64,000 nt of DNA from Monocercomonoides exilis PA203. Its lineage: Eukaryota > Protista > Preaxostyla. The translations under genes were made by a program, and so were the position numbers. Positions 1-64,000 of this stretch are shown piece after piece. The notes below the pieces were generated by a model. That model saw only the letters and a list, made by a program, of their open reading frames with translations. It ran no database searches and had not been told where the DNA came from. The number at the start of each line of letters is the position of its first letter. Position 1 is the first letter of the stretch. The stretch spans positions 744,001-808,000 of the forward strand of contig LSRY02000023.1 in NCBI GenBank assembly GCA_001643675.2, given 5' to 3'.

Positions 1-2
1 AA

Positions 3-1328
3 GAATTTTGTTTTTCTCATCCGTTGAAATCTTATGATCAAGCAAGTTCGAAGCGAGAGACAACTGTGCACAAGCAACCAACCAGACTTATTTCCATGCC
101 AAAAACAAAGCTATACGAAAAATTTAAAGAGTTGAACATAAAAATGTCTATCAGTACATTCTACAAAAAAACGAATCACTTAAAGCGTGCCAAAAGGCGT
201 TCTGATCTCTGTGATCTTTGTCAGAGATATGAATCGCTTCAAAAGAGGAAGGAGTATCTAATCACACAAGGTAAGCAACTTGATGCAAATGAAAATGTCA
301 TTATGTCATTAATTGAGAATCATAAGAAAATTGCATCCAATCAACAATCTTACTTTCGTCTTCTGAAAAATAACATATCGAAAGATGAAGCGTTGCTTTT
401 GTTTGACTTTAAAGAAAACTGGAATGTGCCCATTAAGCAAAACAGTATCAGCAAGGACTTCTACAACAAACAGGAAGTGTCTCATCTGTGCATCATTGTT
501 TATCTGAGAAATAAAGAAAATAAGATAGAAAAGCATGTTTTCAATTTTTTGTCAAACGTGATGTCACACGATTATCGTTTTGTAATCGACTGTCTCGATA
601 ATGTGTTGAGATTGAGTTTTCTTCAACAAAGAAAGACTTTTCATTTTATGTGTGACACTGGAACACACTTTCGAAATTCTTATCTTCTCCATTATCTCTT
701 ATCTGATTCTTCTCGTTTTGCACGTGGAAAGCATTGCACACTTTCATTCTTTTGCGAGAAACACGGAAAGTGTGAATGCGACGGAGAATTCGGTTATTTG
801 ACAAGGTGCATCAACGACAACATTGACGGTGAAACAGAGTTGAATAATATTGATGACTTGATTGAGTTTTTTCAGAAATATTCTCAAAATGGAATGTCTC
901 CTGAAACCAATTTGAATGAATCATCTAATTCTATTAGAAGATACTTTTTAAAGTTTGTTTTCTTTTTTTGTATTTATATTGTGTCCCTTTTTTTTGATTG
1001 CAATTTCAGATACATTCCAAGCAATATCATACTATGGAAGAAAATGGAAGTTCAGTCATTGAAAACGTATTTGTTTTACGAAAAACGAGGGAAGGAAATT
1101 TTTCGCTCTGTCTTTTCACCGAAAAACTCTGAAGGCGAATCAAGAATAGCATATAAGGAGTCGCGATCAAGAGACGAAAGGAAAAGAAAAAACAATGAGT
1201 GTTTCAAGTCAAATCCTTCAAAGAACATAATAGGAAATCAAACACAAAATATGCTTAATTATAGAATGAATAATTGTTCAAATTTTTGTGAAAATAGTTT
1301 ATCTTCAATCTCTGAACCTAATATTTGA
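3..1328 (+). CDS. Sola-superfamily-like (closest to Sola2 pattern) DDD transposase, 5'-partial, with one in-frame 57-nt intron (953-1009)
   Basis: Frame is open from the window start. CxxC..H region (DLCDLC...ENHKK) then three acidic motifs LLFDFKENW, FMCDTGTHFRN and FFCEKHGKCECDGEFG, plus SHDY. GT at 953 and TTTCAG ending 1009 remove a hydrophobic in-frame stretch and give FLK/YIP. Family assignment is from recalled motif patterns, not a search. Confidence 0.72.
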   Translation, partial: EFCFSHPLKSYDQASSKRETTVHKQPTRLISMPKTKLYEKFKELNIKMSISTFYKKTNHLKRAKRRSDLCDLCQRYESLQKRKEYLITQGKQLDANENVIMSLIENHKKIASNQQSYFRLLKNNISKDEALLLFDFKENWNVPIKQNSISKDFYNKQEVSHLCIIVYLRNKENKIEKHVFNFLSNVMSHDYRFVIDCLDNVLRLSFLQQRKTFHFMCDTGTHFRNSYLLHYLLSDSSRFARGKHCTLSFFCEKHGKCECDGEFGYLTRCINDNIDGETELNNIDDLIEFFQKYSQNGMSPETNLNESSNSIRRYFLKFVFFFCIYIVSLFFDCNFRYIPSNIILWKKMEVQSLKTYLFYEKRGKEIFRSVFSPKNSEGESRIAYKESRSRDERKRKNNECFKSNPSKNIIGNQTQNMLNYRMNNCSNFCENSLSSISEPNI

Positions 1329-1382
1329 TTTTTCGCTTTTTTGATGAATCAAACTTTTGTTTTGAAAACAAAAAATTTTTAT

Positions 1383-1575
1383 CCAACAGGAATGTTTATT
1401 GCTCAAGCTCTAATCATTATGTTTTTAACATAATTTTTAGGGTACTGCTTTTTTGCATTGATGCAAGGAAGTGGCTAGGCTGATTCCATCCTGGGATTGT
1501 GCTGTGACCGGTCCAGCACAATCCCTTGCAGGCTTTGGGGCCAGAATCAGCCTCCCAGGATAAACTTCCTGTTGG
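1383..1575 (+). ncRNA. Putative structured RNA (copy 1) 3' of the Sola-like transposase
   Basis: Stems: 1477-1486/1544-1553, 1493-1504/1514-1525, 1531-1533/1540-1542 and 1446-1457/1462-1473 (4 G-U pairs). Closing stem 1383-1399/1560-1575 extends imperfectly to about 1346/1610. Homologous covarying copy at 8948-9100. Confidence 0.7.
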
Positions 1576-1686
1576 AATCATTTTTTGTTTCAAAACAAAA
1601 GTTTGATTTATTAGTCTTTTTTTAGTGAATGTCGACATTCACAAAATTTTGAGAGTTCTCATTCATTTGTATTTTTTTTTTCGTTT

Positions 1687-3995
1687 TTGATTTCAGCGAA
1701 TATCAAACTTATTTCTTCTTATTGTCCTGTTTTTGAAAAATTCAAATCATGCACAATCAGGCTCTTGAACAAAGAACGAAAAAGAGGAAACAATAATCAA
1801 CAGCAGAATGTGAAGCCTTCACTTCCATGGACAACAATTGGGCTTGGGCTGAAGCATCTTCCAAACGATTTCTTCAGTCAGATGTTTGTTTATGAGGAAT
1901 CTGTGATTGATGAGGAAATTGGATTGGACACACTCACGCTGAGTGGGATGCATGAAGAACAGGGTCGAGTGGTTGTGAAAGAGAGGATGAGTTTCAGAAA
2001 AGAAATGATTGTGGAGGCAAGTGGCCAGGTGTATGTGAGATGGATTCAATATGTGTTTGAAGAAGTGGAATCAACATCAACTCCACTTCCAACAACGCAT
2101 TCTTCATTCATGAAGATATTTTCTGGAAAGAAATCGATCAGCGCGTGTTCGTTTGAGGGAGCGTGCTCAGCTGAGAAGGAAATGGCGGAAGTGCCATTCT
2201 GTCTGATATCTGTGGAATGAGGGAGATGCTCAATGGGGAATGTGAGCGTTTCGTGGCTTTTATTTTTGAGTGAAGCAGCCATGATTATGCAGGAAGATAC
2301 TGAAGTGAGTGGATTGACACTCAGAAATATTGATGGAAGAAAAGATTGTTTGAAGATCAATGGAGGTGGTAATGTAAAGATTTAAAAAGTGGAATCAGGA
2401 AATGTGAAGAAAAAAAGGGATGGTTCATAAATATTTGTGGAAGAGGACAAGGTTCAAATAACAGAGAAGAAAGTGAATTTTCATTTTCGATTTTGTCATC
2501 TTCATTTGAGAACATTTCATGCGTGGATGAGGGTGCAGATGTGATTGATGTTGAGGAGATGGAAGGAAATGTGGAGTTTTCGAACTGTTCATTTGGTGTG
2601 TGTTCATCAAAAAGAAAGAAAGTGAAGATGATGTATCTTTTGATGTACAAAAATATTTATATGAAGCAATGCTTGCTTGATGGGAAAACAAATGGAAAAA
2701 ATTTGAATGAGGAATTTGATTCGTGCAAATGGAATGTGCAACTTGTTGATGTGAAAGAGAGCTCAGGGGAGATAAAGGATACGAGTTTTGTGAACTGCTC
2801 CGATGGAGGTTTTTCTGTTTGTGGAGGAAATGAAAATATTGAGAAAGTTGAATCTGAAGATAACAATCCATCAATTGAAGGATATCCATCATTGAGAAGA
2901 AACATCATCTGTTCAAATTCAGGAACATTGAATGCGGTAAGTTTGAGAGGTGGAGATGGGGTGAAGGATAATTCTTCTCTTTGGATTCTGAATGATGGAT
3001 GCAGTATTGAAGGGATTGCTTCAGAGAGAGATTCATCGTTTTTCATTCCTGTTCTGGAGAGTGTGGAAGCAAAAGAAGAAGCAAACAGAATGAAGCTGAC
3101 ATTCAAAGGAATGCTTCTTGTTCCATGCAATCTGTCATTCTCAGTTGTGAAGAAGAAGGGAGAAGAGAAAGAGATTGAAAAACATGATTTTGATTCAAAT
3201 GGATTCTTATCAGAAAGAGAAGCAGAAGGAAGTGTTGCAAAGGATCTCATCAGCAATTGTGGAAATGAAATCGAGGTGAGTGTTTCAATTTTATTTGGGA
3301 ATTCAAATGCTCCTTCATCAACAAATTCATTCATTCTGAAAAACAGAAGTGAACCTGAACCAAAAGGAGATGAAAGGACTGTTGAAGGAAATAAAGAAGG
3401 AAAATCTTCATGGGCATTGGTTGTGATTTTGATATTTGCAGTGCTGTTTGTTATTGCTTTGATTGGATTTATAATATTTGTTGTTCGATGGAGAAAGCAA
3501 AAGAGAAGAACAAAAGAATTGGAGATAATTGTGGAAGACACAGTGAAAAAGGATCCGAAGCTGATTGAGATGATGACGATGGAGATGTCGCCAGAGGAGC
3601 AGTGGAGAAGGGCAGAGAGAGAGGCAGAGAAGAAGAATGAAGAGAGGATCCAGAAGAGGATGTGTGTGAAAAGTTTGGGACATTCAGAATCATCAGAACA
3701 TTTGCTGAGTGAGAGTTGTTCAACGGAATATATTTTGGGTCATGATTCAGATAAGATTCCTTATTGGGAATTAGAGAAAGATGAGGAAGAGGAAACAAGG
3801 AAGAGAACTCCATCACCATCCATTTCATCCACTTCGACGACAGATTCGGATTCAACATTTGTTCGAGGTGAGGATTTTCGTCCAACAACTTCATCCAAGT
3901 TGAATCATGAAGACACCATAGCGTGGTTGTTTTCTCGTGAAGAGCTGATTACAGATTTGAGGGATTCGTTGTTCATGCCACTTTTCATCAATTAA
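1687..3995 (+). pseudogene. Disrupted member of the expanded Cys/Gly-rich type-I membrane protein family (ectodomain, TM helix, SPEEQWRRAE cytoplasmic tail)
   Basis: Fragments 1687-2220 and 2493-3995 are separated by stops and frameshifts. TM segment WALVVILIFAVLFVIALIGFIIFVVRW. The tail is paralogous to 9937-10857 and stops early after LRDSLFM. Confidence 0.65.
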
Positions 3996-5257
3996 CCAGA
4001 TAAGAGAGTAGGTGATTGACGCTCTTCAGAAGATATTGATGACAACTGTTCTAATCTTCCTTTTGAAAAATGATCCGATACTTCTCTTTTCGAAATGTTG
4101 ACGTTCTTCAATATGTGTTGAAAAAAATAGTTGACTTTAGATTATTTTAATTTAGAAAACAATCTTATAAAACAGTGAATTTTCTGTATCACCAAATGAT
4201 TCTTTTGCGCATATTTTTAAAAAATAATAATAATAAAGATAAATACTTTTTTGTATCTGCCTTCAATGAAAGATAATACCGACAAACAATCATTTTCTCT
4301 CTTTAAAATTAAATTAATAAAAAAGCAAAACTAATACATCATTCTAAACAAACTCAAACATTTTCATCCTTTTTGAAACTTCATTTTCATCAAAAACAAA
4401 TCATGTGATTAATATTTCAATAGCTTTAACGTTTGCATTATATCTCTCAATTTCAGCTTTTTCTTTCAGCAGATTTCATAAAATTTTACAAAAATATTTT
4501 TGATAATCAAATGAATGAAAAGGAAAAGATATTGAGAAGAATAAAACTGTAATTTATCAGTAATCTCAATAAAACAATATTTCTGTAAATTGATGCTGTA
4601 AAATATGACAAAATATAAAACCGTTTTGGTATCAGGTGATAATAATAAAAAAAAAAGTGAATTGATGATATGGAAAATGAGGCAATACATATAATTTCTT
4701 GAAATCAGTCATTTTTTGAAATATGAAATGAGCTTCCGAATAGTTGAAATAAACATTTGAATGATGGAAAAAAGCAAACTTTTATACAACGTAAAATCTA
4801 TTTATACGTTTTTGATGAAATTTAAAATCCTATTTGTGAAAAAAAAACCAATCAAAATTAATAATTTTAGATTTTTTGAAACAAAAAGAAATAAAGAATA
4901 GAAAGTTCACACGTGCAAAATTGGATATTTATACACGTATTGCATGAGAAATTTCAGCACATAATTCAAGAGATATCAAAAAAATATAAATTCTGTTTCC
5001 ACCATTTCCCAAACTTTATTATGGTTAAAATGATCAATGCCAGAAAGAAATTTGGACGAACTTTTAATGAGTGATTTCAAAGAAAAGAAATAAATGTTTA
5101 TATTACAAATAGATAATTTTTGTATGTTTGAGACAGTTTTATTGAAAATGTTTTCAAAAAAAAAATACCCCCGAAAAAATTTATGATTTCAAAAATAATC
5201 ACCCAAATAACAACTCATACCATTCGCTCATAAATATTGTTCAAATTTTGTAAATTA

Positions 5258-5458
5258 ATTTCCACTTCTTTTTGTGTTCCTTCGCTTTCCTTTTTGTTCA
5301 ACCCAACTATCAGGATTCAAGGCACACTAACAAATATCAATTCTGTTTGAAAATAGATATTCAAAGAAATATAACATTCACAAAGTTCAATCAGCAGTTA
5401 TTCCTTCCTTGCTTCGTTATTCTTTTTCACCTCATTTATCATCTGTTCAAATCTTTTA
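5258..5458 (-). pseudogene. Decayed remnant of a helical-repeat multigene family
   Basis: Minus-strand translation gives KRFEQINE...LLIELCECYI and ELIFVSVP*ILIVGLNKKESEGTQKEVE with internal stops. This resembles a recalled oxymonad repeat-protein family. Confidence 0.35.
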
Positions 5459-6152
5459 TAAAACAAATAAGAAAAGATCTAAAACATCTGAACAATTATT
5501 CAAAAATATCCTGTGCATTCCCTGAAACATTTTCAGTTGGGTCTGTGCATTCCTCAAAATCAAACAGAAACAATAGGTTCATTGATTTTCCGAATGTTGG
5601 AAAAAAAATCCACGTTAAAGAATTTCAAGCACCTTTTGGGACATCTGAATAAGGACAATTCAAAACTAATCTTCTGAATCATACCTTGTCTTTCGTTTCC
5701 ATAAGAATAAATGAATAAGGATGACCAGCTTTCTATTTTGTTTGCGAAGAACTTTGATTGATGATCTGCGACAGCCAGAGCATGTTTGAGATGCTTGTGT
5801 ACACTGTTAAGTTGCACGCATGCAAGTTAAAGCACTGCTGAAGAGTAAGGTTTTTTCTTATTAACATTGGAACAAGCAGATATTTTCATTGATTTTCTGC
5901 AAAAAAAAAGATGATATTGAAAACTGCACGAAACTTCAATTTGGTAAAATATTACAAAACTTACGACGCTACATCGGCTGCGATATTTTGAATGAAAATA
6001 TAATATTGCGATATGCAAAAAAAGTGAGCTCATGTGCAATTTAGAAATGGCCCAAAAAGAAAAAGCAGGAGAAGAAGAAGGTTGAAAAGTGAAATCAATG
6101 TTTGAAAAAACTTATAAAGGTAATAAAACCATTATCCAATTAATAGATGTAG

Positions 6153-8078
6153 GTGGGAAAAAAAGATTATTCTCTTCGTCCACGTTCCACAAGAAGCCGT
6201 CATTCTACAAAAATCTACGACTTATTGACAAATCTTGCTGAAGACGACCCCAAAGGGTGTTTGTTGAATTTCCTTTGCCACTCCAAAAAAGGAAAACCCT
6301 TTCGTGAAGATATTTATACGCTCTTTAACAGTTTGTATTCAATAACATTGCAACTTATTTCATTTTGTTTCATTGGCTTATTTAATCCCACTATATTTTG
6401 TAATTCCTTTGAATGAAAAGAAAAAACTTTAAACGTATTAAAGAATTTATCGCTGTTATACGATTCGTCAAAAGCCAACACAAAAGTCTGCATTTTGCAC
6501 TCAGTTTCTTCTGATTTTTCCTTCCAGGAGCTGCTAAACTCCGGTTGGAAAATTACAAGAGCTGAATACTATAACTCGCGCGAAAGACCAAAACATAGAA
6601 ATTCAGAAAAACGGTTTGAAATGTCAGAAAAAAGCTTAAAAAATGTTTGATTTTCTGATGTGAATTGTGAAATATATTCGATTTTATCTTTTTTTCTTTC
6701 TTTCTTTAAAAGCAAATGATTTCACATTGGCAGAAAGTTGGCTTTTAGCCCATAGTTCTTGTGGTTGTCAAAACGATAGAATTTCAAAAAAAAAAAGTGT
6801 GATCCTTTCTTCTTCAATTAAATTTCTTATTGATATAAATTTATTCTGTATTTTATATTGCAGAAAAAAATAAGGAAGATAAAAGCAATGAAGAAAAAAA
6901 TAAAGAAGATAAAAACAATGAAGAAAAAAATATAGATGATAAAAAAAAATATGATGTTAATAATAAAGAAAAAAATAGAAAATGTCAAAAATTTAACAAA
7001 GAAAATATATTCTCCTTCTCAGAATAAAGTATAATAGAGAAAACAGAAAAAAGAATTATATTCTGAGATGTAAAAAGAAGTTGAAAAAAAAATGTCTCAT
7101 TCTTCTTTCTGCAAAAAGACAAAAAACTTCAAAAAAGCAAAAAAACGTACTGATCTTTGTGAGTTGTGTGTGAGAGGAGATTTTTTAACAAATAAAGAAA
7201 AAGAATTGAAGAAAAATATGAAAGAGTTGAAAGAGGAAGAAAAAGAAGAAATAAGATTGATAAATGAACATAAGAAAATGGCACAAAGCCAGAGAGACTT
7301 TTTGAATTTTTAAAGAAATAATTTGAAAATGAACGAATGTGTCATATTAATGGATTTTAAAGAAAATTGGTCTCTCCCAATTTCTTTTCATGAAACTGGA
7401 AGAAGTTTTTTGATAAGAAACAAATTTCTCATTTATGTTTTGTTGTGTATTGTCTTGATAATTATGGAAAAATGAAAAAATGTTGTTTTAATTTTTTTTC
7501 TGAAATTTTATCTCATGATTACCGTTTTGTTTTGGAATGTTTAAATAAATTGTTACGATTTGATATTTTTATGAAGGTTAATAATTTTTGTTTTTTTGCG
7601 ATAACGGTCCACATTTCCGTAATTCGCATATTTTATTTTCTTTGTTTTCTCCAAATTCATTTTTGTTTAAAAACAAACACTGTTCATTGTCGTTTTTTGC
7701 CGAACATCACGGAAAAAACGACTGTGACAGTGAGTTTGGATTGTTAACGAACATTTTAAATCATTATTTAAGAAACAAAGGAATTAACACTATTTATGAT
7801 TTAATAGATTTTTATTGTTGTTATTTTCATACTTATTTATTTAATACAGATTCCGACAATTCAACTATTTTTTTGTCTGAAAGAAATATTTCTTCTTTTG
7901 AATCTACTTCTTCTTCATCAGCATCGGCTTCTTCTTCTTCTTCGCAATTTACAAAATCAATTGAAACAAAATGCAAAACGGAGCATTTCTTTTTAAAGTA
8001 TTTAACTAAATTTTATATTTATTTATTTATTTATTTATTTATTTTTTTATTTTTTTATTTTTTTATTTATTTTTAAAT

Positions 8079-8145
<67 letters not shown>

Positions 8146-8150
8146 TTTTT

Positions 8151-8233
<83 letters not shown>

Positions 8234-8849
8234 TTAAAATTTTCAGACACACAGAAATGGAAAATACTATTTGGGGAGAGCTAACTCTCAATGGAATGAA
8301 AAATTATTTGCATTTCTCAAATAATGATGGAAAACTTTGTTCGACTGCTCTTAGCACATTTGATGAAAAAGAGATGGATGAAATGATATGTAAAGAAAAA
8401 ATGGTGGAAGATAAAAGAATTTGAAAGATATTTGAAAGAAAAGAAAATGATTAGAATGAAATTAATGTTGTGGGAAAAAAATCGGAAAAAATGTGAAAAA
8501 TGTGATTGAAAACAGATAAAGATTAATTGAAAAGAAAAACAATGAAAAGATGAATAATATAAATGATAATTTTTTATCTAATTCTATGTTTATTGACAGA
8601 TTCGACTGCGTGAAGAACAGCTCAGGTATGTCTCAGGTCTGATCTTTTTCAGAATCATCAATTAATTCAAATTCTTTTTCATATAATTATAATTCAGATT
8701 TGAATTCTTTTAATTCTTTATTTTGTAGTCAACCGCTTGAAGACTGTTTCGCAGATTCTGTTTCCGAAAAACGGTATGAAGGTGCTTGTTGTTCTGATTC
8801 AATTGAAATAGATGTAAGTGATAATGATGTGATTATTACTGAATTTTAA
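6153..8849 (+). pseudogene. Second, divergent Sola-like transposase, disrupted by frameshifts and stops; intron 7998-8246
   Basis: KKAKKRTDLCELC, MDFKENW, SHDYRFV, FFCDNGPHFRN and FFAEHHGKNDCDSEFG are collinear with the 3-1328 protein but split over several frames. The post-intron exon (HTEMENTIWGEL...NYLHF) aligns with YIPSNIILWKKM...TYLFY. The 3' limit is approximate. Confidence 0.72.
8016..8235. repeat. (ATTT)n microsatellite inside the transposase intron
   Basis: Directly visible tandem ATTT array between GT at 7998 and TTTCAG ending 8246. Confidence 0.95.
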
Positions 8850-8947
8850 TTCTTCCAATAACATAAATGGATTGTGAAATTATGCAAATAAACTCCAACT
8901 GAATCAAACTGATTTTCAAAAATATTTTATATTCGAGAAAAAATAGA

Positions 8948-9100
8948 AACTCACTTTTGCTTTTTCTATGATTCCTTAATTTTTTTCTAAAAATCAAGGT
9001 TGAGAGCTAGACTAATTCAATCCTGTTATTTTCAATTTTTTTAAAAAGAAAATAACTTACAGAGTTTGGGCTCAGAATTAGTTTCCCAGGAAAGTGAGTT
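8948..9100 (+). ncRNA. Putative structured RNA (copy 2) 3' of the second Sola-like transposase
   Basis: Stems 9009-9018/9075-9084, 9025-9033/9048-9056 and 9062-9064/9071-9073, with closing stem 8948-8957/9091-9100. Junction sequences and spacing match copy 1. Confidence 0.7.
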
Positions 9101-9216
9101 ATTATTTTTTTCTGATAAAAAACTTAAAAAATGAAAATAATTGGATTCGGAATTAAACCTTTGCGACATATAAAATCTGTGATTTTTGTGTCGGTCGACA
9201 ATAGTATCTTATGTCG

Positions 9217-9287
<71 letters not shown>

Positions 9288-9936
9288 AATGAATGCTTGC
9301 GTTGCTCAATTCGATAAAATAAAAACGAAAAAAATAATAACAAAAAAATTTTTCATTATGAATTGTGATTGTTTTTTCAAAGATCTTGTTATCCATAATT
9401 ATACAATAAATGTTTCATTGGTATGGGTGTGATCAAAATTGTTAATTGTTTATCAGTCGAATCATGATATATTAAATGCTGTAAACTTCGAATTTCATAT
9501 ATAGTTGTAACATTTATTTGAGGCGGATTGCATGTTTTTTTATTCTCGCAAGTTTCATTTAGGTCTCTGAAAAGATATTCTTTTTTTCAACAATTATTTA
9601 ACTTTCGTGTTTTTTTAATGAATAATCATTTCTTCTTGTTTGATAATTTTTTTCATTCGCAAATATCACAAGCGGTGGCTGAATGAGCTTAACTTAATGC
9701 AAATCTGAAAAAAATAGTTTTTGAAAGTTTGTTCAATTTCTTAGTGTTTTTGAAATTTCATTGTATTGTTTTGGTACATAATTATGTTGATTTTATGAAA
9801 TAAAGGCAATTTAAAGTTGATGATTGTACAATAATTCATATTTTCAAACAAAGATAAGGATTTCATGTGTTTGAAAGTTGCATAAGTTATTAATGTTTTA
9901 ACAGCAAATTTTCTAATTTATTACAACTGTGTGATT

Positions 9937-10857
9937 AGAAAAAATATCTCAGAAGAAACGAAGAGCTGGAAGAAATAGAAAATGACACAGTAAAGAAAGA
10001 TCCGAAAGCGTTTGAGATGGTGACAATGGACATGTCTCCTGAGGAGCAGTGGAGGAGAGCAGTGGAGGAGAGGAGAGAAGAAGAATGAGGAGAGGATGAA
10101 GAAGAGAATATATGATACAAATATTCAGCACTCTGAGTCATCTGAGCATTTATTGAGTGAGAGTGGATCAACAGAATGCATTCTTGGACAAGACTCTGAT
10201 AAAAATGGAGAATGGGATTCGGAGAAGGTTGAAGATGACAAAGATACAAGGAATAGTTCATCACCATCAGTTTCATCAACAGATACAGAAACCACATTTG
10301 TTCGTGGGGAGGATCTATTCCCAACCACCTCATCGATGTCGAATCTGGTGGATGCAATGGCCTGTTCATCGCCTCACGAGAAATTGATTGTCGACTTGAG
10401 GGATTCATTGTTCATGCTGCTTCATGGAAGGAATGAGAAGAAGGAGATGGCAATTGGCTCCTTGAAGGAGAGAGAGCAAACAGCTGCCCAGATCCTGTTC
10501 TGGGTGGCTAATCTTGCTCTTCACTCCTTTGACGAAATGGAAAATGAGCTTTCCTCTTTGGCCAATCTCAGTCCTCACATTGTGCTGTTCTCAGAGCACA
10601 TGGTGATCTGCATTGCCCTCCACTCCGACTGCTCCTCAGACTCTGACACTTCCTCCATCTCTTCAGCCTCCACCATTGTCACATCTTCCTCTGATTGCTC
10701 GAGAGCGAACAGGAACGGCAGAGGCTCACCTCCACCATCATCGGAGTTTGAAGACGATGACGACAACAGGAAGGATTGCATGCGATGGAAGGCACCAGAA
10801 CTGTTGATGAACAAGAAGATGAGAGCGACAAATGAATATATCAGATTATCTATATAA
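9937..10857 (+). pseudogene. Cytoplasmic-tail fragment of the membrane protein family, with degenerate kinase-like RWKAPEL motif, inside the hAT element
   Basis: Paralogous to 3510-3980 (KKDPK...MSPEEQWRRA, HSESSEHLLSES, TFVRGED, DLRDSLFML). No TM or ectodomain, a frameshift near 10070, and truncation after MRWKAPELLMNKK. Confidence 0.75.
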
Positions 10858-11556
10858 ATGCTGAAACAATATAGCTTAACGGTTCAAAAGCCGTTTCAAA
10901 ATAAGAAGCATTAAATACCTAATGGAAGAAATCAAGCAAAAAGAATCCAAGACTGGGAGCGGTAGGAAAAGCACACTGCTCGATACTGTCAGGTTGTGAC
11001 AAGAACACAACCCCAATACCAGATCCTCGCTCGTACAGGTAAAGCGTGTGCTCGTCCAGTAGTTAATGCTTGGCGCAGCAATGCTCACTTTATTCAATAC
11101 GAATTTCTGCTGATCAGAAAGAAGATGCAACTCGAGAAAAGACTGCAGTGGAGGCTAATATGGCATAGCAAAGAGTCCAGATGAACAGAGCATTTTATAC
11201 TTCTCACAAAAGGGATAAGGCTTCGCTATCTTGTACTGATAACATTTCAACTTACAATCCATTATCGTTTGAAGACCTATTCAACCAGCAACACGGACAA
11301 TTATGAAGTTGAACTTATAAAATGTTCAAAAAGATATTCATCACATTTTTCTTTATATGTTATTTTTTCCTTGCTCTTCCTGAAGTTATTCACTTTGCCT
11401 ATATTGTTTTTATTCCTCTCACGTGAACGACAAAAGCAAAAAGAAACAACAAAAATTTGTTATCTGTAACTATCAGTGAATGTGTTTAAAATTAGAAAAA
11501 AAAATAATAACCTAGAAAAAATGAAGTTGAAAAACAACATTATGAATATCAACGTT

Positions 11557-14396
11557 TCACAAAATTAACAACGCGTTCAATGTGTCCAGATTTAAAGAGT
11601 ATCTTCTTTCTCCGATGATTCTTTTTAGGCGAGAAAAAAGACGTTCACAAGAGGATTCGCTAACAGGAGCTACGATTAGAGAGTAACAAATATTTGCATA
11701 AATATTTGGTTCTGTTCCGTATTTTCCAATTTCGAAGTAATAAACAAAGGGATTGTCCTGCACAATCGAAGGATGATAATCAATCAGAAAATATGTGAGC
11801 AAGGCTATGCACTCGGACAGAAGTTGATCTGTTTGATTAAACAAGACTTTCTTCACATATGTTTCAAATCCGCTTTTTATTCTTGCAAACCAATCCATAT
11901 GAATTGCCTGCAATATTTGTGACAAGCATTTTTTTCTTTCTTCTGTTATCTGAATATTTGAATCAACAATTTTTCCACTTGAACCTATTTCTTCCACTTC
12001 CTCCTGCTCTATTTCTTCCGAACAGCATGATCCAATTTCTGTGTTTTCAATATCCATCCTGTTTGTATCATTTGTTTCGCTGAGATTTGAAGATGCATCA
12101 ACCAATCGAGTGGGATAAAACGAAGGTGAAATGGATGCTAAACTGGAGGATAGCCTTGTTTCATCAAACTCATCATTTTCTGACTCTTGTTCAGCTTCAA
12201 CAAGTCCGAAAATCTCTTCAAAATCCTCATTATAAATTTCTTCGCCATCTTTTTCTTCACATGATGAATTCAAGGAACAATTCTCTTCAAGACATTTTAT
12301 GATGGTTGTAAGAATATTATCGTTTGATGTTTTTGGTCCAAGTGGTGAAATAATTTGTGTCGATAATAGAGGATTGGTGAATAAAGATGTAACTGTGTGA
12401 GGTATTGAATTTATTTGTTGTGTTTCCTTTTTGTATTTATTAATTGATAATCGTAATTCGTTAACGCTAAATGGTGACACATTTTGAATTTGATCCCTTT
12501 TAAACATTTGTGAAGATGTTAAAACCGTTGTTTCACTTTGAAAGAAAGTTGGCTGACATTGATGACTTGTTGTTTTGGAAGAAAAATTCGAGAATGATTC
12601 CAATGAATGATTCGTCGCAAGATAAATATTTTCAGATGAACATATAGATTTTTGTGAGTGTGGCAAATACATTAATGGATTGAAGTGCATCGTTTTTGCT
12701 GTGTTATGTTCAGATTGCGACGATGATGATGAAGAGCTTACAATTTTATCGGAGGATGTTTCATGGTGGGAAATGGTATTTTTTGATGAGTATAGATATT
12801 TCAAAAATTCCATTTTCTGTGAGAAAGATTTTATGAACATGCCTTGTCTGTATAAAGTCGAACCTTCTGGCGTTAATGAAAATGCAAGAGCAAGAAAATT
12901 TCCTCTTGCTCCTGCAAAAAAATAATTGTGTAACAAAACCATGCATTGTATAATGTTCTGATTCCACTTTTCATCTTGAAAAATTTCAAGTTCAGATAGC
13001 CATGTGTACTGAGCAAACGCATGAAAAATACATTGAAATACTGACCCAAGCTTTGTTTTATCATCCTCAAAAATGAGGTGCATCGTTTGAAGTGGGAACA
13101 GCAGAACTTCGCATTTAATCACATCTGTTATTGTTGATCTATCTAATATATTTAAATCGAGAATAAAATCAGAGTTTTTTCTAATAAAAAAACAAATATT
13201 ATATAAACAAAGCCAACGTGTTGAGATAAAAACTGGGCACTTGGGTTTCGACATATCCTTTGTTGCACGTTTTCTGTAATTCTTTGAAAATTGGATAATT
13301 ATTTCTTTCAAATCTTTCAGATATTTGTTTGAGTCAAATAAGTGAATAACAATCAGGTTTATCAAATGGTTGTTGCAGTAAATGAAGAACGGTATTATGT
13401 CGTAATCAACTGAATCTGCACTGAATGTTTTCAAAGATTCATGAATGTTTTCAATCGCAATTTTCTGAGATTTTAAGCCATCAGTGCAGAAACATCGAAC
13501 TACTGATTTTATTTCTTTCATCTCTTTCATAATATTCATTGCAAGTCGCAGTATTGTTCTGAAGTTGCGCAATGTTTTCTAAGTCCCCAAAAAACAGGAT
13601 GTGCATTTGATTGTAATGGAACAACAGAAATAACGATGTATTTTTTTCCTGCTACAAGTCCTCCATCAAACATCACTGAAACTGAAGTATTTGAAAGAAT
13701 TTCATTTCTTTCTTCAATCTTTTTCCTTGTTTCTTTTTCGATCATGGATGTAAGTTTTCTTGCAGAAAGAATAGGAAATATTGATGTGTGAGGCAGAGTT
13801 GGATTGGCCTGAGATGTTTTTATAACTTCAGTAATAAACGCATTGAACTCATTAGAATATGCCGATAAAAATGCAATGTTGCAATGACTAACAAGATGCA
13901 AAAACATCTCAATTAATTTGTTGAACTGAAAATAAGATGTCGATTGGATATTTCGTGGATTGCATTCTTTTGGCAAGGCTTTTTTTTCTAAATATGGTAC
14001 TATCGTTGTGGAATGCACAAGTGAACAATGATGATCATCAATTCGGTTTGTTCCTTTCCTTGCAGAAAACGTGCAGTTTATTCTACATTTGCAATTTGGG
14101 CATAAATAGGAATAATGACCGTCTTTTTTCAAAGAACCATCTGCAAGAACAATGACGTATGCTATCCACAGTTTTCCTTTGGTTTCTTCAAAATGAACTT
14201 TTCCAATCTCTTGTCCAGAATTGTTTGGGTGCTTATAATCTGAAAGCAAATAAAAAATATTGTCAAAATCAAGATGAGAAAAATCTAACAGTGAAATCAA
14301 ACACTGGCAAAAAATGGTTGTTCTCCCTGGAACCAACGATACAAGAGTACATCCATTTTTATTCAACTCATCGATTTTCGCTTTGAATGCATCCAT
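11557..14396 (-). pseudogene. hAT transposase split by one frameshift near 13545
   Basis: BED-like Cys/His region (YLCPNC...HHC), VMFDGG (D1), FCTDG (D2), CNNH (CxxH), STRW, and C-terminal APVSESSCERLFS (E) dimerisation domain. ORFs 13536-14396 and 11557-13572 overlap out of frame. Confidence 0.88.
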
Positions 14397-14972
14397 CTTT
14401 AAGTTGTATATAAGATTTTGAAATAATGATATTTATTAAGTGAAGTTGAGGTTACAAACAATTGAAGGAGAAGATAAACTGTTTTTCAGTTCAGCTGGTA
14501 ACTGCCTATATACCGCATTGTATTTTTCATCCATAATAAACTTATTTACTTCCAACGACATGATGATCTTCGACAAAAAATATTCCCCTTGAACCTGATC
14601 TGTCGAAAACCATTACAGTTTAATATTTTTATTATAAATTTTTCAATCAAAAATATTTTTATAGAAAAATCAATTTATTTATTAACTTTTCATTCGCAAA
14701 AATTTTCAAAATAATCGTTATTTCATTTTTCTATGGGAAATAACAAATTTGAAAATTTAACTGGAATTATTAATTCTGGTGTCTGTCGAGATGTCGAAGA
14801 TGTTAGATTTTGTCGGTTTGTCGCAAAGGTTTAATTCGGAACATATATAATTATTGTTTGATAATAAATTGATAATCATTCTGAAATAAACAATAAAGAA
14901 TATGGAAAATATAATTTTCAAATAATGGGTGGAACGAAAGTCCTAAAGGAGAAAATTTTCCCCCATATCATT

Positions 14973-15149
14973 GGGGCGAAGTTTTTTCTTTCATGAAAAA
15001 AACTTTGTTTTGTTCCAAACTTTTTCCCTATCATATCATAAAAAGTCAAACATACCCATGCTTAAATATGAAGAAAATAAAAGAAAATTGATCAAAACAT
15101 CAAAAATAATTTGGTGGAACAAAATTCATAATGCAAAAAATATCGTCCC
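14973..15149 (+). mobile_element. ~180-bp MITE family A, diverged copy
   Basis: GGGGCGA...TCGTCCC ends. Shares TTGTTCCAAACTTTTTCC and GCAAAAAATATCGTCCCA with 40352-40529. ATT on both flanks. Confidence 0.6.
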
Positions 15150-15236
15150 ATTGAAGAAGATGGCCCATATTGAAAACTGTGAAAAGAAATTTTCTTTACT
15201 TTTTGTAACGAATAAATAACAAATTATATCTTTATC

Positions 15237-17535
15237 ATGTGCATTGCTTTTAAATGTTTTTTGCTTAGTTTTTTCGTTGCTGCGTTTGATATTGGAATGG
15301 TTCCAAATCCAAGAGATAATCCCGAATTGTGCCTGAATGAAAAACAAAAAGCTGCAATGCTGAAATATTCAAAAACGGAAGAAATACCTTTTATGTGGAT
15401 ATGCGATATGACACATGAAATTACTCCAAGAACGCTTCTTTCAATCACACAAAAAATTGATTTTATTGCTGTTACAAAGAGAATCCGATTTGCTATCGCC
15501 GTTGTCGAGGTAATCTGTTTAAAATACATTTGAATTTTTGAAAATGATGAATGTTAATATATTCTTTTTTCAAGAGTTGCGGAGGAAAGAATAATTTTAA
15601 GCAGTTTTCTGAAAATATCCATCAAAAATGGCTTCAAAGCACAACTATGGATGAAACTGTTGTGCTCGTAACTATTTCGTTTGCTTATTACAATCTTACA
15701 AATATTTTTGAATTTCTTTCTTTCTTCCATGTTTTTCTTCAATTTTAGAGTGAATGAGAAAAAGTGTGACGTAATCATGGGGCGAAAAGTGAGTTGTGTT
15801 TTCAAGAGTTTGGTGAAATATAAAGCTGTTAGAAAGGCTCAAAAAAATCTAGGGAAAAGTGATTTAGAAGATGTTTGGCTTTTTATTACGATAAAATAAA
15901 AAATAAAAATCTTATTCTCACATTAATTACTGATGAATAATTCTTCTTCTAGGTTGTTGAAGATATTGTTGATTATCTTTCGGTGAGAATGGAAAGGAAG
16001 CATAAAAAAACTCTTAACGATATCCTCAATGCAATTTATCTTTTTATATTTTTTGGCTTTGTTGGTGCAAGGTTGGTTGGGTGGTGCTGCCAAAAGTTGA
16101 ACGCCAGACGAGAAAAGTTAAATGAAAACAGACAATATCTTGTGTGTGTCGTTGATACGTTGTGCAGTTTCAAATTTTTTTTTCCTTGATTTGTTGGTTT
16201 ATATTAATTTATATGTATTATCCTGAGATGTTGATGCTTTTTTAGAAATTTTTCATTATTTTCAGAAGTGATTTTGGATTTTGCAGTCAAAATCATATTT
16301 TCTAATTTTTTATTTTCCATTCATTTTTCTTCAATTTCATTAATATGGATGTATGTATTGATTTATATTTGCTTCAGAACTTTCTTGTGTCAACAGGCGG
16401 AGTGAATCGTCCTCTCTTTCCTTCTTACTGTCTCTGCTGCGGAAAGGAGTATCCAACAAAGATGGCAAAGGTGTTGGAAGGATACGTATGCCTTTGTTGT
16501 TGTAAGTTAATTAATTTGATACTTTTTCATTTATTTCTGTATTAATTTTCTTTTCTTTTCTTTCCTTTCCTTTCTTTTCTTTTCTTTCCTTTCCTTTCCT
16601 TTCCTTTCTTTTCTTTTCTTTTCTTTTCTTTCCTTTCCTTTCCTTTCTTTTCTTTTCTTTTCTTTTCTTTTCTTTCCTTTCCTTTCTTTTCTTTTCTTTT
16701 CTTTTCTTTTCTTTTCTTTTCTTTTCCTATTTTTATTTTATTTTATTTTATTTCATTTCATTTTTTCCATCCATCCTCTTCCCTGTTTACACAGAAAATG
16801 ATGTATTCTTCTCACTTCAACAACGGAGAAGTCCACGATGAAGAGCGATGTGCCCGTATCTCAGGCAAGCTGAGCAGCTACTCAGAAAACAATCCCCACT
16901 GCCGCATTCGCTGCTTCAACGAGGAATTCACCCAGATCAGCGTGAATAATCTGCTTGGGAAACAGCTTCTGTTTGACCTGCCTCCGTCTTTCTATTCCAA
17001 GTGCGATGTGACTGTATTTCCTGCCTGTGGGCATATGATGCACACCAAATGTTATAAAAAGTGGGAGGGGAATCATCACAAAGGATGTCCCTTTTGCTTG
17101 GGAGAGGAAGAACATAAAAATGATTCTAATGGAAGCTCTTCTGCTTCGAATGGAAGAGTGATCGGGAGTTCAATAAGAAGAGAGAATGAAGATGGGAAGG
17201 AAGAGGAGAAAGAGAAGGAAAATAATAAAAGCGCGATGTCTTCGATCAAGAAAGATGAGAAGGATGAGGAGGATGTCAGTGGAGTTAGCAGAAGAAAAAG
17301 CAGATATGAAAATTCTTCTGTTGGAAATGGAACATCAATGCAATCTTCTGCTTCCGCATCATCTTCATCTTCATCAGCCTTTTCAAATCATCCTCTTGTT
17401 GTGAATGGTATAACTGTTCCGCCTGAGTTTATTCGCAACGGTAGACCGAACTTTATAGAGGACAGATGTTTTGTTCCTCCTGCTCCAATTACTCTGGATG
17501 AATTGACTCATGCGCTTAACGAGTTTAAATGGTGA
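15237..17535 (+). CDS. Multi-exon protein with hydrophobic N-terminal exons and a C-terminal RING-H2-like finger (putative E3 ligase); 5' structure uncertain
   Basis: Intron 16486-16794 joins ...YCLCCGKEY...VLEGY in frame to KMMYSS...FPACGHMMHTKC...CPFC. Several upstream GT-AG-bounded hydrophobic segments; the start was not determined. Confidence 0.5.
16547..16727. repeat. (CTTTT/CCTTT)n microsatellite in an intron
   Basis: Directly visible pyrimidine pentamer array within intron 16486-16794. Confidence 0.92.
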
Positions 17536-18107
17536 TAAATTGAATGTGAAATGAGAATACAATTTCACGAGTTTATTTAAGTAAAATGCGTGATTAAAAA
17601 AGTTCGTTAAAAAAAATACATAACTCTTTTGTTATTTAATTGCATCACCTTTTTTTTAAAGTTTGTATTTAGTGAATGTTAAACCGAATTTATTTTTGTA
17701 ATTTTTATTTTTTTTTTTTTTTGAAAAAATATTATTTCAAAAATTCAAGAGTTTTTCAAACAACGTAACTAAAATTTGTTGATCTGTTGTTAAACATATT
17801 TAAAAAATAAAACCGTAAATTCCAAATTAGTTGAAAACTAATTAAAAATGTAGATAAAAAGATCGATTAAATGATCAAAGATCATGTAATTCTTTTTGGA
17901 AATAAGATAGTTTCTGGGAAAACTAACATTACATCAACGCAAAATGAAAATAACGAGCCGTTCCGCTTTGGCACTGCGTTTTCAATTACATTACTGCAGT
18001 GAATATAAGGTCAAATGAAATATTTATCGAATGGAACTGAAAATGATAAATCAATTGCTTCTTTACAGAAATTGAGAAAAGCCGCAATCCTTTAAATCTC
18101 ACCTCCT

Positions 18108-21100
18108 TCAAACTGAACCCGAGACCATGATACCCTGGTTAATAGGAGAATAACGAATAGAGAAATACTTATCCACGAAAAGAGAAGATACAGAACTCGT
18201 GTCGTCGCTGTCAGATAGAGCAGAGTCCGAATAAGAATCATCGTATTCTTCTTCCAATGATGATATCAGACTTTCATTTTCAGAGTAGTAGCTTTCCGAT
18301 CCGAAAGAAGAGCCCAATTCATCAAGCAAGTCTTCTCCGTACATGTTTCTGCTGTCCAATGATCCGGTATCCGACAAGGATTCTAGATAATTCTCGTTTT
18401 GCTCTATTGTTTTACTAATTTCTTCATTTATTACTTCATTCTGCACGCATTCGGTTGGTTTTTCTTTGTTTTCTTCTTTCTCAAATTCGTTTTCATTATC
18501 CTTGAAATTGAAGGAATTTTCTTCTTTATTTCTTTTTGTTGCATTGCATTTATTTTCATAGTTATTTGTTGTGTGATTTATAACGTCGGAACAAACATGA
18601 AATGTTTCTATGTTCGCTTTTTCGCTTTCTCTGTTTCTGTTGTTGGCACACTCTTCAGTTTTCGTTGCTTGAAAAGAAAAAGGAAATTGTTGGCAATTTT
18701 TTGAATATTCATTTCTTGTCGCAACAATTGATGGTTCATTTGTTTGTTTGCTGCTTTCAAAATCGTCTTGGATTGTTATTTCATAATATTCATTCAATTG
18801 ACAAGTGCCAATAGAAGAAGATGTTTTTGAAGAAGAAGGATGAAGCTGTTGTTGTTTTTTCTGTAGAAAACATAAAATTAGGTATATTTGGTATTGCACA
18901 TTGTCAACTGTCGTTTGATTACGTAAAAATGAGACGCAAAATTGAAAAAGAATGGAAATTTCATTTTTCTGAGCAAACTTTGAAGAAGATAGCTTTCCAA
19001 ACAAAATACAACAAAATCTCCGAAGTCGAGGATGATAAAAAGGAGCAGGAATTGATAATTGTTTTGGAATAAATGAAAACAACATGGAAAACGGTGATTG
19101 GAACTTTTCAATAAGTGCTTGATCAACCGAATTTAAGTACAAATGCGTCGAAATGGAAAAAGGGAGTGAGTGCACTCCTCCTTCCTCCTGACAAGCAAAG
19201 TTTGAAATGCTTTCCCTCACAGCATGGGCAAACGCATGATGATGAAATGTGCTCATCAAATAATTGTTCTGTTCATTCACAAACCTTTTGAGCTGTTTTA
19301 ATTTGCATGAATGTTTGAAAAAGTGCCTTCTTTCACCCTGTGTACAACCACTCAAGTTTCTGTTTATTGTGTTGTTATTTAACTCCTCCATAACATATGA
19401 AACGTTCGCAGAACCTGAGCAATAGTTGCTTGTAACTTTATCAAAGCAATCTTCATCAACACTTTGAAATTGATCGAAATTATCTTTTTGTTCTTTATCG
19501 TTGTAACAACTGCATTTTGGTGAAATAACATTTGAACAAACTTGTGAAGAAGGCACAGAAGATGAGCTTTGAATGGCAAATGAACATGAAGTGGAAGCTG
19601 ATGAACCGCAAGATCCCTTCACAATTACTCCTCCAAAAACAGTTGAAGCTGGAAATATGAGTGAGGAATTTGAAACTGTTGGTTCAAAATTGTTTGTTTT
19701 GCTCTTCATCTTTGAAAAAGAATGATTTTTTGCATTTGATTGTTCGAAACAATCGCGTTCAACATCAGGCGCTGAAAAAACACGTTTCTCCAAATCAATT
19801 ATTGGCACAAATGGAAAGCAGTGAATTGGGCTCATGAACTTCCATAAAGGGGTTTTACTGATTATCGAGGGACTCCGTCTAAAAGCCTGAATTTCAGCAT
19901 CTTCGTGCGATTTTTGAAAGTGCAAATTTCTGTTCAAGGAATTTGAAGATTCGCATTGATAAACGCAATCAGATTCAGTGGCATCCAACGCGATATTTGG
20001 ACAAGTCAACTTTGAGTTTGATCCCAAAAGAGAAGGTTGATAATGTTCGTTAAAATCCTTAAAGTCAGAAGTCTTGATTTCACCTTCTTGATCATCAAAA
20101 CAATTTTTGAAATCCAAATATCTCTTGTCCTCATTTCCTCCATGCATTTCAATATTCTTGCTCCATTTTTGAAATAATACTCGTGAATTATCATTGTTGT
20201 TTGTTAACAAAGTTTGATCACACATAAATAATTGCTGCTTGTCAAATAGTTCTTTTTCATTTTTCTGCTCAATCCTTTCAAAAGTACAGGAATGCACGTT
20301 CGATTGGTCTAATTTAGAGTTTGTGATGTCGTGTTTCCAAGTTTCTGTTGACTTCAAAGGGATTTGTTCTATTTCCAAGAAATAATTCTTTGATGCGATC
20401 TGGTTGGGACAGGCAAACTGTTTGGCTTTCTGATGGTCGTATGGATTTGAAATATTTCTTGAACTGTTCGTTTCTATCATTGTGCCCATCCTTCCTTTGG
20501 ACCGCTCGGAAATGGATCTGAGGATCGTTGAAATTCGGATGTTCTTAAACGCAAATGGAAACAAATGATTTTCAAATGATAATATCGCAGCCTGCATAAA
20601 TTAACAATAGAAAGTTAAGAGAGAGATAAACAGATGTTTGCATTTGAATCAAAGTGAGAATTATTTTCATTCAATTATCAAATTACAAGTTTTTATCAGT
20701 TACATAAAGCATAAATTGAATTCGCGAGAAAAACAATATCCATTAAGTTGAATGAGAAAATAGACAAATATTAATTTTGTCATGTTTTAAATATGCTCTC
20801 ACAAACTCGAAAAAGGAACATATAATAATTCTTTACATTTTATCAAAGCAAACAGAAGAAGAACCTCAAATGAACTAAATTTCAACTCACCAAACCTTTT
20901 CGCCCAGAGGAGTCAATGGATATTCAACTGTTCCACAATACAGCTTTCCTTTATGAAAGGTTGGAATAAGAGTAACTTTTGGTGCGAATTGAATGTTTGC
21001 CTTACTATACGGATCTTTCAAAAGGATTGAATAGTGACTTTGAAGCAATTTTTCATTCTCTTCAGAAGCCATTTTTGTGATGCAATTTATATCGAAAGAA

Positions 21101-22073
21101 AGAAGCAAAGTTGATTGAAACAAGTTCGGATTAAGTGGTCTGTAGGTGATTGATTGGCCTGACTCAAATGGAAGATGAATTGAGCGGATATTACGAACGG
21201 ATCGCAGTGACGTCTGAATGTATGCTGTCTGTGTTTCTGGATACACTTCTGCTCCAACTACAAACGGGATGGAACTGAAACATACAATCAAAAACAGAAA
21301 TAAAAAATCAAAAAAGGATGAGAAAATTTGAAAATAATACAGGATCGACATTTATTCATAAGAAGAATAAAAAAAGTTTGCATAAAATGAAATTGCATTT
21401 ATTTATTTTTAAGTATTTTTTGTTTTGATTTATTTGAATTTTCTAGTTGTTTGATGCAAATAGGAAAAGCATACGTTAAGTCTGTCTGTGTCGCAGATCT
21501 CTTAATTGGAGAGGCGATCCAAAATTCCTTCCTTCTTTCTTTGCTGAAGAAAACTATATCTGAATTAGTTGACAAAATGGTTGAATAACAAGATATTTCG
21601 ATCGGCATTGAAGATCGATCGAATTGAGAAAGAAAAAGAGAAAAATTGAATATTTCAAAGATTGCAGACGATTACTCACTTGAAAAGGATACAAACCTTT
21701 TAGCAATGAAGACGATTCAAATGCCTATTTGATTTATCACAAATGAAAACAGAAAATATAAATTTGACATGAGAAAATTTGACATGCCATTGTTTTTCTG
21801 TGAAGAATGCGTTCTGCGTCAGCGATCGAGTACAGTTCGACAAATCCAGTTGTCTGTGCAGTTCTTTCGCTGGTTGTGTCGAGCAATTTCATCTTTCTGA
21901 ATGAAAATTGCTCGTGAAATAGCGTCTTCAGTTCGTGTTCTGATCTGGCTGATAACACGATGAAATGGAGAATCGCTTGAAAACAGGTGAATTTATTTGT
22001 TGAGCTTGTGCTGTTCTAAAAATTGCATACGAGATTCTAAAACAGTTTCCTCAATCAAAGAGGTGATGCTCAT
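18108..22073 (-). CDS. Multi-exon protein with N-terminal RRM-like domain(s), possibly PTB/hnRNP-L-like, and a long low-complexity acidic last exon
   Basis: ATG at 22073 spliced to ESPILHFIVLSARSEHELKTLF...GFVELYSIADAERIL (RNP2/RNP1-like). GAEVYPETQTAYIQTS resembles the end of PTB RRM2. 829-codon open exon at 18108-20597. Linkage of all exons into one gene is inferred. Confidence 0.42.
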
Positions 22074-22950
22074 TTCAGATAACTCCAATTATTCTTTCTT
22101 TCTATCAAAACTATCGAATTCACGAAACTAGTTTGCAAAAGCGATATCTGTATGACACTTTACTATTAAAATCATTTTAAAAAAAGCAGACGTTGATATA
22201 TTTTTTGAGATGATCTGAATCAAAAAATGATCTTTTTCACTCATATTGGTTTTGATACTTTTCAAGCCTTAATTATGGTTAGTTTTTAAATGAATTTATT
22301 CGTTGACTTTTTGTTGGAAAGCTTTTGAAATTATTTTTTTCGCTAAAATTGAGTTTGTTGATAAATTTTGCTTAATTTTTTCTTTAAGGAAAAATTTTAG
22401 ATTGAAGATTGAGACTTTTAACAATTATTCAAAGAATTTTTCCTTAATAAGCTCTCGCTAAACAAATAATTCAACTAGAAATTTTCTTTAATAAATGCAA
22501 ATTGACGTTTTGAATGGAGATTATTTCGTTTTAGTTGCTATTTTTCACTTTTTAGGAAGGATAAGTGAAATTTTCTATTATCATGAAGCAGGAAATCAAA
22601 ATAAGTCATTTACAAGTGCTTAAAAATAAGCACAACAAAAAGAAACATTGAAAGAATGTTGAATAACTTTATAATTAAAAATTCAGATTTTTGAAATTTG
22701 GTGAGAAAATTTGTTATTCAGGTAGTTTCTTTGATTTGAATTTCATCCTTGTTAAATAGAAAAACTTCATTTAAGATTGGCAATCTTTATTATCTGTCAT
22801 TTATTTGTCCTTCGTCTGACAATTCATAAATTATTCCGTACAATTCTCCCTATCAACCTAACTTTAATAAAAAAAACAAACAAAAATGTCAGATATATTC
22901 CTTCTTAAACTTTATTCTCTTTCTCTCTCTCTTCCCTCTCTCTCTCCTCT

Positions 22951-24067
22951 TTACATATAAAACGGAAGTGAGCAATGAGGACACACAATCTTCTTCGAAG
23001 CTCTAAACCAGTTCTGCAAACACGCTCCATGGAAGCATTTCTCACACTCTCTGCATCTCGCCCTTGGCAAAGCATGAGTGACGGTGTCAACAACAGAGAA
23101 GCAGATTGGACAAGGCTCACAACCAGCAAAGAATCCCTGGACATTCGAGACAAGCACACACAGTGCATATGACAAGGAAGAGGCAGTGATTGTAGAGGAA
23201 GAAGCAGAAGAGGAGAAGAGAAGAGAAGAAGATAACATCTCCCACTTCCTTGCCAGCGCCACTGGGATGCCATCTCTTCGGATGAAGCTTGGGAGAGGAG
23301 GGCGAAGAGGGTGGGTGGGAGAGCAGCGGATGTTGACTTGCACTCGAATGGCGCTGTCTGCCTCTGACTCCACAATCAGCGTGAGTTCTCTCGTGCGTGG
23401 GCGGATGGTCAGTGTTGTGTTCTCGAAGGAGAGGACAGGGTTGTCTTTCTTTGAGGAGGAGGAAGAAGAAGAGGAGGAGGAGGATTTGGTGGGGCGAGAG
23501 AAAGTGGAAGACAAGAAAGAAGGAGGAACAAATGAGGAAGGAGAAGAAGAGTTGAAGATGGCAAGTGTTTCTGTGAAGTCTCGTTGCACAATTGAAGGTG
23601 TCACCAAAGTTTCGATTATCTTCTCAACCAGCTGAAGAGGAATTGTGGGTGAGAGACAAGGAACAGACTGCTTGGAATATGAAGAAGGAGAAGAAGAAGG
23701 AGAGGCAGAAGAAGAGGGAGAAGGTGAAGGAGAAGGAGAAGAATGGGCTTCTCTTTGATTTGCTCTGGATTCAGTTTTCTTTCCTTGTTTGCTGTTTTTA
23801 CCTTCTCCTTTCTTCTCTCCTTTGTTTTGCGTTGAATCATTCTCATTTTTCTTTCCTTTTCCTTTTCCTTTTCCTTTTCCTTTTCCACTTCTTTTTGGTT
23901 CAATCATTTCAGTAAGCAATCTAATTTCTTCATCAATTTCATCTTCGTTCTCTTTATCTTCCTTTTCTTCTTCATCTTCTTGTTCTTCTATTTCTTCCTC
24001 TTCTCCTCTTCTTCCATATTTTCTATTGTGCTTCTTTCCTCTCCATTTCCCTGCCTTCTTCTCCCTT

Positions 24068-24099
<32 letters not shown>

Positions 24100-24313
24100 T
24101 CTTTCTTCCTCTTCGTCAATCTCCTTCAACTCATTCTCTTTCTCTTTCTCCTTCAACATCAACAGAACTTCATCTTCTTCATCATCTTCGCTCCATCTTC
24201 TCTCAAGAAAAGAACGAAATCCTTTTGTATTCAATCTCAAGCCAAGAATAAGCAGCACTAATATCAGCTCTAATGGAGGAGGGTTGCCAGATGAAGGCAA
24301 TAGAGGTGAAGAA

Positions 24314-24348
<35 letters not shown>

Positions 24349-27300
24349 AGAAAGAGGAGAAAACATAGCAAATGATAACAGTTTGCGTAGAGAAAGCTTC
24401 CAACCAGGAGAAATGAGGGTGTATCCATATTCATTGAATTTAGGCACAATAGATGAAGATGCTGCTAATGAAGAAAGGAAAGAAGAAGAGGAGGAAGAAG
24501 AAGAAGAGGAAGATGAAGAAGAAGAAGAAGAAGAAGAAATATATTTTGTTGGATAGCTTTTTGCCACAGAAGACACTTGAGAAGCGAGGCGTCGAACGTT
24601 CAGAGGAGAAAAGAGGATGGAAAGAAGATCGAAGAAAAGAGGGTATTTTCTGATGAAGAAGGGAGAGAAGAAGGGAGAAGAGGAAGAGGAAGAGGAAGAA
24701 AGAGCAGAAATCAACTGAGAAAGAGAAGAAGAACCAGAATCCAACAGAGCATTTTGTATCAAGTGCGAAATAGAGTGAGGGATATGCGCATCAGAATGGG
24801 AGAGCAAAAGCAGCCAGAGGAGAAGAAGAGAATAAGAAGGAAGAGAAGAAGAAGAGAGGAATGCAGAGAGAGAAGGATGGAGGCTAAGTCGAAGAGACTC
24901 GATTTCTTCGGAGGGAAGAGAGGAAGGATAAGGAGAGTGGGAGAGAGAGAACTGGAGAGAAAGAGAAGAAGAAGAGGAAGAAGAAGAAGTTGATGATTCG
25001 CTCTTCTTTTGATTGGATTGGATGGTTGGGGCGGAAGATAATTGGAAAAGACGCAAAAAGAATTCGTTTCCTTCTTTTTCTTTGGAATTTTCGTTGTTTG
25101 AAGAAGAAGGAGAAGAAGAGGAAGAGGAAGAAAGAGAAGAAGAAGAAGTATTTTCTTCATTTAATATCTTCCTTTCTTCCTCGCTCATCACACACAAATG
25201 CCAGAGGATGTAGCAGCCGATGATGCGAACATGAGGAAGAGTGGAAGAGAGGAGAGAGAGAGAAGACTCAAATATGACATCTACTTCTGTTGAGGGAGAA
25301 GAAAGAGAAGAGGAAGAAGAGGAAGAAGAGGAAGAAGGAGAAGAGAAAGAGGAAGAAGAAGAAGAAGAAGAAGAACATATTGAAAGAGAAGAAGGAGGCA
25401 TAGGAAGAATAAGGGAAGAAAGCGAAGAAACAACAGATTGAATGGCTGCTCTTGTGTTGAACGCACAAAAAGTGGAAGAAGAAAAGAGAGAGAGAAGAAG
25501 AGAAAGAGAAGAGAGGAGTTTTGTTCTGAGCGAAAGGGCTACAGAAAGATATTGGTATTTCAGAGGAAGTTGTTCAATATCAATGAATGAAGAATGGTTG
25601 TTATTGGAGGAAGAAGAAGAAGAAGAAGAAGAAAGAGAAGAAGAAGAAGAAGAAGTTATTGTTGATGAATCTTCTGTTTTGTTGTTGCTTCGGAGGGAGG
25701 AAGGAAGAAGGTAATCAAATGCATTGTATTTCATTATTCTCTTGAAGAAAGAGGAAGAAGAGGAAGAGGAAGAGGAAGAAGAAGATGTTGATGTTGATGT
25801 TGATTTTTCAGCATTTTCTTCTGTATTTTGAAGATAATTTGCTATTTTCAATGAATCTTTTGTTTGTTTTTGACTTGCTTTTCCGCTTCCTTCGCTTAAA
25901 CCTTCTTCTCCTCCTTCTTCTTCTTCTTTCTCCTCTTCTTTCTCCTCTTCTTCTTCTTCTTCCTTCTTTGCATTTTCAGCTTCTATGCTTTCCTTCAATC
26001 TCCTTTGAGAAGAAGAGAAGAAAGAGTCGAGAAGAAGAAGAGAACAACGAATGGACAAAGAAAGAAGAAGAGAAAGAGAATTCAGAATGTTCTGTTGAAC
26101 TGAGATCTCATTGATGTTATTGGTGTTATTAACATTATTGTTATGTTTTGTTGATATAACTTTATCTTTTTCTTTTTCTTTTTCTTTTGTATTTGAAGAT
26201 GAAGATGAAGAAGAAGAAGATAATGAAGAAGAAGAAGAAGAAGAAGAGCATAAAACATTCTCTTTGTTATTATTATTATTATTGCAATCTTCTTCTTCAC
26301 AAGGCAAGCAATTTCTGATTGCATCTTCTCTGAAATATGCCAACGGAGTCAAAATAAAAGGTAGCTTTTTCCCTTCTTTTTGCTGTTTCAAAAGAGGGAA
26401 AATGAAAAATGATGAATTTTTGAGGGCAAAAATAGAAGAACATTCAACAATACGCCAAATTGACAGAGAAACAACGAAATTCGGGTTTAACAGCATGTTT
26501 TGAGTGAAAAGTGACTTTTCTTTGGTTTCTTCTTCTTTTCCTTCTTTTTCCTTTCGTTTTTCTTCCATTTCCTTTGAAATGTCAGCAAAGGAGTGATATT
26601 TTGACAGTATTTTGTGAGCAAATGAATGGAATAGCTTGACAAAATGAAGAGAAGACAGAAGAAAGCGAAGAAGAGAGACGAAGAAGGAGATTTGAGAAGA
26701 AAATGAAGGAGAAGAAGAAGAAGAAAGAGAAGAAGAAGAAAGAGGAAGAGGAGAGGAAGAAGAAGAAAGAGAAAGAGAAGAAGAAGAAGAAATATAATCA
26801 GCAAATGAAGCAATTCTTGCTTGCAGTAAATCGTGTTGAGAAGACAAGAATATTCCAATGGAATTACAAACAGTATTAAGTTGAGGATTAAGATGTTTGA
26901 TTGAATATCTTGAACGATTTAAAGAAAAGAAAGAAGAGGAGGAAGAAGAGAAAGAGGATGAAGAAGAAGAAGAAGAAGAAGAAGAAGAAGAAAATGAAAT
27001 TAATTGCTTTGTTAGCCAATTTAGTGTGTTTGTTAAGTCAGAAAACGAAGAATCGTTTGAGATTTCAATGATTTCATTCAATTTTGAAGCAAATATTGTG
27101 GAAACATCATCTTTTTGGATAGATTTTTGAATAATTTGTGATTTTTATTCTTCTTTCTTCTCTTCTTCTTTTTCTCTTTTCCCTCCTTCTTTCTTCTCTT
27201 CTTCTTCTTTCTTCTCTTCTCCTTCTCTTTCTCTTTCTCTTTCTTTCTCTTCTCTTTCTTCTTCTCTTTCCTTCTCCATTCCCACAGGATATTCAGCAAA

Positions 27301-27423
27301 TGAAGCATTAGCAAGTTTCTGCATAAGATCTTCTTGTGACAGAGAACGAGAAGAATTCACACCCAAAAAGATGGAAGAAGCGTATGTCAATCGGAGAGAA
27401 GAGAAGAAGGAGAAGGAAGATGG

Positions 27424-27454
<31 letters not shown>

Positions 27455-28369
27455 AATAATGAAGAAGTGAAAGAAGAAGAAAGAGAAAGAGAAGAAGAAT
27501 TTGAAGAAGATGATGAAGATGAAGATGAAGGAGAAGAAGTAACTTGATTTGTTTTCTTTTCGTTTTCTTCATGTTCATTTTGAGAAGATATAAGAGAAGG
27601 CAAGACCAAAGCGAAGAAGAGGAGAAGAGAAGAAGAAGAAAGAAGAAATTCTCGTGAACGAATAGCTGGATGAAGAGGATGGCAAACAAAGAAGGAAGAG
27701 GAAGAAGAAGAAGAAAGAGAAGAAGAAGAAGAAGAAGAAGCTAATAACAATTCGTGAGGACTTATCATTTGACAAGTAGAGGCTAAGGAGAAGAGAAGAG
27801 AAGGAGATGATGAAGAAGATGATGATGATGATGATGAATTGTTTCTTTCTCTTCTCTTTCTTCTTCCTTCTCGTTCTCCTTCCTCCTTCTCCTCCTCCTC
27901 CTCTTCTTCTTCTTCTTCTTCTTCATTATTCTCCTCTTCTTTCTTTCCATTTATTTCAAAGTTTTGTCCCATCATAATCGTTTGAGTGGTATGCAGATCA
28001 GAAATAACAAGAGAAAGGCTTAAGAGAAGAAGAAGAGGAGGACGAAGAAGAAGAGAAAGAGGATGGAGAGAGGAAGAGGAGAAGAAGAAGGATAAAGAAT
28101 CAAGAAGAGACAGTTTGGAGGAAGAGGAAGAGGAAGGAGAGGAAGAGGAAGAGGAAGAGGAAGAGGAAGAGGAAGAGGAAGAGGAAGAGGAAGAGGAAGA
28201 GGAAGAGGAAGAGGAAGAGGAAGAAAGAGAATGAGAAGAAGAAATGGAATTAATTTCTTCTTCTCTTTCTTCTTCTTCTTCTTCTTCTTGTTTCAAAGAA
28301 GAAACAAAAGAATAAATAGAGAGGAATATTTTGGAAAGAACAAAGGAATAAGAGAGAGAGAGGAAGAAA

Positions 28370-28404
<35 letters not shown>

Positions 28405-31400
28405 AAGAGAAGAAGAAGAAGAATTAATCAAACAAGAAGCAGATGAAATTGAAGGAAGAAGAAAGTCTCTTTGAAGAATGTTAAATGGAGAGATGTCATC
28501 AATGTTAATGTTCTGAAGAGAATGTTTGGAGTCTTTTTTGGAAGAAGAAGAGGAAGGAGAGGGAGAAGGAGAAAGAGAAGGAGAAAGAGAAGGAGAAAGA
28601 GAAGGAGAAAGAGAAGGAGAAAGAGAAGGAGAAAGAGAAGAAGAAATTGAAGAGGAAGAAGAAGAAGAAGAAGAAATTAATGATTTAGAAGAAGAATTAC
28701 CGCTATTATTATTATTATTCAGTCCAAAAGGATTGTAAAGCAAAAGAATAACAGAAAGGAAAGATGATCCATTGACATACGTGTTTTTGAAGAAAGAGAA
28801 CAAGAAAGAGATTAAAGGGAGGGTTATGGGAAGAAGTCGGGGTGTGAGGGATAAGAGAGAAGAAGGAGAGAAAGGAGAAGAAGAAAGAGAAGAGGAGGAG
28901 GAGGAGGAAGAAGAAGAATTTAATGAAGAAGAAGAAGAGGAAGAAGAAGAATATTCATTTGATTCGTTTCCATTGTGAAGTTGAGTGAGGAATTCGAAGA
29001 GATGATGAAGAGAGGCAGGGGAAGAGGCAGAACTTGGGGTGGAATAAGAAGAAGAAGAAGAGGAGGAGGAGGAGGAAGAGGAGGAGGAAGAAGAATTTGA
29101 TGAAGAATGAGAAGAAGAAGAAGAAGTATAACCAGAATTATTATTCAAAGAAGAAATAAAATGTTTTTCTGCTTTTTTTGAGGGTGTATTTGATATGCTT
29201 CTTGCATATGCAGCAAAATCGTTACCTAATTTGGAACATACGGAATCATACCAATGGACAGCCAGGGTGCCAAAACAGGCAGCTACGAACACCCTCCCAA
29301 TTAGGAAGTGGAGAAGAGAAAGAGAAGAAGAAGAGGAAGAGGAAGGAGAAGAAGAAGAAAGAAGATGATAATGATTAGAAGGCAAAGATATTTGGAGAAG
29401 ATGAATGATGGCATATTGAGAACGTTCAACTGATTTTAAGAAGGAAGAAGAGGAAGAAGAAGAAGAAGAATGAGAAGAAGAAGAAGAGGAATAAAGAGAA
29501 GGAGCAAAAAGAGAGGCAAAAAGATAGAGGAAAAGAGTTTCTTGAGGAGAAAGATAAGAAAATGGCTTTGTTTGTTTGTTCGAAGAAGAAGAAAGAGAAG
29601 AAGAAGAAGAAGAAGAAGAAGAATTTACAGAGCAAATGTTGGAGAGAAGGAGAGGAAGAGAAGAAGAAAGAACTTTTATGATGTTTGGAAGGCTAAGAGT
29701 TGACAGAGGAGAAGAAGAAGAAAGAGAAGAAGAAGAAGAAGAAGAATTTGATGTTAAAAGAGCAATTTTAACGATATCGACAACTTTGAGAAGAAGAGAA
29801 GAGAAAGAAGGAGACGTTAATAGAGAAGATAAATGTTTTTCTTTGACAATCGATTTATTAGAAGAAGAAGATGATGATGATGGTGATGATGGTGATGATG
29901 TTTCAGATGAAATACATGAAGAATCTTTCTCTTTCTCTTTCTCTTTCTCTTTCTCTTCTTCTCCTTTTTCCTTTTCTTTCTCCTTCTCTCCCTCTTCTTC
30001 TTTCTCCTCCTCTTCTTCCTCTTCTTCTTCCCTTTCCTCTTCCCCATCATCATATTCATCCACATCAATAACTGTCTCTCTCAACAAAAATGAGAGCAAA
30101 TGAGAAGAAGAAGAAATAGCAGCTGTTTTCATCATAGAAACAGCTGGAATGTGACGAGGATGAAGAGAAGAAGAGAGAGAAGAAGAAGAAGAAAGAGAAA
30201 GAGAAGAGGAAGAAGAGGAAGAAGAATTATGATGATGAGGAGGAGGAAGAAGGAGAGGATTCGCTAAGTAAGAAGCAGAAGAAGAGAGAGAAAGAGAAAC
30301 TGAACATAATGAATCTTGTTCTGGAAGAGAAGGAGAAGAAGAGGAAGAGGAAGAAGAAGAAGAAGAAGAAGAAGTTATGATATTGTTCTTATCAATATCC
30401 ATTTTCTCTTTCTCTTTCTCCTTCTCCTCCTTCTCCTTCTCTTTCTTCTTCATCTTTCTCATCTTCTCCTTTTTGCTTTCTTCATCACTCAAAAACTCTT
30501 TTCTGATCGTTTCGTTGTATTTCCTCAAAAACAAAGCAAACGTTTTGATTGAAAATGGATTTTGTTTGTTTTCGTTGCTTTTTGTTTGTCGATTTCTTAT
30601 TCTTCCTCCTCTTCCTTCGATTTCTTCTTCTTCTTCTTCTTCTTCTTCTTCTGTTTCTTCTTCGCTTTCTTCACTTTCTTCCTCCTCTTCTTCTTCAAAT
30701 TCTTCCTCTTCCTCTTCGTTTTCTTCATTGTCCTCTTCTTCTTCTGATTCATTCTCTAATTTATCAGAATTTTCCGTTTCTTCTTCATTTTCTTTGCCTT
30801 TTTCATTTTCTTCATCGCTTTCTTTCTCTTTCCCTTCTTCATCATTTTCCTCCTCCTCTTCTTCTTCTTCTTTCTCTTCCTCTTCACTTTCTTTCTCCTT
30901 TTCTTCTTCCTCATCCTCTTCCTCTTCTTCCTTCTCCACTTTCTTCGGATCCAGCACAAAATCAAACGATTTCAGCGCAATTAGATCGATCAAAGGAGAA
31001 GAAATGAACGAAGGCAGAGGAGAAGAAGAGAGGGAGATGGAGATGGAGACAGAAGAAGGAGAGAAAGCGGAAGAAGAGAAAGGGTGTTTGATGTTGTGGA
31101 GGTTGTCTATGAGGGTGGTGGAGAGGTGGGAGAGAGAGAAAGAAGGGGGAGGAAGAGGAGAAGAAGAAAAAGGAGAAGAAGGAGAAAGAGAAGAAGGAGA
31201 AGGAGAAGAGGAAGAAGAAAGAGAGGAAGAAGAAGAATTAGAAGAAGAAGATAACATCATTTGTGCCATTTTTGATCTCGAAGCAGAGGTGGAGAGAGAA
31301 GAAGAAGCGATGTTTCTTTCTTTGATGAAAGAGAGAGAGACAAGAAGAGGATGAAGAGAAGGTAGAAGACGACGAAATGAGCGATGTTTGTGGGATTCAG

Positions 31401-32113
31401 CTAAATTCAGCCCTTTTGTGAGGAAATCATTCCAGAGCTGTTGGCAGAGGAAGAGGGAAGATTTTTTGATGGAGAGAGAGGGAGAAGGAGAAGAAGAAGA
31501 AGATAATAATGAAGAATCAATAGAAGTAGAAGATGATGATGATGATGATGAAGCAGAAGAAGAAGAAGAAGAAGAAGAATTTACATATTCATTTCCATTT
31601 CCATCTCCATTTATTTCTTTCTCTCTTGAATGCAGCATCATAATCCTCTTCACACACATCCCCACAATAGCAGCAGCAACAGCCAAAGGAGAGAGAGAAG
31701 AAGAAGACGAAGAGAAGAGAAAAGTTTTTGTTATGTTTGTCTCTTTGATGGAGGAAGAAAGGAAAGGAAACAAAAACCCATTGCAGAGAAGAAGAATTTC
31801 GTCTGTTTCTGTTTGGATTCGATGCGATTGGAGCTGCAACAGTATTTTGTTGAGTTCCATTTGAGAAGAGGTTAATTCATGATGATGATGATGATGAAAT
31901 TCTTCTTCTTTGGATTTTTCTTCTTTTTCTTTCTCTTTTTCTTTCTCTTCTTTCTCTTCTTTCTCTTTCCTTTTCTTCTCTTTTTCTTCTTCCTCTTTCT
32001 CTTCCATCTTCTCTAATTGCTTTCCCCATATAGCTGAATCAATTCGTGGAATGGAGAGAAAAGGAAGAGAAAGAAGGAAATATGAAAAGGAATATAAAGT
32101 TGGGGATGAAAAT

Positions 32114-32145
<32 letters not shown>

Positions 32146-32470
32146 AAGAGAAGGAGAAGGAGAAAAAGAAGAAAGAGAAGAAGAAAGAGAGGAAGAAAGA
32201 GAGGAAGAAAGAGAGGAAGAAGAAACAAATAATGATTTCTTTGCGCAATCAACCAGAACAAAAGGATTCAGGATCGAAAAAGCATCGAAGAGAAGAGAAA
32301 GAGTAGAGAAGAAGGTTTGAGGAGATGTGACGGAGAGAGAAGAAGAGGAAGAAGAGAGAAGAGAAGAAGACAGCATCGGCTGGAACAAAGAGGAGAACAA
32401 AGATTGCTGCATGATATCGAAGTGGAGGAGGAGGAGAGGGAGAGGGAGAGGAAGAGAAGAAGGAGAAGGA

Positions 32471-32505
<35 letters not shown>

Positions 32506-35175
32506 AGAAGAATTTGAAATCAATTGAATTCTTGTTTGTTTTGTGGAATGGCACAAATTGTGACGAAGGTTGTTTATTCGATGGAAGAATGAATGGATGA
32601 TGTTTGAGATAGCATTGGGGGAGAAGGAAGAAGAGCTTAATTTAGAAAGAGAAGAAGAAGAAGAAGAGGAGGAGGAAGAAGAAGAGGAGGAAGAAGAAGA
32701 AGAAGAAGAAGAAGAAAGAGAAGATAAATTAGAGTAAAAAACAGATAATGCTTGTCCAACACGATTCCATTCGATGCAGAAGGCAGAAAGAAGATGAGAC
32801 GAATGTGTTTGAGGGATTTCTATTGGATTGTTGGAGGAAGAAGAAGAGGAAGAAGAAGAGGAAGAAGAAGAGGAGGAAGAAGAAGAAGAAGAATTTTTGA
32901 TTCTTTCTCCTTTATCTTCATCTTCTTCTTCTTTCCTTCCATTCTTATTGTTATTATTATTATTATTATTCATTCCATTCACTGTTTGTTCCCTTCTGAT
33001 GTGTTTGATGATGTTCTGGCAACATCCACACAAAGCAGAAGACATGATGGTTGTTATGACATGTTGAGGATATTGTTCAAGAGAAGAGGAAGAGGCAGGG
33101 GTGGAGAGAGAGAAGGAGGAGGAAGAGGAAGAAGAGGAAGAAGAAGAAAGAGAAGAAGAAGGAGAAGAGAAGGAAGAAGGCGAAAAAGCAGAGAAGAATG
33201 AAGAAGAAGATGCATTTTTAGCTGAAATCTTCGCAAGCAACTCCAGAAAATCTCCAATTGTGGAAACAGACATAACTTTTGCCTTGTTTAATAGCAATGA
33301 ACAGAAAGACTCTTCTAACTTAGACATCTTCTTCTTATTCTTCTTGTTCTTATTCTTCTTCAAAATATTCATCATCCTTCTATCTCCATTTATTTCTTCT
33401 CTTTTAATGGATTTCTTTGGTTTATCACTTTCATTTGTTTCCTCTTCTTTTTCTTTTTCTTTTTCATCTTTTGTTTCATTCTTTGTCTTCATCATCATTT
33501 TCTTCTCTTTCTCCTTCTCTTTCTCCCTTTCTTTCTCCTTCTCTCTTTCTTTCTCTTCCTCTCCTTCCACCTTCACATCCACAGTTCTTGCCACCAATTC
33601 AAATACTTCTCCTATTCCATTGGCAATGCTCATCCAATCGTCTGTCGAATGCGAAGGAGAAGGCGCTCCTTCAATCAGCGCACGCAGCAAGAGACGCACA
33701 TCACTCTCTATCAGAAGAGGAGAAAGAGTGCAGGTTGAAGAGGAAGAAGGGGAGGAGGAAGAAGGGGAGGAGGAAGAGGAAAAAGAAGAAGAGGAAGAAG
33801 ATGTTGAAGATGCACCTCCTTCTTCTTCTTTATCATCATACAAACTGACAATCTTCACTTGTGCAGGAGACAGCAACAAATGGAACAGAGGAAGCAGACA
33901 CGAATAGCACAAAGAAGGTGAAAGACGCGTCTTCGTCTTCAGAAACGCTGCCAGCGAAGGAACAAGCTCCTTCCTCAGTCCATCATTCCCCAGCGCTGTT
34001 CTGAATGAGTTGCCGACTGCTGCTATCTCTTCTTCTCTCTCATTGCTATCACAACTTCCCTCACATCTTCCTTCACATTCATCATCATCTTCTTCCTCCT
34101 CCTCATCATCATCATTGCTACTCTTCCTCTTCAGAATGACATATTTTGGATTCAGGAACGCCTTGAGTGTCGACAGCATCATGTCAAAAAGCGAGCGGAA
34201 TGCTACAACCGACGTCTCGCTGTAGCAGCTGATGATGTGCTTGGCCAGCGCCGGCAGCATCCGCTCGAAGTAGTCAGGGACAGAACGCACCAGAATCGCC
34301 ATCACAGAATACGCTGAAGATCGGATAGCAGGAGTCGGGTTGTGCAAGACAGAGACTAAAGAGATTGTGGACTGCTGGAAGAAGTACTGGGTGTTGTAGC
34401 CCTTCGGCTGGCTGTATCGCTCTTCATCGCTAAACAGCAGCTCTGCCACATCCTGCGGCGTCTGACCTTCGTTTCTGCCGGCAGCAGCTTTTGCTGTTGC
34501 ATCGTGGGCAAATCTTTCTACGAGATCTCCAGCTCCTAATAATGCTGCAGATCCAATTCGCCCAAATCTCTCTTCAGAAACTTGAGCAAGTTCATCGTCT
34601 TCGGCTACTCCTTTAACACCATCAGCAAAAATTGTGGTGCAATGACGAATAATGTCATCTTGAAAACGTTTTAGAACTGCCAACTGCTTCTCAGGCGTTG
34701 AAAATGTCGTATTAAACGCAAGTCTTGCAGAATTTCTAACATCAGGATTAACATCATGCATTAAAATCCACCACCATCGTAAAGTAGATCCTAAATGAGG
34801 TGCAAATTGCTTCCCGCATCGGCTCATTATTTGTCCATGAAGAGAACATGTAGATTCTCTGATAATTGATCTATTACTTAATGCAAGGTTATTAAAATGA
34901 AATGCCCAATGTGGAAGCATGTTTGTAATTTGTTCGCTTGTGAATGTTGGAATTCTTTTGATAAGTTCTTGGAGAGCAGTGTTACAACTTATTGCATCTC
35001 GTTTTTTCAATGGACTGAACAAAGTTGCAATTTCTGGATCGAGTTTGCTCTCTGACAGAGTTGACAAAAAAGATGCAATTGAGCTGTCGCTGCTCCCGAA
35101 TGATGTCTGAACATTCTGAACAATTTTAACTGCTTCCGTACTACTGGCTGAACGTTGTCCTTTTTTGTGAAACAT
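22951..35175 (-). CDS. LTN1: E3 ubiquitin ligase Listerin/LTN1, ~4,070 codons, one in-frame TAA at 27147-27145
   Basis: N-terminal LKKRDAISCNTALQEL...LPHWAFHFNNLAL...IRE...GKQFAPHL...WWILMHD matches the Listerin N-terminal domain. C-terminal FFAGCEPCPICFSVV...LPRARCRECEKCFHGACLQNWFRAS...CPHC matches its RING. The two tracked ORFs are in the same frame. Confidence 0.9.
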
Positions 35176-35509
35176 CAACACTATAAATTATATAATATAA
35201 TGCGTAAAAAAGAAGTAACATATTAAGAAACAAAATAAAATCGATACCGCTTAGAAATTAATAATTTTTTGAAATGCAATTCTTAATATTTTAGTATGGT
35301 CAATTTCCATATTTTTATTTTCATCCAACCCCTTATGAAAATAAAAGCATTTCTAAATTGTCAACTTTTTGCTTCAACTTTTTTTGCATTTCTTTATATC
35401 AATATGTTGTTTATTTTAGAAGATAATAACATGCAGTGTCTCATCCAAACGAGATAAAAATATTTTCAAAGACAACCTTAATTAATATTGAAAATTTGAT
35501 TTTTGAAAT

Positions 35510-36993
35510 ATGAGCCATTCTGTTCCTCTTTCCTTGGCAAATTTCGAAATAGGAAGATTGCTCGGCCAGGGGCATTATGGTAATGTATATGTTGTTAGGG
35601 AAAGATCTTCTGGATTTATCTGCGCCATGAAGATATTAGATAAAATTCAAATGCTTCGAGATAGAAGCGAAGAGCAAATCATAGCTGAAATCAAAATTAT
35701 GTTATCATTGAAGTATGAAGCATTAATTATGTTATCTTCATATTTTTATTTTTCATTTTTATCCAAAATCAGACATCCGAATATTGGAAGGTTGTATACT
35801 TACTTTTATGATGAACGTCGTGTATATCTTGTGACGGAGTATTGCCCAGACGGAGATTTTTATAAAATTATTACAAAATATAAAAGATTGCCGGAAAGTG
35901 TTGCTGCAAAAGTTTGGATTTGTGCATTTGATAATTTTTTGAATTAATTTTTTTCAGTTCACATATCAAATAGCAAGTGCGCTTGATTATATGCATAGTC
36001 AACATGTTTTTCACAGAGACTTAAAGCCAGGTTTGTTTTTGTATCCTTTCCTTTTACCTTTTTCAAAGAGTTTTTGAAACAACACTATTATCAGAAAACA
36101 TTCTTGTTGGAAAGGGAGGCAATCTTAAAATATCTGACTTTGGCTGCTCTGTTCAATGGACAGATGATGGGCGTAGAAGTACTATTATTGGAACAGAAGA
36201 ATATTTTCCGCCTGAAATATTGGAGAAAAAGCTTTATGATTACAGGATAGATATTTGGACTCTTGGAGTTATGATTTATGAAATGATAAATGGAATAACA
36301 CCTTTTTATGATGATTCAAGGGCACAACTCGAAGAAAGTATTCGAAAGGGAGAATATGTGTTTACACAATATTTTGTTGATGAAGACGGAAAAGATTTGA
36401 TTCGGAATCTGCTTCAAATTGATCCAGATAAAAGGCTGACATTGCAGCAAGTGCTCCATCATCCATTTATTGTGAAGCACATGAGAGACCCCCGCACTCC
36501 ATTTGAAATATTGAGCACGGTTCCAATACCTCGGAAGCATTCATCTCATCCTGTTGAAGAGAAAAAAGAGGAACCTGTTCATGCGGCACCTCAACAAGTT
36601 GCTCAGCCTTTAATAAATCCTGCTCAAATGCAATCAGATTCTGAGCCTTCGCAAAAAGTTGAGCAGGAAGAGAAAAGCAAAGATGACCATCAAAAGCAGC
36701 TTTTCCTTCACCAGCAATTTCAAGTTGCTTCTCAAATTCAACGGCAACAGCTTAAGCATTTCACAATTCCATCTTCTTTCGGTTCTTCATCATTTTCTGT
36801 ATCTTCAACACCTTTTACATCATATGCATCTCCATCCAATCCTTCGTCTTCGTCTTCGTCTTCTTCGAAGCTTCCACAATTTCATTCTGCTGTGCCAATG
36901 GCAATGCCTGTTTCTTCATCAAATCGAATGGACATTGAAAATGAAGGATACGTTGAGCCTAACACTTCAATTGGATTGAGGCAAAAGATGTAA
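35510..36993 (+). CDS. Aurora-like Ser/Thr kinase, 4 exons (introns 35713-35772, 35912-35957, 36031-36094)
   Basis: LANFEIGRLLGQGHYGNVYVVRE, AMK, EIKIMLSLKHPNI..LYTYFYDERRVYLVTEY, HRDLKPEN, KISDFG, RRST..GT.EY.PPE and DIWTLGV. The spliced frame is continuous. Confidence 0.85.
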
Positions 36994-37547
36994 ATAACTT
37001 GAGGAATAAACATTTAAAAGATCACTTCTTTCATTTCGCTGAATTCAAGTTTATCTAAATCCCAGTTACTGAAATAATGAAATGGGATATTTGTAGCAAT
37101 TGAATGGTATGATTTTGAATCAATCAATTATTGCTTTGATTTACTATAGAATCTTGATAAGTGTTTAAATTCTTTTTTCAAAATGTAATCTTTTTCGATA
37201 TTGAACTTCTATATTATTTCTTGGGAGTAACATTACACTCTCGAGTAAAAATTGTTCTGATTCTGTGGTATTTCTGTGAAATTCACAGAAAATGTTCCTC
37301 TTTTTTTTCTCTGTTTTTCGTCTGTTTGTGTGTTTTCAAAACTTAAATTTTGCTTTCTTTTTTCAACTTTTTTTGTCGTGCCATATTTCGGAGACATTTC
37401 ACTGAATGTTTGTATAAAAATTGAAAGAAATGAAACAAAATGGAAATGAGAGGGAAAGAGATACAAGATTTTTTGCTTTTTATAAACATTAGATTTTTAA
37501 AAAAAAAAATCGGAAAAAAGTGAAGATATGACAATGTTTGAAGATAT

Positions 37548-38963
37548 TTATGAAGTGAATGAGAAAATTGGCAATACTTCAAAACGCAGAATACGATAAA
37601 CAACAAACACAAAAAGAATGACAATGTTCAAAAGAGCAAGAAAGTGCGAATCAAAAACATAACAAATACAATCAGCCATCAATTTAGACATAAAAGATGA
37701 TTGATCATATGAATTGAAAGAAAAAGAGGAAGAGCCTTTATGATTGATTTCTTTTCCTGAATTGTTTTTTTCCTGAGGAGATTTTTCGTTCGAGGCCTGC
37801 TGTTTTTTCTCGCTTGGGCAGCTGCTTTCTTTTCCCGATTGCTCTTGCTCTCTATTTTCTAACAGATAATAATATCTTCTCTTCATACAAACGTACATGT
37901 TGTTCAGCATCAGACAGTATTGGATCCCTCTAACAAAGCCAATAACATCTTCTGCATTTCTAATTGAACTGTTGTGCATGCGTTTGGAAAAGGCTTTTAT
38001 TTCTTCAATGATTGGCATGCTAAAACCAAAGCCTGCAACACAGCTCGATAACCCAACAGTAAATCGGCAAAGACGAATCATATGCTCTTGTGAAGTTAAG
38101 TCATCCGCTCCTCTTTGTGAAATGTGCCTTAGAAGCCCAAATAAAGTTAAAAGCAGCAAGCAGATGTTCAAAATAGAGGTGGTGAAAATGGTGAAACGAA
38201 CAGGAACATCTGGAAAGCTAATTGGAAATCCACTGCAGTTGCCAATTGAAGGAAGAAATGAAGAAAGAATTTGAGATTGATGCTCAAGAGATGAAGAGAG
38301 TAATCCTTTTACAGCAGATAAAAATACTGCAAAGAATGATGAAATTTCATTGATCTTAATTCATTTGAAATAATTTTTTAGTGATTGTTGATCGTAAATG
38401 GTTAAAAAAAAAAAAATCAATAAATAATGTTTTCATTGAAGTGAACGTAATGTTCAATAAAAATTCAATTTGTAAAAAGTATAAAAAATGCAAACTGTCA
38501 TAATTATTCGCGTAGGATGGGTTGCTGACAATTCATTGAATGGAATTGAGAGGACAAAAACAATAGACATTCCAATAAAGGATGTAGAAAAAATAAGCAG
38601 CAAAGAAGAAAAAGGAGATTCTTCAGAACATTCTTTAAATAGCTTGCATAAAATGAAGTCAAGCATCGCAAATCCACAATAAGAAAGCAATATGTTCTTC
38701 AGCATCATAATCCATCCGGAGCAAATATTCATTTTTTGAAAAGCAAATGCCAATTCTCCATACTTTTTAGTTAAAAAGAAAAAATAAATAACCCCCAAAA
38801 ACAAAGAAATATAAAGCAAATTCAAATAAAATGGTAAAAACTTTAAATTATCGTATTTGAATATTATTTCATCGAAAACAAGAATAAAGAAAACAAGTTC
38901 TATTAGCACTAACAGAACTAAACTATTTCTGAACTTTTTATGATTAAAAAATGACATTTTCAT
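37548..38963 (-). CDS. Multi-pass membrane protein of unknown function, intron-containing; 3' end uncertain
   Basis: ORFs 38454-38963 and 37548-38171 each carry several hydrophobic helices. No recognisable motif. Confidence 0.45.
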
Positions 38964-39101
38964 CTTTTCTCATCATTTCTCTTCTTTTTAATGGGTATCT
39001 TTATTTTCAGATTGTTTTTAACCTTGATTAAATGTTTTTATGTTTATCACTAATAAAAGAGTTTTCAATCAAAACACAAATTATTCCCATATTTATTTAG
39101 A

Positions 39102-40116
39102 ATGTCAAAAAAAGATGAAAGAAAAGAATTACTCTGTTTGCTTGAATATTTCAATTATTTAACTGAAAACATTATTTTTTATATTTGTAGTAGGAACAGA
39201 CAGAGCTGAAATTGAGCAGTCTTCTGAAGGAGTTAGGCAAATATTAAGAACTGTTCCTGAAAACTCTGAATTTGCCGACTTAAAGCTTCCTCTTTTTCCA
39301 TTTAAAGAAAGACAAATATGCTCAAATTGTAAGCGTAGCTCACTTATGTTTTGCCCCAATTGTATGCTTCCTTTTAGTCAATATCCACCACCTCAGTTGA
39401 AGCTTCCTCTTGAACTAAATATCGTTCATCATCCAAAGGAAAAGAAAGCAAAAAGCACAGCAGTTCATGCAAAGATTGTTTGCCCAGCCCAAACAACAAT
39501 TTGGGAATTTCCTGATTTTCCAACTTTTAATCCAAATGAAACATTGTGTGTATTTCCTTCCGATGAAGCAAAGAGTCTTACTGAACTTGATTTATCAAAT
39601 TTTACAAAAGTCGTTTTCATTGACTCTACTTGGCATCAAACACATTCTATGTGTTTAGATCCTCGAATTGCATCATTAACAAAAGTTCGACTTAATAAAC
39701 ATAAAACTCTATTCTGGAGGTATCAAAAGGAAAGTGAAGATTTTCTTGCAACAATTGAAGCTATTTACTTTTTCTTTAAAGAATTTCACATGGCGCAGCA
39801 CGATGGGAAGTATGATGGGGAGTTTGACAATCTGTTGTTTTATTACATATTTCAGTATGAGCACATTCAGACGTTGTATGAAAATGATGAACAAAAGCAT
39901 CTGTCAAAGCATTTGGACCCGTCTTATTATAGATCTAGAGCAAAAGAGAAAATTTCAAAACTTACAGATGAAGAACTGAAAACAGTTGATACAAAGATTA
40001 CAAAGAAGCTGGAAAAGAAAGAGGATGATGAATACTTCACTCCTACAGAAAATAAATTACTTATTAAAAATATGAATGCATCAAAGGAGCGCAAAATAGA
40101 TCTGTCATCAACTTGA
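39102..40116 (+). CDS. DTWD1: DTW-domain tRNA-uridine aminocarboxypropyltransferase (DTWD1-like); intron 39136-39190
   Basis: RQICSNC...FCPNC, KLPL.L.IVHHPKE..AKSTAVHAK, VFIDSTW, TLFWRYQ, LATIEAIYFF and FDNLLFYY. ATG 39102 splices in frame. Confidence 0.88.
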
Positions 40117-40351
40117 TTTTTTTGCTTGAAAGAGTTTTCATTGATTGCAGATAGGAAATAAATGTATGATTTTAACAATTATGATGTTTTTTAACATTGA
40201 TTATTGATCTGAGCAAAGCTTACATAAGAAAATATCATTTCAAAGGAGATTTTTATGCTAGCATTTTGAGGATGATTCTTTTTAATGAAATAAATAATGA
40301 CCAATGTTTAATGGTGTTATTATGAATTTTTTTCTAAAAGAATTGATATTT

Positions 40352-40529
40352 GGGGCATAATTATTTCATTTATGAAAAAATCAACAATTTGTTCCAAACT
40401 TTTTCCACAACGTTATCATGAGAAATCTTTCATTCTCATGTCAAAAAAACATTAGAAATTTTTCGAAATTGAGAAATTAATTAAATGTGCAGAATGGAAC
40501 AAAATTAATAAAGCAAAAAATATCGTCCC
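40352..40529 (+). mobile_element. ~180-bp MITE family A, TSD ATTT
   Basis: GGGGCA...TCGTCCC ends flanked by ATTT on both sides. Inverted copy at 41865-42043. Confidence 0.75.
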
Positions 40530-40812
40530 ATTTCAATATTATAACATTTATTTCTTTTTCGAAATTATCACATAATTAGCATTGAATATTATAAATTGCA
40601 TAATTCAGAAATAAAGATATATTCAAATGGTTTAAGTTATTGTGAAGAAAAAACTTTACAAAACAAGTTTTGTTTTTTTATTTTTTATTTTATTTTTTTT
40701 TTTTTTTGGAAAATCAGAATTATTTCGATTACAAATAGATTATGCACATTCTCGTTATTCAAATTGATCGATTCTCAAAGTATTTTTTTGAGTGTGTGTT
40801 TATTGTGATATG

Positions 40813-40953
<141 letters not shown>

Positions 40954-41580
40954 AATTAAAGAATTGAAAACTTTATTGTTCAATGAATTAATGAATTGAT
41001 GTTTTGTGTTCATTTTTATCGAAATCGAAATGGATAATAATTCTCATCTAATAATGTATTGAAAAAAGTTTTATTTGAGTGATTTTTTTTTTAAATACTT
41101 TCTGTAACAAATTTTGGTTAGAATTTGTATTTTAAATGAATGAAAATGAACACTGAAAAGTGAAAAGGCTATTGAATTTCAAATCTTCTTATTTTTGCAC
41201 ATCAAACTTTGGCTTTTGTTATTATTCTGTAATATTGATCATTTGAAAGAAAATTGATTTGTTGTTGACGAAAACCATTTTTGAAAAAACATTTTCTCTG
41301 AAAATGTCATGATTTCATAAATAATAACCCATATCTTGTTATGAAGTTTTGAGATTTTGTTTATAAGGTGTGAAGTTATTGTAATATTTCATTTTTGTTA
41401 TAATTTTTGAATAATTGTTTTCTCTTTCAAAAATTTTTGTTTTATTATTCACTTTGTGGATTGAAAAACAAACGCTTAATAATTGAAACTTTTTTATAAA
41501 TATATAATTCGTGAATATCATTTCGAAAATCATTATTGAAAAAAATTACCATGATTTTTTCAATTGAATAATGAATACCT

Positions 41581-41836
41581 GGGTGATTATTTTTGAAATC
41601 ATATTTTCTTATTCAAAATTTTCGGTTCAAAAATTTTCCTTGAATACCAGGAAACGAATACTGAAAAGTGAATAGGCTTATCCAAGAAATGTTTTTCATT
41701 ACTTCAGCTCAAAATTTTTGTTTTTGAAACTGGAATAATGATTTTCTCATTTGAATTCAAAATCTTTTGTCAATGACAAACAATCTTCGAAAAACCAACA
41801 ACCCGAAAAAAGATATGATTTCAAAAATAATCACAC
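41581..41836 (+). mobile_element. ~255-bp MITE family B
   Basis: TIRs GGGTGATTATTTTTGAAATCATAT / ATATGATTTCAAAAATAATCACAC, flanks ACCT/ACAT. Homologous copy at 49167-49422 and an isolated right end finishing at 5204. Confidence 0.75.
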
Positions 41837-41864
41837 ACATCTCATTTTTTCTTTTTCAGTAATT

Positions 41865-42043
41865 GTGACGATATATTTTGCTTTATGGATTCTGTTCCAT
41901 TCTGCACATTTAATTAATTTTGAAAATTTTGAAAAATTTCCTATGTGTTTTTGATGTGAGAAAGAAAGATTTATCATGATAAGGTTGTGGAAAAAGTTTG
42001 GAACAAATTGTTGATTTTTTCATAAATGAAAGAATTTTGCCCC
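41865..42043 (-). mobile_element. ~180-bp MITE family A, inverted copy, TSD AATT
   Basis: Reverse complement of 40352-40529 over its length, with AATT on both flanks. Confidence 0.75.
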
Positions 42044-42442
42044 AATTTTAAATGTGTTCACAATTTGTTGAAGGCATCTATAAAAATCCAAATTTATTTG
42101 TTGCATTTTCAATAATTGAATTAATATTATCAGTTCTTTTTTCTCCAACAATTTCAAAAAATTAAAAAATAAAGAAAACAAAATAATCATCAAAGCAACT
42201 TTCTAAAAGATAAAACAATAATTGTAAACTTTCCTTAAGAAAAAAGTAATCATAACAATATGAGAAGTGAAATTTGAACATTGTTTTTAATACTTTGGTA
42301 AAGAAACAATTGAGCCAAAGATTTATTTATAATTAAAAGTATTTTCACAAAAAAAACGATAAAACATTAGAAAGATGATCAAAAAAGAAAGCATCTCTTC
42401 AAACATAATCAACACAATTCATAACAAAAATTAACATTCATT

Positions 42443-44686
42443 CTAAAAACTCCGAAGAATTGTCTTCAAAAAGTCCCAATAACGTTGCATTGTGTCTAAA
42501 TGAAGGGATTCGTGTGTTGTGTGCGGAGACGTGATTGTTGGGCCAATTGATATGCATTGCAGCCAAGGAAAACGCTCCATAAAAACCCCACATTCATATC
42601 CAGCATGAACTGCAGTTATTTTTGGATCCTTTTTAAATACTTTTCTGAAAGAATGCTGAATAAAGTTGATATATAAAAAGAATTATAAAAACAGAGGTGA
42701 TGAAAATTTTCTCACATTCCACAGAGAAATAAACATTTAAAAGAACAATTTGATAACTCAAAGAACATTTCATTAACTTTTCAAAAGCAAAATCTCAACA
42801 GCATTATATTATAATTAACAAACAAACAAACAAACAAATATAATTAACACTGTTCTCTTTCTTCCAAACCTCAGTCACTTTCCACAATTCTGTGTCTGTA
42901 GATGTCAGCCAGCTTCCATACGTCTCCTTCGACCCAGCCACTTCCCTCAGCCCGCCAAGCTCAGCAAAGCTCTCCACCACTTCATCCACATACTCTGTTT
43001 CCGACTTCAGAAGAGCCCTCGAAAAGAAAGAGAAGGCAATATCTGCTTCAATTCCTGCTGAATGTGACATTTGTGTCTCAATCTTAAAGAAGTTCGTGCT
43101 GATGCTGGTTGTCCCCGGAAACATAGGTGACATCCGCATCACCCCGTGTGGAGCAGTCAAAATCAGAGAGACAAGACGATGGCTCGCTTCTTCTGTGAGC
43201 GCAAACTTCGGAACAGAATCAGGCTGATTGGAAGAATTCAGTTCCAAGTTCGAATCGGAAGATGAAGCCAAACTCATTTTTGAATCAGTTTTATTTTCGG
43301 TTTGATTATTTGAAGAAGAAGAAGAAGAAGAAGAAGAAGAAAAAGAAGAAGAAGTTGATAATAAATGATATTCCTCATTTTCTTCCTCACAACTTCCACC
43401 AAGACTTTTGAAATGAACTTTTTCAAATACAATTTTCATTGTTGGTTCAACACGAGAATATTCTTCCATAATTTCGCGGATCTCCTCTTCGACGCCTTTT
43501 GTGAATGAATCGACTTCATCTGCATTCAATACAATTGAGGCAAACGAGTCTGTAGCTAACACATTCCTCACAGACCCACCAGACACAGTAACAATCCTCA
43601 AGCTGCTTGGCCTTCTTGAAAGTTGTCAAAGAAAACATGTCATTCATTGCGATTATAAATATCGTTTCAGTTTCGGAGTTAACACATTTAACAGAATTTT
43701 CAATTGCATTTGAACGCATGAGAAGAAATGAAAATTACATATTCATACATTCATACATACATACATATATATGTATGTTTTTTCAAAGAGAGGGAAAGAG
43801 AATAAAAATACTAATAAATAATTACTATCAACAAAATGCACACTTCATTTCTCTTTCAACGCTTTTTTCGCCCGACCTTAATATTCTTCCAATTAGGGAA
43901 ATTGGATTTGCTCTTCCTGTGTGTATTTCAAAGCCTGAATGCCCGCTCTTACAACGCTTAACTGACAAAATAAAAGGTTGAAAGGCGCAAGTATTTTCAA
44001 CTGGCACAATAGGAAGTGAAATGCAATAACTCACTTTTATTCCGCTTGCACAGGCTATTGTTACAGTTCCATCTTCCATGTTATCCAAATTTATCAAATA
44101 CTTTGACTACAAAATCAAATATTTCACAAGATTGAGTTTTTTAAGAGAACATTTTCAAATAAAACAGTAAATGGCAAACCTTAACCATATCAGTTCCAAT
44201 GTGTAAAGCACCAAGCATCCCTAATTCTTCATCAATTGTGAACAAACATTCAATTGGTCCATGAGATAATTCTTTGTCACAAAGCAGAGCAAGCAATGCA
44301 CAAACTCCAACTCCGTTATCAGCGCCAAGTGTTGTTCCTTGTGCTTGTAATAAAGGTCCACATACAGAATCATCAGCAATTTTTGGCTTTAGCGGATCTT
44401 TTTCCAGGTTTATTTGTGAATCTTCATCCTTCACGCAAACCATGTCAAGATGAGCTTGAATACAAATCGAAGGATCATTTTCTTTCCCGTTTTGAGCAGG
44501 TTTTCGAATTACAATATTTCCAAATGCATCCCTTTGAGTTTCATAAGAAAATGAATGACCAAATTTTAATATTTTTTCCTGTATTTCTTGCGTATTTGAG
44601 GATCCTCGAGGAGTGCTCATCAAAATATTAAAGTGTGTCCACAACTCTTTCGGAAATTTTGGATGGATAGTTTCTGACTTAAGCAT
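42443..44686 (-). CDS. pepD: Aminoacyl-histidine dipeptidase (PepD, peptidase M20C), multi-exon
   Basis: PRGS, QAHLDMV, GTTLGADNGVG, FTIDEELGM, INLD, GHSG..IH.GRAN, HAGYECG and SIGPTITSPHTTHE. First intron 44179-44107; stop TAG at 42445-42443. Confidence 0.9.
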
Positions 44687-45025
44687 GTTAAATAAATTTT
44701 CAAACTCAAAAAATAAAATATCAAGAAACCAACCATTTTATAATTCCTTACACTTTTGAATTAACAAATTTAAATCAACACAGCTATTTAGCCTGTCAAA
44801 AATGTTGTAAACACCTGTTTAACAAATGACAAGATTTCACAATTTTTAAAAACGGGAATCACAAATTTTAATTTTGCATTTCACAAATTTTGTTAAACAT
44901 TATAATTGAAAATACAATTACAAATATTTCGTGAAAAACAATTGATCAACATAAATATTATTTCAATTTATTACGGAGAAGAATAGTAATTCTTCACTGA
45001 GCTTTTTCACAATTGCTTTCACGCT

Positions 45026-46213
45026 ATGACGACTCAAGTGGAGCCTGCAGATGAATTGCCTTGCGTTTCATTGCCTCCAGCACTTGTAGCAAAGCCAAAA
45101 ATCCTTGTGAGGCCAAAAGATCTTGATAAAGGCATCAAAATAGTGAAGGAGTCAGCCATTGTTCCAAGTCCATCTCCTTCTCCATCTCCACAAGTGTCTA
45201 ATTCTGAATCTCCAGGAACATCAATTGATGAGCGCCAAGAAAGATACAAACAAGCTCGCGCTCGGATTTTTGGAGACCAAGGAAAGCAATCATCTCAGGC
45301 TGGAATTTCAAAAGATTCTCCATCTTCAAATGAAGCAACAGCATCTGATTTACGTTGTGCATCGGTTTCGCAATCGATCACCCCACTTTCTTCTCCTTCA
45401 AATTCCAGTATTTCCACGTCACCAACTTCACCATCAATTGTTTCTGAAAGTCTTTCTTCATCATCACCAAACACATCAACAATTTTACCAATTCCAACAT
45501 ATAATCCATGCTATTCTCATCTCATTCCGGGAATCACGTCAACACCTCATGCTCCTCCACCTTTACCTCGTCCAATTCCTGCTCCTCTTTTGCTTCCTCA
45601 ATCGCGTCCTGTACATCAACCTTCACCACGTCCAACACCTCAGCCAAAACCTCTTTATGGAATACAAGCGCAAGCGGGACCTTCTTACGTTCAGCCATTG
45701 CAAACCCCTTATCAGACACCATTTTTTTCTCCATATCCATCACCACAATTTTTCCCACGACAACTTCCATATCAGCATTCTTCAACTCAGCCTTTGTATA
45801 ATCCACGTCAAACTTCCCTTTATCCCTCGCAAATGCAAAGCGGATATGCAATTGGCGGTAGAGGAATGGGATATGTTGGATCAATGAGTTTAGGCAGTTC
45901 AGCAGGAATGAGCGGAGCTAGTGGAATTTATGGATCTGCTGGAAGTTATGGAGGGGGATATGGCACAGGAGGATATGGACTACTGGATGGAGGATTGGAT
46001 GAGATGAATGGATATACAGAATTTGGAAGCTGTGTTGGAGGAACACAAGGATATGGATCATACGGAGGATGGTCCATGATGCCAACTATTGGAAGCGAAA
46101 GCTTATCTGGAGGCGGCATGGGAGGGTTTGGTTCAAGTGGCAGTGGGGGAAGTATGGTGGTTGGGGAAGGGGGAAGCGAAATGGGTATAGGGGGAAGCCT
46201 TGGTGGAATATGA
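45026..46213 (+). CDS. SUZ-domain protein with Pro/Gln/Tyr- and Gly/Tyr/Met-rich low-complexity tail
   Basis: KPKILVRPK...SIDERQERYKQARARIFG is the SUZ signature. Single 395-aa ORF. Confidence 0.8.
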   Translation: MTTQVEPADELPCVSLPPALVAKPKILVRPKDLDKGIKIVKESAIVPSPSPSPSPQVSNSESPGTSIDERQERYKQARARIFGDQGKQSSQAGISKDSPSSNEATASDLRCASVSQSITPLSSPSNSSISTSPTSPSIVSESLSSSSPNTSTILPIPTYNPCYSHLIPGITSTPHAPPPLPRPIPAPLLLPQSRPVHQPSPRPTPQPKPLYGIQAQAGPSYVQPLQTPYQTPFFSPYPSPQFFPRQLPYQHSSTQPLYNPRQTSLYPSQMQSGYAIGGRGMGYVGSMSLGSSAGMSGASGIYGSAGSYGGGYGTGGYGLLDGGLDEMNGYTEFGSCVGGTQGYGSYGGWSMMPTIGSESLSGGGMGGFGSSGSGGSMVVGEGGSEMGIGGSLGGI

Positions 46214-46428
46214 AGTTCCCACTTCAAATTTCATTTCGCATTCAAAGCATTCATTTCGAAAAAAAATTTTTTTATTCCTTAGATTTTTAAATCAAAGCAT
46301 TTGTAAATTTGCAACTGTTATTTGTTCAAAACAAACTATAAAATAAAATTTTTTTAAAAAGATTCTAAAAATATGCATTTTTTGAGATTTCAAATGGAAA
46401 AAGCTATATTTTTTATTGAGAAATCATA

Positions 46429-46904
46429 CACCAAAAATTATTCAAAATGAGAATTTTTGCAATCGAATTAATAATTTTGCAAACGAGTCAATAAATTTTT
46501 CATTCAATATAATAATTTTGCATTCAAATAAATAATTTTTGCGTTCAAAATGGAAAATATTCAAACGAAATAAAAATTTTAGCATTCGAAATGAAAATTT
46601 CTTTTGTTTTCACAGGAATATAAATTATTTGAAATTATTAAAAATTTCAGGAAAAAAAAAAAACATTTTTCAAAAAAATTTTTTAATGCACATGAAAATA
46701 AAAACAACATAAAATTATTTCCGATTCAAAAGTGAAAAAATGATTTTCACAAAATTTCGTGAGAGAGAGTACAAAATTTTGTTTCGTTTTGAAAAATTAT
46801 TATTTCGAATTCAAAAATTATTATTTCGTTTGAAAAAATTATTAATTCGTTTGCAAATTTTCTATTTTGAACACAAAAGTTTTCATTTTGAATAATTTTT
46901 GGTG
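46429..46904. mobile_element. 476-bp MITE with long imperfect TIRs and TA flanks
   Basis: TA|CACCAAAAATTATTCAAAATGA ... TCATTTTGAATAATTTTTGGTG|TA, with internal AATAATTTT-GCATTC-like subrepeats in mirror orientation. Confidence 0.75.
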
Positions 46905-47848
46905 TAACCATTAAAAATACTATTATCATGTGAAAAAAGATTTTGTTAATGGGAACAAGATGTACAGTTAAAAGAAAAACACTGAGGAAAATAACTTTTG
47001 TTAGAAAAAAAATACTCAATGGATGTGAAGGGTTATTTGACAGAAATATTCATTTTTTTAAAACAAAATAATAACAAAGAAAAATTGTCTTTTTCATGTT
47101 AAAATAATTGTTCAAACTTTTTATATTCAATTTAACAGAATTTTCAAAAAGGTTTTTGGTGAACAGTTGACTTCCAAGCCCAACTTTCGAGAGGATTAGG
47201 GCTTCGTGTTATCAAAAAATGCAAACATAAATCACCGATAAGAGTTTCAAATTTCAAGAAAGACAAAAGTTTTTTTGTTACGGTTACACTAAAACTCTGA
47301 CCTATATTTTAATACAGACCCTTTTTTTTTTGTGGAGCTGGCTACGGCTTTATATAAGCTGGTAGCGAACAAAAAATAACTTGAAACATTTATTTTAATA
47401 TATTTCACTTATGCATAAAAAATTTTTTAATGAAAAAATTTTCACTTAAAGATTTCGGTATTTTTTAATTTTATTTTTTGATTATCAAATTGATGGTCTT
47501 TCCATGAATATAACATTCTGGAAGTTTTAAGTAATATCATCATTACACAGCACATCCTTTTTATTGTTTTTATAACTTTTCACATTTCTCAAGTTTCTTT
47601 TTCATCTGTTTTCTCATTTCATCGACTTTTCGAAAAAATGAAATTTTCTAAAGTATTTTTAGTTTTTGTGAAAATTTTTTAATTTTTAAATCTGTACCTC
47701 ATTTAAAACTCTGAATATCGTTGGACACTCACATAATTTTTTGCTGAATAAATGTTACTGGCTTTAAAAATCAAAACTATCGAAAGTGATGTTTTTCTTT
47801 TTTCTATTTTAAATCGAATTTGCAAAACTTTTTTTGTATATCTTCATA

Positions 47849-47894
47849 TAGACCTGTGCGACATGACAAGAAATTTTTTGATGCTGTCGGTCAC

Positions 47895-47948
<54 letters not shown>

Positions 47949-48204
47949 AATACAAACAGTTTTTTTCTCAAAAACAAAAATGTAATGTTATTCTATTACA
48001 GGAAATGCGAAATATTGTTGAAATATGAGACATTCTGTGAACAATTATCACAAACAAAGTTAATTAAATATTTGAGAAAAATATAAAATTTTTAATCGCA
48101 TATGAGATATTTTGAATATGTTTATGGTTAAGATCAGAAAAAATTTTTTTGTCAATCACCTGTGTCACTTGGTGACAAAATTTGCCACTTGTCGCACAGG
48201 TCTA
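47849..48204. mobile_element. Non-autonomous hAT-like element (356 bp) with internal A50 tract
   Basis: 15-bp perfect TIRs TAGACCTGTGCGACA / TGTCGCACAGGTCTA, 13/15 identical to the TIR of the 9153-14833 hAT. No matching TSD. Confidence 0.7.
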
Positions 48205-48205
48205 A

Positions 48206-50650
48206 CCATTAGTGCCAAACCCGGAACTGGCAAATTTTTGTGAAATTTGAAAAAATTTATAACTCATTGTTCATTAAGTCCACAGAGCTCGCTTTCGGGT
48301 CATTACTATATTTATTTTTATTTGCTAATATTTTTCTAATAAATACACAAAAATGCACATATTTATTTAAAATGTTATATTTGTCATATTTTTGAAAATT
48401 ACTATTTCTGAGATCGCTGCAGAAAAAGATAATCATCGAATCGAGCTTATTTTAATATCTATGAGTAAAAAATCAAACATATGGGAATTTTAATTCGTTA
48501 TTCGTTTGATGAAACATTTTTCATTGATTAGATCAATAACCATAAAGATGTGAAAGCAATTGGCATACTTGACTGCAGCTTAGAGAAGAAGTTTGCTTTG
48601 AATATTTCAAGAAGATTTTAATAATATTGTGTCTTTTATTTTATTTACAACAATTTTTTTAGTGAATGCACTTGTCAGAACCATGCTTTGATTGGGGTGT
48701 GTTTTTTTGGGGAGCAGGCTTTCAAAAAGTTTGATTACAGTTTGCTGTTTCTCAATTGTTGTATATTTTACAATTTTTTGTTTTGCGCAATTATTTGATT
48801 CTTCAAAAGCTAGTTTTTGAATGTTTTGTTTGACGCACATATTTGCTTGATTTTATCATTGCAAAGAATGTTACTGCATTTATATCTTCAGATATCTGTG
48901 CTGTAAACATTAACTACTATTTAATGTCAATTTTTTGAAAAGCAGAAATATATCTTTATCGATATTTTTAATATTTATTATTTTTAATAATTCTGTTATT
49001 TTTTTGAAAGATATTCATTTTACATGTTAATTTTGATGGAATCTGTTACGCACTTATTTATAGAATTTACTACATTTTTTTCATAATATTTTTATTTGTA
49101 TTTGATGAATAACACATCAGAATTATCTTATATGAATTTTGAGTGCTTTTTATATTTATTTAAAATGTGTGATTATTTTTGAAATCGTATTTCTTTTTTT
49201 AAAAATTTCGATGCAAAAATATTTCTGGAAAATCAATGAAAAAAACTGAAAAGAAAAAAGGCTAATTGAATGCATTTTAATCTTTGATTCGGAAAAATTA
49301 TTTGTTTGAAAAAACAATTATCATGCTTTTTCTCTTTTGAATAAAATATTTCTATCAAAAAACAAACAATCTCTGAAAAATCAACACCCCAAAAAAAGAT
49401 ATGATTTCAAAAATAGTCACACAAATATTTTAATATATTAACATGTTTTGAATTATTTATTAACACATAAACCATTTTGCAAAGCAATAGCTGTATATGC
49501 AATTTAAAATATTCTGTAAGAAAAACATTTTCCAATTTGCTCATTTAGTTAATAAGAATTAAACGCTATCGATGAACTCGATTCACATAAAGATAAGTTT
49601 TCATTATTCACTTTCAGTCCGTATTTTAAAATCAAATTAAATTTTAAATTAATATTGTAAATTTTGAAATGATTTAAATAAATATAAAAAACACTCAAAA
49701 TTCATATAAGATAATTCTGATGTGTTATTCATCAAATACAAATAAAAATATTATGAAAAAAATGTAGTAAATTCTATAAATAAGTGCGTAACAGATTCCA
49801 TCAAAATTAACATGTAAAATGAATATCTTTCAAAAAAATAACAGAATTATTAAAAATAATAAATATTAAAAATATCGATAAAGATATATTTCTGCTTTTC
49901 AAAAAATTGACATTAAATAGTAGTTAATGTTTACAGCACAGATATCTGAAGATATAAATGCAGTAACATTCTTTGCAATGATAAAATCAAGCAAATATGT
50001 GCGTCAAACAAAACATTCAAAAACTAGCTTTTGAAGAATCAAATAATTGCGCAAAACAAAAAATTGTAAAATATACAACAATTGAGAAACAGCAAACTGT
50101 AATCAAACTTTTTGAAAGCCTGCTCCCCAAAAAAACACACCCCAATCAAAGCATGGTTCTGACAAGTGCATTCACTAAAAAAATTGTTGTAAATAAAATA
50201 AAAGACACAATATTATTAAAATCTTCTTGAAATATTCAAAGCAAACTTCTTCTCTAAGCTGCAGTCAAGTATGCCAATTGCTTTCACATCTTTATGGTTA
50301 TTGATCTAATCAATGAAAAATGTTTCATCAAACGAATAACGAATTAAAATTCCCATATGTTTGATTTTTTACTCATAGATATTAAAATAAGCTCGATTCG
50401 ATGATTATCTTTTTCTGCAGCGATCTCAGAAATAGTAATTTTCAAAAATATGACAAATATAACATTTTAAATAAATATGTGCATTTTTGTGTATTTATTA
50501 GAAAAATATTAGCAAATAAAAATAAATATAGTAATGACCCGAAAGCGAGCTCTGTGGACTTAATGAACAATGAGTTATAAATTTTTTCAAATTTCACAAA
50601 AATTTGCCAGTTCCGGGTTTGGCACCAGGTTCCGGGTTTGGCACAAATGG
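48206..50650. repeat. Near-perfect ~960-bp inverted repeat (arms 48206-49164 and 49673-50650) with ~500-bp spacer; foldback/long-TIR element
   Basis: The arms are reverse complements, shown by identical 77-aa ORFs at 48607-48840(-) and 49997-50230(+). Termini CCATTWGTGCCAAACCCGGAAC. The right end has GTTCCGGGTTTGGCAC twice (50610-50625, 50629-50644). Confidence 0.9.
49167..49422 (+). mobile_element. ~255-bp MITE family B, TSD AAAT, in the spacer of the long inverted repeat
   Basis: GTGTGATTATTTTTGAAATCGTAT ... ATATGATTTCAAAAATAGTCACAC flanked by AAAT on both sides. Confidence 0.78.
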
Positions 50651-50725
50651 CAAATAAAAAAATAAAATAAAATAATAATATGTCAAAATTTTTTTGAAAA
50701 GCTCCTTATGTTTAATTTACAAATA

Positions 50726-50877
50726 GAATAAAAATTTCTTATTTCTCTCAAATTTCTGTTCCCATTCACCAGATTTCAGGAGAATGAATATAATATCATT
50801 ATCAAGAATTTGTTTCCATAACAGTTAAATTTGATCTATGGGAACAGAAATTTGAGAGAAATATTAAATTTTTATTC
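50726..50877. repeat. Short inverted repeat/hairpin
   Basis: 26-bp perfect arms at 50740-50765 and 50838-50863, extended by 50726-50737/50866-50877. Confidence 0.8.
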
Positions 50878-50921
50878 AATTTGTGAATTGAACAAAAGGA
50901 ACTTTTCAAAAAAATTTTGAC

Positions 50922-51235
<314 letters not shown>

Positions 51236-52522
51236 TGAATGTGGTGGAAATGTGCGTGTCATTCTTTTTGAAAAGTTCATTTTGTTTGTTTTTCAAGTGT
51301 TAAAATTACAGGAGTTTTTTTTTAATCAGTATTTATTTTTCCGTATGCAGATAATAAGAAATGTGTTTTGCTTCATTTTAACAAGATGATTTTTAACTGA
51401 ATTGTGAATGCATCAAAATTGTTTCAAAAGTCAATGTCCGAGATTAGCTTATGAAAAATATTTTCTTGAAATAGACATTCCACTTTTCAGTGTTCATTTT
51501 TAATTTTTTGCAACATATTTTCAAATCGGTGATTTTGATTGAAAAGATATGATTTAAAAAATAGTCATTCAGTTGAATATCAATAATTGTGTTCAATATG
51601 AGTGGAACAAAAGTTTCAGAAATGTTTATTTTATTTCAAAGTTTTTTCATCATAACTTTTTTGAAAAAAGGAGAGAAGGTTATATTCAGTAGAAAAATTT
51701 TGATCTTATTCTTTAGAAACAATTTGAACATTAGATGAATTGAGAAATAAAAAAAAATTTCGAAATTATTGGGTTATTTCAAAATTACACAATAATTTTG
51801 AAATTATCAATGGAAATTTTGAAATTTTTGGGGAATTTAGCAATTACTCAAGTTGACAAATTTTTTCTGTGAAAATATATATTATGCATATATATGAAGT
51901 TTTTCAAAGCATTTTGTCGAAAAATGTATTGATGTCTTTTAAATTATAATTTGTTGAAAAGACTTATGAAAATTATTTTTTAGTGATTAATTAAGATTAT
52001 TCAAATAAAACCTTTTAACACTGCTGATTTTTGATTAATTATTGGGAAAAAATCACAGGAAACTTCATTCATAACGATTTCAAATATTTTTGTTGCAGAA
52101 CTTCTTTAGAAAAAGAGATTCAAAGAACGCAAATTGAAAAAAAGATCTCATTGATGTATTTCAACAGCACAGCATCTTTTCTTCAATATATCTAAGTTCT
52201 TGCTTTTACAAAACTGCTATTTCACCTCTGTTTGTCTTCAAACTTCATGTTCTGCATTTTTCCATCGTTTTTCTTTATTTTTTTCTCATTATTAATTCTT
52301 TGCAAAATATAAATTCCACACAATTCTTCTGACAGTGCATTATAATCATTGATTAAAAAATAATTTTCTTATGCCACACGTTTTCCACATTCAGAGGCTG
52401 TCTATTCCGTATTAATTCATATTCATCGTATTTCTATCCATCGCGCATGTTAAGTTCAAAATAACTACCATAAATATTTGTAACAAAATATATTCTGGTT
52501 CTAATATATTTGTAAGGAAACA

Positions 52523-52972
52523 CAGTCTAAACCGGATATAATCACATCGGTTTTTGCACAACTTTTTGTGACTATATCCGATTGTGATTATACACGATGA
52601 CGCTTTACACAGAAAAATAAAAAAATTAATTTTTGAAATAATAAATTTTGGGTCGATTTTTTTATTTTTGAAAATTCTTCATCAAAACGCATTTTTCACT
52701 TGCGAAATTAATATTTTGCACAAATGCATATAATTTTGACTTATTTGAGCACATTTTTGAAAAAGCAAAATATTGAGATTTTTGATCAAAAAATCGATTT
52801 TTCAATGAAAAATCCACCCTTAATGAAAAAAACTGTGATTATATATTTTCTGCCCTGTGATTATATGCGATGAAAAATGAATGAAAAACAAGCAAAATAT
52901 GTCGATGCATGGAAAATTGTGACTATATACGAATGTGATTATATTCGACGTGATTATATCCGGTTTAGACTG
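52523..52972. mobile_element. 450-bp pogo/Tigger-like MITE
   Basis: 23-bp perfect TIRs CAGTCTAAACCGGATATAATCAC / GTGATTATATCCGGTTTAGACTG, repeated subterminal GTGAYTATA motifs, CA on both flanks. Confidence 0.85.
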
Positions 52973-53984
52973 CATTTGGCTCCCTTCCTAGCTGTTCTGC
53001 TCTGCAAAGAATAAATTGTTCATTTTAAATAAATTGTTTGAGTCACGACTTTGGGGAGGATACGGATGGAAACATCACAACAATCAATTGAATAATAAAA
53101 AAATACGAACGCCAAAAATTTCATATTCTCATCGAGAATATAGTTGCTCCGCAGCATTCCACAAATCAAAATGAACAACTTTTATTTTCAATAAATAAAT
53201 ATTGCTTTTGCAATGTCATCCTTCAAAGCGGCAATATTTCATTTAGTCAAACTGTCCTTGTTTATACCTCGGAATCTCATTCCGTTGATAGTTTCTGAGC
53301 ATTTGACATTTATTGATCATTCCCATCACATATTTTCTGCAAAAATATAAAAGAAGGCTCAGCTCTGTATTATGACTGAATGGGCATAAGAAGAGTTAAC
53401 AGGTGAATAAAAGGATGGATTTATTGTGCAGGGTGAAAAATTTTGGTAATTACGAACAAATAGGGTTTTATGGGGAATGAAACGATAAAATGTAATTTTT
53501 TGTGGAAAAGAGGTGTTTTGGGAGGTTTAAGAGACAAAATGGATATGTGGGAGACGGATTAAGATGGGGTTTTGAGGGGTTGTTGTTGAGATTTTTGTGA
53601 GATGGAAGGAGTGGGAGTTGTGTTTGTTATTTGAGAAATGGAATTTATTGTTGAGGAGGTGGGGCGAGGTGGGATATAGGTGTGGAAGATGTGTGGAGTT
53701 ACCCTTGGTGGAAAACCCGGGAGGTCGTGGAAAACCCGGTAGTTAAAAACAATCTGTAACGTCAATTTCTTTCTTCATTCTGGAACAATAATCTTTTATA
53801 ATTCCATTTGGATTAAGTTCTTCAAATTTTTGAGTTTATAAAAAGAGAAAACGAACAGATATAACATATTAATTATTGCAAGCTATTGATTGAAAATGCT
53901 TGAAATGTTTTGATTGATAAAAGAACAAATCTCAGAAAAAATTGAACTTTAAGGTCGGATGTTTAAAAATGAAAAAAACAGTTT

Positions 53985-55960
53985 TTATTTATCAGTTTTT
54001 TTCAGGTCCTCTGAATTTGAATCATCGTCTATAATTCTCCTTTTGAGCGAACTCCGCTTTGCTCTGGAATCCTTCGTTTCAATTTCTTCGCTATTGAACA
54101 CACAACTTATTTCATTTCCGGACATAAAATCATCATCTATCTTTTTTCTTCTTTGCCTTTTTATCTTTTTCTTCACACAAAGTGGTTCATTAATCGCTTT
54201 CTGTTCTTCTTTTTCAACTTCTTTGAAAACAGAACAGTTTTCTTTAATTTCTTCTTGTATCCTCGTTTCAGTATCATGCTTTTCATTGAATTTCTCCTTC
54301 ATTTGGCGATTTTCTTTTGGAGAAAATTCTTTGAATAAGCTTTTCTTCATGTTTTGAGAGCACAAAATTGATAACGTCGATTTTTTTTTGAAGATAATGG
54401 AGCACCGCGCATTCGATGCAACACAGGCACAGCAGCCACAGAATAAACACCTGTATTTAGGAAGGCTGTTTTCACAATAAAAGGAGATGTAGCTGCTGAC
54501 AAAGCTTCCGGCAAAACGTCTGCCAAGGCTTTTCTGAACGATGAAGTTGAGAAATTAACAGGTCTCACGAAAGAGTTTTGAAGCACTTGTTTTAATCTGG
54601 CAAATACACAATTGTCACAGGGCTGGAGGAGGTGTGTCATATTTGGGGGAAAATATTCGATGATCACATTGTTCTGTTCTGCAAACTTTTTGACTTTTGA
54701 ATTATGGTACGTTCGATGGTTGTCCAAAACAATGAGTGCTTTCTTTGATGTTGATGATTTTCGTTTTTCTGCTATCATAGGAATACACTCCTTTATCATT
54801 ATTTGTTGAAATATTTCCGTTGAAATCCATCCGGATGTGGATCCTAAATAATTAACGTTGAACGAAGAAAGAAATGAAAATTCAGAAGGTTTCTTTTTTC
54901 GTGGATATATGGGGGAAAATACGGACTTTCAAGCTTTTTTTGCACAAAGCACAAAATAATTGCTTTGCTCATAACTTTGTTTCGCTTTCTCAGATTTCAA
55001 AATAAATTTGATATACATATCAGAAAATAGGCATCGTTGAAATCAAAACTTAAAGTTTTCCAACATTTCACGAACGCCAAAAAATTAGCCCATTTTTTTC
55101 CAATTTTTTGATCTCAAACAGTTTATGAAAAGTGCATAATTTTCAATGAAAATGCCTGAAGTCAAAAAATTTTTCCCATATTAAAAAGAATGGCAGATGT
55201 GACCCATCTGCACAAATGCAAACACAAATTGTTGCATTTTCAGTTTACGGCAAAGATGATGGAGCGGGAGGTGTTTGATTTTTTAAACAAATGACAAGTT
55301 TTGTGGTTCCATCACCAACTCTGATGGAAGGTTCGTAGAAATTGAAGATATCTGTTGAATTAATTTCATTTGCTGTGATTATGGCAGACAACTTTTCGAA
55401 CCACACACGTATTGTTTCTGGGGATTGTGCACAAATCTTTGCTATTTCCATCGGCCTTGATATAGAAGCTTTCAAAATTGAGCTTCTTTTAATAAGATCA
55501 TATGAATATTATGAATTGACTTTCTTTTTTTCTTCTTCATTCTCTACTTCAGAATCGATCACTTCTTGTATCTTAATAATCAAAATAATTAAAAAATAAA
55601 ATAAAAAAGTCTGTAAACCATCGATTGAATATCCTTCAGTCGAAAAATTTATTGTTCTTTCAATAAAGCGATCGTTTGATTCTCCACCTTTTCAAGTTGA
55701 TTTTTGGTTATAATCGTTGGCCGTCCAGCTTTTCTGACTTCACGCTTTGCTTTGAAAGCAGCTATCCCTCTTGCCCATGCTCCGTTGGATATTGCATGCG
55801 ACACCATGGCAACCTTCCACGATAAAGAATATTTCTTCTTTATTTCGAAAACTTTCAGTGAAGGTGATGAAAACTGACGGTATTCGGAAGTTGCTAATAG
55901 TCGATGAAGAGAATTTGAAGATAATTTTTCTGATGATTCCATCATTATGTTTTTGATCAA
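53985..55960 (-). pseudogene. pogo/DDE_1 transposase, disrupted
   Basis: GRPT HTH linker, IFNFYEPS (expected first catalytic D replaced by Y), CICADGSHLP, SGWIS, LIVLDNH and FPPNMTHLLQPCD. In-frame TAA at 55247-55245, MITE insertion and frameshifts. Confidence 0.85.
54911..55177. mobile_element. 267-bp MITE inserted in the pogo transposase, TSD ATAT
   Basis: GGGGGAAAAT...ATTTTTCCC imperfect TIRs with ATAT on both flanks. Removing 54911-55181 restores HLPFFLIYPRKKKP in frame. Confidence 0.8.
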
Positions 55961-56392
55961 AAATTGAATTGATTGTATTGCAAAGTCTGAAAGAAATAGA
56001 AAGCTAAATATTTAACAATTTTTTTGAATTAATCAATCTTTCAAATTAATATCAGGTTTTTTTTTTTTATTATTGTTATTCTTTTTCGTGGTTTTTGATT
56101 TTTCTTCGGACGAACTCTCAACTCGAAGCAAACATCTGTAACAAAAAATATTGAAACAGAATCTCTTGTATTACAGGAAAAAGGCATTGACGAATATAAA
56201 ATTTCATTTTCAAGTCGAACAAACGGGCGTTTTCTTTTTTGAAACGGTTTTGAAAAACACAAACTACTGACTTTTCCACAAACTCCCGCTTTTTCCACCA
56301 AGGGTGATGAAATATATTTATTGGAGGGGAAGATGAGAGATGGAAAGGAAATGGATAAGAAATGGGGTGGATATATATATATCTATATATAT

Positions 56393-56632
56393 GGGTAATT
56401 CTTTTTGAAAAGTCGCAAATGTTTAATTTTCAGATAAATCAAAATTATAATATTTTGCTCAAATTTCTGTTTCTTCTAACGAATCTTCTTAAGAATGTTT
56501 GAAATAGCATTATCAATATATTGATTCCATGCTTGAGAAGTTTGGTTGATGTTAACAAAATTTTGAGCAAAATATGAAAATTTTGATGTAAAAGAAAATT
56601 AAACATTTGCGACTTTTCAAAAAGAATAACCC
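56393..56632. mobile_element. 240-bp MITE with ~80-bp imperfect TIRs, TSD ATAT
   Basis: GGGTAATTCTTTTTGAAAAGTCGCAAATGTTTAATTTTC ... GAAAATTAAACATTTGCGACTTTTCAAAAAGAATAACCC, inserted in an (AT)n tract. Confidence 0.8.
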
Positions 56633-59600
56633 ATATATATTTTCAAACGCACAGATATAGAGAGGGGGGATTCATATGAGGCGGAGCAAGGAGGAAAAGT
56701 TTTTGTGGATGTTTATTTGATAAGAAAGAGAAGTGGGGTTGAAAGAAAAAAATGAGAGAGATTTTTTATTAATATTTAAAATTATTATTGAATGGACAAT
56801 TTGGTCGCGCCTTGCATTTGCAGGGCAAGGGATAGATGAAGATACAGACTAAGACAGGAAGAAGGAACATCAGGTGCAACACTTTGCATTGGAAGTGTGG
56901 GGATGGATTCGTAACAGGGATGGAGCGAGGTGAAGGGCTGACCATGAGGGGGTGTTTTGCGCCAGAGACATACAAAGAAATGGAGATATTTATTTTTATT
57001 GGTTGGAAGAAGGGGAATGGGAGCTGGGGAGACAGGGATTGTGATATTTGGTGGGATGGTATTATTGTTGTTTTGGGGGGAAATGGAGAGAAGAAGAAGA
57101 AGATTTTGGCAAGAGATAGGAAGGGATTCTTTGGATGGAATCTTCTTCATTGCTTGTTTTTTTATGGAATGGAATTTGTGGAGGTTATTTGGGTGGAAAC
57201 AGAACAGAGGATTGAGCTTTTGTTAATATTTTAAAAAGAAGAAGAAGAAGAAAGAAAAAGTCAGCAAAAGGTGGTTATTGTGAAAGATATAGGTTTGCAT
57301 TTTTTTATTAATATTTTTTATCAAATGTTTTTATTTTTTATTATGAAATTAGGATTTTTGCAGGATTGCTCAATGGCAATGAATGAACAAGGAATATGTC
57401 AAGAGGGGATGTTGGATGCATTAAAGAAGTCAGAAAACAACAATTGAAGTGGCGCATGGAGGAGTGAGTGGGCGTGAAATATTAATGAAAGGAAAGGAAA
57501 CGAAGATAATTATCTTGAAGGCTTTAGAAGGCATATCGGACGAATCTTGTTAAAAGCCGAAAATGAGATCAAGGAATTGATGATGCAGCAGAAGAAGAAA
57601 TTTGGCAAATGATTGAGAAGTGGAAATGGAATTTTTGACGGCTTGAAAGAAGAGAGAAAAGAGGAACTGGTCTGTGGTGATTTCTTTTCTTGAGGCAAAG
57701 TTGACATAAGTTGAACTGACAACTGCCTCATTGAAAAGATACTAAGAAAATTTTGTTATCAAGATGATGTTCTTCTAATTTTCTCATCATTGAAAAAACA
57801 CCTATGCCCATGAAAATGCTGTCTCTGGGAATGTTTGAGCGGATGAAAGAAGATAAATGTGCCGAAGAAGAAGAAGAAGAGAAAGAGGAAGAGAAAGAAG
57901 CAACGAGATTTGCATAAATCTTAGGATGATTTTGTCAATCCTATTAGCAAAACATAATGCTGATTTATTATCAAAATGAAACTTTATTTTTTCTTTCCTT
58001 TTTTGAACTTTTTTCTTACGTTCACATTTTTATTCTCCATGAAATATTCATTATTGCGCAAAACATCAATATTTGAAATGTTTTTGAGTTTTAATTTGCT
58101 CTCTTCTTTCATATTTGATGTATTCTGTAGATATTTGCAAATCAGTAATTTTTAACCGTTTTATTGAAATTTTGAAATGTTTTGAATAATGACAATCATT
58201 TATTGTTCATGGAAACATTTCAGTAATCGTGTAAAACGTAAAATAATATTTTTTTTCCTTTACGATTGTCACAAAAATATAAAAAATGATATATTTCGCA
58301 TTATTTGTTGTTAAACGTTCTGAAATTTGTGCAAAACATATTTAATAATATTTGTGATAAATATACTGCTATTTTTGATTGATAAAATTTATTCGGGAAA
58401 AATTCAGATTTTCCAACAATTAATTTATAACTTGAAATTTGTTGGTGAAACTTAAAATAACTACCTTATTTTCAATTTATCTGAAAAATTTCAAAATTAC
58501 TTGATTATTTCAAAATAACATATACTAATTTCAAAATTATTCAATAATTTCAAAATTACACAAAAATTGTGCAATTCATCTATTAAAAGGGAAAAAATTG
58601 AATAATTTTTATTAATATTCTTTTTTAAACCATAAAGATCTCACTGAAGAGTATCTTTAAAAATAGTTCATCTTTGAAGGCAAATATCACCTTCAGAAAA
58701 GAAATGAGCAAATAAAAAGACAAATTCTGAACTTCAAATTTTGATAGCCCTCTTGAAATCCGCAGCTGTCATAGAGCATGAAAGAAATATCAAAAGGTTC
58801 AACAGAAATGAAATCTGTTTTTGTGTCACTTCTTTATTTTCTTTTCTCAGCTCTGTCAAGTCTCCGTTTGATTTTTTGCTCCTAAAAAGAATCCTCATTT
58901 TTTTGAATTCAGTTGGCCGTTCTTTGTGAAAAACATTATGTTTGCATATTGAAGAAGAAGAAGAAGAAGAAGAAGTTGAAGAATTAGTAAAATGCTACAA
59001 ATTAAAAAGAGAGAGTTGTCAAAGACTTCTAGCAAGTTGGATATTTGAGTATTTGTTGAAAACAAAGTTAACTTTGAAGATTGATCGAAATGATCAACGT
59101 TTCAGTGCAACAATCCTTCAATGTGTTTTTGAAAAAACTTCATTAAAACCGAAACTTTCAAACGTTCATTTCAACAATCTTTGAAAAGGAACGATGAGAC
59201 GTCTTTCGACAGCGCTCTGCCAGTTGAAATCATTGTTGGATGAATCCTTGCGTTCTACTTTCAACAATGCAGCAAAAAATATGTAATAAATATCTCATCT
59301 TGTTTTTTTAACAGATTTAATTGACGCGTCCTCTCCATAAATAACATTTAATTCCAGTAAAATGCTTCTGGAAGAAAAGAATTGCTTTGAAAAAATAGAT
59401 AGGTGCTTGCTCATTATCTTGTGGTTGCGTTTTAAGAGATGCTAACACTGATTTTCAACCTTTTGTGGCAATGCTTAAGTTACAAAATGAAATATTTGCT
59501 TCACATTCACGATATATTCGAAATAAAAAATAAAATACAAACAAACAAATGCATTCATCAATAATTTTTTGAAAAGAAAATACATCATTATACTCTGTCC

Positions 59601-59806
59601 AATTATTATCGAGCAAGTTAAAGAAAAAGCAGATATCATGAAATCTTCGCATTTTTTATTAACATTGATCACAATTAAAATCATAATGGTCTATTGTTTT
59701 CTTCGCAACAATAACTTTGAGGTGCTTTTGGAGCACTGATAAATATGACATTATTGCTAAAAAAAAGTGAAAGAAAAATATATCATAACCCATATTAATA
59801 AACAAA

Positions 59807-62800
59807 ATGAGTTTGCTGCTTTTGTTTGTCTGGATAGCCTTGTTAATCAGCTTTGAGATTGTTGACAAACATGAAACCAATGGTTTGAAATTTAATGCCT
59901 ATTCTCCAAATGAACATATTTTGGATCAAGGATTATCATGCGACCGCTCAGACGAAAATCATGGATTCTTTAATTTTCATAGCTTCAATGCAAATGATAA
60001 TGTGAATAAAGACAAGATCACCGATAAAGATGCTGAAGCACCTATGTTGATGCAAAAACGAAGTGATCATTTTTCAAAAGAAAAAAGAAGAGAATTAAAG
60101 GATATGGACAAACATGAATTAAATGAGAGTTGGCAGTTAAAGACAATTGGTGATTCAAAAAGAGTTTTTCGCAATCAAAGATCCACTGTGATGGCGATGG
60201 TCAATTTTGGAAATTCGAGTTGTGAAATGAAATATTTGTCCTTTTTCAAAGAAGAGAGAAGATCTCTCATGTTCATCAACGACTTATCCACAGTTCTTGT
60301 TCATTGTTGTTCAATCCATCAAAATGGAGCATCAAGTGATTATTCATTCACACTGAATGAAGGACATTTGATTCTGAGCAACACTTCTTATTTGAGTGCT
60401 GGATGTGCAGAAATTATTGAACCATTTGTTGGATGCGATAAAATGAGTTCTAAGTTTATGAAAAAAGACTTGAAAATCATTGATTCTGATTTTTCTTCAT
60501 TTTCCCTTGGGAAATCAACTTCTCTTTTGGCAAGTACAAACATTTGGAAAATATCAGTTTTCAACTGCCATTTTTCGAATATCTCACAAAGTGCAAGAAT
60601 CCAAAACAATCACTATTCGATGGGCAACTCGAAAAATGATTATTCTTTCACTGGATGTATTGTTGAGAAAGTGGATTCTCCACTTGGTGGAGGATTGGTC
60701 GAAGGGATGCATTCAGGATATCAACATTTCTTGGCATCGAATTCGAGTTATTTTCAATGCATTCGGAGAGAAAATGCAGATCCAGTGATTGGAAACAAAA
60801 CAATGAAAAGACAAGCAATCCCATCAGGTGATGCAACATTTGTGGATTGTGATTTCAATAACCTTTCAACCGAAAATTCATCAAGAGTTAATGGTGGTGC
60901 AATATTATTCACATCTTCAGGACTCTTAAATGTGTCACTGTGTGGATTTTATAAGTGCCATTCTTCTTGGTGTGGAGGAGCGATTTCTTCTCAAGGAGAT
61001 GGAAAGAAATCTGAAATTACATCATCCAGTTTTGAATCTTGTTCAGTAGAAGCTTCTGGTGGTTGTTTATATTTTTATTTTATTTCCTCATTTTCTGTAA
61101 AAAACATTAATTGTTCGAATAGTTTAGTAAAACATATGGGTGGAGGAATATTTATTGAGCACAATGTTAATCAAGGGATTGTTGAAAATTGTCACATTTA
61201 TAGCTGCAGAAAGAACACAACACAATACAACGGTGGTGGCTGTGTTGGATTATATAATCACGGAACTGCTGTGATTTCGGATTGCTCATTTTGTGGTGGA
61301 TTCAGCGAGAACAATGGAGCAGGAATTAGTTGGGATAACATCCCAGGAGAAAATGATTCACCAACTTTGTTTTGCTTTTTTTCGAATAACACAGCTGTGA
61401 ATCTGGGCCATGATGTTTATGTTGTTGAGGGATGGACAAGCATTAATGAAACTTCGTTTGTGCATTGCCGTTCAAGCACAAGTGCAAACAGCAATCGAGT
61501 GGTCAAAGGAGAAACAGAATACAATAATTGGATTCCAAAGATCTTCTTCAACCCAGTGTTTGTGAACTCAATGGAAGGACTGGATCACATGGCCTGTGGG
61601 TTTGTGAGGGCAGGAGATGAATACGGAAGGAGATGCAAAACAATTGAATATGGAATGAGTGTGCTGGATACTGATGGAAGCAGCAATGAAGTGATCATTG
61701 AAGTTGGGGATTATGAAGAAAACAGAATTGATGTTGGAAAAATGAAGATATCGTTTGATGGAAAAGATAAAACACAAGTGATTGTTCACAACAGATCACC
61801 AAATGGAGAATCGTTGGTGGTCATTGGAACAGGAATGGGAAGTTTCAGAAATATGACATTTGTTTGTGGAGAGAATCCATCGTCTCATCTGATGGAAGTG
61901 CTGGCAGAAGAAGGGAAGTTGAATATGCACGAGTGTGTGATCACTTCATTGACAAACGATGAAAACTGTGTATTATCAGCATCGCTAATGATCATCCAGA
62001 TGGGATCTGTCATTTTTGACTCTGTTGAGATCAGTGGAATATCGTTTTCATCAGTTCCTGCATTCGAGATCAGAGGAGAGCACTCATTATCTTTCCAGAT
62101 GAAGGGCTGCGAGGTTAATGGGATTTCTCGGATGAGTGGAGATGGGAGTGCGATTTGTGGGAATCTGGTGAATGGGATGAATGTGAATATTTCAGGGGGA
62201 ATGATGAGGAACTGCGAGTGTGAGGATGGGTGTGGAGGAGGGATGTGGATTCAGCTCAATGAAGGCTCACGGATGGAGATTGGGAATGTCTCAAGTGAAA
62301 GTGGTGATGAGAATGTTGATAATGTGACATTCAGCAATTGCAGCTGTGTGGGGAAGGGAAATGGAGTTGGGGGGTTTGGTGGAGCAATTTATCTGGATGT
62401 GTGTGATTGGAATTGTGCCTTTTGCATTCATTATGCTTCATTTGAGAATTGCCAAGCAGAGAAAGGGAACAACATATTTGTGAATGCACAGTGCTTGAGA
62501 GATGTTGTGAGCAAGGCCACATTTGGCTTTGAGTGTGAGGGCATGACAGACAGCGACTTATTGGGATTTGAGGATGGGTGCCGGGAGGAGTATGCACCAC
62601 TTCTTCCATTTTTGATGGAGGCTGGGGATGTTGGATTTGTGGGAGGAGAGAAAAGCTTGGACTTCAGCAGATGTGGAATGGAGCAGTATCCGTGCTCATC
62701 GATCAACAAAGTGGTTGAGGTGTGGAATGGGGATGAAACAAGAACAATCAGAATCAAAAATGGATTTGTGCTCCGTGAAGAGATTGTGATGGAAAGACAT

Positions 62801-63264
62801 TTTTGGAATGTGACAGGCATTCTTGGAGACACTGCCGTTGATGTTGTTGTGCCTTCTCCTCTGTTTGACTCAGATTGTTTGATTTGTATTTCATCCGGAG
62901 CATTGCTGAAAGATATGTGCTTTTCTCTTCCATCATCCCTTTCTCTAGCCTCATCATTCGTCCTTTCCTCTTCAAATGTTTTGAGTGTCAGTGATTGCTC
63001 AGTTGAGCCTTCCGCTGGTAACCTGCTGAATGAAATTGAATACTGTATTTTTCATATTGATGGAGGAGAGCTGTTCATGGCAGGCTTTTCGAACAAAGGT
63101 CCAATAAATACCTTGTCAAATCCAATTATAAAATGCACTGGAGATGGCATTGCTGAACTTTTGAATTGTGTTCTAACTGGAATAACGAGGAGAACTGGAG
63201 GGGGAAGCTGTTTGGAAAGAATATGTGAGGAAAGTGAAAGTGAAAGTGAGAATGGAGATGCTTC

Positions 63265-63299
<35 letters not shown>

Positions 63300-64000
63300 C
63301 TGATTGCACATTCAGTGAATGTTGTATTGAAGAGAAAGATGGATGTGGTGGAGGAATGAAGATTTCAATTGGAAAAGATGAAGAGGTTGTGATAAATGGG
63401 TCAACCACATTTGATGGTTGCAAAACAGAGAACGAAGCAGACTCAAATGGAAGAGGAGGAGGGATGATGATATCAGTTGGAAATGAAGGTGGAATAAAGA
63501 TGAAGGAAGTAAAGTTTGATAGATGTGAAGTGTCATCAGGCAAGAGTGATGAGGTGGGGAGAGGATTGGGAGGAGGGATATTTGTTGAACTTCCAAATCA
63601 ATTGGGAACATTCATTTTGGAAGGAATGACATTTGAGGGGTGCAATGCCTGGAAAGGGAAGAATGTGTTTGTTTCAGGATGGGATCTGAGTGAGATTGTG
63701 AACAAGGATCATTTCAAATGGGAGATGAGTTCAGAGGATTTGAGATCATTGGATGAGTTGTGTGGATGGGAGAGAAAGACAACAGGAGAGGGATATGTGA
63801 TTCCACTGGTTGTGTATTTGTGGTCAAATTGGAGTGGGAATGGGTATGTTTCTGAGAGAAAGGGAGGAGACTTCAGTGGGTGTGGGTATTCAGAAGCACC
63901 ATGCTTATCAATCAATCACTTGATATCGCTGAGATATGGAACACTTGGAGGAAGTGAATCACATGTGATAATTGTTGATTTTGTGATTCTTCAAAATTCA
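59807..64000 (+). CDS. Large secreted/surface protein with Cys-Gly (F..C....GGA/GGG) beta-helix-like repeats, 3'-partial (at least 1,398 aa)
   Basis: ATG 59807 begins the signal-peptide-like MSLLLLFVWIALLISF. The same frame reads HVIIVDFVILQNS at the window end. It is absent from the ORF track, consistent with no stop inside the window. Repeated GGAI/GGGM and CG....PC.SI motifs. Confidence 0.8.

Follow-up and report, generated by a model that had tools for sequence, protein, structure and literature searches.

A conserved RNA-like element downstream of DDD transposase genes in Monocercomonoides exilis, probably a new functional RNA

INTRODUCTION

A DDD transposase gene of the protist Monocercomonoides exilis PA203 is followed, in the sense direction, by an elaborately folded module which comparison of its copies strongly supports as a real and previously undescribed RNA-like family and which is probably a new functional RNA. 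The module was studied in a stretch of 64,000 nucleotides (assembly GCA_001643675.2, contig LSRY02000023.1, positions 744,001 to 808,000 of the forward strand), hereafter called the window. Its fold persists throughout the traceable transposase lineage, from subfamilies with coding sequences about 66% identical to a second organism whose proteins are 36-42% identical, and its core is conserved more tightly than the gene itself. Cut-and-paste DNA transposons are not known to need a complex folded RNA, and we know of almost no exploration of oxymonad RNA biology. The module is a candidate for a ribozyme of a new class, for a new fold that blocks nucleases and for an RNA cofactor. Its transcription, its action in cis and any catalysis are inferred, and we give about even chances to the reading that it constitutes a new structured-RNA family located in the sense-strand 3' UTR of the transposase gene and acting in cis on the transcript.

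ARCHITECTURE OF THE ELEMENT

The element measures approximately 150-270 nt and consists of six helices: a closing stem (P0), two hairpins (PA and PB) and a three-way junction built from P1, P2 and P3. Folding of window positions 1340-1615 with RNAfold yields -126.9 kcal/mol against -62.5 +/- 4.5 for shuffled sequences (z = -14.3), and the minimum free energy (MFE) structure contains the closing stem and the three-way junction together with hairpins at 1407-1443 and 1445-1474. The long closing stem and the two 5' hairpins proposed in a preliminary description of this DNA were thereby recovered, and every helix written out in it is present at its position. MFE folds of 15 divergent copies display the same architecture. 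The features of the first copy (window 1343-1614) are as follows.

1343-1399, + strand: 5' strand of P0 in the MFE fold; the inner 6 bp occupy 1394-1399 and the outer part is imperfect
1400-1408, + strand: conserved junction UGCUCAAGC, the same in all GC-type subfamilies although the flanking hairpins vary
1407-1443, + strand: hairpin PA, found in GC-rich types only, then the conserved GUAC at 1442-1445
1445-1474, + strand: hairpin PB, whose 3' strand GRGG continues into GCU and P1
1477-1553, + strand: core of the three-way junction, from covariation counts; RNAalifold independently gives P1 and P2
1477-1486/1544-1553, + strand: P1, a 10-bp helix
1487-1492, + strand: junction strand J1/2
1493-1504/1514-1525, + strand: helix P2
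1526-1530, + strand: junction strand J2/3
1531-1533/1540-1542, + strand: P3, a 3-bp helix with the 6-nt loop L3 at 1534-1539
1543, + strand: J3/1, a single A
1554-1559, + strand: near-invariant junction strand CCCAGG, linking P1 to the 3' strand of P0
1560-1614, + strand: 3' strand of P0, from the MFE fold and P0 pairing counts

The order in GC-type copies is P0, UGCUCAAGC, PA, GUAC, PB, GCU and P1 onward. A hairpin occupies the PA position in each of the seven GC-type subfamilies, with unrelated sequences (MFE folds), and PB appears in the MFE folds of all types, including the environmental copy L082 introduced below. The AT-rich types read UGCUUAUCC in place of UGCUCAAGC at the junction; together with the environmental copies, they follow the order UGCUUAUC(C), a single hairpin, YUGAGR and then GCUAG. 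The fixed single strands of the module are UCCUG, CUUGMAG, UUGGG and CCCAGG, the last being kept in 27 of 28 distinct copies (the exception, L073, has CCCACG).

P0, which usually reaches 20-55 bp and is imperfect, adjoins UGCU on its 5' side and CCCAGG on its 3' side in every family. The CCCAGG strand, which had been taken for a 3' tail, is therefore not a free end: these 6 nt form the junction that links P1 with P0 on its 3' side. The full element exceeds the one first described.

COVARIATION, FOLDING STRAND AND CONSERVATION

The covariation set comprised 28 distinct sequences, L082 among them; about 60 AT-type genomic copies lay outside it. In this set, 96.4% of the helix cells form standard pairs, as opposed to 33-50% when the partners are slid; both sides change in 16 pairs, and none of 500 shuffles reaches the observed values. 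The first 6 bp of P0, compared across subfamilies, are paired in 97.5% of cases (33-53% after sliding), and single positions show as many as four pair types. Changes in P1 run from G-C to A-U and from U-A to A-U, with five further swaps in L082, P2 sequences are unrelated between families, and P3 occurs as GGC/GCC, GAG/CUC and GGA/UCC. RNAalifold, which was applied to nine diverse cores and was not fitted to the manual model, recovered P1 and P2 with 14 compensated pairs. These counts support covariation, for which the preliminary description had proposed a check.

Read on the + strand, the nested helices contain 18 G·U pairs while A·C pairs are absent, in agreement with the G-U pairs reported earlier. 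This imbalance identifies the + strand as the one that folds and rules out a symmetric cruciform.

Comparison of subfamilies gives an identity of about 66% for the coding DNA and of about 92% (91-94%) for the core, while the flanks cannot be aligned. The borders of the conserved block are sharp: it starts at GGCUAG and ends at CCCAGG.

COPIES IN THE GENOME AND LINK TO THE TRANSPOSASE GENE

BLAST located at least 40 near-identical cores in the M. exilis genome (82.3 Mb, 101 contigs), and a search of that genome with covariance models, which the preliminary description had suggested, raised the number to 115 copies with model R1 and 124 with model R2. Around 55 genomic copies are of GC-rich types and around 60 of AT-rich types resembling the second copy of the window; the loci examined carry a single module each, on one strand.

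The module is tied to the transposase gene in the sense direction, as had been claimed. Homology to the DDD transposase on the + strand stops 144-228 nt before the core at 30 of 30 GC-type loci, both transposases of the window carry the module 3', and the catalytic domain of AT types is found about 1.0-1.25 kb before it. At six AT-type loci (L070, L074, L075 and L077-L079) the catalytic domain was not found within the 1.5 kb examined; one of them, L070, falls in the transposase-linked w2 family, and the other five come from families whose link to the transposase is putative. The single named protein relative comes from M. exilis and is encoded exactly by locus L008. The distance from the module to the end of the gene is stable, and that from the module to the end of the transposon is variable (128 nt to 3.6 kb).

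The second copy of the window belongs to the AT-rich type.

8948-9100, + strand: second copy, with P0 at 8948-8957/9091-9100, one 5' hairpin and the core at 9003-9090

It scores 78.2 bits with R1 and 94.5 bits with R2 (9003-9097), its fold is also given by MFE, and its P1, P2 and P3 differ from those of the first copy through compensating changes; the statement that the same fold follows a second, divergent transposase is upheld. Inside the region of the second transposase gene, 8010-8236 is a long (TTTA)n microsatellite; past the second module, at a distance of 130 nt, comes a run of about 65 T (9222-9286).

Loci L077 and L078 have in common only some 140 nt upstream and some 185 nt downstream of the module, the DNA farther upstream being unrelated. 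Their sequences suggest elements truncated at the 5' end or deleted internally, with the module and the right end retained.

THE HOST TRANSPOSON AND ITS PROTEIN

Two features of the window delimit the host element of the first copy.

1-1328, + strand: 3' part of the transposase gene, with the DDD catalytic domain; a UCH/USP protease domain lies farther upstream
5206-5210, + strand: right border of the copy-1 repeat unit, where the copies on contigs C66, C80 and C8 lose similarity

The open frame starts at position 7987 of locus L031, some 2 kb before the window, and extends to window position 1328. Its upstream piece (L031:7987-9999, equivalent to window -2013 to 0) contains the UCH/USP domain (PF00443, E 4e-12). 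This domain is fused upstream within the transposase frame, and the N-terminus of the environmental relative P0002 is too short to hold one. Alignments of relatives show no variation in a CxxC motif or in residues D135, D218 and D260. Searched as two pieces, upstream and window, the frame matched no transposase family of Pfam; the nearest named Atlas clusters in a language-model feature search were DUF7869 and PF07592 (DDE_Tnp_ISAZ013), and a literature search gave no superfamily assignment. The label 'Sola-like' given earlier to this enzyme is consequently unconfirmed.

The copy-1 repeat unit exceeds 14 kb (window -8909 to 5208, with the left end beyond), and copies on C66, C80 and C8 share it at 75-92%; its upstream ORFs had no Pfam match. 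The module lies about 3.6 kb from the end of the element in GC-rich families, and AT-type elements finish 128-191 nt after it, at ...CCC followed by AT repeats. The AT-type loci L070 and L074-L078 have in common the right-end motif GGGTGGAACA...CCC, after which come 2 to 8 AT repeats. To judge from the sequence, these repeats could be either a target duplication of 4 bp (ATAT) within AT-rich DNA or a tail of simple repeats.

Several other features of the window and its relatives were recorded. A palindrome centered on GTCGAC (ATGTCGACAT-like) is present at window 1625-1642 and about 9190-9200 and at loci L008, L017 and L066; its distance past the module is 70-100 nt in several families that are otherwise unalignable. 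A 671-aa ORF at 11557-13572 on the - strand, with a hAT C-terminal dimerization domain (PF05699, E 1e-4), belongs to a different transposon. Two long intron-free ORFs follow on the same strand at 22951-27081 (1376 aa) and 27145-35181 (2678 aa); the former ends in a C-terminal RING finger, and neither has another clear domain.

THE MODULE OUTSIDE M. EXILIS

A full HMMER search with the DDD domain retrieved 892 relatives at E<=1e-3. Among those from outside M. exilis, P0002 is the nearest, with an identity of 42% over the matched stretches and of 36% in the alignment; it is encoded by a contig of 2.5 kb and 24% GC (L082, JGI sample 3300010163) on which 115 nt separate the stop codon from the module (60.7 bits, E 1e-12), and a P0 is present there too. 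Its paralogue P0151, from the same metagenome sample (L103) and 54% identical to P0002, is likewise followed by the module, at a distance of 91 nt from the stop (45.5 bits). P1 has been rewritten in both contigs, almost wholly in L082, and yet it remains paired, and the junction strands are retained. The module thus stands behind relatives of the transposase in another organism, a link that the preliminary description had proposed to seek in other protists, here on two contigs of one metagenome with proteins 36-42% identical.

Twenty readable contigs encoding relatives of 38% identity or less, mostly 43-55% GC and often with short flanks, did not contain the module; they consisted of 14 loci from a protein-based metagenome scan and six more, with proteins 21-38% identical. 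A sequence-pattern scan of metagenomes for the core, using a pattern that required YTTGG in L3, gave 0 matches. That requirement is the reason why the scan missed L082, which was found through its protein.

POSSIBLE PSEUDOKNOTS

The preliminary description presented the fold as doubly pseudoknotted. CCC could indeed pair with GGG of L3, and AGG(A) with (U)CCU of J1/2; 92-96% of the cells are pairable and the columns barely vary. The GGG:CCC pairing, from the P3 loop to the strand after P1, is pairable in 96% of cases with invariant columns, and among the columns of the tail pairings only the outermost pair varies (A-U, G-C and G·U), within GC types. RNAalifold offers an alternative in which CCU of J1/2 pairs with GGG of L3 and CCC pairs with the GGG situated 5' of P1. 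Because the partners are invariant and the same strands have rival pairings, the pseudoknots are not confirmed. The rival pairings may possibly reflect a conformational switch of the modeled fold. A pairing of GGG at the base of P2 with CCC was also considered and rejected, the base of P2 in copy L066 being AAA/UUU.

SEARCHES FOR KNOWN RNAS AND TRANSCRIPTS

Rfam 15 at the gathering threshold produced no match in the whole window. At E<=10, positions 1300-1660 gave weak chance matches only, none of them on the core and none to the HDV family, and four divergent copies, L082 included, had no match at E<=1. With no family assigned to the window at the gathering threshold or to five copies at permissive thresholds, the absence of a known Rfam family, presumed earlier, is sustained. 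ARAGORN detected no tRNA-like gene in window 1-12000.

In the 5200 nt compared, contigs assembled from four metatranscriptome runs fall only on 1850-4000 and none on 1-1740. Since such contigs attest presence and not absence, this gap over the element is not evidence against its transcription. The contigs on 1850-4000 (ORF 2493-3995) are 90-99% identical, in many variants and with a high summed depth; the region is partly GAA-rich, so that some of these RNA contigs may come from other organisms. A diverged homologue of ORF 2493-3995 is found downstream of the second copy, at window 9951-10417.

POSSIBLE FUNCTIONS

In the reading that we prefer, the folded RNA would act in cis on the transposase transcript, determining its 3' end or how stable it is. 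Among specific mechanisms, site-specific cleavage of the element by itself is tentatively favored. Self-cleavage or another form of processing is favored because of the many fixed junction nucleotides and the possible HDV-like pairings: in such a nested topology P1 would run into a 3-bp helix between loop and strand, P3 would have 3 bp, and J1/2 would pair with the strand after P1. By this analogy, a new class of self-cleaving ribozyme is a tentative possibility.

A non-catalytic element in the mRNA would act in cis as well, by blocking an exonuclease in the manner of an xrRNA, by protecting an unusual 3' end or by recruiting an export or translation factor. Such a role would suit the position of the module in a 3' UTR, and the pairing available between GGG of the P3 loop and CCC after P1 reproduces the loop-to-3'-strand topology of class 1 xrRNAs. 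There is also a precedent in ENEs, which are stabilizing elements in the 3' UTRs of transposon transcripts. However, neither xrRNA nor ENE models of Rfam match the module, it has none of the U-rich internal loops typical of ENEs, and P0 and the 5' hairpins are conserved too although an xrRNA needs neither. We regard the non-catalytic reading as rather doubtful.

The RNA might instead be a cofactor of the transposase, as a scaffold or guide comparable to omega RNA with TnpB/Fanzor or bridge RNA with IS110. It is encoded directly after the transposase gene, is conserved more than the protein-coding DNA and, in AT-rich families, lies only 128-191 nt from the right terminus. In GC-rich families, however, some 3.6 kb separate it from the end, and its variable parts are closed helices and not open loops. 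The complementarity to the transposon end expected of a guide also failed to appear: across seven families, right ends only, neither complementarity nor identity of the RNA to the terminal 45 nt exceeded that of shuffled controls. Moreover, the enzyme is an RNase H-like DDD transposase, and we know of no RNA partner for such enzymes. A cofactor role therefore seems unlikely. Its strongest form, an RNA that would be the obligatory partner of a DDD transposase in an RNA-scaffolded or RNA-guided cut-and-paste transposon of a eukaryote, appears distinctly unlikely, and a new self-cleaving ribozyme class is the more likely of the two. The obligatory partnership, if true, would bring DDD transposases into an association with RNA for which TnpB/Fanzor and IS110-type enzymes are the only known cases.

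A recognition site at the DNA level, in which the + strand would fold as single-stranded DNA while the element replicates or transposes, or the duplex would extrude a cruciform, would also predict compensated hairpins in the single-stranded form, and G·T pairs are tolerated in DNA. The strand bias excludes the symmetric cruciform, the position of the module is fixed relative to the stop codon and not to the transposon end, and cut-and-paste DDD enzymes act on duplex ends; this makes a DNA-level site very unlikely.

The sharp borders and the private closing stem might suit a hitch-hiking small-RNA gene with its own promoter, for instance a Pol III transcript, but this is highly improbable given that no consistent T-run follows P0 across families (by eye), that the module has no tRNA-like or Rfam match and that it lies in sense near a stop codon. 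A string in P1 resembling a B box was considered for such a Pol III gene and discarded, being conserved neither in AT types nor in L082.

COMPARISON WITH KNOWN SYSTEMS

HDV-like ribozymes (HDV, CPEB3 and the drz families) are common at the 5' ends of non-LTR retrotransposons. The module resembles them in being transposon-borne, and a nested double pseudoknot could form in it: P1 may lead, by its 3' strand, into a short, P1.1-like G-C helix with the P3 loop, P3 has 3 bp and a 6-nt loop, and J1/2 can pair in a P2-like manner with the strand after P1. Within this nested arrangement P1 and P3 covary, whereas the P1.1-like and P2-like partners are invariant and have rival pairings. The differences are numerous. 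The module is devoid of P4 and of J4/2, the strand where the catalytic cytosine of HDV resides, and AGG directly follows CCC. In place of the G·U wobble that closes P1 of HDV-like ribozymes, 27 of 28 sequences of the module have A-U as their first pair; at the second pair, G-C is found in 16 and G·U in 12 of the 28. P1 has 10 bp, P2 and P3 are separated by a long hairpin and a conserved 5-nt strand, and P0, PA and PB surround the whole in the 3' UTR of a DNA transposon; no model of the HDV clan matched at E<=10. As three defining features of HDV are absent, the element is not a member of that family.

Class 1 xrRNAs of flaviviruses share with the module a three-way junction, a location in the 3' UTR and, if the modeled pairing forms, a pseudoknot from the P3 loop to the strand 3' of P1. 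They differ in that no pairing of a free 5' end into the junction was seen in the module, whose 5' side leads to PB, PA and P0; the module possesses a closing stem and additional 5' hairpins, and has no match to them in sequence or model.

Omega RNAs of TnpB/Fanzor and the bridge RNA of IS110 are, like the module, structured non-coding RNAs adjoining the 3' end of a nuclease or recombinase gene, and in AT-rich families the module is also near the right end. In contrast, its enzyme is a DDD RNase H-like protein, no guide-like match to the terminus was found, and its distance to the end is not fixed.

The triple-helix ENE elements of plant and fungal transposon transcripts have a paired U-rich internal loop that the module lacks, and a junction architecture far less complex. 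What the two would have in common is an RNA structure that works in cis from the 3' UTR, in transcripts that include those of DNA transposons.
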